A stretch of 64,000 bases of DNA, taken from contig DASREL010000107.1 of the NCBI GenBank assembly GCA_035652075.1, positions 12,385 to 76,384 on the forward strand, given 5' to 3'. This document shows positions 1 to 64,000 of this stretch, piece after piece. The stretch comes from Vicinamibacterales bacterium. GTDB taxonomy: Bacteria; Acidobacteriota; Vicinamibacteria; Vicinamibacterales; CAVVIG01. The notes under the pieces were generated by a model. The model did no database searches. It saw only the letters and a program-made list of their open reading frames with translations, and was not told the origin of the DNA. Numbering within the stretch: the first letter of the stretch is position 1; each line of letters opens with the position of its first letter. Made by a program: the position numbers and the translations under genes.

Positions 1-1
1 G

Positions 2-1147
2 AACGTCACGGTCAACGAAGAATTCTTCCAGGGACATTTTCCGGGCGCGCCGCTCTTGCCGGCGGTGCTGATGCTCGAATCGCTGCTGCAGGTCGCGGCG
101 CTGCTCCTGCTCGAGCGCGAGGATCGGCCGCCGGACATGCGCGTGTACTTGCGCGGCGTCAACGATGCGAAGTTCCGGCGCCAGGTCGTCCCCGGCGACC
201 GGCTGCGCCTCGAGATCTCGATGGGAAAGCGGCGGTCGTCGCTGGCGCGCGCGCAGGGGACCGCGTACGTCGGCGAGCAGATCGTGGCGGAAGCCGAACT
301 CCTGATCGGGCTGCGTCCCGATCGCACCGAGATCGATTCGACAGCGATCGTTGACCCGCGGGCGGTCATCGGCGAGGGGACGCAGATCGGTCCATCGGCG
401 AAGATCGGTCCGCACGTGCGCATCGGCAACAACGTCAAGATTGGCGCGTCAGCCGTCATCGACGGCTGGACTGAGGTCGGCGACGACACCGAGATCTATC
501 CGTTCGCGTCGATCGGGCTCGCGCCGCAGGATCTGAAATATCAGGGCGAGGCGACGAAGCTCGTCATCGGCCAGCGCAATATCTTCCGCGAGTTCGTCAC
601 GATCAACCGCGGCACCCGAGGCGGCGGCGGCGAGACGCGCATTGGCGATCGCAACCTGTTCATGGCGTACGTGCACGTGGCGCACGACTGCCACGTCGGC
701 AACGACATCATCTTCGGCCCGCAGGCGATGATTGGCGGTCACGTCACCATCGAGGATTACGCGAACATCAGCGCCGCGTCAGCGGTCCATCAGTTCTGCC
801 GCGTCGGCCAGCACGCGTTCATCGGCGGCTACTCGGTCGTGACCAAGGACGCGCTGCCATACGCGAAAACGGTCGGCAGCCGTCCCGCGCGGATCTTCGG
901 CGCGAACACGATCGGCTTGATGCGGCGCGGCATTTCGCCAGACGTGATCGACAAACTGAAGCGCACGTTCCGGTACCTGCTGCAGTCGAAGCTGAATACG
1001 ACGCGCGCGCTCGACAAGATCCAGAAGGACAAGTCGCTCGCGTGCGACGAAGTCCAGAACATCATCGACTTCATCCGCACCTCGCAGCGCGGCGTCATCC
1101 TCCGGCGCGCCACGCGGCGCGCTGAAGAAATCATGGCGGACGAATGA
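2..1147 (+). CDS. lpxA: FabZ-LpxA fused ORF (C-terminal part of 3-hydroxyacyl-ACP dehydratase joined in frame to acyl-ACP:UDP-GlcNAc O-acyltransferase); 5' end lies outside the window
   Basis: The frame is open from nt 2. It begins [26 protein letters not shown]...[10 protein letters not shown] (FabZ hot-dog fold motifs). Hexapeptide-repeat LpxA motifs follow ([36 protein letters not shown]). No stop codon or plausible internal start separates the two parts. Confidence 0.85.
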
Positions 1148-1959
1148 AGCTGGGCCTCATCGCAGGCAACGGCCGATTCCCGTTCCTGGTGTTGGAGGCT
1201 GCTCGATCCGCCGGCCACGACGTCACCGTCATCGCGCTCAAAGAAGAAACGTTTCCCGATCTCGCCGACGCCGCGGCGCGGTCGCCGGCCGCGCCGCTCC
1301 ACTGGATTTCCATCGGCCAGCTCGGCGCCTGCATCAAGCTCCTGAAAGAGGCCGGTGTCTCGCAGGCGCTGATGGCGGGACAGGTGAAGCACACCAAGCT
1401 GTTCGACATCCGCCCCGACCTGACGCTCGGCAAAGTGTTGATGCGGCTCGCGACGAAGAACACCGACTCGCTGATTTCCGGCGTCGCCGACGTGTTGAAG
1501 AGCGAAGGCATCTCGCTGATCGATTCGACGGCGTTTCTCGGTCCGCTGATGGCGCGCGCGGGGACGTTGACGACGCGAGCGCCGGACGAAGAAGAGCGCC
1601 GCGACCTCGAGTTCGGCTATCGCGTCGCGGACACGATCGCCGGGATCGACATCGGCCAGACGATCGCGGTGAAGTCGGCGGCGGTGGTCGCGGTCGAGGC
1701 GATGGAAGGGACCGACGCCGTCATCGCGCGCGCCGGCCAACTCGCCGGCGCCGGTGTCCGCATCATCAAGGTGGCGAAACCGAATCAGGACATGCGGTTC
1801 GACGTCCCCGTCGTCGGCGTGTCGACGATCGAGACGATGAGGGCCGCCGGAGCGACGCTGCTGTCGGTGGATGCCGGCAAGACGCTGATGATCGACGGCG
1901 ACGCGATCGTCAAAGCGGCGGACGCGGCCGGCATCTGCATCGTGGGACGATCGCGATGA
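1144..1959 (+). CDS. lpxI: UDP-2,3-diacylglucosamine hydrolase LpxI (DUF1009 family)
   Basis: N-terminus [14 protein letters not shown] and motif [25 protein letters not shown] overlap with the lpxA stop. Lipid A gene context. Confidence 0.8.
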
Positions 1960-2876
1960 CGCAGCGTGTTGCGGTCGTAGGCGTCGGCCACCTCGGTCGT
2001 CACCACGCCCGGATCCTGGCGTCGCTGCCGGGTGTCGAGCTGGTGGCCGTCGTCGACACCAACCGGGCGCGCGCCGAGGAGATCGCGGCGGCGAGCCGGA
2101 CTCGGGCGCTGTTCGATACGAAGGATCTGCACGACCGCGTGGACGCCGTCACGATCGCGGTGCCGACCGAGCAGCATGCGGTCATCGCGACGCCGTTTCT
2201 CGCCGCGGGCGTTGGCGTCCTCGTCGAGAAACCGATGACCCGAACGCTCGCCGAAGCAGACGCCATGATTGCCGCGGCGGCGAAGGGCGGCGCGATACTC
2301 GCGGTCGGCCAGACGGAGCGGTTCAACCCCGCTGTGGATGCGGCGCGACCGCTGCTGACCGATCCGCGCTTCATCGAAGTCCATCGCCTCGGCACATTCC
2401 CCGAGCGGAGCCTCGACATCGACGTCGTCTTCGACCTGATGATTCACGACATCGACGTCGTGCTCTCGCTCGTCAATTCGGAGATCGAGTCGATCGACGC
2501 CGTTGGCGTCCCGGTGCTCACCGGCCGCGTCGACATCGCGAACGCGCGCGTGCGCTTCGCGAACGGCTGCATCGCGAACCTCACGGCGAGCCGCATCAGC
2601 CGCGATCGCGTGCGCAAGATCCGGTTCTTCCAGCCGTCCGCGTACGTGTCCATCGACTACGCCGCGCAGAAGGTGGAGCGATATCAGCTGGTGAAGGGCA
2701 CCGGGCCCAAACCCTCGATCGAAGGCGGAGATGTCGCGGTCGCGAACGAAGAGCCGCTCAAGCGCGAGCTAGAGGATTTCGTGGATGCGGTCGCCACCAG
2801 GCGTGCGCCGCGGGTTGATGGGGCGCAGGGGCGGCGAGCGCTGGCCCTCGCGCAACAAATTACGGATAAGATGTGA
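1956..2876 (+). CDS. Gfo/Idh/MocA family oxidoreductase
   Basis: N-terminal Rossmann motif [13 protein letters not shown]. Length and C-terminal domain are typical of the family. ATGA overlap with lpxI. Confidence 0.8.
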
Positions 2877-2880
2877 ACTC

Positions 2881-2966
2881 CACGAAACACACGAAAACAC
2901 GAAACGCACGAAACACTCTTTGTACAAAAGACCTTTCGTGGGCTTCGTGCTTTCGTGGCTTTCGTG
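2881..2966. repeat. Heptamer-array hairpin: CACGAAA x4 followed by TTTCGTG x4
   Basis: CACGAAA starts at 2881, 2890, 2898 and 2907. TTTCGTG/CTTCGTG starts at 2934, 2943, 2951 and 2960. Both arms show spacings of 9, 8, 9. The apex is CTTTGTACAAAAG. Confidence 0.9.
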
Positions 2967-2975
2967 GCCAAGCCC

Positions 2976-4418
2976 ATGTACCAAGACCTGTCTGATTTCT
3001 TGGCGGATCTCGACCGCCGCAAGCTGCTCGCGCGCATCACCGATCCCGTCAGCCCCAATCTCGAGATCGCCGCGGTCACCGATCGCGTCTGCAAGATGCC
3101 TGGCGGCGGACCGGCGCTGCTGTTCGACGCGCCGACCGGCTACGACATCCCCGTTGCCTCGAACGTGTACGGCTCGCTGGAGCGCATGTGTCTCGCGCTG
3201 GGCGTGAAGGCGCTGGACGATCTCGCATCCGAGATCGACGAGTTGATGACGCCGCAGATGCCCGAAGGGATCATGGACGCGCTGAAGATGCTGCCGATGG
3301 TCGGCCGCCTGCGCGATCTGATGCCGAAGACGGTGAAGGATGCGCCCTGTCAGGAAGTCGTCGACAAGAACGCGCCCCTCGACTCGCTGCCGATCCTGAA
3401 ATGCTGGCCCGAGGACGGCGGGAAATACATCACGTTCCCGCTCGTGTTCACCAAAGATCCCGAAACCGGCATGCGCAACATCGGCACGTATCGCATGCAG
3501 GTGTACGACGGACGCTCGACGGGGATGCACTGGCAGCGTCACAAGGGCGGCGCGCAGCACTATCGCGTCGCCGAGCGCCTCGGGAAGCGACTCGACGTCG
3601 CGGTGGCGCTCAGCGCCGAACCGGCGTTGCCGTACTGCGCGACGGCGCCGATGCCGGAGGGACTCGACGAGCTGTTGCTCGGTGGATTCCTGTCGCGGAA
3701 GCGGATCGAGATGGTGAAGTGCGTCACCGTGGATCTCGAGGTCCCGGCGAGTTCGCACTTCGTCCTCGAGGGTTACGTCGAGCCGGGCGAACGCCGGCGC
3801 GAAGGGCCGTTCGGCGATCACACCGGCCTCTACTCGCAGCCCGACGACTTCCCGGTGTTCCACCTGACGTGCATCACGCGTCGGAAAAAGCCCACGTACC
3901 TGACGACGGTCGTCGGCGTGCCGCCGATGGAGGATTACTACCTCGGGCTGGCGAGCGAGCGGATCTTTCTGCCGATGATCAAGAAAACGCTGCCCGAGAT
4001 CGTCGACATGCATTTTCCAGCCGAGGGCATCTTCCACAATCTCGTGATCGTGTCGATCGACAAGCGGTATCCCGGTCACGCGCGCAAGATCATGAACGCG
4101 TTCTGGGGACTCGGTCAGCTGATGTTCTCGAAAACGATCATCGTCGTCGACAAGGATGTCGACGTCCACAATCTGAGCCAGGTCGCGTGGATCGTCGGCA
4201 CGCACTACGACCCGCTCCGCGACATCCAGATGACCAAAGGGCCGGTCGACGACCTCGACGATGCGGCGGATTTGCCGGCGTATGGAGGGAAGATGGGCGT
4301 CGACGCGACGAAGAAGTGGGCGAGCGAAGGGTACACGCGCAATTGGCCGGCTCGGGTCTCGACCACCGAAGCCGCCGGCCGCCGCGCCGCCGAAATCCTC
4401 TCTCGCCTGCGTATGTAG
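2976..4418 (+). CDS. UbiD-family decarboxylase (menaquinone-pathway type)
   Basis: MYQDLSDFLADLDRRKLLARI start, NVYGS, and GTYRMQV...HWQRHKGG motifs of UbiD. I prefer ATG 2976 over the track start at 2955, which lies inside the repeat. Confidence 0.85.
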   Translation: MYQDLSDFLADLDRRKLLARITDPVSPNLEIAAVTDRVCKMPGGGPALLFDAPTGYDIPVASNVYGSLERMCLALGVKALDDLASEIDELMTPQMPEGIMDALKMLPMVGRLRDLMPKTVKDAPCQEVVDKNAPLDSLPILKCWPEDGGKYITFPLVFTKDPETGMRNIGTYRMQVYDGRSTGMHWQRHKGGAQHYRVAERLGKRLDVAVALSAEPALPYCATAPMPEGLDELLLGGFLSRKRIEMVKCVTVDLEVPASSHFVLEGYVEPGERRREGPFGDHTGLYSQPDDFPVFHLTCITRRKKPTYLTTVVGVPPMEDYYLGLASERIFLPMIKKTLPEIVDMHFPAEGIFHNLVIVSIDKRYPGHARKIMNAFWGLGQLMFSKTIIVVDKDVDVHNLSQVAWIVGTHYDPLRDIQMTKGPVDDLDDAADLPAYGGKMGVDATKKWASEGYTRNWPARVSTTEAAGRRAAEILSRLRM

Positions 4419-4428
4419 TATTCGGCGT

Positions 4429-4935
4429 TCAGCCGGACCCGAACACGATCGTGTCGTGCTCGCCGGCCTCCGCAACCTGACCGGTCGCGACCGCGCGCAC
4501 GACGCCCCACAGGCGCACTAATCGACTCGACGGCACGTCCCAGTAATCCACGCGGTCGATCGTCACGGTAAAGATCGCGCTGTCCGGATCGTCGGCACCT
4601 TTCGGAAACCACGCGCGATACGTCGGGTTCCACATCTCATGCATCCGCGCGACATCGTGCGTCACCGAGGCGCGGCCGCTGACCGAGACGTAGCGATCGC
4701 CCTTGTCGCTGATGAAGGTGACGTTGACGCGCGGATCGCGGTGGACGTCGGTGGTCTTCTGTGACGAGAGGTGAGTGAGGAACACGAGCGAGGCATCCCG
4801 CTCGACGCGCTCCAGCAGCATCGGCCTCGCATGCAGCGCATCGTCGGTCGCGACGGTGGTGACCATCGCGACCGGGATGCCGTCGATCAGCCGCCGCAAC
4901 TCAGCGACTGCGCGATCCTGATCGCTTTGAACCAC
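4429..4935 (-). CDS. Pyridoxamine 5'-phosphate oxidase-like / general stress protein 26 family
   Basis: AELRRLIDGIPVAMVTTV...ALHARPM...VTFISDKGDRYVSVSG pattern of the GSP26/PNPOx-like fold. The start is set at in-frame GTG 4935. The longer track ORF would read through the upstream gene. Confidence 0.7.
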   Translation of the reverse strand: MVQSDQDRAVAELRRLIDGIPVAMVTTVATDDALHARPMLLERVERDASLVFLTHLSSQKTTDVHRDPRVNVTFISDKGDRYVSVSGRASVTHDVARMHEMWNPTYRAWFPKGADDPDSAIFTVTIDRVDYWDVPSSRLVRLWGVVRAVATGQVAEAGEHDTIVFGSG

Positions 4936-5587
4936 GTGAACCTTTTGAACCTCTTGAACCTCTTGAACCCCTTGAACCTGTATCGCTCGCCTGCGCCGGC
5001 ATGAACCGCCGCACGGCACCGCCGACGGTCTGGCCGACGAGCTGTGCGCCGCGCTGCAGCACGTCCATCGTCTTCAGCGTCTGGTCGTGCCATTCTTTCG
5101 ACGCCGCACGGTTGACGCCGCCCTCGGCGATCGCGGTCAATTTCTTGTCGGCGTTCTTCTCGTCCTTCAGGTTTTGTTCGAGCAGCTTCGCGACCTGTTT
5201 CTCGCCAAGGACGCTGGCGTACGTGCGGACGGTGCCGTAGGTGGCGATCTCGTAGTGCTCGACCTTTTGCGCGGCGGTGATCAGCATCGCATCGAGAAGC
5301 GCGCCAGGCTCGCCGCTTTCCATCAGCTCCTGGCCTTCTTCGAGCAGTCCTTCCATCGCCTCGCACGTCTTGCCCGATGCATCCTCTTTGAGCGCCTTCA
5401 GCGCCTGGCTGACGCGGCGTTCGTGCGTCTTGGTCTCCGCGAGATGTTTGCGAAACGCCGACTGCAGCTCCTTGCGCGAGGCCTTCTCGGCCATCATCGG
5501 CAACGCTTCGATGAGCTGCTGTTCAGCGTTCAATAAATCGTTCAGTTCCTCGACAAGATGTTCACGGAGTGACGCGACTGATGCCAT
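4901..5587 (-). CDS. DUF892 / YciE-YciF ferritin-like stress protein with a Gly-Ser-Arg repeat tail
   Basis: MASVASLREHLVEELNDLLNAEQQLIEALPMMAEKA and KVEHYEIATYGT motifs. GGAGG lies 7 nt upstream of ATG 5587. The tail GSRGSRGSRGSKGSRGSK is encoded by the 9-nt array. Confidence 0.8.
   Translation of the reverse strand: MASVASLREHLVEELNDLLNAEQQLIEALPMMAEKASRKELQSAFRKHLAETKTHERRVSQALKALKEDASGKTCEAMEGLLEEGQELMESGEPGALLDAMLITAAQKVEHYEIATYGTVRTYASVLGEKQVAKLLEQNLKDEKNADKKLTAIAEGGVNRAASKEWHDQTLKTMDVLQRGAQLVGQTVGGAVRRFMPAQASDTGSRGSRGSRGSKGSRGSKRSGSRSR
4926..4979. repeat. 9-nt tandem array (TTGAACCYN x6)
   Basis: tttgaacca cgtgaacct tttgaacct cttgaacct cttgaaccc cttgaacct. Direct repeats only. Confidence 0.9.
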
Positions 5588-5620
5588 CTCTGGACCTCCA
5601 GACGCTTTTGTGCACAATGA

Positions 5621-6094
5621 ATGCCACACAAGAGATGGTGCGTGGTGCGTAGTGCGGTGTGCGTGATGGCATTGTGCGCGGTTGCGTGTGGTGGGCCCGA
5701 CCGCGCGATTGGGGCGCGGCTCGCCTCGCCGGCGAAATTGACGTCAGAAGAAATTGCGCAGACGCTGCAGGCCGTGGGGCGCGCGATGCGCGGACGTCAG
5801 CCGCGGGTGAAGCAGGGCGCGGTTACGCGTCCGCTCGACGAGCGTGAACGCGCGCAGGTGTTCGACGTCCTGGCCGATGCGCGCGGACTCGAAGACGTCG
5901 GCATCAAGCAGAACGACGGCGTCACTGCGCGCGGACTCCGCGTGCCCGCCACGTCACCGCAATCGGAGATCGAAGCCACCGGCACCCTGTGGATTGACGT
6001 CAACACGCTACTCCCGCGCCGATACGACTTCGCGTACGCGATGCCGGGTTTCGGCGATTACACGCTGGACCTCACTTTCGAAAACACACCATGA
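5621..6094 (+). CDS. Hypothetical lipoprotein/secreted protein
   Basis: Hydrophobic N-terminus with a lipobox-like LCAVAC. GC3-rich frame. ATGA coupling to the next gene. No family recognised. Confidence 0.5.
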   Translation: MPHKRWCVVRSAVCVMALCAVACGGPDRAIGARLASPAKLTSEEIAQTLQAVGRAMRGRQPRVKQGAVTRPLDERERAQVFDVLADARGLEDVGIKQNDGVTARGLRVPATSPQSEIEATGTLWIDVNTLLPRRYDFAYAMPGFGDYTLDLTFENTP

Positions 6095-7041
6095 CAACAC
6101 GCTGGATTCCGCTCGCCGCTGTGGCCGTTGCCGTTTCCGTCTCAGTTGCAGTTGGCAGGGGTCAATCGCAACCGACGTCCTCTCACACGTTCAAAGAGAT
6201 CGCGCCTGGTGTGTACAGCGCCATCGGCAGCAGCACGTCGAACGCCGGATCGAATTCGGCGGTGATCGTCAATCAAGACGACGTGGTGATCGTCGATTCG
6301 CATATGACGCCCGACGCCGGACGCGCGTTGCTGCAGGACATCAAGACGATCACGAACAAGCCGGTGCGGTTCTTGATCAACACACATTTCCACTACGACC
6401 ACACCGACGGCAACCAGGCGTTTCCCAAGCCGATCGACATCATCGGCACCGAGTACACGCGCGCGCGGCTGAGCGCGCCGGACTACATGAAGAAGGGGAT
6501 GCTCGGGAATCTGTTGGCCGGCCAGAACACGTTGGCGCCGCAGTTGAAAGACCTGACGCCGATCGCGCCCAACGTCACGCTCGACGAGCGCATGACGCTG
6601 TGGCGCGGCGATCGCGAGATCCGGTTGCTGTATCTCGGTCGCGGCCACACCGGCGGCGACGTGGTCGTCTATTTGCCGAAAGAGAAAGTGCTGTGCACCG
6701 GAGATCTGCTCGTCAACCAAATCGCCAACTTGATCGACGGGTTCGTCGACGTCTGGCCGGACACACTCGAGAAGTTGAAACCCGTCGACTTCACCGACGT
6801 GATCCCAGGCCACGGCGAACCCTTCAAAGGCAAAGAGCGGATCGACTGGTTCCAGGCGTACCTGCGCGATCTCTGGAAGCAGGCCACGGCGCTGCACGAT
6901 AAGAAGGTTCCAGCCGCCGACGCGGCGAAGCAAATCGACATGTCCGCGCACAAAGCGCAGTACGCGAGCATCAACGGTCCAGGCGTCAACCCGGCCTACG
7001 TGTCACGTATGTATGAGGTGATGGAAAAGCGCGCGGAATAG
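6091..7041 (+). CDS. MBL-fold metallo-hydrolase, secreted
   Basis: Signal-like N-terminus. HFHYDHTDGN (HxHxDH) and GHG/HGEP metal ligands. Confidence 0.85.
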   Translation: MTTRWIPLAAVAVAVSVSVAVGRGQSQPTSSHTFKEIAPGVYSAIGSSTSNAGSNSAVIVNQDDVVIVDSHMTPDAGRALLQDIKTITNKPVRFLINTHFHYDHTDGNQAFPKPIDIIGTEYTRARLSAPDYMKKGMLGNLLAGQNTLAPQLKDLTPIAPNVTLDERMTLWRGDREIRLLYLGRGHTGGDVVVYLPKEKVLCTGDLLVNQIANLIDGFVDVWPDTLEKLKPVDFTDVIPGHGEPFKGKERIDWFQAYLRDLWKQATALHDKKVPAADAAKQIDMSAHKAQYASINGPGVNPAYVSRMYEVMEKRAE

Positions 7042-7052
7042 TCGTTGCATTC

Positions 7053-7613
7053 TTGAGCTGTATGGCCACCACAACTGCAACAAACGGGTTCGTGATGCGG
7101 CTCATTGGCGCACTCTCGCTCGACCCGCCAATCTACGAAGAGGTCGAAGCAGACCCGACAGCCACCGGTCAGGCGCTGACCGTCGTCTTGCTGTCGAGCC
7201 TCGCGACCGGCTTCGGTGCGCGTGGTTTCGGCGACATCACGCTTCAAAGCATCCTGTTCTTCACGACGCTCGCGCTGCTCGGGTGGGCCGCGTGGGCGCT
7301 CCTCACGTTCGAAATCGGGTATCGACTGATGCCGACGCCGCAAACGCGCGCCGATGTCGGCCAGTTACTGCGGACCACCGGATTTGCGGCGACGCCGGGT
7401 CTCTTCCGGATTTTCGGCATCATGCCGGGCGCCACGTGGCCGGTGTTCGCGGCGACGTCTGTGTGGATGCTCGCGGCCATGGTCGTCGGCGTCCGTCAGG
7501 CGCTCGACTACACGAGCACCGCGCGCGCAATTGCCGTCTGCGTCCTCGGGTGGGCGCTCGCGCTCGCGATTGGTCTCGTCATCGGCTTGTTCTTCGGACC
7601 GACGCTGTCGTAA
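7053..7613 (+). CDS. Yip1-family integral membrane protein
   Basis: Motif LSLDPPIYEEVEADPTATGQAL followed by about five hydrophobic helices. The start could instead be ATG 7062. Confidence 0.65.
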   Translation: MSCMATTTATNGFVMRLIGALSLDPPIYEEVEADPTATGQALTVVLLSSLATGFGARGFGDITLQSILFFTTLALLGWAAWALLTFEIGYRLMPTPQTRADVGQLLRTTGFAATPGLFRIFGIMPGATWPVFAATSVWMLAAMVVGVRQALDYTSTARAIAVCVLGWALALAIGLVIGLFFGPTLS

Positions 7614-7623
7614 GCTCGATCGG

Positions 7624-8466
7624 TTGGATCAAGAGCTGGTCACGCTCGCGGCGTCGCACGACATCATCAGCATCGGCATGCTCGCAGACGACGTTCGTCG
7701 TCGCCTCCACGGGACGAAGACGACGTTCGTCCGCGTCGCGACGGTTTCTGCCGAACCTGGCGCGCCGACCACGATTCCGCCCGCCGCCGGCGAAGTACGC
7801 ATCACCGGCGCGCCGTCGGCGCGATCGAGTGCCGCCGAGCGCGTGCGCGAAGTGATCGCGGCCGCGAGCGGCGTCGCCGTGTCCGCGTTTTCGCTCGCGG
7901 ATCTCGAATCGCTCGCCGCGACCGAACAGATCGCGCTGCGTGCGCTTCTCGAAGAGTTGCGCGGCGCCGGTCTGGAGCTGATCGCCGAGGCGCCCATCAA
8001 CAAGCTGCAAGACGCACGGCGCTCGATCGAAGCCCTGAACATCGCCGGCCTCGCGCTGGCGCGGCTGACGGTCGATCAGTCGCCGTCCGCGGATCCGTTG
8101 CCCCTGCTCAAAGGTGTGTCAGACCTCCAGCGTGACGTCGCCGTGATTCGCGCGTTTGCGCCGCTGCCGCGCCGCGTCAATCCCGCGGCGCCGTCGACCG
8201 GCTACGACGATGTCAAGCGGGTCGCGCTGGCGCGGATCGTGTGCGACAACATTCCGTCGATCCAGGTGGACTGGTCGCTGTATGGACCGAAACTCGCGCA
8301 GGTCGCCTTGACAGTCGGGGCCGACGACGTGGACGCGATCGCCGCCGAGGACGATCAATCGCAAGGGCACCGGCGGTCGCCGCTCGAAGAAATCCGCCGG
8401 AACATCCGCGCGGCCGGGTTCGAACCAGTGGAGCGCTCCGGCCGCTTCGACGCCATTTCCGAATGA
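7624..8466 (+). CDS. MqnC/MqnE-like protein lacking the radical-SAM CxxxCxxC cluster motif
   Basis: Collinear similarity to the downstream MqnC/E-type enzyme. For example, DDVKRVALARIVCDNIPSIQVDWSLYGPKLAQVALTVGADDVD matches IDYLRTLAIARIVLDNFDNLQASWVTQGGKVGQLSLAFGANDMG. The whole protein has only one Cys. The start is uncertain (TTG 7624 or ATG 7678). Confidence 0.6.
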   Translation: MDQELVTLAASHDIISIGMLADDVRRRLHGTKTTFVRVATVSAEPGAPTTIPPAAGEVRITGAPSARSSAAERVREVIAAASGVAVSAFSLADLESLAATEQIALRALLEELRGAGLELIAEAPINKLQDARRSIEALNIAGLALARLTVDQSPSADPLPLLKGVSDLQRDVAVIRAFAPLPRRVNPAAPSTGYDDVKRVALARIVCDNIPSIQVDWSLYGPKLAQVALTVGADDVDAIAAEDDQSQGHRRSPLEEIRRNIRAAGFEPVERSGRFDAISE

Positions 8467-9257
8467 ACACAGTCAGGGTTGGCGCGGTTGGCTATCTGAA
8501 TGCCCGTCCGCTCGTGTACGGGCTCGACCGATATCCGCGGTTCGATGTTCGCTACGACGTCCCGTCCGAGTGCGCGCGGCTGCTGCACGCGCACGAGACG
8601 GACATCGGCTTGATCCCATCGATCGAATATCTGCGCGGCGGTCCGTATCGCATCGTTCCGGATCTCGCGATCGCCTCGAGCGGTCCGGTGGCCTCGGTCG
8701 CGATCTTCACGACGAAACCGATCGCCGACGTGACGTCGATTGCGATGGACACGAGCTCGCGCACGAGCGTCGCGTTGACGCGCGTGCTCTGCGCGAAGCA
8801 TTTCAAGATCAACCCGACGTTCGAATCGCGTGGACCCGATCTCGACGACATGCTCGCGCACGCGGATGCCGCGTTGATTATTGGAGACAATGCGCTCTTC
8901 CAGCAGCCAGCCGCCAACAGCCAGCCGCTGGAGAAGATCGATCTCGGCGATGTCTGGACGCGCTTCACGGGCCTGCCGTTCGTGTACGCATTCTGGGCCG
9001 GTCGCGCCGGCGCGCTGGCCGCGGACGATGTGGAGGCGCTGCAGCACGCGCGGAACGAAGGGGAACAGCGGCCCGAGCAGCTCGCGCGCGAATTTCTCGA
9101 AGGGATGCCCGAGCGCTGGGACACCGGCGGCCGCTACCTACGGCACAATATCAAGTACCATCTCGGCGAGGACGAGCGAGCGGGCCTCGAGACGTTCTAT
9201 CGCTACGCGGCCGAAGTCGGCGTCGTCCCGAGCGCGAAGGTTCCGGAATTTTTTTAA
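8463..9257 (+). CDS. mqnA: Chorismate dehydratase MqnA (futalosine pathway)
   Basis: MNTVRVGAVGYLNARPLVYGL and IGLIPSIEY motifs. ATGA overlap with the upstream ORF. Confidence 0.85.
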   Translation: MNTVRVGAVGYLNARPLVYGLDRYPRFDVRYDVPSECARLLHAHETDIGLIPSIEYLRGGPYRIVPDLAIASSGPVASVAIFTTKPIADVTSIAMDTSSRTSVALTRVLCAKHFKINPTFESRGPDLDDMLAHADAALIIGDNALFQQPAANSQPLEKIDLGDVWTRFTGLPFVYAFWAGRAGALAADDVEALQHARNEGEQRPEQLAREFLEGMPERWDTGGRYLRHNIKYHLGEDERAGLETFYRYAAEVGVVPSAKVPEFF

Positions 9258-10462
9258 TGGTCGATCGGATCGCGGACAAGGTTCGGGCGGGCGAGCGGGT
9301 GAGCGCGGACGAAGCGCTCGCGCTCTATCGTCACGCGCCGACGGCGTTGCTGGGTCGGCTCGCCGACGGTATCCGCGCGCGCAAACATCCGGACGGCTAC
9401 GTCACCTACATCATCGACCGCAACGTCAACTACACGAACGTCTGCGTGGCGAAGTGCAACTTCTGCGCGTTCTACCGTCCGGTCGGATCGTCGGAAGGGT
9501 ACGTCCTCGGCTTCGATGAGTTGTTCCGCAAGATCGACGAGACGATCGCCGTCGGCGGTGTGCAGCTGCTGCTGCAGGGCGGACACAATCCCGACCTGCC
9601 GCTGTCGTGGTACGAAGATCTCTTTCGCGCCGTCAAGGAACGGTATCCGACATTCAAGCTGCACGCGCTCTCGCCGCCGGAAGTCATCCATCTCTCGCGG
9701 CTGACGCAACTGCCGGTTCCCGCGATCATCGATCGGCTGATCGCCGCCGGTCTGGACAGCATCCCCGGCGGCGGAGCGGAAATCCTCGTCGACCGCGTTC
9801 GCAAAGAGCTGCACTGTTACGGCAAAGCGACCGCCGACGAATGGCTCGACGTGATGCGCCACGCGCACAGCAAAGGTCTGCGCACGACGGCGACGATGAT
9901 GTACGGCACCGTCGAGACCGACGAAGAGCGGCTCGAACACTTGCTGCGGCTGCGCGCGCTGCAGGACGAGACCGGCGGCTTCACCGCGTTCATCACGTGG
10001 AGTTATCAACCGTCGAACACCGAGCTGGCCGGCAGCGAAGCGACCGGTATCGACTACCTCCGCACGCTCGCGATCGCGCGCATCGTCCTCGACAACTTCG
10101 ACAACCTGCAGGCCTCGTGGGTGACGCAAGGGGGGAAGGTCGGTCAGCTGAGCCTCGCGTTCGGCGCGAACGACATGGGCAGCGTGATGATCGAAGAGAA
10201 CGTCGTCCGCGCTGCCGGCGCGGCGTATTGCATGGACGAAGTCGAAATCGTCCGCAACGTCGAGGACGCCGGGTTCATCCCGAAGCGCCGCAACATGCAC
10301 TACGAGATCCTGGGCGATCCGATTTGCCGCGAGCGCAGCGTGCCGCGGATGCTGGAGCTTGCGACCGCACGCGCCGACGGCGACACCCATGTGCCGGACG
10401 AACTCGTCAACTACGAGGCGCGCAGCCGCGCCGGCAAGCAGCTCCGTATCATTCGCAATTGA
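9257..10462 (+). CDS. mqnC: Radical SAM menaquinone enzyme of the MqnC/MqnE family (MqnC-like by motif)
   Basis: VTYIIDRNVNYTNVCVAKCNFCAFYR contains CxxxCxxC. TAATG overlap with mqnA. I cannot separate MqnC from MqnE without an alignment. Confidence 0.75.
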   Translation: MVDRIADKVRAGERVSADEALALYRHAPTALLGRLADGIRARKHPDGYVTYIIDRNVNYTNVCVAKCNFCAFYRPVGSSEGYVLGFDELFRKIDETIAVGGVQLLLQGGHNPDLPLSWYEDLFRAVKERYPTFKLHALSPPEVIHLSRLTQLPVPAIIDRLIAAGLDSIPGGGAEILVDRVRKELHCYGKATADEWLDVMRHAHSKGLRTTATMMYGTVETDEERLEHLLRLRALQDETGGFTAFITWSYQPSNTELAGSEATGIDYLRTLAIARIVLDNFDNLQASWVTQGGKVGQLSLAFGANDMGSVMIEENVVRAAGAAYCMDEVEIVRNVEDAGFIPKRRNMHYEILGDPICRERSVPRMLELATARADGDTHVPDELVNYEARSRAGKQLRIIRN

Positions 10463-11670
10463 TCCGATACCGCGCCGCCTGGGTCCTGCCGATCAGCGAG
10501 CCGCCGATTCGTGACGGTTGGATCGCGATCGATCGCGGCCGCGTGATCGCCACCGGACGCCGCTCGGCAAACACCAGCGAGGCCGAAATCGATCTCGGAT
10601 ACGTGGCGGTGATGCCCGGTCTCGTCAACGCGCACACCCATCTCGAGCTGTCGCACATGCGCGACGAGGTGCCGCCCGCACCCGCCTTCGTCAGTTGGAT
10701 TCGCGGCGTCATGGAGGCGCGGCGCAAGCGGCCCGATCCGATGTCGACGGAAATCCTCGACGGCATCGACATTGGGATCGCGGAAGCGATCGCGACCGGG
10801 ACCGCGGTCGTCGGCGACATCAGCAACACGCTCGCGACGTTCGCGCCCTTGAGCCGCAGTCCCCTTGCCGGCGTCGTCTTCTACGAGTTGATTCGCTTCA
10901 ACGCGGCGGACCCGCAGGCGGTGGTGGAGCAGGCCGCCGACGCGATCGCGAAGCTACCGGCCACCGATCGTGTCCGCGCGAGCCTTGCCGCGCATGCGCC
11001 GTATTCGGTCGCGCCGCTGATGTTTCGCGCGATTCGCGAAGCGGTCGACCGCGATCCGTTCGCGCCGACGAGCGTGCACCTGTCCGAGTCGCAGGAAGAA
11101 GTGGAGTTCATACGAACCGGCGGCGGCCCGTGGCGCGCGCTGCTCGAAGCCATCGGCTCCTGGGATCCGAAGTGGGTGCCGCCGGGCGGATCCCCGGTCC
11201 AGTTCCTGGACGACTGCGGATTCCTCGACGGACGCGTGCTGGCCGTCCACGGCGTGCAGATGTCGGGGGCGGACCTCGAACGGCTGGCGAAGAAGGACGT
11301 GACGCTCGTCACCTGTCCGCGCAGCAACGGCCACACGGGCGCTGGCGCGCCGCCGATCGCCGATTTCTATCGCTCAGGCGTGAAAGTCGCCGTCGGGACC
11401 GACAGCCTCGCCAGCACACCTGACTTGAACGTCTTTGCCGAGGTCGCGACGATGCGTGCGTTGGCGCCGGGAGTGCCAGCAGCGGCGCTCCTCGAGAGCG
11501 CGACGATCGTCGGCGCGCGGGCGCTCGGCTTCGACGCCGATTACGGCACGATCGACGCGGGGAAGCGGGCGCGGCTGCTCGCGGTCGACATCCCGATCGA
11601 GGTCGATGATGTGGAAGAATATTTGGTGAGCGGGATAGAGCAGCGGCAGGTGCGATGGATAGACGGATAG
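10459..11670 (+). CDS. Amidohydrolase-superfamily deaminase (candidate aminodeoxyfutalosine deaminase)
   Basis: TTG start gives MIRYRAAWVLP...MPGLVNAHTHLELS (HxH metal motif), then HLSES and TDSLAS. TTGA overlap with the preceding gene. The specific function is inferred from context. Confidence 0.7.
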   Translation: MIRYRAAWVLPISEPPIRDGWIAIDRGRVIATGRRSANTSEAEIDLGYVAVMPGLVNAHTHLELSHMRDEVPPAPAFVSWIRGVMEARRKRPDPMSTEILDGIDIGIAEAIATGTAVVGDISNTLATFAPLSRSPLAGVVFYELIRFNAADPQAVVEQAADAIAKLPATDRVRASLAAHAPYSVAPLMFRAIREAVDRDPFAPTSVHLSESQEEVEFIRTGGGPWRALLEAIGSWDPKWVPPGGSPVQFLDDCGFLDGRVLAVHGVQMSGADLERLAKKDVTLVTCPRSNGHTGAGAPPIADFYRSGVKVAVGTDSLASTPDLNVFAEVATMRALAPGVPAAALLESATIVGARALGFDADYGTIDAGKRARLLAVDIPIEVDDVEEYLVSGIEQRQVRWIDG

Positions 11671-11681
11671 ACGAGAACAGT

Positions 11682-11822
11682 GGTGCAGAAGTGCACGGTG
11701 CACAGGTGCATGGTGCTTTGGTGCACGGTGCACCGGTGCAGGGCGCACCCGTGCACGCTGCACGCAGCACCCTGCACCCTGCACGCAGCACCCTGCACCC
11801 TGCACGCGGCACCCTGCACCAC
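11682..11822. repeat. GTGCAC-core array hairpin (about 18 units, period 7-8)
   Basis: The left half is GGTGCAN units and the right half is NTGCACC units, for example ctgcaccctgcacgcagcaccctgcaccctgcacg. It starts 12 nt after the amidohydrolase stop. Confidence 0.9.
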
Positions 11823-12665
11823 CTCCGCACGTACGCGTCTTTCGTCCGCATCAGCCACTCCGTCTTCGCGCTGCCGTTTGCGCTGGCCGGCGCGCTGCTC
11901 GCGGCCCAGCAATCGCCGTTGACGCTGCGCACGGTGATCTGGATTCTGGTCGCAATGGTTGGCGCGCGCAGTGCCGCGATGGGGTTCAACCGCCTCGTCG
12001 ACGCGCGCATCGACGCGTTGAACCCGCGGACCGCGAATCGCGAGCTGCCGCGCGGCGCGATGACCGCGCGCGAGGCGACCGCGTTCGTCACGATTGCATC
12101 CGCGGTGTTCGTCGTCGCGGCGTGGCAACTCAATCCGATCTGTTTCGCGCTGTCGCCGGTGGCGCTCGCGATCGTGTTCTGGTATTCGCTCGCGAAGCGC
12201 TACACGACATGGACGCAGCTGTTTCTCGGCCTCGCGATGGCGGTCGCGCCGGTTGGCGGATGGCTCGCGGTCGGCGGTCGCGGCGGCTGGCAGCCGTGGC
12301 TGCTCGCGCTCGCGATCGGCACGTGGGTCGGCGGGTTCGACGTTCTCTACGCCTGCCAGGATCTCGATTTCGATCGCGCGCACGGATTGCGATCCATTCC
12401 CGTCCGCTTCGGCGTGCGGCAGTCACTCGCGATTTCGCGATGCATGCACGTCGTCGCCGTCCTGTGTCTCGCAGCGCTGGGTGTCGTGACGACGCTCGGT
12501 CCGATCTACTTCGGCGGCGTCGCGATCGTCGCCGCGCTGCTGGTGTACGAGCAGTCGCTCGTCAGCGCCGAGGATCTCTCGCAGGTCAAACGGGCGTTCG
12601 ATCTGAACGGCTACGTCGGCATCCTCTACTTGCTCGTCCTCGTCGTCGCGTTATATGCACGATGA
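11751..12665 (+). CDS. UbiA-family prenyltransferase (MqnP-type)
   Basis: LRTYASFVRISHSVFALPFALAGALL and GFNRLVDARIDALNPRTANRELP (NxxxDxxxD-type motif), followed by multiple TM helices. The start is ambiguous. All in-frame ATG/GTG candidates (11655 to 11751) lie in or before the repeat. Confidence 0.8.
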   Translation: MHAARSTLHPARSTLHPARGTLHHLRTYASFVRISHSVFALPFALAGALLAAQQSPLTLRTVIWILVAMVGARSAAMGFNRLVDARIDALNPRTANRELPRGAMTAREATAFVTIASAVFVVAAWQLNPICFALSPVALAIVFWYSLAKRYTTWTQLFLGLAMAVAPVGGWLAVGGRGGWQPWLLALAIGTWVGGFDVLYACQDLDFDRAHGLRSIPVRFGVRQSLAISRCMHVVAVLCLAALGVVTTLGPIYFGGVAIVAALLVYEQSLVSAEDLSQVKRAFDLNGYVGILYLLVLVVALYAR

Positions 12666-13377
12666 CGGCACCGACGTCTCGAAGACGCCGGCGCGCATCG
12701 CGGGGATGTTCGATGCGATCGCCGGCCGCTACGACTTCCTCAATCATTTTCTGAGCGGAGGGATCGATCGCCGCTGGCGCGCCCGCGCGATCCGGTCGCT
12801 CGCGTTGACCGGGCGCGAAACGGTTCTCGACGTCTGCACCGGCACTGGCGACCTGGCGATCGAGGCGATGCAGGCGGCGCCGTCGGCCGCCCGGGTCGTC
12901 GGCGTCGATTTCGCCGGCGCCATGCTCGCGATTGGTCACGACAAATTGCGGCGTGCTGGCGCCGTGGAGCGCATCACGTTACTGCGCGGCGATGCGATGC
13001 GCATCCCGTTGGCCGATCGATCGGTCGACGGCGTCACCGTCGGTTTTGGCATTCGCAACGTGGCCGATGTGCCGGCGGCGTGCCGCGAGATGTTGCGCGT
13101 GTTGAAACCGGGTGGACGGATCGCGATTCTCGAATTTGCCGTGCCGACGACGCCGGTGTTCCGCGACGTGTTCGGGTGGTACATGCATACCGTGTTGCCA
13201 CGACTCGGACGTGCGATTTCGCGACACCAGGGCGCATACAAATACTTGCAAGCGTCGATCGACGCGTGGCTCACTCCTGCTGAGTTCGTGACAATTCTTC
13301 GACAATCTGGATTTGTCGAGATTCATGCAGTCCCACTGACCCTTGGCGCCGTCTTTCTTTATGAGGCTCGACGGTAA
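12655..13377 (+). CDS. ubiE: Demethylmenaquinone/ubiquinone C-methyltransferase UbiE/MenG
   Basis: MFDAIAGRYDFLNHFLSGGIDRRWR and VLDVCTGTGDLA SAM-binding motif. Confidence 0.9.
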   Translation: MHDDGTDVSKTPARIAGMFDAIAGRYDFLNHFLSGGIDRRWRARAIRSLALTGRETVLDVCTGTGDLAIEAMQAAPSAARVVGVDFAGAMLAIGHDKLRRAGAVERITLLRGDAMRIPLADRSVDGVTVGFGIRNVADVPAACREMLRVLKPGGRIAILEFAVPTTPVFRDVFGWYMHTVLPRLGRAISRHQGAYKYLQASIDAWLTPAEFVTILRQSGFVEIHAVPLTLGAVFLYEARR

Positions 13378-13407
13378 TCCGACTGCTATACTGCTTGTAA
13401 CTCCTTC

Positions 13408-14382
13408 ATGTATTTCGATTTCGAGGATTATCACCCCGACATAGCCGTCGTCGGGCGCGCACTGACGCGGCTGGAAGTCGTCCTGCTGACGATCATCTTC
13501 CATCTGCTGGTGGTGATTGCGATTCTCCTCGCGCCGCGCTACTTTCCGGAACTGTTCGTACCCGCTGAGAGGCCGACACAACTCGCGCTCGCGCCGCAGC
13601 AGGATCACACGCAGTTCGTGTTCGTGGCGCCGCGTATCGAACGACCAGTACCGAAGCCGCCGCCGAATGCGGAGCCGTCGGACCTGAACCGCGAAGCGCG
13701 GACGCCATTCAAAGCGCCGACTCCGCAGAATCCGCTGCCATTCAATCGCGGCAATTCACCGGAGCGCGTGGATGCGCCTGCGGAGCGGCCGCAGGTCGCG
13801 AGGGGACAGGGACCGCAGCCGGAACCGCAGCAGATGGCGCGCAACAGTCAACCGAATCAGCCGCAAATCGACAGTTCGGTGCCGCGCATGTCGGAGTCGA
13901 GCAGCTCGCTGCAGTTGCCGTCGAATCGATCGACGCAGCCGTCGAACACCAACGGCCGATCGGCGACGCCAGGCGGAAATCTCGGCGATGCGCTGCGCAA
14001 CCTGCAGCGATACGTGCAGAACGAGCAGTTCGAGAATCCTGGCGGCGGCGGTCAGTTCGGTCCTGAGATCCAGTTCGATACGAAGGGCGTCGAGTTCGGA
14101 CCGTGGATTCGACGCTTCATCGCGCAGGTCAAGCGCAACTGGTTCATCCCGTACGCCGCGATGTCGCAGCGGGGCCACGTGGTGATCTCGTTCAACATTC
14201 ACAAAGACGGCTCGATCACCGATCTGAACGTGGTCGGTCCGTCAGGGATCGATGCGTTCAACAGCGCCGCGTTCGGTGCGTTGTCCGGCTCGAACCCGAC
14301 GCAGCCGCTGCCGCCGGAATATCCGGCCGACAAAGCCTTCTTCACGGTCACCTTCTACTACAACGAACAACCACCACGGTGA
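13408..14382 (+). CDS. tonB: Energy transducer TonB family protein
   Basis: N-terminal TM anchor, a Pro-rich spacer, and a C-terminal TonB domain (HVVISFNIHKDGSITDLNVVGPSGIDAFNSAA). Confidence 0.85.
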   Translation: MYFDFEDYHPDIAVVGRALTRLEVVLLTIIFHLLVVIAILLAPRYFPELFVPAERPTQLALAPQQDHTQFVFVAPRIERPVPKPPPNAEPSDLNREARTPFKAPTPQNPLPFNRGNSPERVDAPAERPQVARGQGPQPEPQQMARNSQPNQPQIDSSVPRMSESSSSLQLPSNRSTQPSNTNGRSATPGGNLGDALRNLQRYVQNEQFENPGGGGQFGPEIQFDTKGVEFGPWIRRFIAQVKRNWFIPYAAMSQRGHVVISFNIHKDGSITDLNVVGPSGIDAFNSAAFGALSGSNPTQPLPPEYPADKAFFTVTFYYNEQPPR

Positions 14383-14456
14383 CGCGCAGCCAGCGGCTCG
14401 GGTTGCTGATCCTCGCGATCGCGTTCGTCCTGTACGTGCTGATCCGTGTCCACTAA
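14379..14456 (+). CDS. Possible 25-aa hydrophobic micro-protein
   Basis: A GTG overlapping the tonB stop (GGTGA) gives VTRSQRLGLLILAIAFVLYVLIRVH, a single TM helix. It overlaps the miaA start. Support comes only from frame and hydrophobicity. Confidence 0.25.
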   Translation: MTRSQRLGLLILAIAFVLYVLIRVH

Positions 14457-15378
14457 GCGGCTGGTCGCCGTCCTCGGTCCGACGGCGACGGGGAAGAGCG
14501 CGCTGGGCATCGCGCTCGCGCAGAAGTACGACGGCGAGATCATCAACTGCGATTCGACGGCCGTGTATCGCGGGTTCGATATCGGCACCGACAAGGTCCT
14601 GCCGCAGGATCGCCACGGCATTCCGCATCACCTGATCGACATCGTCGATCCGACCGAGGACTACACCGCGGCGCAGTTTGCGCGCGACGCGGCGGCGGTG
14701 ATTCGCGAACTGCACGCGCGTGGCACGCTGCCGATCCTCGTTGGCGGCACCGGGTTCTATTTTCGTGCGCTGACGCGCGGGCTGTTTCCCGGTCCCGGCC
14801 GCAACGCCGAACTGCGCGAGCGCCTCGAAGGGATTGCGGCGCGGCGCGGCGTCGAGTTTCTGCATCGCATGCTCGCGCGCGTCGATCGCGAGTCCGCGGT
14901 CCGCATCCAGTCGCGCGATCTGAAGCGCATCGTTCGCGCGCTCGAAGTGTTCTTCCTCACCGGCGCGCCGCTGACCTCGCACTTCGCACTGACCGCGTCA
15001 CCGATTCCGGATGTCGATGTGATCGCGATCGGCCTGACGATGCCGGCGGCCGTCATTTCCGAGCGGGTGACGCGTCGCGTCGACGTGCAGTTCGAGCGCG
15101 GGTTGCTCGACGAGATACGGACACTGCTCGCGCGTGGGATTCCGGAGAGCGCACGTCCGTTTGGTGGCCTGGTGTATCGGCAGGCGCTCGAGCACCTGCA
15201 CGGTGTGCGGGACGCTGCGGCCACGCGCGCGCTCATCGCGCAGGAGAACCGCCGGTATGCTCGGCGGCAGTTGATCTGGTTTCGCAAAGAGCCTAACCTA
15301 ACGTGGTTCGACGGTCCCGGCGATTCGCCGTCCACCATCGCGGCCGTCACGCGCTTCATCGATGAACGCACAAGCTAA
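14446..15378 (+). CDS. miaA: tRNA dimethylallyltransferase MiaA
   Basis: GPTATGKS P-loop, IINCDSTAVYRGFDIGTDK, and HHLID. Confidence 0.9.
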   Translation: MSTKRLVAVLGPTATGKSALGIALAQKYDGEIINCDSTAVYRGFDIGTDKVLPQDRHGIPHHLIDIVDPTEDYTAAQFARDAAAVIRELHARGTLPILVGGTGFYFRALTRGLFPGPGRNAELRERLEGIAARRGVEFLHRMLARVDRESAVRIQSRDLKRIVRALEVFFLTGAPLTSHFALTASPIPDVDVIAIGLTMPAAVISERVTRRVDVQFERGLLDEIRTLLARGIPESARPFGGLVYRQALEHLHGVRDAAATRALIAQENRRYARRQLIWFRKEPNLTWFDGPGDSPSTIAAVTRFIDERTS

Positions 15379-15592
15379 CATCCAGGACGTTTTCCTCAAC
15401 TACGTGCGGCGCGAGAAGCTGACCGTCACCGTCCGGATGATGGACGGTCACGAGCTCGAGGGGCGCATCAAGAACTTCGATCGCTTCGCGGTCGTGCTCG
15501 AAACGCAGGGCACCGATCAGATGATCTTCAAGCACGCCATCGCCGGCATCAAAACACCGAAGCCGGTCGCCAACTACTTTTCCCACTCCTAG
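15362..15592 (+). CDS. hfq: RNA chaperone Hfq
   Basis: IQDVFLNYVRREKLTVTVRMMDGHELEGRIKNFDRFAVVLE...IFKHAI carries the Sm1/Sm2 motifs. Conserved miaA-hfq order. Confidence 0.95.
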   Translation: MNAQANIQDVFLNYVRREKLTVTVRMMDGHELEGRIKNFDRFAVVLETQGTDQMIFKHAIAGIKTPKPVANYFSHS

Positions 15593-16770
15593 TGTTCACG
15601 CGCGCCATCGTCATCGTCATGGACAGCGTCGGCATCGGCGAGTTGCCGGATGCGGCGGACTACGGAGATCAGGGCAGCAACACGGTCGCCAACATCGACC
15701 GTCGCGTCCCGCTGAGGGTCCCAACCCTCCGCGCGCTGGGGTTAGACCAAATCGTCAGACTGAACAGTCTGACTAAGAAGTCTGACCAAATAGTCAGACT
15801 TCCCGCGTTCGGGAAGATGGCGGAGGCGTCGGCAGGGAAAGATTCGGTCACTGGACATTGGGAGATGATGGGAATTGTCCTGGACAAGGCATTTCCGACA
15901 TTCCCTGACGGGTTTTCGAACGACGTGTTGGAAGAATTTGCCCGCCAGACGGGACGCGGTGTCCTCGGCAACAAGGCCGCTTCGGGGACCGCAATCATCG
16001 ACGAGCTCGGTCCCGAGCACATGCGGACCGGCAAGCTGATTGTCTACACGTCGGCCGACAGCGTCTTCCAAATCGCCGCGCACGAGGACATCGTGCCCGT
16101 CCCCGAGCTGTATCGCGCCTGCGAAGTCGCCTACCGCATCGTCGGCGAAGGCCTCGGGGTGGGCCGCGTCATCGCGCGACCCTTCGTCGGCGCGCCGGGC
16201 AGCTTCAAGCGGACCGCGAATCGTCACGATTACGCGCTGCCGCCGTCGGGCGAAACGTTTCTGGACCGCGCGAAGGCCGCCGGCATCCCGGTCGTCGCGA
16301 TCGGCAAGATCGAGGATCTCTTCGCGGGACGCGGGATCACGAAGGCGATCCACACGAAGAGCGACGATGACGGGATGGACAACGTCGAGCGCCAGATGGC
16401 GGAGCTGGACCGCGGGTTCATCTTCACGAACCTGGTCGACTTCGACACGCAGTACGGCCACCGCAACGACACCGAAGGCTACGCGCGCAACCTCGAACGC
16501 TTCGACGCGCGGCTCGCCGCGATCCTGCCGCGCCTGCGCCAGGACGATCTCCTCATCGTGACCGCGGACCACGGGAACGATCCGACGACGCCGAGCACCG
16601 ATCACGCGCGCGAGTATGTGCCGCTGCTCGTCACCGGCACGCGCGTGCGCGAGAATGTCGACCTCGGTATTCGCCGCACCTTCGCCGACGTCGCGCAGAC
16701 GCTGGCCGAGAACTTCGGCGTCGGCCGTCTTGCGAACGGCACCAGCTTCCTCAGTACAATCAGCGCGTGA
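15592..16770 (+). CDS. deoB: Phosphopentomutase DeoB
   Basis: VIVMDSVGIGELPDA, GKDSVTGHWEMMG, TADHGNDPT. TAGTG overlap with hfq. Confidence 0.9.
   Translation: MFTRAIVIVMDSVGIGELPDAADYGDQGSNTVANIDRRVPLRVPTLRALGLDQIVRLNSLTKKSDQIVRLPAFGKMAEASAGKDSVTGHWEMMGIVLDKAFPTFPDGFSNDVLEEFARQTGRGVLGNKAASGTAIIDELGPEHMRTGKLIVYTSADSVFQIAAHEDIVPVPELYRACEVAYRIVGEGLGVGRVIARPFVGAPGSFKRTANRHDYALPPSGETFLDRAKAAGIPVVAIGKIEDLFAGRGITKAIHTKSDDDGMDNVERQMAELDRGFIFTNLVDFDTQYGHRNDTEGYARNLERFDARLAAILPRLRQDDLLIVTADHGNDPTTPSTDHAREYVPLLVTGTRVRENVDLGIRRTFADVAQTLAENFGVGRLANGTSFLSTISA
15741..15803. repeat. Intragenic 13-nt-period array of GTCWGAC heptamers inside deoB
   Basis: gttagac(15741) gtcagac(15754) gtctgac(15767) gtctgac(15780) gtcagac(15793). 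The array is locally AT-rich and in frame, and encodes DQIVRLNSLTKKSDQIVRL. Confidence 0.9.
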
Positions 16771-17804
16771 CGCTCCGCGAACAACTCGAGCAGCGCGAGC
16801 GCGAGATCCTTGCGCCGCAGGCCGCGAAGAGCGCCAACTCCAAAGGCCGCCTGCGCGAGGAGCGCGAAGACGACGTTCGCCCGGCGTTTCAGCGGGACCG
16901 GGATCGCATCATCCACTGCAAAGCGTTTCGGCGGCTGAAACACAAGACCCAGGTGTTCTTCGCGCCGACCGGTGACCATTACCGCACGCGCCTGACGCAC
17001 ACGCTCGAGGTCTCGCAGATCGCGCGCACGATCGCGAAGGTGCTGCGCCTGCACGAGGAACTGACCGAGGCGATCGCGCTCGGCCACGATCTGGGCCACA
17101 CGCCGTTCGGCCACGCGGGCGAGCGCGTCATCGACGGGCTGATGCCCGGCGGGTTCAATCACTACGAGCAGAGCCTGCGGATCGTCGACAAGCTGGAGAA
17201 CGACGGTCAGGGCTTGAACCTGACGTGGGAAGTGCGCGACGGGATCGCGAAACACTCGAAGGGGAAGTCGGGCGCGCCCGTCGGCATGCCGCCCCATCTG
17301 CGATCGAGCACGATCGAAGGCCAGATCATGCGCGTCGCGGATCTGATCGGCTACGTCAATCACGACATCGACGACGCGACGCGGGCCGGCCTGCTGAATC
17401 CGGACGATCTCCCGCGCGAGCACATCACGGTGCTCGGCCACACGGCGTCCGCGCGCATCGGCACGCTCGTCACCGACGTCGTCACCGAAACGCTCAAAGG
17501 CGGGCTGACCGAAATCCGCATGAGCGACACGGTGCTCGCGGCGGTGCTCGGGCTGCGCAGTTTTCTGTTCGAAGCGGTCTACGAAAACACGATCGCGACG
17601 GCGGAGTTCAAGAAGGCCACCGGCATCCTGTCCGGGCTGTGGGAAAAGGTCCGCGAGCGCCCCACCGAGTTCCTCGACGAGCGCACGATCGACGCCGAGG
17701 GGCTCGACTGCGCGACCCGGGATTTCATTGCCGGGATGACCGACCGCTACGCGGTCCGGCTCTACGAGCAGCTGTTCATTCCGAAGCCCTGGGCGATTGA
17801 TTAA
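16767..17804 (+). CDS. dgt: dGTP triphosphohydrolase-like HD-domain protein
   Basis: FQRDRDRIIHCKAFRRLKHKTQVF, RLTHTLEVSQIAR, GHDLGHTPFGH. GTGA overlap with deoB. Confidence 0.9.
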   Translation: MTLREQLEQREREILAPQAAKSANSKGRLREEREDDVRPAFQRDRDRIIHCKAFRRLKHKTQVFFAPTGDHYRTRLTHTLEVSQIARTIAKVLRLHEELTEAIALGHDLGHTPFGHAGERVIDGLMPGGFNHYEQSLRIVDKLENDGQGLNLTWEVRDGIAKHSKGKSGAPVGMPPHLRSSTIEGQIMRVADLIGYVNHDIDDATRAGLLNPDDLPREHITVLGHTASARIGTLVTDVVTETLKGGLTEIRMSDTVLAAVLGLRSFLFEAVYENTIATAEFKKATGILSGLWEKVRERPTEFLDERTIDAEGLDCATRDFIAGMTDRYAVRLYEQLFIPKPWAID

Positions 17805-17822
17805 GGTATACTCAATGGTTTG

Positions 17823-18341
17823 ATGCTATTGGACTTAAGCCGGATACGGACGGCCCACGAGCGGTATGACAAGTCGTACCCCGTGGATGCCTTCGCGCGC
17901 GACACCGAGGCCTTTCGCGTCGTCGAACCGGTGACCCTGGGTTTCGACATTTTCAAGGACAAGGACCAGTTCCACCTCGTTGGCGACGTCAAGACGACGC
18001 TCGAACTGCCGTGCAGCCGGTGTCTCGAGGCGTTCCAATGGCCGGTGGACGCGCATTTCGATCTGCGGTACCAGCCGAAGTCGGCACACACCGGCGAAGG
18101 CGAAAATGAAATCGAAGAAGACGATCTGACGACGGCGTTTTACGAGAACGAGGAGATCGACCTCGGACAGCTGATGAGCGAGCAGTTCTACCTCTCGCTG
18201 CCGATGAAGCCGCTCTGCACGGAACAGTGCCGCGGCCTGTGCCCGGAGTGCGGCACGAACTTGAACCGCGACACGTGCGACTGCAAACGCACCTGGGACG
18301 ATCCACGTCTCGCGGCGCTGCGTGAATTGAAGAGGAATTAA
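17823..18341 (+). CDS. yceD: YceD/DUF177 family protein
   Basis: C-terminal CRGLCPECGTNLNRDTCDC. Located upstream of rpmF, as in many bacteria. Confidence 0.85.
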   Translation: MLLDLSRIRTAHERYDKSYPVDAFARDTEAFRVVEPVTLGFDIFKDKDQFHLVGDVKTTLELPCSRCLEAFQWPVDAHFDLRYQPKSAHTGEGENEIEEDDLTTAFYENEEIDLGQLMSEQFYLSLPMKPLCTEQCRGLCPECGTNLNRDTCDCKRTWDDPRLAALRELKRN

Positions 18342-18343
18342 CG

Positions 18344-18526
18344 ATGCCGAATCCAAAACGACGACACTCGAAGACGCGGACGGCCAAGCGCCGCACGCAC
18401 GACGCGCTGAAGCCGGTCGGCCTCAGCGAATGTCCACATTGCCACGAGCCGAAACCGCCGCACCGCGTCTGCTCGAACTGCGGCTATTACCGCGGCCGTC
18501 AGGCGCGCGCGGTCGACGAGGAATAG
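18344..18526 (+). CDS. rpmF: 50S ribosomal protein L32
   Basis: MPNPKRRHSKTRTAKRRTH...CPHCHEPKPPHRVCSNCGYY. Confidence 0.95.
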   Translation: MPNPKRRHSKTRTAKRRTHDALKPVGLSECPHCHEPKPPHRVCSNCGYYRGRQARAVDEE

Positions 18527-18534
18527 ATCGCTAG

Positions 18535-19545
18535 ATGATCTGGATCGCCGTTGACGCGATGGGCGGCGACTACGCGCCGCAGAACATCGTCGACGGCGCG
18601 CTCGCCGCGGCGCGACACTTCGATCTCGGTGTCACGCTCGTGGGACCTCCGGCCGCGATCGAGCCCGAGCTCGCGCGGCACCTCGACGTCGATCCCCAGC
18701 GCATTCGACTCGTCGACGCAGCCGACGTCGTCGCGATGGACGACTCGCCGGTGGCAGCGCTGCGTCGGAAACCGCAGGCGACGATCAAGGTCGCCGCGTC
18801 GCTCGTGCAGAGCGGCGAGGCGGCGGCGCTCGTCAGCGCGGGACACACCGGCGCGACGGTGATGGCGGCGCACGCCGCGTTCGGGATGCTGCCGGGAGTC
18901 GATCGGCCGGCGCTGGCGGCGACGATTCCGACGCGCGGCGGCTCGGCGATCCTGCTCGACGTCGGCGCGAGCGTCGAATGCCGCCCGCATCACTTGCTGC
19001 AGTTCGCGGTGATGGGCAACGTCTACGCGAAAGTGATTTTCGGCACCGAGCATCCTCGCGTCGGGCTGCTGTCGATCGGCGAGGAAGCGACGAAGGGCAA
19101 CGAGCTGACGCGCGAAGCGCACCGGTTGCTGAAAGGTGCACCGCTGACGTTCATCGGCAACGTCGAAGCGCGCGATGTTTACAGCGGGACGGCCGACGTC
19201 ATCATCGCCGACGGCTTCACCGGCAACATCGCGCTGAAGATCAGCGAAGGGCTCGTCGAGACGATGGAGACGCTGCTTGGCGAAGAGTTGTCGAGCACGG
19301 TGACGACGATGGTCGGTTCGATGTTGACGCGGCGGGCGATGCGGCGCTTCAAACGGCGCGTCGATTACTCGGAATACGGCGGCGCACCGCTCCTCGGTGT
19401 CGCCGGCGTGACGATCGTCGGCCATGGACGGTCGAGCGCGAAAGCCGTCCGCAACGCGATCGCGATGGCGTATCGCTTTGCCTCCCAAAACTTCATTCAG
19501 CGCGTCGAGCAGACGATCGCCGCGGCCGCCATCCATCAATCGTGA
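18535..19545 (+). CDS. plsX: Phosphate acyltransferase PlsX
   Basis: IAVDAMGGDYAP, SAGHTGA, GFTGNIALK. Confidence 0.95.
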   Translation: MIWIAVDAMGGDYAPQNIVDGALAAARHFDLGVTLVGPPAAIEPELARHLDVDPQRIRLVDAADVVAMDDSPVAALRRKPQATIKVAASLVQSGEAAALVSAGHTGATVMAAHAAFGMLPGVDRPALAATIPTRGGSAILLDVGASVECRPHHLLQFAVMGNVYAKVIFGTEHPRVGLLSIGEEATKGNELTREAHRLLKGAPLTFIGNVEARDVYSGTADVIIADGFTGNIALKISEGLVETMETLLGEELSSTVTTMVGSMLTRRAMRRFKRRVDYSEYGGAPLLGVAGVTIVGHGRSSAKAVRNAIAMAYRFASQNFIQRVEQTIAAAAIHQS

Positions 19546-20480
19546 TCGCATTCATTTTTCCGGGACAAGGCGCGCAGAAGGTCGGCATGGGCAAAGCGCT
19601 CGCCGATGCGTTCCCGATCTGCATGCAGACGTTCGACGAAGCGGACGCGGCGCTCGGCGAGTCGCTCAGCGGGACGATCTTCAACGGGCCAGAGGATCGG
19701 CTGACGCTGACCGAAAACACGCAGCCGGCGATCCTCGCCGTCAGCACGGCGGCGTGCCGGCTGCTCGCGTCGAAAGGCATCACGCCCGCTTTCGTCGCCG
19801 GCCATAGCCTCGGCGAGTACTCGGCGAACGTCGCCGCCGGCACGTTCGCGTTCGCCGACGCGTTGAAATTGGTGCGCAACCGCGGACGCTATATGCAGGA
19901 AGCGGTGCCGGTGGGCACGGGGGCGATGGCCGCCATTCTCGGCCTGGACGCCGACACGGTCGCCCAGGCGTGTGCGGACGCGGCGGACGGCGAGGTCGTC
20001 AGCGCGGCGAACTTGAACGGCGGCGGGCAGATCGCGATCGCGGGTGCGACCGAGGCCGTGAAGCGTGCCGGCGAACGCGCGAAAGCGCTTGGCGCCAAGC
20101 GCGTGATTCCGCTGCAAGTCAGCGCCCCGTTCCACTGCGCGCTGATGAAGCCGGCGCAGGATCGTCTCGAACCGGAATTGCGCGCGCTGCGCGTGGCGGA
20201 CCCGCGCGTGCCGATCGTGGCCAACGTGGACGCCGAGCCGAAGCGCGGTGCCCGTGCGGCGATTGACGCGCTGGTTCGTCAGGTATCGGCGCCGGTGCGC
20301 TGGGAAGACGTCGTGCAACGTCTTGCGAAAGAAGGCGTCACAACGTATGTTGAGGTAGGTCCTGGTGCAGTGTTGAGCGGTCTGGTCCGCAAGATCCACC
20401 GCGATGCGACCGTGGTCAACTTCGGCAGCCCGGACGATCTCGAGGCGGTTGAGAGGACGCTTGGCGGGTCGCTCGGCTAA
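19542..20480 (+). CDS. fabD: Malonyl CoA-ACP transacylase FabD
   Basis: A GTG overlapping the plsX stop (GTGA). IAFIFPGQGAQ and GHSLGEYSA active-site motif. Confidence 0.95.
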   Translation: MIAFIFPGQGAQKVGMGKALADAFPICMQTFDEADAALGESLSGTIFNGPEDRLTLTENTQPAILAVSTAACRLLASKGITPAFVAGHSLGEYSANVAAGTFAFADALKLVRNRGRYMQEAVPVGTGAMAAILGLDADTVAQACADAADGEVVSAANLNGGGQIAIAGATEAVKRAGERAKALGAKRVIPLQVSAPFHCALMKPAQDRLEPELRALRVADPRVPIVANVDAEPKRGARAAIDALVRQVSAPVRWEDVVQRLAKEGVTTYVEVGPGAVLSGLVRKIHRDATVVNFGSPDDLEAVERTLGGSLG

Positions 20481-20506
20481 AGCCCTCGCGCGACATCATT
20501 GCGACA

Positions 20507-21247
20507 ATGTTTAGACTCGACGGCAAAGTGGCGCTCGTGACCGGTGCGTCGCGCGGGATCGGTCGCGCGATGGCGATGCGTCTTGCCGAACAGGGCGCGA
20601 CGGTCGTGGCCGCCGCCCGCGGCGACAACGCGAAGGCCTGCGTCGACGAGATCGCGGCTGCGGGCCACAAAGCGGCGATGTTGACGCTCGACGTCACCGA
20701 TACCGCCGCCCTCGAGAAGGTGCCGGGCGCGATCGTGAGCGCGCACGGGCGGCTCGACATCCTGATCAGCAATGCGGGGATTACGCGCGATCAGCTCCTG
20801 ATGCGGATGAAGCGCGACGACTGGGACGCGGTGCTCGCGACGAACCTGACCGCCACCTTCGTGCTGGCGCAGGCCGCGATGCGGCCGATGTTGAAGCAGC
20901 GCGGCGGGCGGATCATCGCGGTCAGCTCGGTCGTGGGCCAGATGGGGAATGCGGGGCAGACGAACTACGCCGCGTCGAAAGCCGGACTGATTGGCTTCGC
21001 AAAGGCGCTGGCGCGCGAAGTCGCCTCGCGCTCGATTACCGTGAACGTGATCGCCCCGGGAATGATCGAAACCGACATGACGCGTGCGATTGGCGCCGAT
21101 GCGCACGCGGAACTCGAGCGGCAGATTCCGCTCGGGCGCCTCGGAACGGTGGACGATATCGCCACCGCGGCGTGCTATCTTGCGTCGGATGAGGCGTCGT
21201 ATATTACTGGACACGTGCTCGCCGTCAACGGCGGCATGTATATGTAG
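20507..21247 (+). CDS. fabG: 3-oxoacyl-ACP reductase FabG
   Basis: ALVTGASRGIGRA, NAG, YAASKAG catalytic motif. Confidence 0.95.
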   Translation: MFRLDGKVALVTGASRGIGRAMAMRLAEQGATVVAAARGDNAKACVDEIAAAGHKAAMLTLDVTDTAALEKVPGAIVSAHGRLDILISNAGITRDQLLMRMKRDDWDAVLATNLTATFVLAQAAMRPMLKQRGGRIIAVSSVVGQMGNAGQTNYAASKAGLIGFAKALAREVASRSITVNVIAPGMIETDMTRAIGADAHAELERQIPLGRLGTVDDIATAACYLASDEASYITGHVLAVNGGMYM

Positions 21248-21256
21248 GAGGCATCT

Positions 21257-21499
21257 GTGGCCGTAGCCGACAAAGTGAAGAGCATCATCGTGGAGCAGCT
21301 GGGAGTCGACGAAGAAGAAGTGACGCCGGATGCGTCGTTTGTCGACGACCTCGGCGCCGACTCACTCGACACCGTCGAGCTGGTCATGGCCTTCGAAGAG
21401 GAATTCGGCATCGAAATTCCCGACGAGGACGCCGAGAAGATTACGCGCGTGAAAGAAGCGGTCGAGTACATCGAGTCGCACGCCAAAGGAAAAAAGTAG
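21257..21499 (+). CDS. acpP: Acyl carrier protein
   Basis: [32 protein letters not shown] Shine-Dalgarno sequence upstream. Confidence 0.95.
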
Positions 21500-21511
21500 G
21501 GCGGACCCTCC

Positions 21512-22759
21512 ATGGCGAATCCTCGGCGAGTGGTGGTCACCGGCATCGGCCTGGTGTCGCCGCTCGGCATCGGTACGGAATCGAACTGGGCGGCGCTCAC
21601 GGCGGGCACGAGCGGCATCGGCCCCATCACGCATTTCGATGCGTCGCAGCACGCCGCGCGCATCGCGGGTGAGGTGCGCGGATTCGATCCGCTGCGGTTC
21701 CTGGACAAGAAAGATGTCAAGAAGATGGACATCTTCATCCAGTACGCGATTGCGGCGTCGCAGTTCGCGATGGACGATGCGCGGCTGACGATCACGCCCG
21801 ACCTGGCGCCGAACGCAGGCGTGTTCATCGCGTCGGGCATCGGCGGGTTCACGACGATCGAGCGCGAGCACATCGCGATGCTGCAGGGCGGTCCGCGCAA
21901 GATCTCGCCGTTCTTCATCCCGGCGTCGATCATCAACCTCGCGGCGGGCCAGGTGTCGATCCGGTTCGGCGCGAAAGGGCCGAACTCGGCGACGTGCACC
22001 GCCTGCTCGGCCTCAGCGCACGCGATCGGGGACGCGTACGAGATCATCCGCCGCGGGGATGCGGACGTGATGATCGCCGGCGGATCCGAGGCGGCGATCA
22101 CGCCGATGGGCGTCGGCGGCTTTGCCGCGTTGCGCGCGCTCTCGACGCGCAACGACGAGCCGACGCGCGCGAGCCGTCCGTTCGACAAGGATCGCGACGG
22201 CTTCGTGGTCGGCGAAGGATCCGGCGTGCTGATTCTCGAGGAGCACGAGCGCGCGGTGGCGCGCGGCGCGCGCGTCTACGCCGAACTCGTCGGCTACGGG
22301 ATGACGGCCGACGCGTATCACATCACGGCCCCGTCGGAAGACGGCGATGGGCCGCTGCGCGTCATGCAGCGCGCCATGAAGAGCGCCGGCATCGAGCCGT
22401 CGCAGATCGATTACATCAACGCGCACGGCACGTCGACGCCGCATGGCGACAAGGTCGAGACGATTGCGATCAAGCGCGCCTTCGGCGACAGCGCGAAGAC
22501 GGTCGCGGTTTCGTCGACCAAGTCGATGACAGGGCATCTGCTGGGAGCGGCAGGCGGCCTCGAAGCCGGCATCACGGCGCTCGCGGTACATCACCAACTG
22601 GCGCCGCCCACGATTAACCTCGACCATCCCGACGAGGAGTGCGATCTCGACTACGTGCCGAACACCGTCCGGCCGCTCGAGATCGAGTACGCGCTCTCGA
22701 ATTCGTTCGGGTTCGGCGGTACCAACGGCGCCCTCTTGTTCAAGAGATACCACGCGTGA
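21512..22759 (+). CDS. fabF: 3-oxoacyl-ACP synthase II FabF
   Basis: Active-site Cys context ATCTACSASAHAIG, then NAHGTSTP and SFGFGGTNG. Confidence 0.95.
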   Translation: MANPRRVVVTGIGLVSPLGIGTESNWAALTAGTSGIGPITHFDASQHAARIAGEVRGFDPLRFLDKKDVKKMDIFIQYAIAASQFAMDDARLTITPDLAPNAGVFIASGIGGFTTIEREHIAMLQGGPRKISPFFIPASIINLAAGQVSIRFGAKGPNSATCTACSASAHAIGDAYEIIRRGDADVMIAGGSEAAITPMGVGGFAALRALSTRNDEPTRASRPFDKDRDGFVVGEGSGVLILEEHERAVARGARVYAELVGYGMTADAYHITAPSEDGDGPLRVMQRAMKSAGIEPSQIDYINAHGTSTPHGDKVETIAIKRAFGDSAKTVAVSSTKSMTGHLLGAAGGLEAGITALAVHHQLAPPTINLDHPDEECDLDYVPNTVRPLEIEYALSNSFGFGGTNGALLFKRYHA

Positions 22760-23520
22760 AAATTGCCGTCTGCATCAAACAGGTTCCGACGCGCGAATGG
22801 CAGCCGCGTCTGGACGACTCGAAGACCTGGATCCGCGAAGGCGATGCCAGCTTCGAGATGAACGAACCGGATGCGTACGCGCTCGAAGAAGCGCTGCGCC
22901 TCAAGGAAAAGAACGGCGGCGAAGTCGTCGTCTGCTCGGGTGGACCTGCGCGGGTCGCGCAGGTGATTCGCGAAGCGTTGGCGCGCGGCGCAGACCGTGC
23001 CATTCATGTCGAGGACGATTCGCTGGCGGCCGCTGACGCGTTCGTGACGTCAGGCGCGCTCGCGGCCGCGATGGCCGACGAGAAGTTCGATCTCGTCCTG
23101 ACCGGATTGCAGTCCGACGATCAGGGCTTCGCGCAGGTCGGCGTGATCCTCGCGGAGAAGCTCGGCCTGCCGCACGCGACGATCATCATGGAAGTGAACG
23201 TCGATGGCTCGAACCTGAAGGTCAAGCGCGAGCTCGAAGGCGGCTGGTTCCAGATGGTGACGATGCCGCTGCCGGCGGTGCTGACGATCCAGAGCGGCAT
23301 CAATCAGCTGCGGTACGCGACGCTCAAGGGCATCATGGCGGCGAAGAAGAAAGAGATCAAGAAAGCCGCAATGCCGTCAGGCCTGACCGCGCACCAGAAG
23401 ATCGTGAACCTCTACGTGCCCGAAAAAGGGAAGAAGACGCAGATCATCGGCGGATCGCCGGCCGAAGCGGCGAAAGAGCTCGTGCGCAAGCTGCGCGAGG
23501 AAGCGAGGGTCATCCAGTGA
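22756..23520 (+). CDS. etfB: Electron transfer flavoprotein beta subunit
   Basis: A GTG overlapping the fabF stop (GTGA) gives MKIAVCIKQVP. Also GADRAIHV. Confidence 0.9.
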   Translation: MKIAVCIKQVPTREWQPRLDDSKTWIREGDASFEMNEPDAYALEEALRLKEKNGGEVVVCSGGPARVAQVIREALARGADRAIHVEDDSLAAADAFVTSGALAAAMADEKFDLVLTGLQSDDQGFAQVGVILAEKLGLPHATIIMEVNVDGSNLKVKRELEGGWFQMVTMPLPAVLTIQSGINQLRYATLKGIMAAKKKEIKKAAMPSGLTAHQKIVNLYVPEKGKKTQIIGGSPAEAAKELVRKLREEARVIQ

Positions 23521-24473
23521 TTCTCGTCATCGCCGAACAGCGCGACGGGAAGCTGAATCGCGCGACGTGGGAAGCGATCGTCGGCGCGCAGCAGATCGGC
23601 GCGGCGAATATCACGGTGCTCGTTCTCGGCACAAACACCACTGGTCCGGCGAATGAGCTGGCGGCGGCGAGCGTGAAAGAGGTCGTCACGATCGAGCACG
23701 CTGCGCTCGAGCCGTACACACCGGACGGCTTCACGATGGCGTTGCAGGATGCGATCGCGCAGCTGAATCCGACGTACGTGCTGCTGCCACACACGTATCA
23801 GACGCGCGACTTCGCGCCGAAACTGGCGGCGCGGCTGGATCGCGCGATCATCACGGACGTGACCGCGGTCAAGAAGGGCAGCGACACTGCATTCGTCCGT
23901 CCGATGTTCCAGGGCAAGCTGACCGCCGACGTCGTCCCACAGGGGAGCGCGCCGCATTTCGTCACGTTCCAGATTGGCGCGTACCGCGTCGATCAGGTTG
24001 CAAAGGGATCCGCCGCCGCGCCTACGCGCGCGCTCAGCGTCACCATCGACGCGTCGAAGATCCGCCAGAAGCCGGAAGCGCCGTTTCAGCAGGCGAAGGC
24101 CGCCGTCGATCTGTCGCAGGCCGAACGCATCGTGTCGGTCGGCCGCGGGATCAAAGAGCAGGCGAACATCAAGATCGCCGAGGATCTCGCCAGGGCGCTG
24201 GGAGCGGAGATCGCCGCCTCGCGTCCGATTTGCGACTCGGGCTGGCTGCCGATGGAACGTCAAGTCGGCAGTTCGGGACAGACGGTCGCCCCCAAGCTGT
24301 ATCTCGCGCTTGGCATTTCGGGCGCGATTCAGCATCTCGTCGGGATGAAGGGGTCGAACACGGTCGTTGCGATCAACAAGGATCCCGACGCTCCGATATT
24401 CGAGATCGCCGACTATGGCATCGTCGGGGACCTGTTCGAGATAGTCCCCGCGATGATCGAGGCTTTGAAGTGA
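23517..24473 (+). CDS. etfA: Electron transfer flavoprotein alpha subunit
   Basis: C-terminal FAD motif VGSSGQTVAPKLYLALGISGAIQHLVGM. GTGA overlap with etfB. Confidence 0.9.
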   Translation: MILVIAEQRDGKLNRATWEAIVGAQQIGAANITVLVLGTNTTGPANELAAASVKEVVTIEHAALEPYTPDGFTMALQDAIAQLNPTYVLLPHTYQTRDFAPKLAARLDRAIITDVTAVKKGSDTAFVRPMFQGKLTADVVPQGSAPHFVTFQIGAYRVDQVAKGSAAAPTRALSVTIDASKIRQKPEAPFQQAKAAVDLSQAERIVSVGRGIKEQANIKIAEDLARALGAEIAASRPICDSGWLPMERQVGSSGQTVAPKLYLALGISGAIQHLVGMKGSNTVVAINKDPDAPIFEIADYGIVGDLFEIVPAMIEALK

Positions 24474-24478
24474 ACGAT

Positions 24479-24573
24479 GTATTGAGGATTGCGGATTGAG
24501 GATTGCGGATTGATTGTTGATTTACCCCGCCAATCGTCAATAAATCCGCAATCCGCATTCCTCAATCCGCAAT
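24479..24573. repeat. ATTGMGG array palindrome (family copy 1)
   Basis: attgagg attgcgg attgagg attgcgg attgatt gttgatt ... aataaat ccgcaat ccgcatt cctcaat ccgcaat. It fills the whole etfA-etfD spacer. Confidence 0.9.
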
Positions 24574-26404
24574 GACAGCGACCATCGTTTTCTGGCTTCT
24601 CTTCATCGCTTTCATCGGCGCCTTTGCGGCGCAAGTGGCCACCCGTGTCCGCCTGATCGCCGCCGCGCCGAATACCTTCAACGTCAATGACGCCGGCTTC
24701 CGCATCGGCCGGTGGCTGACCGACGTCCTCTTCCAGCGAAAAACGATCGTCGAACGCCCCGTCGCCGGCTTCATGCACGCGCTGGTGTTCTGGGGCTTTC
24801 TCGCCTTTGCCGGCTACACGTCGATCGAATTCCTTTACGGCCTCGGGATCGTCGACCTGACCGAGGCGCGCTGGTTCCACGCGTATCGTCTGTTCATCGC
24901 GCCGTTCGCGACGGGCGTCTTGATCGGCATCCTCTATTTGTTGATCCGCCGAGCGTTCGTCCGTCCGGTCGGGCTCGGCGATCACGTGTCGATCGAGTCG
25001 ATCGTCATCGCACTGTTCATCGCGACGCTGATGGTCACGTACCTGCTCGCATTCAGGCTCGACGAGCACTCCGCCGCCGGCCGCGCGAACTGGTGGATCC
25101 ACATGCTGGTGATCCTTGCCTTCATGGCGCTGATTCCCGCGTCGAAACATTTCCACCTCGTGCTGTCGCCGGTGACGGTGTTCCTGAAATCGCCCGAGCT
25201 CGGTAACCTGCCGAATTTGGACTTCGAGAAAGAGCAGGTCGGCCTCGAGACGCTCAAGGATCTCGGCAGCAAGTCGGTCCTCGACGCGTTCACGTGCGTC
25301 GAGTGCGGCCGCTGTCAGGTCAACTGTCCGGCGTGGGGCGCAGGGAAAGAGTTGAACCCGAAGGCGATCATCCTGCAGACGCAGGATGCGCTGCTCGAAG
25401 GGAACCGCGAGCGAAAGCTCGGCGAGATCTATTCCGAAAAAGTCCTGTGGCAGTGCACGACCTGCGGTGCATGCGAAAACCAGTGTCCGGTCGGCATCGA
25501 GCATCTGCCGATCTTGATCGGATCGCGCCGCGGTCTCGTGTCCAACGGCGACGCGCCCGAGTATCTCGGCGCGATGTACAACAACCTCGAACGTCGCAGC
25601 AATATCTGGGGGCTTGGCTACGATCAGCGGACGAAGTTCGTGACGTCCGCCGGCCTCGAGACGTTCGATCCAGCGAAGCACGATGTCCTCGTCTGGCTCG
25701 GCTGCGCCGGATCGTTCGATGCCGACTTTCAGAAGTCGTTGAAGTCGATGTTCTCGATTCTCATGCGGAAGGGCGTCAAGTTCGGCGTGTTGTCGAAGGA
25801 GCGCTGCACGGGCGACCCCGCCAAGCGCACCGGCAACGAGTACATGTATCAGGAGCTCGCCAACGGCAACATCGAGGACTTCAAGGCCGCCGGCGTGAAG
25901 AAGATCGTCACCTCGTGCCCGCACTGCGTGAAGACGATCGGCGCCGACTACGCCAAGTTCGGCTACCAGGTCGAGATCGTCCACTCGTCGGTGTTCGTGA
26001 ACGAGCTGCTCGCCGACACGCGTAGCGCGAAGGCCTCAGCCGAGCGAGACGCCGTCACCTATCACGATCCCTGCTACCTCGGTCGCTACGCCGGCACGGT
26101 CGACGAGCCGCGCGAGCTGCTGACGCGGTTCGGCGCCGACATCAAGGAGCCCGAGCGCAATCGCGACAACCCATATTGCTGCGGCGCCGGCGGCGGACTG
26201 CTGTTCGCGGACAAAGAAGAAGAGCCAGGCAGCCGCATCAGCGATGTCCGTTTCAAACAGCTGCAGGCGACCGGCGCGAACACCGTCGTCACGGCGTGCC
26301 CGTTCTGCTCGATCATGCTGAAGGGCGCGCAGGCGAGCGCCGGAGCGGACACGCAGTTCGTCGACTTGATGACGTTCGTCGATGGCAAGCTCAAGTCGCT
26401 CTAA
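24572..26404 (+). CDS. Membrane-anchored Fe-S / CCG-domain oxidoreductase, EtfD-like (candidate ETF:menaquinone oxidoreductase)
   Basis: About five N-terminal TM helices. Two ferredoxin-type motifs (CVECGRCQVNCP, CTTCGACENQCP). Two cysteine-rich CCG-type regions (YHDPCYLGR, PYCCGAGGG, ACPFC). Located directly after etfBA. Confidence 0.8.
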   Translation: MTATIVFWLLFIAFIGAFAAQVATRVRLIAAAPNTFNVNDAGFRIGRWLTDVLFQRKTIVERPVAGFMHALVFWGFLAFAGYTSIEFLYGLGIVDLTEARWFHAYRLFIAPFATGVLIGILYLLIRRAFVRPVGLGDHVSIESIVIALFIATLMVTYLLAFRLDEHSAAGRANWWIHMLVILAFMALIPASKHFHLVLSPVTVFLKSPELGNLPNLDFEKEQVGLETLKDLGSKSVLDAFTCVECGRCQVNCPAWGAGKELNPKAIILQTQDALLEGNRERKLGEIYSEKVLWQCTTCGACENQCPVGIEHLPILIGSRRGLVSNGDAPEYLGAMYNNLERRSNIWGLGYDQRTKFVTSAGLETFDPAKHDVLVWLGCAGSFDADFQKSLKSMFSILMRKGVKFGVLSKERCTGDPAKRTGNEYMYQELANGNIEDFKAAGVKKIVTSCPHCVKTIGADYAKFGYQVEIVHSSVFVNELLADTRSAKASAERDAVTYHDPCYLGRYAGTVDEPRELLTRFGADIKEPERNRDNPYCCGAGGGLLFADKEEEPGSRISDVRFKQLQATGANTVVTACPFCSIMLKGAQASAGADTQFVDLMTFVDGKLKSL

Positions 26405-27074
26405 CGACTGGCGCACGTCCGCTTCGAAACGATTTCAAGCCAAGCTGATCTCAATCCTCGGCTACCGCGCCATCAGCGCGCTCGCATCGACCTACCGCTG
26501 GAAGACCGAAGGGCTCGAGCACTACGACGCGATCGTCAAGAGCGGCCATCAGCCGGTCATGGCCTTCTGGCACGGCCGCATTCTTTCCGCCACCTACTAC
26601 TTCCGCCGCCGCGGCATCGTCGTCATCACGAGCGAAAACTTCGACGGCGAATGGATCGCGGGCATCATCGAGCGATTCGGATATGGGACCGCGCGCGGCT
26701 CGACGTCACGCGGCGCGCGCAAGGCGATGCTGCAACTCGTGCGCGACATGGCGGCGGGGAAGCCGGCGGGATTCACACTCGACGGTCCGCGCGGTCCCGC
26801 GCGTGTCGCGCAGCCGGGCGCCGTGTGGCTCGCGAAGATGACGGGCAATCCGGTCCTGCCGTTCCACCTCGAAGCCGATCGGGCATGGACGATGAACAGT
26901 TGGGATCGGACGCAGATTCCGAAACCGTTCGCGACCGTGTCGATGGCGATGGGCGAGCCGTTCACCGTGGCAGCGGATGCCGACGACGCGGGCTTGGATG
27001 CGGCCAGACGCGACCTCGAGGCTCGGCTTTCGGCGCTCGAGACGCGCGCACAGTCGTTGCTCGTCAATCCATAA
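26382..27074 (+). CDS. DUF374 lysophospholipid acyltransferase-like protein
   Basis: FWHGRIL...ITSENFDGEWIAGIIERFGYGTARGSTSRGA...DGPRGPA motif series of DUF374. Confidence 0.75.
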   Translation: MASSSRSNDWRTSASKRFQAKLISILGYRAISALASTYRWKTEGLEHYDAIVKSGHQPVMAFWHGRILSATYYFRRRGIVVITSENFDGEWIAGIIERFGYGTARGSTSRGARKAMLQLVRDMAAGKPAGFTLDGPRGPARVAQPGAVWLAKMTGNPVLPFHLEADRAWTMNSWDRTQIPKPFATVSMAMGEPFTVAADADDAGLDAARRDLEARLSALETRAQSLLVNP

Positions 27075-27100
27075 CCGGCGCAACGCCGTAGTTCAGACCG

Positions 27101-28354
27101 GTGCGGCGTCCCACACGGCCATGGCTGTTCGGCGTCATCAACGTGCCTTACGGAACGTGTTCCTCCGGGATCGTGACGACCGTGCTTCCGTTCCTCCTCC
27201 GGGCGCGCGGAGTATCGGTCGAGACGATCAGCTCGGTCGTCGCGGTCGCCGTAGTCCCGACGATCTGGTATTTCGTCTGGGCACCGCTGGTCGACGTCAA
27301 ATGGCGACGGCGGACATGGCTGGTCGCGTCCGCAATCGTCAGCGCGGCCTGCATGGTGGCCGCGCTGATGCTGCCGCTGCCGGGCGCGCTCCGGGCGATC
27401 ACGGTGCTGGTCGTCGGAGGGATCGCGATCAATCAACTCGTGGGTGCGGCCGTCGGCGGGCTCGTCGCGGACACGGTGCCAAACCACTGGCGTGGCGCCG
27501 CGGCTGGCTGGACGCAAGCGGCAAACCTGGGAGGCGGCGTCGTCGCCGGTGGCTTGCTGGTGTGGCTGTCGGCTCGCTCTCCGACCGCGTTTGTTGCGAT
27601 GGTGGCCGGACTTCTGATCGTGCTGCCGTCGCTGCCGGTGTTGTCTGTCGACGAACCGCCCCCTGCCGGTCGTGGCGCGCGCGAGCATTTCGGGCTGATG
27701 CTCCGAGACTTGAGGATTACGATCCGCAGCCCGCGCGTGTGGCTCGGATTCGCGTGGTTTCTCAGTCCGGTCGGCGCCGGCGCGTTGATGAATCTCTTCT
27801 CGGCGATCGCCGTCGATTACCACGCGTCCTCGACGGCGGTCGCTCTCGGTATCGGCGTATTCAGCGGGTTGGTAACGGCGGTTGGCGCGCTGGTCGGTGG
27901 TTTCGCCTGCGATCGATTCGATCGGTGGTTGGTCTACCCGGTGGCGGGATTGTTGTCGGCCGTGTGCGCCGGCGGCATGACGGTCGCGCCGCTCACGCCG
28001 ACTGTGTACGTGGTCGGCGCCAGCGCCTATTCATTTGCGTCTGGATTCGGTTACGCGACGTTCAGCGCGCTCGCGTTCGACCTGCTCGGTGACGGTGGCG
28101 CGGCCGCCGGCACACGGTCGGCGCTGTTCGTGTCGGCCGCCAACGTACCGCTCGCATACATGACCTGGGTTGATGGCGTCGGCCACTCGCGATTCGGCGT
28201 GCGAGGGTTGCTTGCATTCGACTCGATCAGCAATGTTTTGTCGTCACTGATGCTGATGGTATTTCTCGTCTGGTTGCGCCAATCGAAGGCGTCTATTTGT
28301 TCTGCCGATCGCGCAGTCGCCGCTTCCACTCGTTGTCGCGCCGCCAACGCTTGA
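27101..28354 (+). CDS. MFS transporter, AmpG-like
   Basis: About 12 hydrophobic segments. WAPLVDVKWRRRTW resembles the AmpG loop motif. Confidence 0.7.
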   Translation: MRRPTRPWLFGVINVPYGTCSSGIVTTVLPFLLRARGVSVETISSVVAVAVVPTIWYFVWAPLVDVKWRRRTWLVASAIVSAACMVAALMLPLPGALRAITVLVVGGIAINQLVGAAVGGLVADTVPNHWRGAAAGWTQAANLGGGVVAGGLLVWLSARSPTAFVAMVAGLLIVLPSLPVLSVDEPPPAGRGAREHFGLMLRDLRITIRSPRVWLGFAWFLSPVGAGALMNLFSAIAVDYHASSTAVALGIGVFSGLVTAVGALVGGFACDRFDRWLVYPVAGLLSAVCAGGMTVAPLTPTVYVVGASAYSFASGFGYATFSALAFDLLGDGGAAAGTRSALFVSAANVPLAYMTWVDGVGHSRFGVRGLLAFDSISNVLSSLMLMVFLVWLRQSKASICSADRAVAASTRCRAANA

Positions 28355-28421
28355 ACGCATCCCACGCGAAGACGCCCGCGATGAACAGGGCGACCACGGT
28401 CAGCGGCAACACGTAGTCCAC
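28293..28421 (-). CDS. Possible 42-aa single-TM micro-protein, translationally coupled to the zinc-ribbon ORF
   Basis: The GTG overlaps the TAG of the upstream ORF (TAGTG). It encodes VDYVLPLTVVALFIAGVFAWDAFKRWRRDNEWKRRLRDRQNK. The frame is GC3-rich. It overlaps the MFS 3' end convergently. Confidence 0.35.
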   Translation of the reverse strand: MDYVLPLTVVALFIAGVFAWDAFKRWRRDNEWKRRLRDRQNK

Positions 28422-28717
28422 TACCGATCGTTCCTTTTCATGATGAGGTGATCGCAGTCCAGACAGCGGAAGTACTGGATGCGTGACTGGGCCGACGAGG
28501 CGCCAGCGCGGCGAATGTTCTCGCCGCCGCATGCCGGGCAGGTCGTTGCCGTCTTCTGCGGCGAGTCGCTGCCGCCGACGATGCCCATATGTCCGCAGCT
28601 CTCGCAGCGGATGAGGGTACCGCCAGTGGCCGGGTCGATGCCGAGCGCTCGCGTCGACTGTCCCGCGCACTTCGCACAGGGAGGTAATGATGAGCTATCG
28701 ATAGGACATATACTACC
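28421..28717 (-). CDS. Double zinc-ribbon ORF (four CxxC motifs) without a canonical start for its full length
   Basis: Not in the ORF track. The minus frame is open from 28717 to TAG 28423-28421. It encodes ...PPCAKCAGQSTRALGIDPATGGTLIRCESCGHMGIVGGSDSPQKTATTCPACGGENIRRAGASSAQSRIQYFRCLDCDHLIMKRNDR. GC3 bias is strong throughout. The only canonical start is ATG 28588, downstream of the first two CxxC motifs. Confidence 0.5.
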   Translation of the reverse strand, partial: GSICPIDSSSLPPCAKCAGQSTRALGIDPATGGTLIRCESCGHMGIVGGSDSPQKTATTCPACGGENIRRAGASSAQSRIQYFRCLDCDHLIMKRNDR

Positions 28718-28752
28718 TCAAAACTCGTTATAGTCCTATATAGTCATATAAA

Positions 28753-29433
28753 TTACCAACTAATGGGATGCCTGTTGCTGAAAAATTGCCCGGTCGGGCC
28801 GTTGGCTGGCTGCAGGGCGAGCCAGACAATCGTATCAGCGCCCTGCTCGACCGAGGTCGGGGCCCCCGGGCCACCCATCCGCGTTCGAACCCAGCCCGGA
28901 TTCACGCTGTTGACGAGGACGCCCATGCCGCGAGTGGCAGCGGCGAGTTGCACGGTGAATGCGTTCAGCGACGCCTTCGAGATCGAATACGCCGGCGCAT
29001 ACGTGCCCATCGACGAGAGCTGGCCGGCGGCCGAGGACACGTTGACGACCGATCCCGTGCGCCGCTCGACCATGCCTGGGACGAACGCCTGCGCGACCGC
29101 AATGGCGCCAAACACATTCGTTTCGAACGTCATGCGAAACTCGTCGATCGGGGTGGCGAGCAGGTCGCGGTCTTCGCCAATCAACACCGCCGCGTTGTTG
29201 ACGAGGATGTCGACGCGACCGAACTCGGCGAGGACAGTCCGCTTGCACGCGGCAATGCTGTCCGCGTTCGTGACGTCGAGGACGACGTCCACGTGACCAG
29301 GGTCACGTCCGGTCTTGATCACCGTCACGCCGGCGGCGGCGAGTTGTCTGGCCACCTCGAGTCCGATGCCGCGATTGGCGCCGGTGACGAGCGCGATTTT
29401 CACGGTAGGATCACTCCCACGCATGTCCGTCAT
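28753..29433 (-). CDS. SDR-family oxidoreductase
   Basis: KIALVTGANRGIGLE, NNAA, YSISKAS. The start may be GTG 29403 rather than ATG 29433. Confidence 0.85.
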   Translation of the reverse strand: MTDMRGSDPTVKIALVTGANRGIGLEVARQLAAAGVTVIKTGRDPGHVDVVLDVTNADSIAACKRTVLAEFGRVDILVNNAAVLIGEDRDLLATPIDEFRMTFETNVFGAIAVAQAFVPGMVERRTGSVVNVSSAAGQLSSMGTYAPAYSISKASLNAFTVQLAAATRGMGVLVNSVNPGWVRTRMGGPGAPTSVEQGADTIVWLALQPANGPTGQFFSNRHPISW

Positions 29434-30454
29434 TGTGATCCATTCCGATCGTTTTGCGGAACACCAGACGCCTCCCGGTCACCCGGAGCGGTCCGAACGT
29501 GCCGAGGTGTTCGACGCGGTCGCCTCGAAGTGGGCCGGCAAGGGGATTGAGGTGGTCGCGCCGCGACTCGCGACGCGCGAGCAACTCGCGCGCGTGCACG
29601 ACGTCGATTACATTCGTCGGATATCCGAGACGACGGGGCGTGCGCAAGCGCTCGATCCCGATACCTACACGTCGCCGGACTCGTACGAGGTCGCGCTGTT
29701 GGCCGCCGGTGCGGCCATCGACGCCGTCGAGCGAGTGATGGGTGGATCGCACCGCGCCGCGGTGGCGATGGTGCGTCCGCCCGGGCATCATGCCGAGCGC
29801 GACCGGGCGATGGGCTTCTGCGTGTTCAACAACGTGGCGGTGGCGGCCGCGCACGCGCACACGCTCGGCGCGGCGAAGGTGGCGATCGTCGACTACGACG
29901 TGCATCACGGCAACGGCACGCAGCACATCTTCGAACACGATAAACACGTCCTCTACGTGTCGACGCATCAGTATCCGTACTATCCCGGCACTGGCGCGGC
30001 CGACGAGATCGGTCTCGATCAGGCCGCCGGATTCACCGTCAACGTGCCGATGGAAGTGGGATCGGTCAACGAGGATTACCAACTCGTGTTCGCGCGGATC
30101 GTGACGCCGGTGCTGAAGCAGTTCGAGCCCGAACTCGTGATCATTTCGGCAGGGTACGACGCGCACGAACGCGATCCCCTCGGCGGCATGCGGGTCACGA
30201 CCGCCGCGTTCGGCGCGATGACGCTCGAGTTGCGCGCCGTGGCCGAAGAATGCTGCCGCGGACGCATCGTCGCCGTCACCGAAGGCGGCTACGACCTCGA
30301 AGGGCTCGGCACGTCGCTGGACGCGTCGATCGCGGTCCTCCACGCGCCGATGACCGCCCCCGAGTGGCCCGCGAGCGGCGTCGCCTCGTCGCGCGGACGT
30401 TTCGCGGTTGACGCGGTTCGTCAATCGCTCGGCGGGTACTGGAACTTACCCTGA
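29423..30454 (+). CDS. Histone deacetylase / acetoin utilisation (AcuC-like) family deacetylase
   Basis: HPERSER, RPPGHHA, DYDVHHGNGTQ, GGYD motifs. Confidence 0.85.
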   Translation: MSVIVIHSDRFAEHQTPPGHPERSERAEVFDAVASKWAGKGIEVVAPRLATREQLARVHDVDYIRRISETTGRAQALDPDTYTSPDSYEVALLAAGAAIDAVERVMGGSHRAAVAMVRPPGHHAERDRAMGFCVFNNVAVAAAHAHTLGAAKVAIVDYDVHHGNGTQHIFEHDKHVLYVSTHQYPYYPGTGAADEIGLDQAAGFTVNVPMEVGSVNEDYQLVFARIVTPVLKQFEPELVIISAGYDAHERDPLGGMRVTTAAFGAMTLELRAVAEECCRGRIVAVTEGGYDLEGLGTSLDASIAVLHAPMTAPEWPASGVASSRGRFAVDAVRQSLGGYWNLP

Positions 30455-30493
30455 CGATGTGCTACTGTCTCCTGTCGAAGCAGAAGGGGAGAC

Positions 30494-30811
30494 ATGGATC
30501 TGCCGCAGGGCACATTGGATCTGCTGATCCTGAAAGCGATCGCGCTCGAACCGCAGCACGGGTGGGCGATCTCGGAACGCATTCAGCAGTTCTCGAATAA
30601 CGCGCTGCGCGTCAATCAAGGTTCCCTCTATCCCGCGCTCCATCGTCTCGAACGCAAAGGCTGGATCAAAGCCGAGTGGGACGTCTCCGATAACAACCGC
30701 AAAGCGAAGTACTACGAGCTGACCGCGAAAGGGAAGCGGCAGCTCGCCGAGCAGACCGATGCATGGCGAGCGCTGACGGCTGCCGTTGGTCTGCTGCTGG
30801 ATCAGACGTAA
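30494..30811 (+). CDS. PadR-family transcriptional regulator (module 1)
   Basis: GTLDLLILKAIALEPQHGWAI...GSLYPALHRLERKGWIKAEW...KYYELTAKG. Confidence 0.9.
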   Translation: MDLPQGTLDLLILKAIALEPQHGWAISERIQQFSNNALRVNQGSLYPALHRLERKGWIKAEWDVSDNNRKAKYYELTAKGKRQLAEQTDAWRALTAAVGLLLDQT

Positions 30812-30866
30812 GCAGCCCTGAAGACTGCGCTACACACGAGGCGGCCCTGACGGGCTGCGCGACAAA
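30812..30866 (+). repeat. Two tandem copies of the 25-nt hairpin element GCAGSCCTGAAGGSCTGCGCTAC
   Basis: gcagccctgaagactgcgctacaca (30812-30836) and gcggccctgacgggctgcgcgacaaa (30841-30866). The second copy ends 2 nt before the permease ATG. Confidence 0.8.
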
Positions 30867-30868
30867 CG

Positions 30869-33484
30869 ATGCTGAGCGATCTGTTGTTCCGTCTACGTGC
30901 GCTGGTGCGCGGTCGTCGCCTCGACGAGGAGATGGCTGACGAGCTGCGCTTCCATCTCGAGCGCGAGATCGAGAAGCTCGTTCGGTCGGGAATGTCACGC
31001 GACGAGGCGACACGCCAGGCGCGTCTCGCTTTCGGGGGCATCGACCAGACAAAGGACGCGTGTCGTGATGCGCGCGGGATCTCGTTCGTCGAGACGCTGC
31101 TGCAGGACGTGCGCTACGGCGTCCGAGCGATGCGTCGGAGCCCGGCTTCTGCGATGGCGACAATCGTCACGATTGCGTTGTCGTCCGCCGCGATCGCGAC
31201 CGTGGCGAGTCTGGGCTACACATTGCTGTGGCGTCCGCTGACAGTCGATCGGCCGAACGAGGTGGTCGCCATCACCGCCGCACATGGACGTGCGAACGAC
31301 GGAATCGCCGCGTATCCCGTCTCGTATCCGGACTACGTATCGTTTCGCGATCGGACGACAACGCTCGCTGCGCTCGCGGCGCACTATCCGTTCGCGCCGC
31401 TATTCGTGACGGCAAACGGCACGGCGAGGGAAGTCAACGGCGCGGTCGTCTCCGCGAATTATTTTTCGCTGCTCGGCATCGAGCCAGAGCAGGGGCGCTT
31501 TTTTCACGCCGACGAGGACCGTGTGCCGGATCGCGATCGCGTCGCCGTCATCGGTCACGATTTCTGGCGGACATGGCTCAACGCGTCGCCAACGGCGATC
31601 GGATCGTCACTGACGGTCAATGGCGTACCCGTCACGATTATCGGCATTGCACCCGCGAGCGTTCCGATGCTGACGCCGGTGCGCGTCAACATCTATATCC
31701 CCACGATGATGCTGCGGGTCGGCTATCGGTGGTGCGATGCGCTCAACGACAACACGTGCAACACGCTGCAGATGGTCGGCCGGCTGGCGCCGGATCGCAC
31801 GCTCGAGGACGCGAACACCGAATTTGCGGCGATCCTGCCGGCGAAATGGAAAAGCGCGCCAATCGGCCAGAACCGCGGCGTCCTCGTTCGTCGTCCGCGC
31901 GGGATGTCCGAGGACGATGACGAGCCACGATTCGTGGCGATCCTCGCAGGCGCGGCCATCGTTCTCTGGATCGTCTGCTGCATCAACCTGGCCGGGCTGC
32001 TGACGGCGCAGTCATCGGCACGCGCACCCGAATTCGCGATCCGCGTGTCGCTCGGCGCCGGTCGCATCCGCATCATCCGCCAGGTCGTCACCGAGTCGTT
32101 GCTGCTCGCGACGATCGGCGGCATCGGCGGCGTTCTGGTGTCGCGCGGTTTCATCGCGGTGCTCGCACGCATGTTCTTCTCGACAGATGACGAAGGGCAT
32201 GTGCTGTTCTACGACTTCAGCCCGACAACGTGGATCGTCGTCGCGACGGTGGCGGCAGCGCTTGCTGCAGGGCTGATCTTCAGCGTGATTCCGGCACTCA
32301 ACGCGGTCAATCGAGCCAACGTCACGGCGGCGACACGAACGGCGAGCGGTCGCTGGTCGACGACGCGATGGCTGCTGGGCGCGCAGGCGGCCGCTGCCGT
32401 TGCGATGATCGGCACGGCAGCGCTGCTCTACGGAAGCGCGCGGATGATTCTCGCCGGCCGCCACTACGACACGTCTCACGTGGCATTGATGCGGCTTCGG
32501 CCGCGACTGCTGAAATACACGCCGGAACGGGCGCAGCGATTTCAGCACGACGTGATTCGTCGGCTTGCGGCGCTCCCGTCGGTCGAGTCCGCAAGCCTGG
32601 TTGGTGTGGGTGCTGTCCTCGGCGGCGGGACCGCGACGCTGAATACCCACATGCGCGTGCGCTACAACGAAATCGGCCCCGCCTATTTCGCCACGCTCAG
32701 GGCGCCGCTCGTCGCGGGCCGTGAGTTCGACGAGCGAGACACCCTGCAATCACCGCGAGTCGCGATCGTCAACGAAACGCTGGCGTCGCGGTTGGCGCCT
32801 GCAAGTCAAGCGCTGGGGGCAGCCGTGACCATTGACGGGACGACGTATCGGGTCGTCGGTGTTGTCGCGGACCTCACGCTGCAAGCGCGCAATCACGAGG
32901 CAGAGCCCTGGGCGTACACGCCGTTCTGGCAAAACGCTGGCGAGATCGACTCACGCCTGGCCGTTCGGGTCTCCGGCGATCCAGCTACGGCGCTGTCAGC
33001 GCTCGCACGCGAGGTCCACGCAGTCGATCCGGACGTGCCGATCGCCGAAACGATCACGCTGCCGACGCAAATGGAGGGTCTCACCCGCCCGATTCGGGTC
33101 GGCGCGGTGTTCGTCGGCTACGCCGCAGCGCTGGCGACGATGCTGACCGCGGTCGGCCTGTATGGTGCGCTCGCGTCGGCAGTCGCACGACGAACGAAAG
33201 AAATCGGCATCCGGCTCGCGCTCGGCGCACGGCGGCAGCAGGTCGTCGGGGCGATCGTGCGCGACGGGGTTCTTCTCGTGACGGTCGGCAGCATGGTCGG
33301 CATGCTGCTCGCTCGGGCCGCGTCGCGTGCCGTCGTCCACTTGTTGTACGGATCGCCGGCCGGCGACTGGATGCTGTTTGCCGCGGCCGCGCTGGCCGTC
33401 GTCACCGTTGGTGTGGTGGCATCGCTCCTCCCCGCACGCCGCGCGGCGGCCGTCGAACCGATTTCCGCGCTGCGCCAAGAGTAG
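30869..33484 (+). CDS. ADOP-type duplicated FtsX/MacB-like ABC permease (module 1)
   Basis: N-terminal cytoplasmic helix region (LRFHLEREIEKL...). Two blocks of 4 TM helices, each with a large periplasmic domain. C-terminal KEIGIRLALGA FtsX motif. No adjacent ATPase. Confidence 0.85.
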   Translation: MLSDLLFRLRALVRGRRLDEEMADELRFHLEREIEKLVRSGMSRDEATRQARLAFGGIDQTKDACRDARGISFVETLLQDVRYGVRAMRRSPASAMATIVTIALSSAAIATVASLGYTLLWRPLTVDRPNEVVAITAAHGRANDGIAAYPVSYPDYVSFRDRTTTLAALAAHYPFAPLFVTANGTAREVNGAVVSANYFSLLGIEPEQGRFFHADEDRVPDRDRVAVIGHDFWRTWLNASPTAIGSSLTVNGVPVTIIGIAPASVPMLTPVRVNIYIPTMMLRVGYRWCDALNDNTCNTLQMVGRLAPDRTLEDANTEFAAILPAKWKSAPIGQNRGVLVRRPRGMSEDDDEPRFVAILAGAAIVLWIVCCINLAGLLTAQSSARAPEFAIRVSLGAGRIRIIRQVVTESLLLATIGGIGGVLVSRGFIAVLARMFFSTDDEGHVLFYDFSPTTWIVVATVAAALAAGLIFSVIPALNAVNRANVTAATRTASGRWSTTRWLLGAQAAAAVAMIGTAALLYGSARMILAGRHYDTSHVALMRLRPRLLKYTPERAQRFQHDVIRRLAALPSVESASLVGVGAVLGGGTATLNTHMRVRYNEIGPAYFATLRAPLVAGREFDERDTLQSPRVAIVNETLASRLAPASQALGAAVTIDGTTYRVVGVVADLTLQARNHEAEPWAYTPFWQNAGEIDSRLAVRVSGDPATALSALAREVHAVDPDVPIAETITLPTQMEGLTRPIRVGAVFVGYAAALATMLTAVGLYGALASAVARRTKEIGIRLALGARRQQVVGAIVRDGVLLVTVGSMVGMLLARAASRAVVHLLYGSPAGDWMLFAAAALAVVTVGVVASLLPARRAAAVEPISALRQE

Positions 33485-33496
33485 AATTAGAGGTGG

Positions 33497-36037
33497 ATGA
33501 CCGAGTTCAAACCACAAGCCCTCGACAAGAAGTGGCAGCAGGCGTGGACTGACGCGAACGCGTTCGAAGTCCAGATCGATCCCTCGCGCGAGAAGTTCTA
33601 CACGCTCGAAATGTTCGCGTATCCGTCGGGCCACGCGCACGTCGGACACGTTCGCAATTACATCATCGGGGACGTCTGTGCGCGGACGAAGCGGATGCGC
33701 GGCTTCAACGTCCTCCATCCGTTCGGGTGGGACGCTTTCGGCCTGCCCGCCGAGAACGCCGCCATCAAGACCGGCACGCATCCCGAGGCCTCGACGCTCG
33801 CCAACATCGCCCACATGAAAGGGCAGTTGCAGCGCCTCGGCATCAGCTACGCGTGGGATCGCGAGATCGCGACCTGCCTGCCGGACTATTACAAGTTCAA
33901 CCAGTGGATTTTCCTCAAGATGTACGAGCGCGGGCTCGCCGTGCGCCGGCGCTCGACGGTCAACTGGTGTCCGAAAGACGAAACGGTCCTCGCCAACGAG
34001 CAGGTGATCGATGGAGCCTGCTGGCGCTGCGGGACGACGGTCGTCGCGCGCGAACTCGAGCAGTGGTTCTTCCGCATCACCGCATACGCCGACGAGTTGC
34101 TCCAAGGCCTCGACACGCTGAAAGAGTGGCCCGAAAAAGTCGTCGTCATGCAGCGCAACTGGATCGGCCGATCCGAAGGGGCGCGGGTCAAGTTCGCGAT
34201 TGCCGGCAGCCAGCAGCCAGCATCCGGCAGCGATGCGATCGAGGTGTTCACGACCCGTATCGACACGATCTTCGGCGCGACGTTCGTGCTGCTGGCGCCC
34301 GAGCACCCGCTGGTCGAGAGATTCGCCGCCGAAAGCAGCGATCCGAAAGGGTTCCGCGATCGCGCCGCGAAACTGCGCGCGACCGACCGCGAAGCGCGGC
34401 TGACCGGCGCGACGAAGGAAGGATTCGACACCGGACGAAAGGCCATCAACCCGTTCACGAACGAAGAGATTCCGATCTGGGTCGCCAACTTCGTGCTGGC
34501 TGAGTACGGCACCGGTGCGCTGATGGCGGTCCCCGCGCACGACGAACGCGACTTCGAATTCGCCAGGAAATTCAACCTGCCGATCCGCGTCGTCGTCACG
34601 CATGGCGACGACACGCCGGTGGCGGATTCGATGTCGATGGCGACGACCAACTACGGGACGCTTGTCAATTCGGGTCCGTGGAACGGCAAGCAGGCCCCCG
34701 CGGTGATGACCGAGATGATCCGCGACGCCGAATCGCGCGGCATCGGCAAGGGCGAGGTGCAGTACCGGTTGAAGGACTGGGGCATTTCGCGTCAGCGGTA
34801 CTGGGGCACGCCGATCCCGATGATCTACTGCGAGAAGGATGGCATCGTGCCGGTCCCGTACGCCGACCTGCCGGTGAGGCTGCCGAAGTTCGCGAGCTTC
34901 ACCGGTCGCGGCGACTCTCCGCTCGCGCAGGTGCCAGAATTCGTCAACGTCACGTGTCCAACGTGCGGCGGTCCCGCCAGGCGCGAGACCGATACGATGG
35001 ACACGTTCGTCGACTCGTCCTGGTATTTCCTGCGGTTCGCCGATCCGAAGAACAGCGAGCTGCCGTTCGATCCGGTGGCTGCCGGCTACTGGATGCCCGT
35101 CGATTTCTACAGCGGCGGCGTCGAGCACGCGATCCTGCACTTGCTGTATTCGCGGTTCTTCACGCGCGTCCTCCGCGACGTCGGCCTGGTGAACTTCGAT
35201 GAACCGTTCAAGCGACTGCTGACACAGGGGATGGTGCTGAAGAACGGCGCCGTCATGTCGAAGTCGAAAGGCAACGTCGTCGATCCCGACGACATGCTGC
35301 AGAAGTACGGCGCCGATGCGCTGCGTCTCTACGTCATGTTCGTGGCGCCGCCGGAGAAGGAAGTGGAGTGGAGCGATGCCGGCCTCGAGGGCAGCTTCCG
35401 CTTCCTCGTCCGCGTCTGGCGTATGGTCGATCACTGGTGCGAGACGATTGGCGGGGAAGGCATCCCGGCGTGCGGCGACGACTGCCTCGAGAGCGAACGC
35501 GCGCTGCGCCGGAAGACGCATCAGACGATCCAGCGCGTGACCGTTGACATCGAGGAACGGATGCACCTGAACACGGCCGTCTCGTCGCTGATGGAGCTCG
35601 TCAACGAGCTGTATGCGTTCAGCGAAACCACCGCGCACGGTGCGCCGACGAAGGCGGAGCCGGCCGCGGGACGCGTCGAGCGTCCGCAGACGATCGCGGC
35701 GCTGCGCGAAGCGATCGACGCGCTCGTCGTGATGATCTCGCCGTTCGCGCCGCACATGGCCGAAGAGCTGTGGCAGATGCTCGGTCATCCAGACACGCTG
35801 ACGAAGGCGAAGTGGCCGGCGTTCGATCCGGCGATCGCCAAGGCTGACGAAGTCGTCGTCCCGGTGCAGGTCAACGGCAAGGTGCGCGGCCGTGTCACCG
35901 CGCCCGCCGATGCGAGCGCGGATCAGCTGCGCGAGCTCGCGCTCGCCGATCCTGGCGTGCAAACGCACACGGCGGGGAAGACGGTGCTGAAGGTGCTCAT
36001 TGGGAAAGGACCCATCGTCAGTGTCGTTGTCAAATAG
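33497..36037 (+). CDS. leuS: Leucyl-tRNA synthetase
   Basis: [14 protein letters not shown] (HIGH) and VMSKSKGN (KMSKS). GAGGTGG Shine-Dalgarno sequence. Confidence 0.95.
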
Positions 36038-36608
36038 ACGTCAACCACGGAACGCACGGAACCCACGGAAACTGTTCTTGTTCTGTGCGTTCTGTGCCTT
36101 CTGTGGTTGTCTTTCGTCAGGATGCGGGTACGCGCTCGCGGGCCGTGGATCCTTCTTGCCCGCCTATATCCAGACGATCGGCGTCCCGGCGTTCACGAAC
36201 CGCACCACGGTTTTCAACCTCGAGACGCTGTTGACGACGAAGGTCCGATCGGAATTCATCGGCCGCGGCAAGTATCAGGTGCTGCCGCAGAACACCGGCG
36301 TGGACGGGCTGCTGACCGGCGAAGTAACGGCGGTGACGATTACGCCGGTCGGGTTCAATCCGAACCAGGCCAACCTCGCGACCAGTTACAGCGTCACGAT
36401 GACCGCGCGGATCGAGTTCAGGGATCTCCACGAAAACAAAGTGCTGTGGGAAAATCCTGCGGTGATGTTCCGCCAGGATTACCCGGCCACGAGCGGCGCG
36501 CCGATCGGCAACCCCGTCGCGTTCTTCCAGCAGGACGCCAGCGCGCTCGAGCGCATGACCTCCGAGTTCGCGCGGACCATCGTCAGCTCCATCCTGGAAG
36601 CTTTCTGA
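36021..36608 (+). CDS. lptE: LPS-assembly lipoprotein LptE-like
   Basis: Lipobox-like LSSGC, then [12 protein letters not shown]...IGVPAFTN. Conserved leuS-lptE-holA order. The start is uncertain (GTG 36021, TTG 36027 or TTG 36000). Confidence 0.7.
36046..36105. repeat. Heptamer-array hairpin: CACGGAA x3 followed by TTCTGTG x3, period 9
   Basis: CACGGAA at 36046, 36055 and 36064. TTCTGTG at 36081, 36090 and 36099. Confidence 0.9.
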
Positions 36609-36609
36609 T

Positions 36610-37578
36610 TTGGCCACACTGACCGTTGCCGCCGTCCGCAAGCAAATCGAGTCAGGCGAGACCGATCCGATTTACCTGCTGACCGGTGAAGACGACATCG
36701 AGAAGTCGGCGCTCGCCGGCCATTTCGCCGAACTGGTCGACGAAGGGCTGCGCGCGTTCAACGTCGAACGGATCCACGCGGGCGAGTGGACGACGGGCGA
36801 CAAGCTGACGGACGGTGTGTCGTCGCTCATCGATGCGGCGCGAACGCTGCCGATGATGGCGCCGCGGCGTGTCGTCATCGTGCAGCAGGCCGAAGCGCTC
36901 CTGACGCCGAAACGCGAGAGCGACGCGGCGACCAAGGCGCTCGCGCAGCTCGAATCGCTACTCAACGCGCCCGAAAAAGAGACGACGATCGTGTTCGTGG
37001 CCGCGTCCGTCGATCGGCGCAGCCGCATGTTCAAGCTGCTGCAGAAGGTCGGGACCATCGTCGAATGCGGCGTGATTGCGGATCAGGCCGACGCCGAACG
37101 ATGGATTCGCAACCGCGTGGCCGCGAACGGTGTGGAGATCGATCCTGCGGCCGCGCGGGCGCTCGCTCAGCGTGCCGGCCCGGACGTCCGGCGCCTGCGG
37201 TCCGAAATCGATCGGCTCCTGCTCTACGCGTACGGCCAGAAGAAGATTGGGATGGACGACGCGCGGGCGATTGCGGGTCCGGCGGCGCTGCAGGACGACT
37301 GGGCGATGGCGAACGCGATCGAAGCGGGGCAGCCGGGCGAAGCGCTGCGTCAGCTGGCGTTGATTCTCGACAACGGAGCGGCGCCGGAGATGGTGCTCGG
37401 TCAGCTTGGCTGGCTGGTGCGCGCCAAGTTTCCACAGCTCGCGCCGGCGACGGTGCCCGGCGCGGTCGATGCGGTGTTCCGCACGGATCTCGACCTCAAA
37501 CTCTCGGCCGGAGATCCGCGCGTTCTGCTGGAACGATTGATCGTGGAGTTATGCGCGCGACGCCAGGCGCGTCGATAG
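36610..37578 (+). CDS. holA: DNA polymerase III delta subunit HolA
   Basis: Family-typical N-terminus (IYLLTGEDDIEK) and length. Synteny after lptE. TTG start. Confidence 0.8.
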   Translation: MATLTVAAVRKQIESGETDPIYLLTGEDDIEKSALAGHFAELVDEGLRAFNVERIHAGEWTTGDKLTDGVSSLIDAARTLPMMAPRRVVIVQQAEALLTPKRESDAATKALAQLESLLNAPEKETTIVFVAASVDRRSRMFKLLQKVGTIVECGVIADQADAERWIRNRVAANGVEIDPAAARALAQRAGPDVRRLRSEIDRLLLYAYGQKKIGMDDARAIAGPAALQDDWAMANAIEAGQPGEALRQLALILDNGAAPEMVLGQLGWLVRAKFPQLAPATVPGAVDAVFRTDLDLKLSAGDPRVLLERLIVELCARRQARR

Positions 37579-37812
37579 ACGGGACTTGTAGCGGCCGCCG
37601 GCGTTCTTGTGGATGATGCCCTTGGCGACCATCCGATCGATCAGCGAAATCGTGTCCTGCAGCGCCGACTTGGCCGCCTTCAGGTCGTTACCCGCAATCG
37701 CCGCCCGAACGTTCTTCAACGCGCCGCGCAGGCGCGACCGGAACTGCCGATTGTGCTCCCGGTTCTTGAGACTCTGTTTGTGCGCCTTCAGCGCGGATGC
37801 ATGACTAGCCAC
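37549..37812 (-). CDS. rpsT: 30S ribosomal protein S20
   Basis: ASHASALKAHKQSLKNREHNRQFRSRLR...IHKNAGGRYKSRL. GTG start. 30-nt convergent overlap with holA. Confidence 0.95.
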   Translation of the reverse strand: MASHASALKAHKQSLKNREHNRQFRSRLRGALKNVRAAIAGNDLKAAKSALQDTISLIDRMVAKGIIHKNAGGRYKSRLSTRLASRA

Positions 37813-37850
37813 GGTTCAGACAGTCCTCCAAAAACACGATCTTAGCACGT

Positions 37851-37944
37851 GTAATGCGGATTGAGGATTGCGGATTGCGGATTGATTGTCGATTCCGCAA
37901 ATCACCAATAAATCCGCAATCCTCAATCCGCAATCCGCAATGAC
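37851..37944. repeat. ATTGMGG array palindrome (family copy 2)
   Basis: aatgcgg attgagg attgcgg attgcgg attgatt gtcgatt ... aataaat ccgcaat cctcaat ccgcaat ccgcaat gac. It shares the core ATTGATTGTYGATT and the end CAATAAATCCGCAAT...CCGCAATGAC with copy 1. Confidence 0.9.
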
Positions 37945-37955
37945 TTGGAACCCGT

Positions 37956-37994
37956 TGTAGACACTCTACGTAGTAGGGTGTAGATTGTCTACAC
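37956..37994. promoter_or_regulatory. Nested dyads upstream of PadR module 2 (candidate operator)
   Basis: TGTAGACA (37956) pairs with TGTCTACA (37986). CTACGTAG is a perfect palindrome (37966-37973). GTGTAGA-ttg-TCTACAC (37978-37994) ends 3 nt before the ATG. Confidence 0.5.
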
Positions 37995-37997
37995 ATC

Positions 37998-38357
37998 ATG
38001 ATTCGACACAAGCCGGAGCAGCAGCGGTTCGAACTGCTGCATGGGACCCTCGACATGCTGGTGCTGCGCACGCTGCAGTGGGGGCCGCAGCACGGGTATG
38101 CGATCGGCAATGCGATCCGCGCGCAGTCGTCCGAGGCGCTGCAGGTCGAGACCGGGTCGCTCTATCCCGCGCTGCACCGCCTCGAGAAGCTCGGATGCGT
38201 CAAGGCCGAGTGGGGCATGACCGAGGGCAATCAACGAGCGAAGTTCTATCGGCTGACGCCGAAAGGCAAGAAGCAGTTGCTGCGCGAGCAGGAACACTGG
38301 AGCGATCTCGTCGCAGCGATCGGCCGCGTCATGAACCCGGAGCCTGCGAAGGAGTGA
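37998..38357 (+). CDS. PadR-family transcriptional regulator (module 2)
   Basis: GTLDMLVLRTLQWGPQHGYAI...GSLYPALHRLEKLGCVKAEW...KFYRLTPKG. Confidence 0.9.
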   Translation: MIRHKPEQQRFELLHGTLDMLVLRTLQWGPQHGYAIGNAIRAQSSEALQVETGSLYPALHRLEKLGCVKAEWGMTEGNQRAKFYRLTPKGKKQLLREQEHWSDLVAAIGRVMNPEPAKE

Positions 38358-38360
38358 CCG

Positions 38361-41015
38361 ATGCGTCGCCGCGACGTTGACGAAGAGATTCAATCGCACC
38401 TCGCGATGGCCGTTCGCGATCGGATTGCCGCCGGCGAAGATCCGGCGAGCGCCGAGCTCGCCGCCATCCGCGAATTCGGCAACGTCACGCTGACGAGCGA
38501 AGCGACCAAGTCGGTCTGGCGCCGCGGATGGGAAGTCGTCGCGGCCGACGTCTGGCAGGACGTGTGCTATGCGGCGCGGCTGCTGCGGCGCAGCCCGATG
38601 TTCTCAGGCGTCGTCGTGATGGTCCTCGGTCTCGGCATCGGCGCGAACGCCACCGTCTTTACCCTCTTCAAGGCGATCTTCCTCAAGCCGCTGCCCGGCG
38701 TCGTCGCGCCGGCCGACTTGCAGGCCATCGTCGCGCGCAGCAGCGGCGGGCGGACGGTCGGCTTGTCGTATCCCGACTACGAGTACTTGCGCGATCACCA
38801 GCACGTCTTCAGCAACGTGACCGCGTCAGGCATGAGTTCCTTCAACCTCGGCATTGGCAATCGTGCCGAACGTGTCTGGGGCGAGATGGTGACCGGCAAC
38901 TACTTCGAGATGCTCGGCGTCCGCGCCAGCCTCGGGCGGACGCTGATGCCGTCGGACAACGTCGCACCCGGACAGCATCCCGTCGCGGTGATCACCGACG
39001 GCCTGTGGCGGCGCGCGTTCAGCGCCGATCCCGCGATCGTCGGCCAGACGATCCACATCAACGCGCACCCGCTGACGGTTGTCGGCGTCCTCGAGCCGGC
39101 GTTTCACGGAACCGTCGTCAGCCTCGTGATGGATATCTTCATTCCGGCGATGGAGCAGCCGGTCATCGCCGCGGCATTCCGGCCCGTGGGCACACCGCAG
39201 GCGCCGGTCGGCACCGGAATGTTGCGGCAGCGGAACACGCAGTGGGTGATGGTGCTGGGGCGGCCAAGCCCTGGTGTGTCGCTCGCGCAGTCGGCCGCCG
39301 ACGTGCGCGTGCTCGCGGCGCAATTGGCCGCCGACAATCCGACCGCCGACTTCAGCCAACGCGCTGAAGTCCTGCCGTTGTGGCGGTCGCCGTACGGCGC
39401 GCAAACGTACTTGCTGCCGGTCGTGATCCTCCTCGGCGTGATGGGCGGCGTGATTCTGCTGATCGTGTGCGCGAACGTCGCCAACCTCGTGCTCGCCCGC
39501 GGGCTGACACGCCGTGGAGAGATCGCGGTTCGAACGGCGCTCGGCGCCGCGCGCGCACGCGTCATGCGGCTGCTGCTGATCGAAAACGTCATCCTCGCTG
39601 TTCCGGGCGCGCTCGCCGGCATCGTGCTCGCGCGGGCGCTGCTGCCGCTCGCGTCCTTCGGGTCCACGCCGATTGCGCCGATGCAGGTGGAGCTCGATCT
39701 CTCGACGGATCGGCTCGTGACGGCGTACGCGCTCGCCTTGTCGTGCGCGAGCGCGGTCGTCTTTGGATTCGTCCCGGCGTTTCGGATCTCGCGCGTGAAT
39801 CTGGCCGACGTGATGAAGGACGAGCTGTCGCCGCGCGGCGCGGGCCGCACCCGACTGCGAAGCGCGCTCGTCGTCGTGCAGCTGGCGATGTCGGTGCTGC
39901 TGCTCGTCGGGGCGGCGCTCGTCTTGCGCAGCTTGAACGCATCGCGGACGGCAAACGTCGGGTTCGATCCAAACGGCGTCGTATCGCTGTCGCTCGATCT
40001 CAAGCCGAATGGGTACGACGAGGCGCGCGGACGTGTGTTTTACCAGCAACTGCTCGACAACGTGCGCGCGATGCCGCGCGTCGAAGCCGCGACGGTGGCG
40101 GCCTACCTGCCGTTGACGCTGGTCGACGGTTCGTCGTGGAGCGTGACCGTCGAGAAATACGTACGACGCAAAGACGAAGACTTGAGCTTCCTGTACAACA
40201 TCATCTCGCCCGGGTACTTCGAAACGCTGCGCGTCGGTCTCGTGGCCGGCCGCGTGTTCGACCGCCGCGACGACACGGCGGGACCGCTCGTCGCGATCGT
40301 CAACGACACGATGGCGAAGCGATTCTGGAAGACACCGGAGGCCGCGCTCGGCCAGCGGATTCGCGTGGTCAACCAATGGCGCACGATCGTCGGCGTCGCG
40401 AAGGATCTCAAGTACGCGCGGGTGACCGAGAGCCCGCGTCCCTATTTCTATCTGCCGCAGGCACAGCAGTATTTCTCGAACATGACGCTTCAGGTACGCG
40501 CCGGCGATTCGGCCAACGACCTGATTGCACGCCTACGGCCAGTCGTGCAGGCGATGGATCCGAACCTGCCGATTCTCGAGGCGCGTCCGCTGAGCGAGCA
40601 GGTGCGCGTCGCCCTCGCCGGGTACGAGCTCGCGGCGGGCACGCTCATCGTCTTTGGTGTGATGGCGATCGGGCTCGCGGCGATCGGTTTGTACGGTCTT
40701 GTGGCCTACGCGGTTGAACAGAACCGCCACGAACTCGGCATCTGCCTCGCGCTCGGCGCATCGCGCGCCGACGTGCTGCGCCGATTCCTGGTGCGCGGCC
40801 TGCGCCTGGGGACCATCGGCGCCGCGATCGGCGTCCTCGGCGCATTTGCCACGACGCGGCTGATGTCGAGCGTTCTGTACGGGGTCAGCGCCGCCGATCC
40901 GCGTTCGTTTGCGTTTGGTGTCGCCACCGTGATGACCATCACGGTGATCGCGTCGTTCCTGCCCGCGTGGCGGGCATCGCGGACCGATCCGGTGACAGCA
41001 CTTCGAAGGCACTGA
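38361..41015 (+). CDS. ADOP-type duplicated FtsX/MacB-like ABC permease (module 2)
   Basis: Same architecture as module 1. HELGICLALGA FtsX motif near the C-terminus. No ATPase gene adjacent. Confidence 0.85.
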   Translation: MRRRDVDEEIQSHLAMAVRDRIAAGEDPASAELAAIREFGNVTLTSEATKSVWRRGWEVVAADVWQDVCYAARLLRRSPMFSGVVVMVLGLGIGANATVFTLFKAIFLKPLPGVVAPADLQAIVARSSGGRTVGLSYPDYEYLRDHQHVFSNVTASGMSSFNLGIGNRAERVWGEMVTGNYFEMLGVRASLGRTLMPSDNVAPGQHPVAVITDGLWRRAFSADPAIVGQTIHINAHPLTVVGVLEPAFHGTVVSLVMDIFIPAMEQPVIAAAFRPVGTPQAPVGTGMLRQRNTQWVMVLGRPSPGVSLAQSAADVRVLAAQLAADNPTADFSQRAEVLPLWRSPYGAQTYLLPVVILLGVMGGVILLIVCANVANLVLARGLTRRGEIAVRTALGAARARVMRLLLIENVILAVPGALAGIVLARALLPLASFGSTPIAPMQVELDLSTDRLVTAYALALSCASAVVFGFVPAFRISRVNLADVMKDELSPRGAGRTRLRSALVVVQLAMSVLLLVGAALVLRSLNASRTANVGFDPNGVVSLSLDLKPNGYDEARGRVFYQQLLDNVRAMPRVEAATVAAYLPLTLVDGSSWSVTVEKYVRRKDEDLSFLYNIISPGYFETLRVGLVAGRVFDRRDDTAGPLVAIVNDTMAKRFWKTPEAALGQRIRVVNQWRTIVGVAKDLKYARVTESPRPYFYLPQAQQYFSNMTLQVRAGDSANDLIARLRPVVQAMDPNLPILEARPLSEQVRVALAGYELAAGTLIVFGVMAIGLAAIGLYGLVAYAVEQNRHELGICLALGASRADVLRRFLVRGLRLGTIGAAIGVLGAFATTRLMSSVLYGVSAADPRSFAFGVATVMTITVIASFLPAWRASRTDPVTALRRH

Positions 41016-41017
41016 CG

Positions 41018-41043
41018 CTCGGCTGAAGCCTTCGCGCTACGGG
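41018..41043 (+). repeat. Degenerate copy of the 25-nt hairpin element
   Basis: ctcggctgaagccttcgcgctacggg. It shares CTGAAG...CGCGCTAC with the other copies, but the stem is shorter. Confidence 0.4.
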
Positions 41044-41055
41044 ACGACCACCACG

Positions 41056-43131
41056 CTACGGGACGACGACGACCGGCGCCCGCCAGAACGTGGCCTTCGA
41101 CTCGCCTGGCTCGAGGACGCTGACCTGCACGTCGTATCGTCCGACCGCCAACTCGTCGAGCGGGACGCTGAAGCGCAGCGGCATCGCCTTAGTCTTCGGA
41201 TCGACTTCGCCGATGATCGCGAGCGGCGCCGTCTCGAGCGCCTTCGTCGCTCCTCGATAAAACGTCACGAACGCGACGAGCGGCTGCGTCGTGGCCTCGC
41301 TCCGTTCGTACGCCTGCAGGAACACATACAGGTCCTTGCTTTTGCTGAACACGCGCGTGACGCTCGGCAGGAGCTTCGCGCCGTCGAAAACGAGTGGATT
41401 GACGGTTTCGACGTCCTTCTTCACGGAGTAAATCGCCTGCGCAAGCGGCACGCGCTGGCTGCCGAGGACGACGGAACTGATCGGGACGCGCGCGGTTTCG
41501 CGATTCAGATTCGGGATCGTGAAGTTCGCCTGATAGGTGCCGATGCGGCCCGTTTCGGCGTCGCGAGCCAGCACCTTGATCACGTACTTGCCAGGCAGCA
41601 ACGTGAATCCCGTTTCGTACTGGACCGGATGCTTTGCCAGATCCTGCGCCGTCTGATCGGTCAGCTTGATGTCCAGCTTGTCGCGGACGTTCTGCATTGT
41701 CACGCCGTAGTCGTCCTTCACCTCGCCGATGAAGTCGATTTCGGTGCGCGCGGCGCCGCGACGACGCGCGAGCGCCAGTTCGCTGCCCGGAATCTTGACT
41801 GACACCGGCACGAAGTACTCGGCGCGATTCAACTGGAAGTAATTGATTTCCATCGCGACAGGGATGTCGGTGACGGGGTTCTCGAGCATCAGCGCTTCTT
41901 CGAGCTGGCGCTCCTTGTCGGCCGCGGTGAATTTCCCGAACTCGCGGTCAGCGAAGTAACCCTCGCGGTAGGCGAGATCGCCGGCGAGTCCATTGCGCAG
42001 TGCCACTTTGACGCGGTGGAACTTGCCGTCGAGGGCCGGATGTGTGCTCGTGTAGCCGAGGATGTAATAGCTCGACAGCGACTGCGACGCCTGCACGATC
42101 CCTTGCGACAGATCGTTGTTGTCGAATAGCGCCTTGCCGCCCGTATCTTTCGCTAACGCGTACAGCGTGTCCTGCGACCGTTGAAACTGGTTGAGCCGTG
42201 TGTTGGCTGACTGACCGGTCAGCATGCCGATCCCACGCGGCGAGGCTTGCGTCGCGTCGCCAAGAGGCGCCTCGGCGACGAGGCCGCGGGCGTCGACCGG
42301 AAAGATGGCGACGTTCGCGCGCGTGGCGGCGTTGATCGTGGCGCGCAGTTGCGCCTGATTGTCGACGCCGTTCAGCCGCAGTCCGCTCGAGAAGTACACG
42401 AGCGATTTCTGCTCGGGCAGCGACCGCAGCATCGTCGCGGCCGTCTGCAGCGCCGACAGCTGCCGATCGGTGTTCAGAATATTGAACTCCGCATCGTCTT
42501 GGCCGAATGCGCTGCCGACGTCAGTCTCCTGGTCGGGCAGGTCGCTCGCATCGCGCGACTCGCCGTAAATCAACGTCTCGACGACTTGCTGGAGCGCCGC
42601 GCGGTCGCCGTTGAAATCCGTTTTGACGCGGACCGCGCCGTTCTGGAACGTCAGGATCGCGACAAGGTCCTGCGGCCGGATCTGCTCGGCGAGATATTTC
42701 CGTGCGGCGGTGAATGCGCGCATCTGATCGGGCGGCGGCATCGAACTGAGATCGAAATACAGAACGATCAGCCGCCGATCGCGATAGCGAATGGCCCCGG
42801 CCGTCGAGGCGGCGATGGTCGGTTGCACCGCTGGCGCAGCGCTCGCGGCGCGCGGTGGAGGCGGCGGCGCCGGCGGCAGCGGACGATCGACGGCCGGATC
42901 GATCTCGATGCGCTGAAAGGCGACTTGCGAGATCGTCTGCGGCTCGCCGTCTTCGGTGAGCACGAAGTCGTTCGCGGTGAGCCCATCGATGGGTTTGCCC
43001 TGTTTGTCGGTGACCGTCACGTCGACCACGTTCAGGCGTGCGCCGCTTCTGAAGACCGGCGTCTGGCCGGGTTGCTGCGCTGCGACGAGCGCGGACCCGC
43101 ACGCGATCAACACAAGCACGCGACGCAGCAT
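41056..43131 (-). CDS. Secreted VWA-domain protein (acidobacterial TIGR03436-like)
   Basis: The start is set at MLRRVLVLIACGSALVAAQQ (signal peptide), with the ATG overlapping the upstream stop (TGATG). FRSGARLNVVDVTVTDKQGKPIDGLTANDF and LIVLYFDLSSM are VWA-like motifs. Confidence 0.75.
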   Translation of the reverse strand: MLRRVLVLIACGSALVAAQQPGQTPVFRSGARLNVVDVTVTDKQGKPIDGLTANDFVLTEDGEPQTISQVAFQRIEIDPAVDRPLPPAPPPPPRAASAAPAVQPTIAASTAGAIRYRDRRLIVLYFDLSSMPPPDQMRAFTAARKYLAEQIRPQDLVAILTFQNGAVRVKTDFNGDRAALQQVVETLIYGESRDASDLPDQETDVGSAFGQDDAEFNILNTDRQLSALQTAATMLRSLPEQKSLVYFSSGLRLNGVDNQAQLRATINAATRANVAIFPVDARGLVAEAPLGDATQASPRGIGMLTGQSANTRLNQFQRSQDTLYALAKDTGGKALFDNNDLSQGIVQASQSLSSYYILGYTSTHPALDGKFHRVKVALRNGLAGDLAYREGYFADREFGKFTAADKERQLEEALMLENPVTDIPVAMEINYFQLNRAEYFVPVSVKIPGSELALARRRGAARTEIDFIGEVKDDYGVTMQNVRDKLDIKLTDQTAQDLAKHPVQYETGFTLLPGKYVIKVLARDAETGRIGTYQANFTIPNLNRETARVPISSVVLGSQRVPLAQAIYSVKKDVETVNPLVFDGAKLLPSVTRVFSKSKDLYVFLQAYERSEATTQPLVAFVTFYRGATKALETAPLAIIGEVDPKTKAMPLRFSVPLDELAVGRYDVQVSVLEPGESKATFWRAPVVVVP

Positions 43132-46052
43132 CAGAATCGCACTCGCAGCGTGCTGCTCAATTTGCGCATCGCGTTCGCCTGGATCGGCAACCCGAATTGC
43201 GGACTGCCGACGATGGTGTTGAGACCTGTGTAGGTGACGTGATTCAGGATGTTCGTGGCGTCGACGCGCCAATCGAGCGACCAGCGGCCGCTGCCGAGAA
43301 ACGACCGTCCTGCGCCCGCGTCGAGCGAAAACTGCGACGGCCCGCGGATCGAATTGCGGCCAGCGGTGCCCCATTCTCCGCGTGCCGGCGCGACGAAGGC
43401 GCCGCCGTTCGCATCGCCGCGAATCGATCCGGTGATCGCGGTGCCGGGTACCGAGGTCAGGAAGACCGGCGTGAGCGGCAGGCCGCTGCCCACGGTCAGC
43501 TGACTGGTCAGCGTCCACCCTTTGAGCAGCGCGCCACGCAGGCCGTCGACGAGCGCGCCGCCAGAGACGCCGACGCCGGAGGTGTATTGGAAATTCGCCG
43601 TGACGAGATGCCGTTGATCGAACGTCGACGGCGCGCGCTCGGCGTCCAGATGCAGCCAGTCCTGCGCGATTGCCGATCCGTTCATGCTGGCGCCCAGAAA
43701 TGCCGCTGCTGCATCATCGGTCGATTTCGAGAGCGTGTACTGCACCGATGCCGCGAGGCCGTTGCGGAGGCGCCGCCGCAGTTGCAGCTGCGCCGCGTTC
43801 CGGTCCGATGTGCCATTCGACGCGAGATACACGAAACCCGACGGGCACGCCGGACAGGGATTCGCGGCGCCGATTGGATACGTGTTGGGCAGTGACTCCT
43901 GAAGCAGATGCGTCCCGTGCGTGCCGAGGTACGACGCCACGATCGTCAACGACGCCGGCAGATCGCGCTGCACGAGCAGTTGCCAGTTGTGCGCGTAGCC
44001 GACTCTGAAATCGCGATCGACGGCAAAGGTGTTCGTCGCGGCCGCTCCGGATGTGGCGAAACCATTGGCGAGCGTCAGTGGATGCGTGGGGCTTGATTCG
44101 ACGCTGAGCGTCGTCGACAGCGGTGGTTGCTGCGCCAGCAAGAGATCGATTGCTGAATACACCGATGTGTTGCGGTAGATTCCGTAGCCGCCGCGGACGA
44201 CGAGCGAGGATCCGGCCAACGGCCGCCACGCGACACCGACCCGCGGTTGAAACCCGCCGAAGTCCGCACGCAACGGATTGCTCGAGACCACCTGCGTCGC
44301 CGATGCGAAGTCCGGCGCCAGATTGAGATTCACCAGGCGTCCCAATTGCTCGGTGAACGGCGACTCGAACTCCCAGCGGACGCCGATGTTGGCGGTAAAC
44401 GCCGGGCTGAGGCGCCAGTCGTCTGTCACGTACGCATCGGCGTTTGTGGCGCGCAGCAGCTTGTCGGCGTTGCCGTACGCAATCGCACTCGAATGGGGCA
44501 GTCCCAGCAGGAAATCGCCGACATCCGATCCGGTGGCAAAACCGGTGAACGTGAAGGCGCCGCGCGCGTTCTGCTGAGACGTGACGTCGAGCCGACGCAG
44601 CTTGACGTCGCCGCCAAACGTGACGTTGTGACGGCCGTGATTCCACAGCATTTCGCCGCCGACCGCATGCGTCTGGTCCCGGTTCGACGCGAACTGCGTG
44701 CTCGTCAGCGCCGCGATCCCGCTCGAAAACGCCAGGTTCGGCGAGCCCCAATTCGCCGGGTCCTGGCTGTTGCCGGTGATGCCGGCGTCGCCTGAGACGT
44801 TCTGTCGAAACGCGAAGTACGGCGTCGCGTGCGTGATGAGCGTGGTGTACTGATATCGAAGCCGCAGCGTGAAGAACTGCGAGAACCGATGCGACCATGT
44901 CATCGGCGCATCGACGCCGGTGACGACGTTCGAATCGACGAACCCGAAGATGTTGGCGGCGTCCACCGAAGTCCGCTGAAAGGAGACGGTGCCATAGACC
45001 TGGTTCTTCTGTCCCAGCGTTTGGATGACACGTGTCTGCACTGCGTCTTGAATCGTCGTCGCGAGCACCGGTGCCTGGAAGTTGAATCCTCCTACGCCAT
45101 CGACATTCGGCGTCGGATAGAAATTCATCAGCGCGGCCGCTTGCGGGCTGATGCGCGAGGCGGGAATCACGTTGTTGGGAAATGGCCGTCCGGTCAACGG
45201 ATCGGTAATGGGCGAAGAGAAGATGCCTCGGCGTTCATCGGTCGTCGGCACCAGCGTCGATTGCGTCGTCGCATCGTGGTTCGACGTGTGCTGATAGCCG
45301 AGGAATACATTCGCTTTCGTGCGGAGGCCGGGGATCTTGACGGGTCCCGCGAAGGACCCGACGGCTTGCGCGTCCGAGTACGACGGCTTTGGCGCGGGCT
45401 GATCCGTGAACGAGAACGGCCGCGCGTCCCAGGCGGAGTTGCCGAAAATTACTCCGATGCCGCCGTTGTAGAGCGACCGCGCGCCGCGCCGGTTGTTGCC
45501 GAACGCGGCGAGCTGCGCGAACGGCGATGACGCGCTGTTGTTGACGCTGCCGTTGATCAGAAAGCCTTCGGCCGCATCGCCGGATCGATCGTCTCCGCCG
45601 GCGCCCGCCGCGATTGGCGCATCGGCCGCGCGCGTCGCCGTCACCGTGGCCCGTTGAAATCCTGCGCCGTTGGTGGCACGCGCCGTCAGCGACGGCGCAC
45701 CGGTCTTCACCTCGTTCTTAACGACGTGGCCACTGGCGATCTGATCGAACGGCATGATCGTGAGCGCGAAGACCGGAGCCGGTGCGCCGGCTGCGACGAC
45801 GATGTCCTGGCGTGCGGACATGAATCCAAGCATCGCGACGTCGATCGTCCACGGACCGTCGGTCAGGTCGGCGAATCGATAGGTGCCGTCCTCGTCCGTC
45901 ACGGTCGCGTGCGATTCGCCGCCGTGCGTCGCGGTGACGGCGGCGCCGGGGACCGGCAGTCCCGCAAACGTCACCTGACCGCGGTGTTCCGCCGCTGACG
46001 CGGTGCCGGCAATCGCGCACGCGATCAGCAGACACGCCGTCTCAATTCGCAA
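43131..46052 (-). CDS. Outer-membrane beta-barrel, TonB-dependent-receptor-like, with an N-terminal carboxypeptidase-regulatory-like domain
   Basis: Signal peptide, then GQVTFAGLPVPGAAVTATHGGESHATVTDEDGTYRFADL (CarboxypepD_reg pattern). A long Gly/aromatic-rich barrel follows, ending in LRVRF (terminal Phe). Confidence 0.75.
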   Translation of the reverse strand: MRIETACLLIACAIAGTASAAEHRGQVTFAGLPVPGAAVTATHGGESHATVTDEDGTYRFADLTDGPWTIDVAMLGFMSARQDIVVAAGAPAPVFALTIMPFDQIASGHVVKNEVKTGAPSLTARATNGAGFQRATVTATRAADAPIAAGAGGDDRSGDAAEGFLINGSVNNSASSPFAQLAAFGNNRRGARSLYNGGIGVIFGNSAWDARPFSFTDQPAPKPSYSDAQAVGSFAGPVKIPGLRTKANVFLGYQHTSNHDATTQSTLVPTTDERRGIFSSPITDPLTGRPFPNNVIPASRISPQAAALMNFYPTPNVDGVGGFNFQAPVLATTIQDAVQTRVIQTLGQKNQVYGTVSFQRTSVDAANIFGFVDSNVVTGVDAPMTWSHRFSQFFTLRLRYQYTTLITHATPYFAFRQNVSGDAGITGNSQDPANWGSPNLAFSSGIAALTSTQFASNRDQTHAVGGEMLWNHGRHNVTFGGDVKLRRLDVTSQQNARGAFTFTGFATGSDVGDFLLGLPHSSAIAYGNADKLLRATNADAYVTDDWRLSPAFTANIGVRWEFESPFTEQLGRLVNLNLAPDFASATQVVSSNPLRADFGGFQPRVGVAWRPLAGSSLVVRGGYGIYRNTSVYSAIDLLLAQQPPLSTTLSVESSPTHPLTLANGFATSGAAATNTFAVDRDFRVGYAHNWQLLVQRDLPASLTIVASYLGTHGTHLLQESLPNTYPIGAANPCPACPSGFVYLASNGTSDRNAAQLQLRRRLRNGLAASVQYTLSKSTDDAAAAFLGASMNGSAIAQDWLHLDAERAPSTFDQRHLVTANFQYTSGVGVSGGALVDGLRGALLKGWTLTSQLTVGSGLPLTPVFLTSVPGTAITGSIRGDANGGAFVAPARGEWGTAGRNSIRGPSQFSLDAGAGRSFLGSGRWSLDWRVDATNILNHVTYTGLNTIVGSPQFGLPIQANAMRKLSSTLRVRF

Positions 46053-46899
46053 CCGGATGTTCCACCTTGTCGATCACGAGCACTTTGACCGGACCCTTCT
46101 GCGAATCGAGCTTCAGTCCCAGCTGCTCCTGCACCGCCGTGAACAGTGAAGGACCATTCGGATCGATCGCCACACCGTTGACGAGCGGTTCGGGCGCACC
46201 CGGCGGCCGCTGCGGCAGGTTGTCCGGCGTCCATGTCAGGTTCATGTCGTAGGCGCCAGCCAGCCCGGTTTTGTCGACGACCATGCGCCCGGCAAATTGC
46301 GACAGGACCGTCGCGATTTGCGCGATCGGCGAGCTGCCGACGACCATGTTTCCAAATCCAATGCGGATGCCGCATGGCATCGGCTGCCCTGGCGCCGGAG
46401 GCGGCGGCGGCGCCGCGCCGCGGCCGCGTCCCGTCAGCGCCGCGCAATCGACGTTGGATTTCGTCAACTGCGGACCGAGCTTGCCGTCCGGCCGGTTCAA
46501 CACGAGCGCGAAGATTGGCATCTCGCGTTCCTCGTCGTGGACGACGAGCTTGAAGCGATCCGCGAGCAGCGCGCGCATCATCAGCTGGATCGGTCCGACC
46601 TGCCCGGGCGGCGTGAGCGGCGCGACGAAACCGTCTTCGGCCTTTGCGTTGATGTCGAAGCGGTCGTTCGCGACCCAATCCGGTCCGCCGACGATCTGCG
46701 ACTCCTGCAGACCGTAGGCGTTGCGGATCAGTTGTCGGAGCGACACGTTCGATGCGGTGAACCGACCGCCGGGCTGCATGCCCATCATCACGCGCCCATC
46801 GCCGGAGTTGTTCGGTTTGATCGACGCGACCTCGAATTGGGGAGTGCCCTGCGCGAGCGTCGCAGCGGCAAACGCCGCCAGCATCAGTGTTCTGATCAT
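46042..46899 (-). CDS. Stand-alone TIGR03435-like (Solibacter-type) secreted protein
   Basis: Signal peptide, then PQFEVASIKPNNSG, GGRFTASNVSLRQLIRNAY, GGPDWVANDRFDI, and C-terminal KGPVKVLVIDKVEHP. Confidence 0.75.
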   Translation of the reverse strand: MIRTLMLAAFAAATLAQGTPQFEVASIKPNNSGDGRVMMGMQPGGRFTASNVSLRQLIRNAYGLQESQIVGGPDWVANDRFDINAKAEDGFVAPLTPPGQVGPIQLMMRALLADRFKLVVHDEEREMPIFALVLNRPDGKLGPQLTKSNVDCAALTGRGRGAAPPPPPAPGQPMPCGIRIGFGNMVVGSSPIAQIATVLSQFAGRMVVDKTGLAGAYDMNLTWTPDNLPQRPPGAPEPLVNGVAIDPNGPSLFTAVQEQLGLKLDSQKGPVKVLVIDKVEHPVAN

Positions 46900-46907
46900 G
46901 TTCGTTC

Positions 46908-48728
46908 CTAGTTGTTGGCGGGATGTTCCGCGTGATCGATCACGAGCATGACGACCGGACCCTTCTGAGCGTCAAGCTTGAGTCCCAACTGTTCTTGCAC
47001 GGCGGTGAAGATCGACGGCCCGTTCGGATCGATCGCCCCTGCGGGCGCAAAGCCGGCCTTGAGCGCGAGACCGGGCGTCGACTGGTCGGGCGTCCACTTC
47101 AACGTCGCGTCGAATTCGCCGTCGAGGCCCGTGCGATCGATGACACTGCGGTCCAGCAGTCCCGACAGGTTCGTCGCGAGCTGCGCGATGCTGACGCTTG
47201 CCATGTTCATCGTGCCCAGCCCGAGCCGGATGCCGCAATTCTTCGCGTCGTCGCAGCGCGTCGTCGAACGATGCAGGTCGGTCCCGAGACGGCCGTCCGG
47301 GCGCGACAGCACCAGCGCGTAGAGCGGCTGCTCGCGCGACTCGCTGCGCGTGCCGAGGGCGAACCGTTCGAGGAGCAACGCGCGGACCATCAGCGTCACG
47401 TCGCTGCTCTCATCGCCTTTCGCGACGATGTCGAACCGATCGCTGGTGATCCAGTCAGGTCCGCCGCTGACCTGGAACGATTGCAGTTTGTAGGCAAACT
47501 GCACCAGGTTCTTCAGCGTCACGTTGATCGCGGTAAATCGCCCGCCTGGTGACGTCTGTATCCGTACTGGTCCCTTGCCGCTGGTGTTCGGTTTGATGGA
47601 GGCGACCTCGAACTGCGGCAGCGGTCCGCTCTGCTGCGGCGTCACCTGCAATAACTGCGGACGCGACACGCGCAGCGCCACCGTCCGGACGTCCTCGCGC
47701 TGCACGTAACGGACTGGCGCCGTGATCGCGCCAAGCGAGATCGGTGCGGCGACGGCTCCGATGGCGGCCAATGCTAGGACAGCCTTGCGCGCGCGGGAGA
47801 GACGGCGCGGAGCGCGACTCGTCATGATGCGCTCGATTCGCCGGGCGAGATTCGATCCGGTGACGCCGGCGACGCATGCGAGCGGCGATTCGACATAGAT
47901 CCGGCACGCTTTCAGAATCGTCGCCGCGTACAGTTCGGGCTCGCTGCCGGACTGGAGTACCGCTTCGTCGCACGCGCGCTCGCGTTCTTCGATTTGGCGT
48001 GCGCCGAGCCACCAGACGAGCGGGTGGAACCAGAACAGCGCCTCGACAGCCATCTGAACCGCCGCCGCGAGATTGTCGCGCCGCCGCACGTGCGCGACCT
48101 CGTGCGCGAGAATCGTCGCGATGTGATCGTCGGCGAAATGATCGACGATCGATTTCGGCAGAATCAGAATCGGCCGCCGGATTCCGAACACGCCCGGCTC
48201 GATCGTCGTGTCCGAGTACCGCAGGTCGATCGTCGTTGTGTGTCCGTCGGCTCGTTCGATGGCGCGAAGCGCGGCGACGGCAGGACCGTCGTCGATCGGC
48301 GCGCTCGCGCGTGCAATCGCGCCGACGCGGCGCCACCGCACAATCGACGACGTTGCGAGCGTGAGCGTTCCGGCGAACCAGATCGCCAGTGCGGCCCACG
48401 TCGTCGTGCTCATGGCGTCGGCTGACGCGTCCTGCAGCGACGGATCGTCGAGGCCGAGCCCGGCGCGTGGCAGGCCGAGCCGCGTGTCGTTGAGCACGAG
48501 CGTGATCTCGCGACGCACGGGCGCGGTCGCGGCGGTGCGCACCCCGAGGGCGCCGCCGAGCGCGACCAGTGCCGCAAAGGGGATCAGGAACTTGACCGAT
48601 GCGGCCAGCCACATGGCATGCCGGACTGCGGCGCGGTCGCGGCGAAACGCCAACGTGCCGAGCGCGATGACGAGAGCGCAGACGGTCGATTGCAGCAGGT
48701 GGTCCGAGAGGAGTCTCAGCGGCGTCAT
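46908..48728 (-). CDS. BlaR1-like M56 membrane metalloprotease fused to a TIGR03435-like C-terminal domain
   Basis: The start MTPLRLLSDHLLQ lies 2 nt after the blaI stop. TM helices and HEVAHVRRRDN (HExxH). The C-terminal half repeats the PQFEVASIKPNTSG...GGPDWITSDRFDI...KGPVVMLVIDHAEHP series. Confidence 0.8.
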   Translation of the reverse strand: MTPLRLLSDHLLQSTVCALVIALGTLAFRRDRAAVRHAMWLAASVKFLIPFAALVALGGALGVRTAATAPVRREITLVLNDTRLGLPRAGLGLDDPSLQDASADAMSTTTWAALAIWFAGTLTLATSSIVRWRRVGAIARASAPIDDGPAVAALRAIERADGHTTTIDLRYSDTTIEPGVFGIRRPILILPKSIVDHFADDHIATILAHEVAHVRRRDNLAAAVQMAVEALFWFHPLVWWLGARQIEERERACDEAVLQSGSEPELYAATILKACRIYVESPLACVAGVTGSNLARRIERIMTSRAPRRLSRARKAVLALAAIGAVAAPISLGAITAPVRYVQREDVRTVALRVSRPQLLQVTPQQSGPLPQFEVASIKPNTSGKGPVRIQTSPGGRFTAINVTLKNLVQFAYKLQSFQVSGGPDWITSDRFDIVAKGDESSDVTLMVRALLLERFALGTRSESREQPLYALVLSRPDGRLGTDLHRSTTRCDDAKNCGIRLGLGTMNMASVSIAQLATNLSGLLDRSVIDRTGLDGEFDATLKWTPDQSTPGLALKAGFAPAGAIDPNGPSIFTAVQEQLGLKLDAQKGPVVMLVIDHAEHPANN

Positions 48729-48730
48729 CG

Positions 48731-49108
48731 CTATTTGTCCTTTCGTGCGAGCTTGCGCAGCGTTCGTTCCGCCTCGTGGACATCGTCGAGCGTCAGCTTG
48801 CCGGTTTCGATGAGATGCGCGACGACCGGTTGCGTGCGCCCACCGAAGAAGCTGAGAAGCTCGTCGATCACGCGTCGCTGGGCGTTCGCACGCGTAATCT
48901 GCGGCTCGAAGATGAACGCGTTGCCGACCTTTTTGACGCGCCGGACGGCCTTCTTGGCTTCGAGCCGCGACACGATCGTCTGCACGGTCGTATAGGCAGG
49001 TCTGCCGGCGGCCGGCAGCGCCTCTTGAATCTCGCGGACCGACGCCGGACCGAGGGTCCACAACGCGTCCATGATCTGCAATTCGAGCTTCGACAGTTTC
49101 GGTGCCAC
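48731..49108 (-). CDS. blaI: BlaI/MecI/CopY-family transcriptional repressor
   Basis: LSKLELQIMDALWTLGPASVREIQEAL...YTTVQTIVSRLEAKKAV. GTG start. Confidence 0.9.
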   Translation of the reverse strand: MAPKLSKLELQIMDALWTLGPASVREIQEALPAAGRPAYTTVQTIVSRLEAKKAVRRVKKVGNAFIFEPQITRANAQRRVIDELLSFFGGRTQPVVAHLIETGKLTLDDVHEAERTLRKLARKDK

Positions 49109-49137
49109 GCGTGCTCCTATAGACGTAGCAATAACTA

Positions 49138-49149
49138 CTACAGTTGTAG
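49138..49149. promoter_or_regulatory. TACA/TGTA dyad (candidate BlaI operator) in the blaI / ABC divergent spacer
   Basis: CTACA-gt-TGTAG at 49138-49149. BlaI/MecI operators are known to be built on TACA...TGTA dyads. Confidence 0.45.
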
Positions 49150-49154
49150 GTGGA

Positions 49155-49913
49155 ATGGCAAGGGCGTCATGTACACTGCCGCCCGTGGCGCTGTCCGTCG
49201 ATCACCTCCGCAAGGCGTACGACACGCTCGTCGCCGTTGACGATCTGTCGTTCGCCGTCGGTGCTGGCGAAATCGTGGGCCTGATCGGACCGAACGGCGC
49301 AGGAAAGACGACGACGCTCCGGTCGCTGGCCGGCATTCTGCGCCCGACCTCGGGCACGATCGCGATCGATGGACACGATCTCCTTGCGGCGCCAATCGAA
49401 GCCAAGCGCCGGCTCGCGTTCATGCCGGACGAGCCGCATCTCTTCGAATATCTGACCGTCGAGGAGCATCTTCGACTCGTCGCGCGGTTGTACACCGTCG
49501 ACGACTTCGATCGCCGCTCGCGCGCGCTGATCGACGAACTCGAACTGACCGGGAAAGAGAAGTCGCTGCCGGGCGAGCTGTCCCGCGGCATGCGTCAGAA
49601 GGTCGTCATCGCGTGCGGCCTCGTGCGGAACGCGACGACCTTGCTGTTCGACGAGCCGCTGACCGGACTCGATCCGATCGGCATCCGGCGCATGCGCGAG
49701 ACGATCGTTTCGCGCGCGCGCGCCGGCGCGTCGATCCTGCTGTCGTCCCATCTGCTGCACCTCGTCGAAGAGATCTGCTCGCGCGTGATCATCATGGCCG
49801 GCGGGAAGAAAATCGCGGACGGCACCTTCGCCGAGCTCGCGACGCGCGCCGATCTTGCGACGGCCGGATCGAACCTCGAGCAGATCTTTCTGCGCGTCAC
49901 CGGTCACGAGTAG
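49155..49913 (+). CDS. ABC transporter ATP-binding protein
   Basis: GPNGAGKTT (Walker A), LSRGMRQK (signature-like), LLFDEP (Walker B). The start is uncertain (ATG 49155 or a downstream GTG). Confidence 0.85.
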   Translation: MARASCTLPPVALSVDHLRKAYDTLVAVDDLSFAVGAGEIVGLIGPNGAGKTTTLRSLAGILRPTSGTIAIDGHDLLAAPIEAKRRLAFMPDEPHLFEYLTVEEHLRLVARLYTVDDFDRRSRALIDELELTGKEKSLPGELSRGMRQKVVIACGLVRNATTLLFDEPLTGLDPIGIRRMRETIVSRARAGASILLSSHLLHLVEEICSRVIIMAGGKKIADGTFAELATRADLATAGSNLEQIFLRVTGHE

Positions 49914-49917
49914 GTAA

Positions 49918-51681
49918 ATGCTCTTGGCCAGCCTTTACATCGTTCTGTGCAGCGCGAGAAACCGGCTGAACAGGCGGATGAAACGCCTGCGCGAACCGCG
50001 ATACCTGCTCGGCGCCGTCGTCGGCGTCGCGTACTTCTACTTCGCGATCTTCGCGCGCACCCGCGGGCGCAATGCAGCCCTCGACGCGGCGCGCGCGAGA
50101 AACGCGAACCGTCAGCGCCGAGGTCCCGATCCGGCGGCGGCGATCGCGATGGTCAGCGCATCCGGACCGGCGCTCGCTGGCCTCGCGTTTCTCGTGCTCG
50201 GCATCGTCGCATGGGTGTTGCCGTTCGACAGCGGCTTGCTCGACTTTTCGGAGGCCGAAACGGCCTTTCTCTTCCCGGCGCCGATCTCGCGCCGCGCGCT
50301 GCTGGTTCACCGCATGATGCGGTCGCAGCTTGGGATCTTGTTTGGATCGGTCATCGTCGCCTTCGCTGCGGGCTCCGTCACCGGATGGATGCGCCTCCGC
50401 ATTTCGATCGGGATGTGGCTGGTGTTCGTGACGATCAAGTTGTATTTCACCGTGGTCACGCTGGCGCGCACGCGGCTGACGGCGGAGCGCGTCACGACGC
50501 GGGTGCTTGCGTGGGCGCCGCTCGCGTTGCTGTTGGCGATGTTGACGACGGCCGGCACGGCACTCGTGCGCGCATTTGCCGCGTCGCCGGTCGAAAGCGT
50601 GCGCGATGCGTTCCAGCGCCTCGGCGCAGTGTCGCTGACTGGCGCATCGAGCGTCGCGTTGTGGCCTTTCGTCACGCTTGCACGTCCGCTCTTTGCGCCC
50701 GATTGGCCCGCCTACGTCCGCGCGCTCGGATGGGGCGTTGCACTCCTCGGGGCGTTAGTCGTCTGGGTGCTGGCGACAGACGATGCGTTCGAGGAGGCGG
50801 CGGCGCATGCGGCGGCGAGACGGGCCGCGAAGGCACAGTCGAAGCGGGCTTCGCTCGGACGGGCGCGGGCAACCGGCTTATCGCTCGCGCTGAACGGCCG
50901 TCCCGAGACGGCGTTCTTCTGGAAGAACGGCGTGCAGACGCTGCGCCTCGCGGGGCTGTCCGTCCTGCGGATCGCCATTGCGATGATCGTCATCGTCGTG
51001 ACCAGCACGTCTGCGACGTTCAACGCGCTGCATCTGCAGGGCGTCGCGGCCACGGCGTGCCTCGTGTCGATCGCGCTGGCAGGGTTCGCGGCGATTCTTG
51101 GCCCGCAGGTCGTGCGGACCGACTTGCGCAGCGATCTGACGCACCTCGATGTGCTGAAAACGTGGCCCGTTCGCGCTGCGGCCGTAATCCGCGGCGAGAT
51201 GGCGTGGCCGGCGGTGATGCTGACGATCGTGGGGTGGATCGCGATCGCGTCGGCGACCGCATTTTCTGCCGCGGCGTTTCCGCGGGTGGCGCTGGCGACG
51301 CGGCTGTCGGTGTCGGCGGCGGCGCTGCTCTTGATGCCCGCGCTCGTGTTCGCGCAGTATCTCGTGCAGAATGCCGCGGCGGTCATCTTTCCGGCATGGG
51401 TGCCGCTTGGCGACCAGCGTCCCCGCGGCGTCGATGCGATGGGGCAGCGGATCATCCTGCTCGCTGGCGTGCTCCTGTCGGTCGCGGTGATGCTCCTGCC
51501 CGGAGCCTTCGTCGGCGGCATCCTCTGGCTCGCTTTCCAACGCATCGTCGGTCCACCGATCTTCGTCGTCGGCGCGTTCGTCTGCCTGGCGTTTGTCGCG
51601 CTCGAAGTCCTTGCCGGAACAGAAATGCTCGGGCCGGTGTATGAACGCTTGGACGTGTTGGCGATCGAGCGCGCTGAGTGA
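49918..51681 (+). CDS. Large polytopic membrane protein, putative ABC-exporter permease partner
   Basis: At least 10 hydrophobic segments. It begins 5 nt after the ATPase stop. The family assignment is tentative. Confidence 0.6.
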   Translation: MLLASLYIVLCSARNRLNRRMKRLREPRYLLGAVVGVAYFYFAIFARTRGRNAALDAARARNANRQRRGPDPAAAIAMVSASGPALAGLAFLVLGIVAWVLPFDSGLLDFSEAETAFLFPAPISRRALLVHRMMRSQLGILFGSVIVAFAAGSVTGWMRLRISIGMWLVFVTIKLYFTVVTLARTRLTAERVTTRVLAWAPLALLLAMLTTAGTALVRAFAASPVESVRDAFQRLGAVSLTGASSVALWPFVTLARPLFAPDWPAYVRALGWGVALLGALVVWVLATDDAFEEAAAHAAARRAAKAQSKRASLGRARATGLSLALNGRPETAFFWKNGVQTLRLAGLSVLRIAIAMIVIVVTSTSATFNALHLQGVAATACLVSIALAGFAAILGPQVVRTDLRSDLTHLDVLKTWPVRAAAVIRGEMAWPAVMLTIVGWIAIASATAFSAAAFPRVALATRLSVSAAALLLMPALVFAQYLVQNAAAVIFPAWVPLGDQRPRGVDAMGQRIILLAGVLLSVAVMLLPGAFVGGILWLAFQRIVGPPIFVVGAFVCLAFVALEVLAGTEMLGPVYERLDVLAIERAE

Positions 51682-51779
51682 GGGAGCAGAGGATAGGTAG
51701 CCTCCGTTTTCTCTGCGGCTGGGCTCGCCAACGCGCCCGCTGAGCTCGTATCCTCGTAGCAATCCACAACGAAAGAGGT

Positions 51780-52400
51780 TTGCTGATGCGTGTTCGTATC
51801 GCTGTGTCCGTGGTGTGTCTTTTGGCGGCGACCGCAGTTCAGGCGCGAGCTGAACAGACGATCGTGTTCTTCCGCCACGGCGAAAAACCGTCGAGCGGCA
51901 ACGGACAGATCACGTGTCAGGGCATGAACCGAGCACTGGCACTGCCGACAGTGCTGTTCGCCCGATACGGAAAGCCGGCGTATCTCTACGCCCCAAATCC
52001 TGGCGTGAAAATCGCCGATCCCGGTGGCAGCTTCAACTACATCCGTCCGCTCGCGACGATCGAGCCGACGGCGGTGAAACTCGGCGGCATGCCGGTCAAC
52101 GCGAAATACAGCTACTCGGACGTCGCCGGCGTCGAAGCGTCACTTGTGACGGCGACGAAAGACAACACTGTTTCGTTTGTGTCGTGGGAACACGCCTACC
52201 TCGTAGAGATCGCGCAGGCGATCATGACGGCCTACGGCGGCGGCGCTACGGTGCCGGCGTGGGTGTCCGGCGATTACGACAGCTTGTACGTCGTGCGGCT
52301 GCACTGGGCTGCGGACGCGTCGGGCGTGATGCACCCCACGGCAACGTTCACACACGAATTCGAAGGGCTGAACGGCCAGCCGACCAGCTGCCCGTTTTAG
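51780..52400 (+). CDS. Secreted histidine-phosphatase-superfamily protein
   Basis: Signal peptide, then the IVFFRHGEK (RHG) motif. Confidence 0.55.
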   Translation: MLMRVRIAVSVVCLLAATAVQARAEQTIVFFRHGEKPSSGNGQITCQGMNRALALPTVLFARYGKPAYLYAPNPGVKIADPGGSFNYIRPLATIEPTAVKLGGMPVNAKYSYSDVAGVEASLVTATKDNTVSFVSWEHAYLVEIAQAIMTAYGGGATVPAWVSGDYDSLYVVRLHWAADASGVMHPTATFTHEFEGLNGQPTSCPF

Positions 52401-53138
52401 TTACTTGGTGACGACTTCGTAGGAGCCGGACGTCGGCTTGGTGTTCGTGTAGAGCGGAATCGCGCGGCCGTCGACGTACTTCGTGACCTTGTAGAGCGTT
52501 GCGCCGCTGCCGCGCAGTTCGATCGGGCGACCGCCCGCGAGGCGATTGACGCTCGCGACGTAGTCTTTCGTTTCCCGGTAGGGCGGCACCGTTTGACCGT
52601 GATTGTCGACGGCGCCCGGTCCGGCGTTGTAGGCGGCGAGCGCGAGTTCCTCGTTGTTGTCGTAGCGATCGAGCAGCGCGCGCAGGTAGGCGACGCCTGC
52701 GCGAACGTTTTCCGCCGGGTTGTAGGCGTTCCGCACGCCGTACTGTTTCGCCGTCGCCGGCATCAGCTGCATCAACCCCATTGCGCCCTTGGGCGATCGC
52801 GCAAGCGGGTTGAATCCCGACTCCACTTGCATCACCGCGCGCACCAGATCGACGCGCACGTTGTTTTCGCGTGCGTGCTCGACGATCAGATCATCGTACG
52901 TCCGCGACCGTTCTCCAGCCACATACCGCGTTGCGCGAATGCTCTGCGATTCGCGGACGGCGAACGTCTTCCGCGCCTCACCTGGCTTATGATCGGAAAG
53001 GACGAGGTGTCCGTTGGCGTCGCGCCAGGTGTAGATCTGCGCGCGCGCCGGCGCGGCCGCCAGCACTATCGTTGCGGTCAGGATGTAACGGAGCCCATTC
53101 GGGCTGCGGAAACTGCTGAGCATGCGCCGGTAAGTCAA
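52401..53138 (-). CDS. Lytic transglycosylase (SLT domain) with an N-terminal DUF4124-like segment
   Basis: IYTWRDANGHLVLSD, then VMQVESGFNPLARSPKGAMGLMQLMPAT and AYNAGPGAV. Confidence 0.85.
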   Translation of the reverse strand: MTYRRMLSSFRSPNGLRYILTATIVLAAAPARAQIYTWRDANGHLVLSDHKPGEARKTFAVRESQSIRATRYVAGERSRTYDDLIVEHARENNVRVDLVRAVMQVESGFNPLARSPKGAMGLMQLMPATAKQYGVRNAYNPAENVRAGVAYLRALLDRYDNNEELALAAYNAGPGAVDNHGQTVPPYRETKDYVASVNRLAGGRPIELRGSGATLYKVTKYVDGRAIPLYTNTKPTSGSYEVVTK

Positions 53139-53172
53139 CAGTTTAACTTATCGGCAGCGGCTGCACGATTCT

Positions 53173-53198
53173 GCAGCCCTGAAGGGCTGCGCTACGCA
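53173..53198 (+). repeat. 25-nt hairpin element copy
   Basis: gcagccctgaagggctgcgctacgca. It forms a perfect 7-bp stem (GCAGCCC/GGGCTGC) with loop TGAA. Confidence 0.8.
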
Positions 53199-53204
53199 CC
53201 CACG

Positions 53205-55853
53205 TTACGACAACATTCTCGCGACGACGCCCTCAGCGGCTTTCAGCATCTCGTCGATCTTTTCGGGCTGCTTGCCGCCTGCTTCGGCGAAATCGGGGCG
53301 TCCGCCGCCCCCGCCGCCGACGATCGGGGCGATTTCCTTCACGACCTGGCCGGCTTTCACTTTTGTGATCAGGTCGGGCGTGACGGCGACGACGATCTGG
53401 ACCTTGCCATCGTTGGCTGACGCGAGGATGACGACGCCGCTCTTGATCTTCGATTTCAGCGAGTCGGCGAGTCCTCGCAGCGCGTCCTTGTCGAGGTCCG
53501 CGACCTTGCGCCGCGCGAGCTTGATGCCGGCGACGTCGATGATGTCGTCGCCGCCGCTCTCGGAACCGCCGCCTCCCATCGCGAGTCTTGTCTTGAGCTG
53601 CGTCACCTCGCGCGCGAGTTTCTTCGCCTCGGCCTGCAACTTTTCGATCGCCTCGACCGCTTGATCCGCCGGCGTGTGCAACGTCTCGAGGACCGACGTC
53701 AACGCCGCGCGTTCGTGCTGCGCCCACTGGACCGCGCCCGCGCCAGTCAACGCCTCGATGCGCCGCACGCCCGCCGCGACGCCGCTTTCGGCGACGATGA
53801 CGAAGAAGCCGATGTCGCCCGTAGCGCTGACGTGGGTCCCGCCGCACAGTTCCATGCTGAACCCAGGGACCGAGACGACGCGGACGCTGTCGCCGTACTT
53901 TTCGCCGAAGAGCGCCATCGCGCCCGCCGCAATCGCTTCCTGCGTCGAGCGGACTTCGGTCGAGACGGTCGTGTTGCGATAGATCTGCTCGTTGACGATT
54001 CGCTCGATGCGGTCGATCTCCTCGCGCGTCACCGGCTGGAAGTGGACGAAGTCGAATCGCAGCCGGTCCGGCGCCACGAGCGAGCCTGCCTGCTTGACGT
54101 GCGTACCGAGCACGGCGCGCAGCGCCGCGTGGAGCAGATGCGTCGCCGTGTGGTTGCGGCGCGTCGCGTTCCGTACGTCAGCATCGACTGTTGCGCTGAC
54201 GATGTCGCCTGCGGTGAGCGTTCCGCGGGTCACCTTGATGTGGTGGAGCCGCGGCCAGTTCGGCACCTTCATCAGGCCGTCGACGACCGCAACGCTCGCG
54301 GCGCCGGACAACGTTCCGGAATCGGAGACCTGGCCGCCGGCTTCCGCATAGAACGGCGACCGATTGAGCGCCACAAACGCGGCGTCGCCGGCCCGCACGC
54401 TCTCGACCTGTTGACCGGCTTCGTCGAATATCGCGATCACGTGCGCGCCGTTCACTTCGGTCGTCGTGTATCCCTCGAAGCGGTCGCCAACGCCCTCGAG
54501 CTCGCGGTCCTTGCCGCCCACGGTGTTCCACGTCATCGCCGACGACTTCGCTTTGAACGTGCTGCCCGCCCGCGCCTTGTCGCGCTGCGAGCCCATCGCG
54601 CGCTCGTAGCCTTCCTTGTCGATCGCGATGCCCTGCGTCGCCGCCGTATCTTCGATGAAGTCGAGTGGGACGCCGAACGTGTCGTACAGGCGAAACGCGA
54701 CGTCGCCGCCGAGCGTCTTCGATTTCGTGCCGCTGACTTTCGTCAGCTCCGCCTCGAGACGCGGCAGTCCCTCGGTGAGGACCGCCTCGAAGCGGTTCTC
54801 TTCCGCGACGATCGTCTTCTCGACCATCTCGCGATTGCGACGCAGCTCGGGATACGCGTCGCCCATCTCGCGATCGAGGACCGCGACGAGCGTGTGCAGA
54901 AACGGTTCGTCGAGCCCGAGGTGCTTCCCATGCCGCATCGCGCGGCGCATGATTTTGCGCAGCACGTACCCGCGCCACTCGTTCGAGGGGATGACGCCGT
55001 CCGCAATCAGGAACGTCGTCGCGCGCGCGTGATCCGCGACGACGCGCATCGAGACATCGGACGGTTCCATCGTTCCTTTGTAGCGATGACCGGTGATGCG
55101 GCCGATTTCGGTGAGGAGCGGCGTGAAGATGTCGGTGTCGTAGTTCGATTCCTTGTGCTGCAGCACCGCGTTGATCCGCTCGAAGCCCATGCCCGTGTCG
55201 ATCGACGGCGCCGGCAGCGGCTTCAGCACGCCGTCCGCGGTGCGCTCGAATTCCATGAACACGTTGTTCCAGATCTCGATCTCGGGATCGTGGCCGCTGC
55301 CGCCGCGGACGTAGTAAATCTCCGAGCAGCGGCCGCACGGACCGGTGTCGCCCATCTGCCAGAAGTTGTCGTCGGTGCCGAGCTCCATGATCCGATCCGA
55401 CGGCACGCCGAGCTTCCGCCACACGTCGTACGCTTCCTCGTCGCGCGGAATCCCGTTCTCGCCTTTGAAGATCGACACGACGAGCCGGTTCGGATCCATC
55501 TTCCAGACGTCGGTCAACAGGCCCCACGCAAAGGGGAGCGCTTCTTTCTTGAAGTAGTCGCCGAACGAGAAGTTGCCGAGCATCTCGAAAAACGTGTGAT
55601 GGCGATGCGACGGTCCGACGTTGTCGAGATCGTTGTGCTTGCCGCTGACGCGCATCACTTTCTGCGAGGTCGTCGCGCGCGTGTAGTCGCGCTTTTCGCG
55701 GCCGAGAAAGACGTCCTTGAACTGATTCATGCCGGCGTTCGTGAACAGCAACGTGGGATCGTCGCCGGGGACGAGCGGCGAGCTGGGCACGATGCGGTGG
55801 CCCTGCTGCTCGAAGTACTTCAGGAAGGACGACCGTATTTCGTTCGAGGTCAT
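53205..55853 (-). CDS. alaS: Alanyl-tRNA synthetase
   Basis: MTSNEIRSSFLKYFEQQGH, FTNAGMNQFK, IWNNVFMEF, and the C-terminal editing and DHHA1-like region. Confidence 0.95.
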   Translation of the reverse strand: MTSNEIRSSFLKYFEQQGHRIVPSSPLVPGDDPTLLFTNAGMNQFKDVFLGREKRDYTRATTSQKVMRVSGKHNDLDNVGPSHRHHTFFEMLGNFSFGDYFKKEALPFAWGLLTDVWKMDPNRLVVSIFKGENGIPRDEEAYDVWRKLGVPSDRIMELGTDDNFWQMGDTGPCGRCSEIYYVRGGSGHDPEIEIWNNVFMEFERTADGVLKPLPAPSIDTGMGFERINAVLQHKESNYDTDIFTPLLTEIGRITGHRYKGTMEPSDVSMRVVADHARATTFLIADGVIPSNEWRGYVLRKIMRRAMRHGKHLGLDEPFLHTLVAVLDREMGDAYPELRRNREMVEKTIVAEENRFEAVLTEGLPRLEAELTKVSGTKSKTLGGDVAFRLYDTFGVPLDFIEDTAATQGIAIDKEGYERAMGSQRDKARAGSTFKAKSSAMTWNTVGGKDRELEGVGDRFEGYTTTEVNGAHVIAIFDEAGQQVESVRAGDAAFVALNRSPFYAEAGGQVSDSGTLSGAASVAVVDGLMKVPNWPRLHHIKVTRGTLTAGDIVSATVDADVRNATRRNHTATHLLHAALRAVLGTHVKQAGSLVAPDRLRFDFVHFQPVTREEIDRIERIVNEQIYRNTTVSTEVRSTQEAIAAGAMALFGEKYGDSVRVVSVPGFSMELCGGTHVSATGDIGFFVIVAESGVAAGVRRIEALTGAGAVQWAQHERAALTSVLETLHTPADQAVEAIEKLQAEAKKLAREVTQLKTRLAMGGGGSESGGDDIIDVAGIKLARRKVADLDKDALRGLADSLKSKIKSGVVILASANDGKVQIVVAVTPDLITKVKAGQVVKEIAPIVGGGGGGRPDFAEAGGKQPEKIDEMLKAAEGVVARMLS

Positions 55854-55860
55854 CCGATTA

Positions 55861-55885
55861 GTGTAGCGCAGGCCTTCAGGCCTGC
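55861..55885 (-). repeat. 25-nt hairpin element copy (minus orientation)
   Basis: The reverse complement reads gcaggcctgaaggcctgcgctacac. It ends 7 nt before the alaS ATG and covers the recX stop codon. Confidence 0.8.
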
Positions 55886-56337
55886 CGTCGCTGCTGCAGG
55901 GCACGCATGACGCGGTCGTGATCGAATCCTTGTCCGATCAGATAGCGATACAGGCGCTGGAACTCGCGGTCGTCGGCAATCTTTTCTCGACCGCGCAGCC
56001 GCTTCGCCAGCGACGCCTCGAGCAGCTCCTCGTCGTCGATCGACTCGAACACCTCGTCGATCGCTTTTTTTGCCGCTGACTTCGAGATACCGGCGCGTTC
56101 GATTTGCAGGCGGACGCGCATCTTGCCGCGCCGTTTGATGGAGGTCTCGGTCCGCGCGATCGCCTCAGCGACCCGGCTGTCGTCGATCGCCCGCTCCTCG
56201 CGGAGCCGCGCCACCGCGTCGTCGATCGCCTCCTCGTCGTGACCCTTGCGGCGGAGCCGCTGACGGACTTGCAGTTCGGAGAGCTCGCGTCGCGCGAGCA
56301 TCTTGAGGCCGTCGATGTACGCAGGACTAGCGCCCAA
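55876..56337 (-). CDS. recX: Regulatory protein RecX
   Basis: LKMLARRELSELQVRQRLRRKG...AVARLREERAIDD three-helix repeat pattern. Confidence 0.8.
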   Translation of the reverse strand: MGASPAYIDGLKMLARRELSELQVRQRLRRKGHDEEAIDDAVARLREERAIDDSRVAEAIARTETSIKRRGKMRVRLQIERAGISKSAAKKAIDEVFESIDDEELLEASLAKRLRGREKIADDREFQRLYRYLIGQGFDHDRVMRALQQRRQA

Positions 56338-57493
56338 ACCGCGAGATTTCCGGCGGCCCCGACGGCGGTTTGGCGGCGGCCGCCTCTTTCTTGCTCATGC
56401 CGTCGCGGCCGATTTCTGAACTGGTCATGATGCCGGCGATCTTCAGCTTGAATTCGTCGACGTTGCTGACCCAGCGCAGCGCCTCTTCGAGCGACACGAT
56501 GCCGCGTTCGTACAACCGGAAGATCGACTGATCGAACGTCTGCATGCGGTACTGCGATCCGCCGGCGGCGATCGCGCCGGCGATCAGATGCGTCTTGTCC
56601 TTGTCGACGATGCAGTCGCGGATGAAGGGCGTGGAGATGAGGACCTCGACGGCCGGCGCGCGACCTTTGCCGTCGGCGCGCGGCATCAGGCGCTGCGACA
56701 CGACCGCCTTCAGCACACTGGCGAGCTGCACGCGGATCTGCTTCTGCTGATGCGGCGGAAACACGGCGATGATGCGGTTGATCGTTTCGGTCGCATCGAG
56801 CGTGTGGAGCGTCGAGAACACCAGGTGGCCGGTTTCGGCGGCGAGCAGGCCGGTCTCGATCGTTTCGAAGTCGCGCATTTCGCCGACGAGGATGACGTCC
56901 GGATCCTGACGCAGCGCGCTGCGCAAGGCGTGCGCGAACGATTTCGTGTCGACCGACACTTCGCGCTGATTGACGATCGACATCTGATCGCGATGGAGGA
57001 ACTCGATCGGATCCTCGACCGTCATCACGTGCGCCGACCGCGTCTTGTTGATGTAGTCGATCATCGCCGCCAGCGTCGTGCTCTTGCCGCTGCCGGTCGT
57101 GCCGGTGACGAGGACGAGACCGCGCTCCTCTTGCGAGATCGCCTTCAGGACGTCGGGCAGATCGAGCTCGTCGATCGTCCGGATTTGCATCGGGATCACG
57201 CGAAGGACCAGGCCGACGGTGCCGCGCTGCTGGAAGATGTTGACGCGGAAGCGGCCGAGGCCGGCGACGCTGTAGGCGAGGTCGACCTCGTTGACCTGCT
57301 TGAACTTCTCGAGCTGCTGCTTCGACATGATCGCCGCACTCATCGCGACGACGTCTTCGTAGTCGAGCTTTTTGTCCTCGGTAATCGGTTTCAGCACGCC
57401 CGCGACCCGCATCATCGGGAACGTCCCGACCTTGAGGTGCAGGTCGGACGCGCCCTGATCGACCGCGAGCTTCAGCAGGTCGTCAACGTGCAT
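56327..57493 (-). CDS. pilT: Type IV pilus retraction ATPase PilT-like
   Basis: GASDLHL, GTTGSGKSTT (Walker A), ILVGEMRD, HLVFSTLHT. Confidence 0.9.
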   Translation of the reverse strand: MHVDDLLKLAVDQGASDLHLKVGTFPMMRVAGVLKPITEDKKLDYEDVVAMSAAIMSKQQLEKFKQVNEVDLAYSVAGLGRFRVNIFQQRGTVGLVLRVIPMQIRTIDELDLPDVLKAISQEERGLVLVTGTTGSGKSTTLAAMIDYINKTRSAHVMTVEDPIEFLHRDQMSIVNQREVSVDTKSFAHALRSALRQDPDVILVGEMRDFETIETGLLAAETGHLVFSTLHTLDATETINRIIAVFPPHQQKQIRVQLASVLKAVVSQRLMPRADGKGRAPAVEVLISTPFIRDCIVDKDKTHLIAGAIAAGGSQYRMQTFDQSIFRLYERGIVSLEEALRWVSNVDEFKLKIAGIMTSSEIGRDGMSKKEAAAAKPPSGPPEISRFGR

Positions 57494-58430
57494 GCGCCGG
57501 CTCCGGTGTGTAGACGTACGTCAGCCAACCGTGGCGGTCGGGCGTGACGCCGTTGATCACATCGAAGAACGCTGTCTGCAGCTGCTCGGTGACCGGTCCG
57601 CGTTTGCCGTTCGCGATCGTGATCTTGTCGATGGACCGCACCGGCGTCACCTCGGCGGCGGTGCCGACGAAGAACACTTCGTCGGCGAGGTAGAGCGCCT
57701 CGCGCGGAATCGTCGCTTCCGTCACGCTGAGGCCGAGTTCGCGGGCGAGCGTGACGATCGAATCGCGCGTGATGCCGCCAAGAATCGAATCGCCGACCGG
57801 CGGCGTCAGGAGCTTGCCGTCGCGGACGATGAACAGATTCTGGCCGCTGCCTTCGCTGACGTGGCCGTTGACGTCGAGCGCAATGCCCTCGGCGTAGCCC
57901 TCGAGCAGCGCTTCCATCTTGATCAACCCGGAGTTCGCGTAATTCGCCGAGCTCTTGGCCATCGCCGGCAGCGTGTTGGGCGCCATCCGATTCCAGGTCG
58001 CGATCTTGACGTCGACGCCGTTCTCGAGCGCTTCCTTGCCGAGCATCGTGCCCCATTCCCACAGGATGATCGCCGCGTCGATCGGGCAGGGGAGCGGGTT
58101 GACGCCGAGCGTGTCGTATCCGCGGAACGCGACCGGCCGGATGTAGCACGCCTTCATCTCGTTCGCGCGAATCGTCTCGAGCACCGCATCCATCCAGCCT
58201 TTGAGATCGAGCGGATACTCCATGCGGTAGATCTTCATCGATTGCTGCAGCCGGCGCATGTGCGCGTCGAGCCGGAAGCAGGCGGACCCGCGCGGCGTGT
58301 TGTAGCAGCGCGCGCCTTCGAACACGCCCGTTCCGTAATGGATGACGTGCGAGGCCACGTGAATGGTCGCGTCCTTCCAGTCGACGAGCTTCCCGTTCAT
58401 CCAGATCTTGCCGGTGCCAGCGAATGCCAT
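57483..58430 (-). CDS. ilvE: Branched-chain amino acid aminotransferase
   Basis: Class IV aminotransferase pattern: IWMNGKLVDW, VFEGARCY, EGSGQNLF. Confidence 0.9.
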   Translation of the reverse strand: MAFAGTGKIWMNGKLVDWKDATIHVASHVIHYGTGVFEGARCYNTPRGSACFRLDAHMRRLQQSMKIYRMEYPLDLKGWMDAVLETIRANEMKACYIRPVAFRGYDTLGVNPLPCPIDAAIILWEWGTMLGKEALENGVDVKIATWNRMAPNTLPAMAKSSANYANSGLIKMEALLEGYAEGIALDVNGHVSEGSGQNLFIVRDGKLLTPPVGDSILGGITRDSIVTLARELGLSVTEATIPREALYLADEVFFVGTAAEVTPVRSIDKITIANGKRGPVTEQLQTAFFDVINGVTPDRHGWLTYVYTPEPAHAR

Positions 58431-58440
58431 AGCTCTGATT

Positions 58441-59424
58441 TTATTGTGTTTCGCCGCAGAAGGGACAGCGGTCGGACCGGGCGTGCAGCGGCTTGCGGCA
58501 GTGCCAGCAGAAGCGGGGCTGCGGCGCTTCGCGGGCTTTCAGGCGGCTCTGGATCTCCTGCGCGGCGTCGACGCCGACGGCGGCTTCGACCGCCTCGGGC
58601 GTGTGGCGCGGCGTCTGCCGTGGCCGCGTCGACCGCGCCGCCAGCACATCGTCCAGCAATTCGTGCGCGCGCTGGTACCGCTCGGAAATCTGCGGCGCCA
58701 TCGCCTTCATGACGATGTCGCTGATGCCTTTCGGGATCTTCGAGTTCTTCATGCGCGGCGGCGACACGAGGCTGCCGGTCATCAACCGGTCGAGATCGGC
58801 GGGTGACGGCGTGTCGTAGGGCAACATGCCAGTCAGCATCTGATACATCGTGACGCCGAGCGAGTAGATGTCCGACGCGAAGACCGCCTTGCCGTGAAAC
58901 TGCTCCGGCGCCATGTACGGCGGGCTGCCGATCACCGTCGTCCCGTGCGCGGCGATCTCGAGAAAGCGCGACGTGCCGAAATCGGCAACCTTCAACATGC
59001 CGCTGTCGGCGACGAGGACATTGGACGGACGCAGGTCGCGATGCAGCACCCCTTGTTTGTGCGCGTGGTCGACGGCGTTCGCGATTTGACAGGTGTAGTC
59101 GAGCGCGCGCGCCAGATCGAGCGCGCCGTCGCGCGCGATGATCGACTCGAGCGTCTCGCCGGGCACGAACTCCATGACGATGAAGAAGACGTTGTCCTGC
59201 TTCTCCGCGGTCAGGATCGTGACGATGTTGGGATGATTGAGGCTCGCGAGCAGACGCGGCTCGCGCAGCAGCTCGCCGAAGTCGACGCCTTGCTTGTGCG
59301 GAACCTTGAGCGCGACTTTCTTGTCGATCCAGGTGTCTTCGGCGAGATACACGGTGCCAAAGCCTCCGCTGCCAATCGTCGAGAGGATTTTGTATTTCCC
59401 GATGATTTGTCCGCGGAAAAACAT
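58441..59424 (-). CDS. Ser/Thr protein kinase with a C-terminal zinc-ribbon
   Basis: The start is set at MFFRGQIIGKYKIL. GSGGFGTVY...VALK, HRDLRPSNVL, DFGTS, APE. The tail is CWHCRKPLHARSDRCPFCG. Confidence 0.85.
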   Translation of the reverse strand: MFFRGQIIGKYKILSTIGSGGFGTVYLAEDTWIDKKVALKVPHKQGVDFGELLREPRLLASLNHPNIVTILTAEKQDNVFFIVMEFVPGETLESIIARDGALDLARALDYTCQIANAVDHAHKQGVLHRDLRPSNVLVADSGMLKVADFGTSRFLEIAAHGTTVIGSPPYMAPEQFHGKAVFASDIYSLGVTMYQMLTGMLPYDTPSPADLDRLMTGSLVSPPRMKNSKIPKGISDIVMKAMAPQISERYQRAHELLDDVLAARSTRPRQTPRHTPEAVEAAVGVDAAQEIQSRLKAREAPQPRFCWHCRKPLHARSDRCPFCGETQ

Positions 59425-59443
59425 GCAGGGCGAGTATATCAGT

Positions 59444-59548
59444 GTGGTGCTGAGTGCACCGTGCAGGGTGCAGCGTGCTTTCGGTGCGCGGTCCGCACGT
59501 TGCACCAGGTGCACCTTGCACGCTGCACCCTGCACTTTTGCACCGCCA
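59444..59548. repeat. GTGCAS-core array hairpin (second locus of this word)
   Basis: ggtgct gagtgcac cgtgcag ggtgcag cgtgctt ... ttgcac caggtgcac cttgcac gctgcac cctgcac ttttgcac. It lies in the kinase/rsmE divergent spacer. Confidence 0.85.
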
Positions 59549-59550
59549 CC

Positions 59551-59556
59551 TATAAT
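59551..59556 (+). promoter_or_regulatory. Perfect TATAAT hexamer 7 nt upstream of the rsmE GTG
   Basis: cacc TATAAT ccgtccc GTG. There is no Shine-Dalgarno-like sequence in between. Confidence 0.35.
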
Positions 59557-59563
59557 CCGTCCC

Positions 59564-60301
59564 GTGCACAGGTTCTTCGCGCCCGACCTGGATCCCGGCG
59601 ACGAGTTCGTCGTCCTCCCGCGCGACGAGGCGGAGCATCTCACGCGGGTGTTGCGGCTCGGCGTCGGCGACACGGTGGCGGTCTTCAACGGACGCGGACA
59701 GGAGTTCGCCGCGCGGGTGGCGAGCGCAGTGCGGCGCGATGTGCGCGTGCAACTGCAGTCGCGGATCGAGCCGGCGGCCGAGGCCGACGTGCCGATCACG
59801 CTGGTGCAAGCCGTCATCAAAGGCGAAAAGATGGACGACGTCGTCCGCGACGCGGTGATGCTCGGCGTCGCGGCGGTGCAGCCGATCGTGTCGAAGCGTG
59901 CGGAGACGACCGTTGCGGCGCTGATTCGGACGAACCGCGTGGATCGGTGGAGGCGCGTGGCGCTCGCGTCGGCGAAACAGTCGCGCCGCGCAGTCCTGCC
60001 CGAGATCCGCACGCCGCTGACGCTGGAGAATTATCTCGCCGAGCCGCCGACCGCGCTGCGCGTGATGTTCGTCGAACCTGCGGCCGGGGGAGGCGAGTCG
60101 GTCGCTGCGCTGCAGCGAGAGCCGATTCCGTCAGACGCCGCGATTCTCGTTGGCCCTGAAGGTGGATGGACGGAGCATGAATGCGCGATGGCGCGCGAAC
60201 AGCAGGTGCGACTGATGACGCTCGGTCATCGCACGCTGCGCGCCGACGCGGTGCCGATCGCCGCGATCAGCGTGCTGCAGTTTTTGTGGGGCGATTTGTA
60301 G
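59564..60301 (+). CDS. rsmE: 16S rRNA (uracil1498-N3)-methyltransferase RsmE
   Basis: VHRFFAPDL start, HLTRVLRL, and a C-terminal GPEGGW motif. Confidence 0.9.
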   Translation: MHRFFAPDLDPGDEFVVLPRDEAEHLTRVLRLGVGDTVAVFNGRGQEFAARVASAVRRDVRVQLQSRIEPAAEADVPITLVQAVIKGEKMDDVVRDAVMLGVAAVQPIVSKRAETTVAALIRTNRVDRWRRVALASAKQSRRAVLPEIRTPLTLENYLAEPPTALRVMFVEPAAGGGESVAALQREPIPSDAAILVGPEGGWTEHECAMAREQQVRLMTLGHRTLRADAVPIAAISVLQFLWGDL

Positions 60302-60312
60302 CTGGCGGCGCG

Positions 60313-62067
60313 CTACCTGAGCGTGACCTTGAAGTCGTGCGTCTTCGAGTCGCCTTCGCTGATCGCGATGCGCGACGCGCCGGCGCGGTGTTCGTCGAGG
60401 TACGCCGGCTCGAACCACTCGCCCTGTTCCGTCGGATCGACGGTCGCGAGGTAGTAGTCGCCTGGCGGCAGCCCGCGGATCCGGTACTTGCCCGTTTGAT
60501 CGGGACGCGCGGTCATGATCTGCCGTGATTGCGCCCGCCACAGCGACGGATCCGTCGAAAACGCCAGCACGGTGAAGTCTGGAACCGGATTGCCTTGCGA
60601 ATCGGTGACGGTGCCGGTGATCTCGCTCAGTTTGTCGGTGAAGGTGACGGCGACGTTGGTGACCGACTGGCCGCTGCGCAGCGTGATCGGCGTGTCGGTG
60701 ACGTCGCGTCCGTCGATCGTCACCGATTTCAGCACCCAGCCTCGCAGGCCGCCGCTCGGCCGAATCAGGTGCGTGCCGGCGGCGACGCCGTCGAGCGTGA
60801 ACTTGCCGTCGCGATCGACGCGCGCGTTCTGCTGTGGACCGAACGAATCCTGATCGAGCGACGGCGCCGTGATGCGGATGTTCGTGATGTCGGGCGGCGG
60901 CGTCGAACCCGGCAACATGGTGACCGTGCCGGCGAAGTGCGCGCCGGCGGCGAGGATGACCGTGACGCCGTCCACGTCCTGACCGTTGACGCTGATCGGC
61001 TGCGACGCAAACTGCGGCGGCTCGGTGTCGGTGCCTCGCGCGCGGAGGACGTAGCGGCCCGGCGGAACGTTGGCGATCTCGAAGCTGCCGTCCCAATCGA
61101 TCCGGCTGCCGTAGTTGGCGCCCATCTGACCGCGCGCTATCGTGCCGTCGGTCATCAGGTTGACGTTGCCGCTCGACGTCGGCGTCCCGTCCGGATTCGT
61201 CACCGTGCCGGCGATTCGCGCCGCGCGCACGAGCTGCATGTTGAAGTTGATGTCGGTGACCTCTTCGCTGAGGCCGACGTTAATCGGCTTCGCTTCGACG
61301 ACCGAGGGCACGCCAGGGAAGTACGTCGGCGCATACGACAGCGACTCCTCGTCATCGCCACTGGTCGGTTGCGTGGCGGGCGGCCCGCCTCTCCCGCCGC
61401 GCCCGCCGCCGCCGAACCCACCGAACGGTCCGCCGCCGCGGCCGCCGAAGTTGAAGTTGCGTGCGATCGCGTTGACGTAGTATTCGCCGGGCATCAGTCC
61501 CCAGACGCGGAACTGACCTTTGTCGTCCGTCTGTCCGTTACCGGCCGGCGACAATCGCCGTTCGCCCTGCAAATACTGATAGCGCATCACGCGCACCTGC
61601 ACGCCCGCCATCGGCTCGCCGTCCTCGTCGAAGATGCGCCCGGCGATCACGCTGCCGCGCGGCAGCCGGAAGTCGACGCCTTTGAGCTGCTGGCCATCGA
61701 GCAACTGCAGCGGCGTGCCCGCTTGCAGCGGACGCCGTTGACCGTAGGCGAGCGACACGAATCCGGACTTCGAGACCGTCAGCGTGTAGCGGCCGGCGGG
61801 CAGTTCGGTGAGGTCGAAGACGCCCTGGTCGTCGGTCAGCGCCCCGCGTCCACCGGGCAGTTCGGCGGCGTTGATGAACACGCGCGCGCGCTTGATCGGC
61901 CGTCCCGAATCGCCCGCGACGACGCGGCCGGTAATGCGCCCGGTCGGCGTCGGCGGGGCATCTTTCTGGTTCTGCTGCGCTGATGTATCGCGCGACGGTT
62001 GTTGCGGCTGCTGCGCGACAAGCGTCACGGTCAACAGCACGCAGAGCGCGGTCAACGGACGAATCAT
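60313..62067 (-). CDS. Secreted multi-repeat carboxypeptidase-regulatory-like domain protein
   Basis: Signal peptide. Repeated G(R/T)(I/V)xGxVxD..G.P......V modules, for example GRITGRVVAGDSGRPI, IAGRIFDEDGEPM, ITGTVTDSQGNPV. Confidence 0.7.
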   Translation of the reverse strand: MIRPLTALCVLLTVTLVAQQPQQPSRDTSAQQNQKDAPPTPTGRITGRVVAGDSGRPIKRARVFINAAELPGGRGALTDDQGVFDLTELPAGRYTLTVSKSGFVSLAYGQRRPLQAGTPLQLLDGQQLKGVDFRLPRGSVIAGRIFDEDGEPMAGVQVRVMRYQYLQGERRLSPAGNGQTDDKGQFRVWGLMPGEYYVNAIARNFNFGGRGGGPFGGFGGGGRGGRGGPPATQPTSGDDEESLSYAPTYFPGVPSVVEAKPINVGLSEEVTDINFNMQLVRAARIAGTVTNPDGTPTSSGNVNLMTDGTIARGQMGANYGSRIDWDGSFEIANVPPGRYVLRARGTDTEPPQFASQPISVNGQDVDGVTVILAAGAHFAGTVTMLPGSTPPPDITNIRITAPSLDQDSFGPQQNARVDRDGKFTLDGVAAGTHLIRPSGGLRGWVLKSVTIDGRDVTDTPITLRSGQSVTNVAVTFTDKLSEITGTVTDSQGNPVPDFTVLAFSTDPSLWRAQSRQIMTARPDQTGKYRIRGLPPGDYYLATVDPTEQGEWFEPAYLDEHRAGASRIAISEGDSKTHDFKVTLR

Positions 62068-62115
62068 GGTCGTTTCGTCAATATTAGACAGTCCGCGGGT
62101 CGATCGCGTTGACTG

Positions 62116-62913
62116 TCACGATTTTTTCAACAACAGGCCGACCCATGAATCCTCTTCGCGTTCCCACACGACCTCGGCCGCCGCGAACGCGCGGACGACC
62201 GTGTCGCGTTCGTGGGACTGCAGGCCGCTCAGGATCAAGGCGCCTCCAGACCTGACGGTGGCGAGTAGTGTCGGAGCCGATCGCTCGAGCAAGGCGCCCG
62301 TCAGATTCGCGAGGACCACGTCAGCAGGCGACAGCGCCGCCGCGCCGAGGTCGGCGACGTCGAACCGCACGTGCCGCACGTCGGGATTGAGCTCGAGGTT
62401 CTCGCGTGCCGACTGGATCGCATCCGGATCCAAATCGATCCCGATCGCGGACGCCGCGCCGAGCCGATCAGCCGCAATCGCCAGCACTCCAGAGCCTGTG
62501 CCGACGTCCAGGGCAGTCTTGCCGCCAAGATCGATCTGTTGAAGCGCGTCGAGACACAGCCTGGTCGTCGCGTGATGTCCGGTGCCGAAGCCCATCGACG
62601 GGCGGATTACGACAACGATGTCGGGATTCGGGGTTCGGGATTCGGGATTCGGAAGAACGGTGATGCGGCCAACGGTGATCGGCGCGAGGCCTTCCTGCGA
62701 TCGCCGTGCCCAGTCTTCGTCGGATACGTCGATCGGCGTAACGGCAAAACGCTGCGACAGGGAAGCGCGAGCCGCGTCGCGCGACGCCGCATCGACGAAA
62801 AACACGCGAAACCCCTCGTCGTGCCCTTCGATCGCCGTTGGAGAGAAGTCGTCGACGGCCACCAAGACAAGGTCGGACTCGCCGACCACATCCAGCGCCG
62901 GGTAATAACGCAC
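62116..62913 (-). CDS. prmA: Ribosomal protein L11 methyltransferase PrmA
   Basis: MGFGTGHHATT and LDVGTGSGVLAIAA motifs. The start is set at GTG 62913 (MRYYPALDV). The track start at 62988 would read through a 9-nt array and overlap dnaJ. Confidence 0.85.
   Translation of the reverse strand: MRYYPALDVVGESDLVLVAVDDFSPTAIEGHDEGFRVFFVDAASRDAARASLSQRFAVTPIDVSDEDWARRSQEGLAPITVGRITVLPNPESRTPNPDIVVVIRPSMGFGTGHHATTRLCLDALQQIDLGGKTALDVGTGSGVLAIAADRLGAASAIGIDLDPDAIQSARENLELNPDVRHVRFDVADLGAAALSPADVVLANLTGALLERSAPTLLATVRSGGALILSGLQSHERDTVVRAFAAAEVVWEREEDSWVGLLLKKS
62623..62650. repeat. Intragenic heptamer array GGGATTC x4 inside prmA
   Basis: gggattc ggggttc gggattc gggattc. It encodes PNPESRTPNP in a variable loop. 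Confidence 0.85.
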
Positions 62914-62981
62914 CCTAGGCACCCCAAGCACGATTGGCACCCCAGGCACCTTAGGCACCCCAGGCACCCTACGCACCCTGT
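62910..62981. repeat. 9-nt tandem array GCACCCYAG x8
   Basis: gcaccctag gcaccccaa gcacgattg gcaccccag gcaccttag gcaccccag gcaccctac gcaccctgt. It lies between the dnaJ stop and the prmA start. Confidence 0.9.
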
Positions 62982-64000
62982 TATCCAAACATGTCCTTGA
63001 CGCGATCGAACAGGTTCCGTTCGTGTTCTTCCTCGTCGCGGGCGCGCGGTTCGAGCTTCTCTTTCGGCAGCACCGCGGCGAGCTGTTCGAGCAGCTTGCG
63101 CTGCTCTTTGTTCAGCTTCTTCGGCGTGCGCACTTGGATTGTGGCGAACAGATCGCCGTGTCCGCGTCCGTTGACGTCGGGCATCCCTTTGCCTTTGAGC
63201 CGCAGCGTCGTGCCGGTCTGCGTCCCCTCGGGAACCTTCACCGTCTCGGGATCGCCAAGCGTCGGCACCTGAATCTCGCCGCCGAGCGCCAGCGTGGTGA
63301 AGTTGACGCCGACTTCGCAGAACAAGTTGTTGCCGTCGCGACGGAAGTGCTCGTGTTCCTGCACGTGGATGACGACGTACAGATGACCGGCGGGACCGCC
63401 GGCGGCGCCGGCCTCGCCTTCGCCCTGCAGACGCAGTTGCTGTCCGGTCGCGATGCCCGGAGGAATCTTGACGGTGATCTTGCGTTCGCGCGCGACGCGG
63501 CCGTTGCCGCTGCACGTCGCGCACGGCTTCGAGATGATCTTGCCGTTGCCGCGGCACTGCGGACACGTTTGCGCAATCGTGAAGAAGCCCTGCTGCCGGC
63601 GCACCTGTCCCGCACCGCGGCACATCGGACAGGTCGTCGGCGAGCTGCCGGCGGCCGCGCCCGATCCATGACACGTCTCGCAGGTTTCATGTCGCGGAAT
63701 CTGGATCGACGTTTCGGTGCCCTTCGCCGATTCCTCGAACGAGATCTCGAGGTCGTAGCGCAAATCGGCGCCGCGCTGCGGACCGCCGCGCCGACGGCCG
63801 CCGCCGAAGATGTCGCCGAAGCCGAACATGTTGCCGAGGATGTCGGCGAAGTCGCCGAATTCGGCGAAGACGTTCGGATCGAAACCGGCGCCGGCGCCGG
63901 CCGCGGAGCTGACGCCCGCGTGGCCGAAGCGGTCGTACATCGAGCGTTTGTCGCTGTCGCAAAGGACGGCGTACGCTTCGGCCGCTTCCTTGAATTTTTC
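62981..64000 (-). CDS. dnaJ: Chaperone DnaJ, 5' end outside the window
   Basis: Four CxxCxGxG motifs (CETCHGSG, CPMCRGAG, CPQCRGNG, CATCSGNG). A G/F-rich region. The frame continues upstream through the J-domain tail EKFKEAAEAYAVLCDSDKRSMYDRFG to the window edge. Confidence 0.95.
   Translation of the reverse strand, partial: EKFKEAAEAYAVLCDSDKRSMYDRFGHAGVSSAAGAGAGFDPNVFAEFGDFADILGNMFGFGDIFGGGRRRGGPQRGADLRYDLEISFEESAKGTETSIQIPRHETCETCHGSGAAAGSSPTTCPMCRGAGQVRRQQGFFTIAQTCPQCRGNGKIISKPCATCSGNGRVARERKITVKIPPGIATGQQLRLQGEGEAGAAGGPAGHLYVVIHVQEHEHFRRDGNNLFCEVGVNFTTLALGGEIQVPTLGDPETVKVPEGTQTGTTLRLKGKGMPDVNGRGHGDLFATIQVRTPKKLNKEQRKLLEQLAAVLPKEKLEPRARDEEEHERNLFDRVKDMFG

Follow-up and report, generated by a model that had tools for sequence, protein, structure and literature searches.

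Organization of the operon and its promoter region

In the 64-kb window (the whole stretch of DNA that was analysed, from a soil Acidobacterium) a tightly packed run of five genes occupies positions 41056-49108 of the minus strand, as revealed by the open reading frame listing and by direct reading of the sequence. Starting from the promoter, the features are:

49109..49175, minus strand: promoter and predicted operator of blaI, read from the sequence
48731..49108, minus strand: blaI, 125 amino acids (aa), GTG start codon with AGGAG 5 nt upstream, PF03965
46908..48728, minus strand: gene of the M56-DUF3738 fusion protein, 606 aa, PF05569 and PF12543/TIGR03435
46042..46899, minus strand: stand-alone DUF3738/TIGR03435 gene, 285 aa, TIGR03435
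43131..46052, minus strand: outer-membrane barrel gene, 973 aa, TTG start codon with AGGTGGA upstream, PF13620 and PF25183
41056..43131, minus strand: VWA gene, 691 aa, TIGR03436

From blaI to the VWA gene, neighbouring genes are first separated by 2 nt and by 8 nt, then overlap by 11 nt, and finally meet in a TGATG. An initial annotation had described five coupled genes with these junctions, and it agrees exactly with the open reading frames, with the sequence reads and with independent gene calls on two public contigs that have identical genes. It was also looked for indications that the genes are transcribed separately. The junctions are those of coupled genes, promoter and terminator matches within the operon did not exceed the shuffled-sequence expectation, and the operator is present solely at the blaI promoter; a sign of separate transcription was not found.

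Upstream of blaI a -35-like TTGCCA was read at 49163-49158. The perfect dyad CTACAACTGTAG at 49149-49138 overlaps the spacer and the -10 region of the promoter, and a second, imperfect site, CTACGTCTATAGGAG, overlaps the ribosome binding site. The perfect dyad occurs a single time in the window, where 0.12 matches would be expected, and it fits a dyad operator in the repressor gene's own promoter that is built from TACA/TGTA, the half-site of BlaI/MecI. The same promoter/operator architecture was found upstream of nearly all of 75 related blaI genes. In a mismatch-tolerant scan of the related loci, the operator consensus yielded 130 matches in 4.37 Mb; 69 of them were situated upstream of a blaI gene at a distance of no more than 150 nt, and some 30 further matches were the same palindromes on the opposite strand. 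A strict regular expression for the composite operator matched only once in the metagenome loci. The promoter dyads, candidate operators of BlaI, are therefore conserved and strongly concentrated upstream of blaI. The end coordinate of the initial annotation, 49149, is the outer edge of the operator-like palindrome at 49138-49149, which had not been mentioned there.

Domain composition of the five proteins

All domain calls of the initial annotation were backed by HMM searches, with qualifications for the last two proteins that are given below. The first gene encodes a winged-helix repressor of the BlaI/MecI family (PF03965, E-value 7e-27, 94.5 bits versus a cut-off of 22.6, residues 5-117), which could be aligned end to end with the structures 1sd4 (BlaI of Staphylococcus aureus) and 2g9w (Mycobacterium tuberculosis), and also with 1p6r. 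Conservation among 78 orthologues is high and includes the C-terminal region. The cleavage site of S. aureus BlaI, N101|F102, aligns with A-H|L, although the 78 orthologues show strong conservation around it; because of the exchanged residues, cleavage cannot be read from the BlaI sequence. The best NCBIfam match of the protein is CopY/TcrY (TIGR02698), with a score of 57.8 bits that is below the cut-off of 121.95. BlaI does not contain a single cysteine, and therefore it lacks the C-terminal CxC metal site of CopY. On account of the missing cysteines CopY-type metal sensing was rejected.

The second protein is a fusion of an M56 protease (PF05569, 1e-36, 126.8 bits versus a cut-off of 31, residues 12-300) and a C-terminal sensor domain (PF12543, 2e-49; TIGR03435, 1e-61, 208.7 bits versus a cut-off of 40, residues 371-606). 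The motif HEVAHVRRRDN, given for the protease in the initial annotation, was confirmed, and its counterpart in S. aureus BlaR1 (8exs) is HEYAH. In 28 homologues of the fusion, HEVAH (H209, E210, H213) and the downstream ERERACDE are invariant, and both align with this BlaR1 structure. Four hydrophobic 19-mers (10-28, 45-63, 112-130 and 317-335) match BlaR1 in their positions. Homology to BlaR1, together with a conserved cysteine pair in the sensor, suggests that the protease is cytoplasmic and the DUF3738 sensor extracytoplasmic. The C-terminus does not contain a penicillin-binding sensor: the NCBIfam model blaR1_generic reached 86 bits versus a cut-off of 400, and it covered only residues 109-328. 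The HMM searches thus agree with the earlier proposal of a TIGR03435-like sensor in place of a penicillin-binding domain. This fusion architecture is kept in thousands of proteins.

The stand-alone DUF3738 protein matched TIGR03435 with 5e-67 (226.2 bits versus a cut-off of 40), it shares 50% identity with the sensor part of the fusion protein (BLASTP, 5e-82), and its N-terminus is signal-peptide-like; it had been proposed to be a secreted copy of the sensor domain. Within one locus, the median identity of sensor and free DUF3738 is 0.47, compared with 0.41 for other loci (median percentile 0.955), and this closeness could be due to shared lineage alone. An alignment of homologues revealed a nearly invariant cysteine pair, which fits an extracytoplasmic location of the domain. 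The AF2 model of the stand-alone protein is confident (pLDDT 86.8). A Foldseek search with it against the PDB gave no fold match (best E=1.5) and no likeness to TonB_C, STN or plug domains; since a fold relative is not detectable, ligand binding by DUF3738 is a pure supposition. PDB sequence and profile searches likewise found no relative of DUF3738, the barrel or the VWA protein. A division of DUF3738 into two STN/secretin-N0-like beta-alpha-beta units is not claimed (hhalign of the N-half versus the C-half, E=0.28; no support by Foldseek). Thousands of DUF3738 homologues were found. The profile used for a search of a representative library had 622 positions and included M56 columns, and thus the 156,840 matches at E<=1e-3 and 18,997 at E<=1e-30 mix M56 and DUF3738 and indicate only the upper scale. 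In line with the initial view that TIGR03435 and TIGR03436 have no assigned function, a full-text literature search on TIGR03435/DUF3738, on TIGR03436/'VWFA-related' and on BlaR1 plus M56 in Acidobacteria found no paper, and the Solibacter genome paper and a TonB evolution paper contained nothing relevant to these families.

The barrel protein comprises a signal peptide, a CarboxypepD_reg head at residues 24-94 (PF13620, 2e-13, 51 bits), a low-complexity linker, the motif DGFLINGSVNN and an Oar-type barrel at residues 204-963 (PF25183 OMP_b-brl_4, 1e-152, 510.7 bits) that ends with a C-terminal Phe. DGFLINGSVNN is conserved among the orthologues and the terminal Phe is invariant, whereas the linker varies in length. 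The linker motif GFQRATVTAT is only TonB-box-like, and it is kept in 23 of 50 barrel orthologues. The protein had been called TonB-dependent-receptor-like; the head and the Oar-type barrel are in accordance with this, but neither a Plug domain (PF07715) nor a match to PF00593 was found. For Plug, this holds at E<=0.01 over the whole protein and even at E<=10 over residues 95-317, and the barrel orthologue L161 also did not yield a Plug match. Generic barrel paralogues have room for a Plug, which was detected in two of six. Ton genes were not found near the operon.

The last protein matched TIGR03436 with 8.5e-73 (245.6 bits versus a cut-off of 81.25, residues 25-395). Pfam families, including the VWA families PF00092 and PF13519, did not match even at E<=10, and the MIDAS motif is degenerate (D123-L-S-S-M in the window protein and DLSAM in the consensus, versus the canonical DxSxS). 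In the secreted protein, a beta region at the N-terminus is followed by an alpha/beta domain of VWA-like type, and the C-terminal half is rich in beta structure and highly conserved. Its best 120 homologues are 68-90% identical. A Foldseek search with its low-confidence AF2 model (pLDDT 52.7) retrieved only tandem beta-sandwiches (RbmA, C-terminal domains of transglutaminases), which is no more than a hint.

Conservation of the gene linkage

The linkage of the five genes, on which the initial annotation depends, was found to be conserved in related genomes across orders of Acidobacteriota. BlaI is encoded directly upstream of the M56-DUF3738 fusion in 76 of 80 loci. The barrel and VWA genes follow downstream of the fusion on the same strand in 38 of 62 loci, and 22 of the 62 are devoid of this barrel-VWA pair. 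A set of the same five genes with different flanks is present at the locus of a homologue that is only 48% identical. Such a recurrence in dozens of distantly related genomes is far beyond chance. At two paralogous BlaI-M56-DUF3738 loci, L045 and L066, the next genes in line encode paralogous barrels.

When the VWA gene was used as the anchor of the search, the barrel was encoded upstream in all 22 loci, and in 19 of them a DUF3738-domain gene, free or M56-fused, was situated directly 5' of the barrel gene. BlaI and M56 were nearby in only about eight of these loci and absent within 10 kb in about 14, and the operator scan did not find an operator at VWA-anchored modules lacking a nearby BlaI/M56 pair. 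These numbers indicate that [DUF3738]n-barrel-VWA is the core, and that the BlaI/M56 switch is a frequent but not an obligatory addition that is not integral to it. The number of free DUF3738 copies per locus ranges from zero to nine, which fits poorly to a fixed stoichiometric role; several copies form tandem arrays upstream of one barrel. Free copies are missing from 12 fusion-anchored loci (chains that contain only the fused form) and from two VWA-anchored loci, and the only DUF3738 upstream of the barrel is in many cases the M56-fused one.

Several other associations were rejected. ADOP genes lie near many of the loci, but position and orientation are variable, which fits the high copy number of that family and not a functional tie to the neighbouring PadR-ADOP pair. 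The divergent ABC exporter is not kept beside blaI in other loci and was dismissed as a partner of the operon. Of the five proteins, BlaI alone matched a PADLOC model, weakly and of the wHTH type, and thus an anti-phage defence system was discarded.

A putative proteolytic switch and alternative explanations

The BlaI/BlaR1 and MecI/MecR1 systems of S. aureus and Bacillus licheniformis mediate beta-lactam-induced proteolytic derepression. The operon shares with them a PF03965 repressor directly upstream of a PF05569 protease, the HEXXH motif together with a downstream acidic motif, and, as a prediction, a protein with four membrane-spanning segments, in which the protease domain lies between the third and the fourth and the sensor, at the C-terminus, is extracytoplasmic. 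TACA/TGTA-type dyads over the promoter, which imply autoregulation, are also common to both. The sensor of BlaR1 and the penicillin-binding enzymes that BlaR1 induces are paralogues, and in the operon, too, the sensor has a paralogue among the products of the regulated genes. In contrast to the known pairs, the sensor is a DUF3738/TIGR03435 domain without a penicillin-binding transpeptidase fold, a beta-lactamase or penicillin-binding protein is not regulated, blaI and the protease gene form one operon with their targets and run in the same direction instead of diverging from them, the host is a diderm, so that the sensor would face the periplasm, and the cleavage-site residues of S. aureus BlaI are not kept.

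The locus was therefore read as an autorepressed operon of the BlaI/BlaR1 type with a proteolytic switch in which a tethered version of the DUF3738 of the module itself acts as the sensor, and we give this reading an about even chance. BlaI dimers would bind two TACA-N2-TGTA-type sites over the blaI promoter and ribosome binding site, and expression of all five translationally coupled genes would be low. The M56 zinc protease of the inner membrane, with the predicted topology of BlaR1, would present DUF3738 to the periplasm in place of a penicillin-binding domain. Engagement of a ligand by DUF3738 would cause the cytoplasmic protease domain to cleave and inactivate BlaI, and the derepressed operon would yield more of the plug-less Oar-type barrel, its VWA-like/beta-sandwich partner and free DUF3738 protein that is either periplasmic or secreted. 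The barrel and the VWA-like protein may be a tightly co-evolving pair. As the sensor and the DUF3738 of the module are paralogues, of which the former is tethered to the membrane, the cue is most likely a molecule that is bound by free DUF3738; it would probably be handled by, or pass through, the barrel-VWA pair, and induction would supply more machinery dealing with it, in parallel to BlaR1. Gene order, domains, the conservation of catalytic motifs, operator and linkage, and the likeness of sensor and free domain were observed; cleavage of BlaI, the periplasmic location of DUF3738, a barrel-VWA complex and the existence and nature of a ligand are what we infer. Proteolytic derepression of an envelope module had already been proposed from the sequence. 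The regulator pair, the linkage and the operator support this proposal; the derepression itself is deduced from homology, and the suggested role in uptake or adhesion is a guess.

The DUF3738 domain might instead dock directly onto the barrel from the periplasm, in a manner resembling FecA and FecR. The M56-tethered copy would then contact the periplasmic face or linker of the barrel, for example at the GFQRxxVxA or DGFLINGS motif, and report its occupancy, and free DUF3738 would gate this contact site or compete for it. M56 proteins are often fused to domains that are part of TonB-dependent barrels or bind them (TonB_C, Plug, CarbopepD_reg_2) (PMC13492132). The undetectable Plug, for which the generic paralogues have room, the position of DUF3738 directly 5' of the barrel, often with the M56-fused copy as the sole one, the barrels next to the paralogous loci and the partial retention of the short linker motif also favour docking. 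However, Foldseek did not detect a structural likeness of DUF3738 to TonB_C, STN or plug domains, and up to nine divergent free copies per barrel resemble a diversity of ligands or cargo more than a single docking partner; docking is regarded as rather unlikely. With FecA-FecR-FecI only the logic may be shared, i.e., a barrel and an inner-membrane protein with a proteolysis-linked signal that changes transcription of the barrel operon; STN, anti-sigma factor and ECF sigma factor are missing, and a putative repressor-cleaving M56 protease would take the place of site-1/site-2 proteolysis. In an extended form, which we hold to be decidedly improbable, DUF3738 would be a new fold and the periplasmic partner, as an in-trans gate/plug or docking adaptor, of the plug-less Oar-type barrels of Acidobacteriota, and M56-tethered copies would form a phylum-wide route from barrel state via M56 protease to BlaI cleavage, with thousands of paralogous copies. 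If true, this would be a previously unrecognised trans-envelope signalling route, comparable to FecA/FecR but working by proteolysis of a repressor.

The variable tandem arrays of free DUF3738 genes (one to nine) upstream of one barrel would also fit a secretion system, in which free DUF3738 is the cargo of the barrel and the tethered copy senses its periplasmic build-up homotypically and tunes expression of the exporter. Oar of Myxococcus xanthus, the founding member of this barrel subclass, exports PopC, for which it needs its Plug and TonB box (PMC6434023). The operon barrel has in common with it the N-terminal CarboxypepD_reg extension, the PF25183 barrel and the C-terminal Phe, and the sensor domain is closest to the free copy of its own locus. 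In contrast to Oar, neither a Plug nor a canonical TonB box is detectable, the low-complexity linker varies in length, and Ton genes are not nearby. In addition, many loci have no free DUF3738 that could serve as cargo, and the VWA protein, strongly conserved as it is, would have no explained role, so that cargo feedback seems very doubtful. It is still less probable that a signal-responsive switch does not exist, and that BlaI is a simple or metal-responsive, CopY-like repressor, M56 a housekeeping protease and the envelope genes merely co-transcribed. The below-cut-off CopY/TcrY match and the many M56 proteins without a recognisable sensor (PMC13492132) would be in accordance with this, but BlaI has no CxC site, it adjoins M56 in nearly all loci, the fusion with the sensor domain is widely kept, and the M56 catalytic residues are invariant.

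The preferred reading of a proteolytic switch has precedents, because BlaIR systems with non-beta-lactam sensors have been established experimentally elsewhere (PMC13492132; bioRxiv 10.64898/2026.08.03.742534). CenIR of Clostridioides difficile (PMC13492132) and PvmSR of Pseudomonas aeruginosa (bioRxiv 10.64898/2026.08.03.742534) likewise combine a BlaI-like repressor with an M56 protein that has no beta-lactam-binding domain; as proposed for the operon, envelope or other non-resistance genes are controlled. While the C-terminal region of CenR is largely unstructured, the sensor described here is a well-folded, highly expanded domain family, and the regulated module of barrel, VWA protein and DUF3738 is a different one and restricted to Acidobacteriota. 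The M56 architectures that a survey lists by name do not include DUF3738 (PMC13492132).

TIGR03435/DUF3738 and TIGR03436 are among the largest protein families specific to Acidobacteria. In soil, few bacteria are as abundant as the Acidobacteriota. The operon gives both families a defined and conserved context, in which regulator and operator can be recognised and the partner in the outer membrane is fixed, which makes their function experimentally approachable via BlaI binding, the inducer and the ligands of DUF3738, barrel and VWA protein. Newly described here are the operator-like dyad and the site at the ribosome binding site, the phylum-wide linkage, the [DUF3738]n-barrel-VWA core, the confident DUF3738 model that matches no PDB fold, the undetectable Plug and the degenerate MIDAS motif. 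The operon also contributes a very large and structurally distinct class of sensors to a view that is now emerging, in which BlaIR systems are seen as general transducers of envelope signals, and not as beta-lactam sensors.

Organization of the operon and domain composition of its products

The operon consists of five genes in the following arrangement:

Genes of the operon
49108-48731, minus strand: blaI, 125 aa, GTG start codon, AGGAG 5 nt upstream
48728-46908, minus strand: fusion of an M56 protease with a C-terminal DUF3738 domain, 606 aa
46899-46042, minus strand: stand-alone DUF3738 gene, 285 aa
46052-43131, minus strand: outer-membrane barrel, 973 aa, TTG start codon, AGGTGGA upstream
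43131-41056, minus strand: VWA-like protein, 691 aa

The junctions of the initial annotation, i.e., a 2-nt gap, an 8-nt gap, an 11-nt overlap and a TGATG overlap, were seen in direct sequence reads, and the five products and their junctions were identical in independent gene calls (two public contigs with identical genes). The G+C content was uniform over the region, and internal promoter-like and terminator-like matches within the operon were not in excess over the shuffled expectation. The operon is flanked by the housekeeping genes leuS, holA, alaS and recX as well as genes typical of Acidobacteria, and therefore the region is chromosomal DNA. The closest named homologues are from Vicinamibacterales. 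A gene for a DUF4124 and SLT lytic transglycosylase protein (52401-53138, minus strand), located between an ABC exporter and alaS, had no evident link to the operon.

Domain searches bore out all domain calls of the initial annotation (BlaI, M56, TIGR03435, CarboxypepD_reg and TIGR03436). BlaI matched PF03965 (7e-27), and the fusion comprises PF05569 (residues 12-300, 1e-36) followed by TIGR03435 (1e-61)/PF12543 (2e-49) at residues 371-606. The stand-alone protein matched TIGR03435 (5e-67) and the VWA-like protein TIGR03436 (8.5e-73). Two descriptions held only in part: the barrel, taken as TonB-dependent-receptor-like, indeed contains CarboxypepD_reg (residues 24-94) and PF25183 (OMP_b-brl_4, residues 204-963, 1e-152), but neither Plug nor PF00593 matched it, even at E<=10 on the relevant stretch, and the supposed secreted VWA protein has the TIGR03436 match but no Pfam VWA match, and its MIDAS reads DLSSM instead of DxSxS. 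A CopY-type metal sensor was ruled out because BlaI contains no cysteine, though CopY was its best sub-threshold NCBIfam match.

The M56 part could be aligned to BlaR1 of S. aureus (PDB 8exs/8exp), with HEVAH over HEYAH and ERERACDE over NEVEADR, and the residues of HEVAH and ERERACDE were invariant in 28 homologues. The fusion has four hydrophobic segments (10-28, 45-63, 112-130 and 317-335) and reproduces the BlaR1 layout, with the protease between segments 3 and 4 and DUF3738 after segment 4. The pair would work like BlaI/BlaR1; however, the penicillin-binding sensor that defines BlaR1 is absent, and the NCBIfam model blaR1_generic gave 86 bits versus a cut-off of 400. The pair belongs among the non-canonical BlaIR systems, which include CenIR (PMC13492132) and PvmSR (bioRxiv 10.64898/2026.08.03.742534). 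In a survey of about 15,000 M56 proteins a transpeptidase domain was present in only about 6%, and DUF3738 is not among the named architectures with at least 100 entries (PMC13492132). M56-DUF3738 fusions number thousands in metagenome-scale data. Database annotations already exist for the single domains and for the fusion (“M56 family metallopeptidase”, “TIGR03435 family protein”). The literature searched did not mention the families TIGR03435/DUF3738 and TIGR03436, nor did it yield a description of the conserved operon or its operator, of the DUF3738-barrel-VWA core, of the plug-less barrel or of the missing fold match of DUF3738. The operon is no surprise in principle; through it, two very large and so far uncharacterised families from a dominant soil phylum become accessible to concrete tests.

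The two DUF3738 copies of the window are 50% identical. AlphaFold2 yielded a confident model of the free protein (pLDDT 86.8, pTM 0.76), with an N-terminal hairpin followed by two similar beta-alpha-beta-beta-alpha-beta(-beta) halves, the homology of which was not significant. Neither a Foldseek search of the model against the PDB (best E=1.5, TM about 0.11) nor a sequence profile search against the PDB revealed a match. A nearly invariant cysteine pair and a signal peptide would fit an extracytoplasmic location.

Conservation of the gene arrangement

At least 6,998 homologues of the fusion were found at E<=1e-10, all with PF05569 and PF12543 among the matches listed; the best non-self match was 62% identical. 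A scan with one genome per species yielded 80 loci (best match 48% identical), and 79 of them stem from metagenome-assembled genomes labelled Acidobacteriota (Vicinamibacterales, Bryobacterales, Terriglobales/Acidobacteriaceae, Acidoferrales and others). The sole exception (VFYY01000013.1), labelled Acidimicrobiia, has the full BlaI-fusion-barrel-VWA set with typical identity, and a binning error is likelier than horizontal transfer.

To identify neighbors, the window proteins were compared by BLASTP with every ORF in the 80 loci; the resulting frequencies apply to the 80 best matches per scan and not to whole families. BlaI was located directly 5′ of the fusion in 76/80 loci. Of these loci, 62 extended at least 6 kb beyond the 3′ end of the fusion gene: 38 had a same-strand barrel (45-61% identity) and VWA gene (50-72%), two had the barrel only, and 22 had neither; in some of the latter (L045, L066) divergent CarboxypepD_reg and PF25183 barrels come next, and in others unrelated genes. 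Around a homologue with 48% identity on a 573-kb contig (L161, 18519-20159, plus strand, and neighbors), the five genes recur with unrelated flanks. These flanks are polysaccharide-related genes (Polysacc_synt, radical SAM, MBOAT, GT2, PMT), which shows that the five-gene cassette changes its genomic context as a unit.

In this fusion-anchored set, the commonest chain 5′ of the barrel was the fusion alone (12 loci), while the fusion plus one free copy, as in the window, occurred in five. In four loci (L013, L015, L024, L074) a single blaI precedes two adjacent M56-DUF3738 genes, i.e., tandem fusions. The profile matched many fusion proteins of ~800-1100 aa (P0361, P0364, P0365 and others) in 2-4 stretches, which suggests that some sensors may contain more than one DUF3738 domain. 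Sensor and free forms did not split into distinct clades. The median identity of a sensor was 0.47 with the free DUF3738 of its own locus versus 0.41 with those of other loci (median percentile 0.955), and the own-locus copy was the best match in 5/24 cases; this likeness may be due to a shared specificity or simply to common lineage.

In the reverse direction, the VWA protein was used as anchor on metagenome contigs, and 22 of the resulting loci extended at least 5.5 kb upstream. In all 22 the VWA gene directly followed the barrel gene, and in 19 a DUF3738-domain gene was contiguous with the barrel, either as the M56 fusion or as a free gene in 1-9 tandem copies. A BlaI and M56 pair was present within 10 kb in only about 8. 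From both sets of counts it follows that the conserved core is [DUF3738-domain gene]n-barrel-VWA, and that the BlaI/M56 switch is a frequent add-on, the sensor domain of which can be the only DUF3738 copy of the operon. The extreme of copy number was L151 (27-6822, plus strand), with nine tandem, divergent stand-alone genes directly 5′ of one barrel-VWA pair and no BlaI/M56 in the preceding 10 kb.

A candidate operator upstream of blaI

A perfect dyad, CTACAACTGTAG, is located at 49138-49149, between a TTGCCA -35-like hexamer and the blaI start codon. It is the sole match in the window (0.12 expected); its outer edge, 49149, is the end coordinate of the initial annotation, the description of which did not include the dyad. 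A second, imperfect copy, CTACGTCTATAGGAG, follows about 21 nt downstream and overlaps the ribosome binding site. TACA/TGTA is the known half-site of BlaI/MecI. Nearly all of 75 related blaI upstream regions share this layout: TTGAC/TTGCC, then [T/A]ACAnnTGTAGTAG, then ACAnnn[A/G]TAG[G/T]AG just 5′ of the start codon. A scan of 4.37 Mb (both strands, 160 loci) with TACANNTGTAGTAG and up to two mismatches yielded 130 matches. In 69 cases a blaI gene followed within 150 nt, and about 30 further matches were the same palindromes read on the opposite strand; none was upstream of DUF3738-barrel modules without blaI. Because the operator overlaps both promoter and ribosome binding site, its position implies putative autorepression of the whole unit.

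Divergent from blaI are genes for an ABC ATPase (252 aa, ATG at 49155) and a PF16962 “putative ABC exporter” permease (587 aa; together 49155-51681, plus strand). Only 46 nt separate the two transcription units, so that the 5′ end and promoter region of the ABC gene share sequence with the -35 element and operator of blaI. In the window, the exporter might also be regulated by BlaI; the pairing was not conserved among related loci.

The barrel, the VWA-like protein and the proposed signalling

Barrel orthologues have a constant order of signal peptide, CarboxypepD_reg head, low-complexity linker whose length varies greatly, a conserved motif (DGFLINGSVNNG...AFGNNRRG...LYNGG) and the PF25183 barrel, the match of which begins at about model position 18; the C-terminal Phe is invariant. 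Depending on linker length, LINGS is 134-233 residues from the start. In generic paralogous barrels of the same loci, the head and barrel position 1 are about 130-145 residues apart, and 2/6 have a Plug match. Oar of Myxococcus, the prototype of the subclass, requires Plug and TonB box for PopC secretion (PMC6434023). A linker motif was present in 23/50 barrel orthologues, always 29-55 aa before DGFLINGS, and resembles a TonB box in sequence:

~45627-45656, minus strand: GFQRATVTAT, barrel residues 133-142, consensus G-F-Q-R-[AT]-x-[VL]-[NT]-x-[SA]

The VWA-like protein is by far the most conserved product (top 120 homologues 68-90% identical, compared with a maximum of 62% for the fusion), above all in its C-terminal half. 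In an exported protein, conservation this strong points to a possible interaction with conserved cell machinery rather than variable external surfaces. Its model was poor (pLDDT 52.7) and only suggests a possible N-terminal beta region, a VWA-like alpha/beta domain and tandem beta-sandwiches.

A proteolytic derepression switch of the BlaIR type is the best-supported reading. BlaI would repress the operon via the dyads in its own promoter, and the M56 protease would inactivate BlaI upon a signal received by the periplasmic DUF3738 domain, so that more barrel, VWA protein and free DUF3738 would be made. That repressor and protease control the operon is highly probable; the full statement is given an even chance. 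Like the sensor of BlaR1, a paralogue of penicillin-binding enzymes, the sensor here is a tethered paralogue of a module component, and the cue would therefore most likely be whatever is bound by the free DUF3738 protein and probably also handled by the barrel-VWA pair. Three alternatives to the derepression switch remain. DUF3738 could dock directly on the plug-less barrel, similar to FecA/FecR, in line with reports of M56 proteins repeatedly fused with TonB_C, Plug and CarbopepD_reg_2 domains (PMC13492132); the operon could be under feedback from a secretion cargo, as in Oar/PopC; or BlaI and M56 could be a non-signalling pair.

The window contains two pairs of PadR (TIGR03433) and ADOP duplicated-permease (TIGR03434) genes (30494-33481 and 37998-41015, both plus strand), and the second is convergent with the VWA gene at a distance of 40 nt. 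Many related loci also have ADOP genes nearby, but their position and orientation vary, probably owing to the high copy number of the family.

Follow-up and report, generated by a model that had tools for sequence, protein, structure and literature searches.

A short hairpin-forming sequence recurs in the stretch of DNA analyzed here (64,000 nt, referred to below as the window), and two of its copies stand directly upstream of start codons, those of alaS and of an ADOP-family permease gene. This placement raises the question of whether the element serves the genes that it precedes, as the original prediction had suggested, or belongs to a dispersed family that has come to lie beside them. Our analysis favors the second answer. 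With a probability of roughly 0.93, we consider the element to be a GTAG-tagged REP (repetitive extragenic palindrome), the mobile repeat of a domesticated RAYT (REP-associated tyrosine transposase) whose gene lies outside the window; we do not take it for a regulator dedicated to alaS. Such DNA hairpins are short and non-autonomous, and in single-stranded form they are handled by a RAYT (an HUH/Y1 enzyme), which cuts and rejoins them; such cleavage and rejoining of single-stranded REP DNA is known for the E. coli enzyme only (PMC3733652, PMC6006769).

The canonical element is 23 nt long (GCAGSCCTRAAGGSCTGCGCTAC; the 23-nt consensus is also written GCAGSCCTGAAGGSCTGCGCTAC), and two copies in the window match this consensus exactly and form a 7-bp stem. 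One of these, of subtype C (GCAGCCC stem), is located at 53173-53195 on the plus strand (GCAGCCCTGAAGGGCTGCGCTAC; nhmmer E 3e-06), in the 66-nt spacer that separates the stop of alaS (53205) from the co-directional gene that follows. Relative to alaS it lies in antisense orientation, so that the alaS transcript strand reads GTAG-C-GCAGCCC-TTCA-GGGCTGC. The other, of subtype G (GCAGGCC stem), occupies 55863-55885 on the minus strand (GCAGGCCTGAAGGCCTGCGCTAC; nhmmer E 1.8e-07), in sense orientation at the junction between recX and alaS. Placed in inverted orientation, the two canonical REPs flank alaS (alanine--tRNA ligase; 53205-55853, minus strand; TIGR00344, 911 bits). The identity of recX (55876-56337, minus strand) was confirmed as well, and its last two codons and stop (CAG GCC TGA) consist of REP sequence, the stop at 55878-55876 being the TGA of the hairpin loop.

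Two further copies form a direct tandem between an Acidobacterial PadR-family regulator gene (30494-30811, plus strand; TIGR03433, 150.8 bits) and the ADOP-family duplicated permease gene downstream of it (30869-33484, plus strand; TIGR03434, 610 bits). The copy nearer the permease gene is diverged (30841-30863, plus strand; GCGGCCCTGACGGGCTGCGCGAC; 3 mismatches, nhmmer E 0.18) and reads GCGGCCC-TGAC-GGGCTGC-GCGAC, with a G-T wobble in the stem. Its partner at 30812-30833 on the plus strand begins right after the padR stop (TAA, 30809-30811) and has decayed: 12 nt at its 5′ end and 10 nt at its 3′ end are preserved, the 3′ arm carries one deletion and one substitution, and the broken stem does not fold. 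This copy was missed by the nhmmer profile search. Distances to the start codons were as first described, with a 26-nt element ending 2 nt before the permease ATG (30869) and 7 nt before that of alaS (55853); for the 23-nt core, these distances become 5 and 9 nt.

Of the five copies originally listed, the four at 53173-53195, 55863-55885, 30841-30863, and, in decayed form, 30812-30833 are thus members of one family, and the one placed at 41018 is not. It belongs to a separate REP-like family with six genomic copies (41016-41040, plus strand; CGCTCGGCTGAAGCCTTCGCGCTAC) that has the TGAA loop and GCTAC tail of the main REP and an imperfect stem. In the same place, the tail CGCTACGGGACGAC occurs twice as a direct repeat, 18 nt apart (41035-41066, plus strand). 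The second tail remnant, CGCTAC at 41054-41059, provides the TAG stop (41058-41056) of a VWA-domain gene whose identity we confirmed, and this suggests a truncated second REP unit.

Folded as DNA, the canonical copies at 53173-53195 and 55863-55885 both gave the 7-bp stem and 4-nt loop that had been proposed, at -8.4 and -8.3 kcal/mol and with z values of -2.4 and -3.4, respectively. In 100 shuffles of the window, 0.00 matches to the element were expected, versus the 3 found. No T-tract follows the hairpin in any of the window copies; the tail is GCTAC followed by A/W/C/N/G, which is not T-rich and does not supply the U-tract of an intrinsic terminator. We therefore rejected an intrinsic terminator, in agreement with the original prediction. 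At gathering thresholds, Rfam gave 0 matches anywhere in the window.

Beside the REP downstream of alaS, the start of the neighboring lytic-transglycosylase-like gene (identity confirmed) has features of its own. A REP-like hairpin that lacks the GCTAC tail (GCAGCCC-GAAT-GGGCTCC; 53093-53112, minus strand) lies inside the 5′ end of this gene and encodes the N-terminal FRSPNGLR; similar hairpins stand at the same place in the related genomes G001 (GCGGCCC-GAAA-GGGCTGC) and G002. The true start of the gene is likely ATG 53122, not TTG 53138. Between the REP and the gene, the motif GCCGATAAGNTAAACTGTTGAC (53139-53160, minus strand), which contains TTGAC, is kept in 4/4 genomes of the genus within a spacer that is not conserved around it, and it may be a promoter or an operator.

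We then turned from the window to the assembly that holds it (G000; 5.64 Mb, 227 contigs, 64.7% G+C). The element occurs there in 104 exact copies and in 295 with ≤4 mismatches, and an nhmmer profile search (E ≤ 0.01) placed 250 copies at 172 loci spread over many contigs. With ≤1 mismatch, 226 copies were found, versus 0 for a reversed control pattern. Positions 1 to 23 are near-invariant among the 202 seed copies, with weaker preferences over the six bases past the tail. Read on the complement strand, the element is GTAG-C-GCAGSCC-TTYA-GGSCTGC, that is, GTAG, one nucleotide, and a 7-bp stem closed by a 4-nt loop (TTCA or TTTA). A canonical REP has been described as GT[AG]G set 0 to 2 nt from a fully paired stem of 7 to 20 bp with a loop of 2 to 5 nt (PMC6006769); in tag, stem, and loop, the element is a REP of this GTAG type.

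Each of the seven stem positions is paired in 237 to 245 of the 250 copies (95 to 98%). The compensatory exchange that had been noticed in the window is real, but it represents the sole covarying stem pair within the genome (G:C in 141 copies, C:G in 95), and this variation reflects two subtypes, not free covariation. The 172 loci comprise 102 singlets, 64 doublets, 5 triplets, and 1 quintuplet, and adjacent copies are arranged head-to-head in 43 cases (modal linker, 7 nt), tail-to-tail in 18, and directly in 17. Nearly every inverted doublet is heterotypic (40/43 head-to-head and 17/18 tail-to-tail; 57/61 in total), and direct neighbors are nearly always of the same subtype. The linker sequences of the doublets differ at every locus and share no conserved motif, so that a reading of the doublets as simple copies of one master REPIN, as in Pseudomonas, is not supported. 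Heterodimers, a majority of head-to-head dimers, and variable spacers have been described for GTAG REPs, and it was suggested that mismatched partners avoid the long perfect palindromes that are removed by SbcCD-type enzymes (PMC3733652).

Relic copies of other REP families are also present in G000. These have GTCCGGC or GTCCGCC stems and a TGAA or TAAA loop and amount to ∼14 perfect copies, and no RAYT matching them was found in the G000 assembly. In the relatives G004, G011, G022, and G037, a RAYT is flanked by such stems.

If the element acted on the genes that follow it, its position and orientation should reflect this. We scored both with our own crude codon-usage gene caller, which over-extends 5′ ends, and the gene-relative figures are therefore approximate. 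By these crude calls, 123 of the 250 cores lie wholly between genes and a further 55 run across a gene end, in a genome whose non-coding share is ∼7.5%; the 72 scored inside genes mostly lie within ∼200 nt of a predicted start, and 23 are truly deep. Of the 172 loci, 110 follow a confident stop codon at a distance of ≤100 nt. Singlets have the same orientation as the upstream gene in 31 cases and the opposite one in 32, and copies within 20 nt of a start are sense to the downstream gene in 25 cases and antisense in 29. Hence, the orientation of the REPs relative to neighboring genes is random.

These data bear directly on the idea of a cis-acting RNA hairpin that would control how translation of the gene after it (alaS or the ADOP permease gene) is initiated or coupled. 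Such a role is compatible with the two window copies that lie in sense orientation 5 to 9 nt before start codons and with the preservation of the stem through compensatory change. It is at odds with the balance of sense and antisense copies near starts genome-wide, the majority of loci that follow stop codons, the lack of any Rfam family match, and the 23 copies that lie in frame within genes, and we regard it as highly improbable. AlaRS autoregulates in E. coli. An alaS-specific operator was rejected here, since the element is found throughout the genome and the relatives compared do not have it at alaS. Given the genome-wide position and orientation data, closeness to the alaS and ADOP starts is what would be expected for any intergenic repeat in a compact genome. 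The start-proximal, gene-specific role first envisaged therefore left no sign: orientation is unbiased, most loci follow stops, and copies are missing in relatives. Random orientation genome-wide and membership in a REP family with a cognate RAYT, the outcomes named beforehand as speaking against that role, were both what we found.

REPs supply the stop codons of 47 genes (crude calls). For 31 of them this is a TAG on the GTAG strand, which in 28 cases belongs to the GTAG tag; for the other 16 the REP is in sense orientation, and 15 of these stops are the TGA or TAA of the loop. That a GTAG tag can double as a stop codon has been described (PMC3733652), and the recX stop inside the REP loop is one case among many.

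We asked whether the copies next to alaS are shared by related genomes. The recX-alaS junction of G008 is a 12-nt spacer without a REP, and in G001 another gene is inserted there and no REP is present; G003 has an ambiguous, strongly decayed sequence, of which ∼13/23 positions match the REP by manual count and which forms no hairpin. At the 3′ end of alaS, the REP is absent in G001, G002, and G003, all of the same genus. The sequence near these sites is conserved, which further weakens a role of the hairpin in alaS translation. Within the genus, copy numbers per genome are 226, 75, 1, and 0, and the distribution is patchy across the family and order. Since the corresponding sites of the relatives compared lack them, the window copies are lineage-specific insertions. 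There is nothing special about those by alaS, recX, and the ADOP permease gene, which are ordinary insertions in short intergenic spacers. Should they affect these genes at all, for example through the mRNA hairpin 9 nt ahead of the alaS ATG, this would be a by-product.

The same comparison helps to weigh the idea that the REPs are now host-beneficial RNA elements at the 3′ ends of transcripts (mRNA stabilizers or weak terminators) that are kept by selection, the RAYT being only their historical source. The abundance of loci shortly after stop codons (110/172 within 100 nt) is in its favor, as is the fact that a palindromic stem forms in RNA whichever way the element is oriented, and E. coli REPs are reported to stabilize mRNA and to terminate transcription (cited in PMC6006769 and PMC3733652). 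The hairpin nonetheless lacks a U-tract, the presence/absence pattern and patchy copy numbers (226, 75, 1, and 0 in the genus) fit mobile DNA better, and the GTAG tag and tail are conserved outside the stem, where they would be needed for recognition by a RAYT and not for an RNA hairpin. We consider this explanation very unlikely.

The genome has four matches to PF01797 (Pfam Y1_Tnp). Only one of them, a 162-aa protein encoded at 15634-16122 of contig C142, passed the NCBIfam model NF047646 (REP_Tyr_transpos; 97.5 bits versus a cut-off of 80). Its best solved relative is the E. coli TnpA_REP (PDB 4ER8; phmmer E 7e-05), with which it aligns at HVH/HMH, WQP/WQP, R/R, and the tyrosine of RYTLENPV/DYIYINPV (YxxxNPV motif). 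The HUH, Tyr, and W/Q/R residues have roles in catalysis and in GTAG recognition (PMC6006769). The gene is enclosed by REPs: a subtype-G copy on the minus strand lies 22 nt upstream (15590-15612), and two subtype-C copies on the plus strand are located at the 3′ end (16113-16135 and 16152-16174), the first of which provides the RAYT stop codon, the TAA of its loop. Together, the C142 RAYT gene and its inverted flanking REPs are a REPtron.

The other three matches are Y1/HUH transposase-like genes encoding ∼210 to 225 aa (C157:12311-12970, C147:5247-5924, and C32:1594-2238), and no REPs were found near them. One of the three proteins, the one scanned, scored 76 bits, just under the NCBIfam RAYT cut-off of 80. 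These genes may be the TIR-flanked tyrosine transposases reported for Acidobacteria (PMC3733652).

RAYT homologues with 38 to 48% identity were present in 13 of the 40 relatives searched. In nearly all of these 13 and in six other genomes, a minus-strand REP stands upstream of the RAYT and a plus-strand REP downstream, each homologue having flanking REPs with their own compensated 7-bp stem (e.g., TTCCGGC, GTCCGSC, GCAAGGC, or GCAGGGC), the loop T[GA]AA, and the tail SCYAC. When twelve such RAYT-flanking REPs were compared, both partners proved to be exchanged in six of the seven stem pairs, and pairing was intact in every cell, a count inflated by the finder, which allowed ≤1 mismatch. An independent inverted-repeat search recovered the RAYT-flanking REPs in five genomes (G002, G004, G016, G031, and G041). 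The claim of selection on structure is thereby borne out, by stems paired in 95 to 98% of the 250 copies and compensated across RAYT/REP systems. The hairpin is under selection, which is best explained by recognition of the DNA hairpin by each RAYT. A matching enzyme was not detected in every REP-bearing genome: at E ≤ 1e-10, no RAYT was detected in the REP-bearing relatives G017, G020, and G030, and in G002 of the same genus, with 75 REP copies, the only RAYT detected is flanked by a different REP.

The deep in-gene copies amount to 23 REPs in 14 genes of G000 (C152:5278-9732, locus L163, and 13 others; loci L156-L169), and in every case the reading frame is open. The hosts include genes for the Lhr helicase (7 REPs), a UvrD-like helicase (2), the NAD-dependent DNA ligase LigA (2), and an MFS transporter (2); single REPs lie in the genes for Lon, a heptosyltransferase-family protein (Glyco_transf_9), and an M16 peptidase, and the remainder in other genes. 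Antisense copies read VAQ[PA]FR[AP]A in 13/13 cases although a second frame is open too, and sense copies read A[AG]LK[GA]CAT (7) or SP[EN]GLRY (3). One REP doublet in Lhr amounts to a 19-aa insertion that is absent in G003 of the same genus. REPs within replication and repair genes have been reported earlier (PMC3733652).

By analogy with the E. coli enzyme and the IS200/IS605 transposases (PMC6006769, PMC3733652, PMC3479197), the C142 RAYT would bind the hairpin together with its GTAG guide where the DNA is single-stranded, replication forks being one example, and would catalyze the excision and insertion that disperse the REPs. Its activity would at the same time maintain the hairpin, which could account for the compensatory stem changes. 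On the same reasoning, heterotypic doublets probably persist because their two mismatches block the formation of a perfect long palindrome.

Among the closest known systems is the GTAG REP superfamily with its REPtrons (Di Nocera, De Gregorio & Rocco 2013, PMC3733652; Nunvar 2010; Ton-Hoang 2012). Shared with it are the GTAG end tag, the 7-bp GC stem and short loop, a predominance of head-to-head and a frequent occurrence of tail-to-tail dimers, and subfamilies that differ by complementary stem residues and prefer to form heterodimers. Most copies lie downstream of genes in both, with TAG serving as a stop (28 genes here), units occur inside replication or repair genes (here Lhr, the UvrD-like helicase, and LigA), and the RAYT gene is REP-flanked. 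The survey of this superfamily listed Proteobacteria, Cyanobacteria, Chloroflexi, and PVC, and for Acidobacteria only TIR-flanked tyrosine transposases (PMC3733652). No published description of the present 23-mer family was found in the literature searched.

The E. coli REP/BIME system with its TnpA_REP (RayT/YafM, PDB 4ER8) is similar in having two subtypes (Y and Z) that alternate in inverted orientation and a REPtron built from both, and in the alignment of the HUH motif, the catalytic tyrosine, and the GTAG-recognition W/Q/R residues (PMC6006769). It differs in that the two proteins are weakly similar (phmmer E 7e-05 to 4ER8), the E. coli stem is longer and bulged whereas the one described here is short and perfect at 7 bp, and the linkers between doublet partners are here not conserved motifs. 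Residues E100/H101 of the E. coli enzyme correspond to D/R in the C142 RAYT, as reported for subclasses 2.5 and 2.7. With the REPIN-RAYT system of Pseudomonas (Bertels & Rainey 2011, PMC3116915), our family has in common the inverted doublets, one cognate RAYT per REP family, the many singlets, and the patchy occurrence among relatives. REPINs, however, replicate as units with a recognizable spacer, whereas the spacers here are short (modal length, 7 nt) and differ in sequence at each locus, and the partners are almost always of opposite subtype.

The identical 23-mer is present in many Vicinamibacterales MAGs (Acidobacteriota), and it also occurs in another phylum. The isolate Desulfacinum infernum DSM 9756 has 193 REP copies with ≤1 mismatch (among them loci L055, L069, L079, and L142), together with a RAYT that is 44% identical to that of G000 and flanked by the same REP. 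Further loci with this REP were found in Desulfacinum MAG-79 (L034 and L145) and in an Actinomycetota MAG (L035 and L039). The REP-flanked RAYTs of D. infernum and of another Acidobacteria MAG are only ∼44 to 46% identical to the one in G000. A small midpoint-rooted RAYT tree has a basal grade made up of the RAYTs that go with GCAGSCC stems, and the other stem types are nested within it. It is conceivable, if still rather doubtful, that the RAYT-REP lineage is ancient or has moved between phyla.

For annotation, these results mean that ∼250 hairpins in this genome, including those by alaS, recX, and the ADOP permease gene, should carry the label REP instead of being called regulatory RNAs or terminators. 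Caution is needed with predicted starts and stops in their vicinity, as REPs provide the stops of 47 genes (crude calls) and peptide insertions in at least 14 proteins. The findings add a REP/RAYT system in Acidobacteriota, where the earlier survey had reported only TIR-flanked relatives, and the RAYTs, whose cognate hairpins differ from one another and are fully compensated, could serve for a study of recognition specificity. If the lineage is indeed ancient or has moved between phyla, then either the hairpin has been kept unchanged over a much longer time than its enzyme, or REPtrons pass from one phylum to another, and the family would offer a natural system for the RAYT-REP specificity code, with heterotypic doublets and frame-restricted, in-frame insertions in repair helicases.
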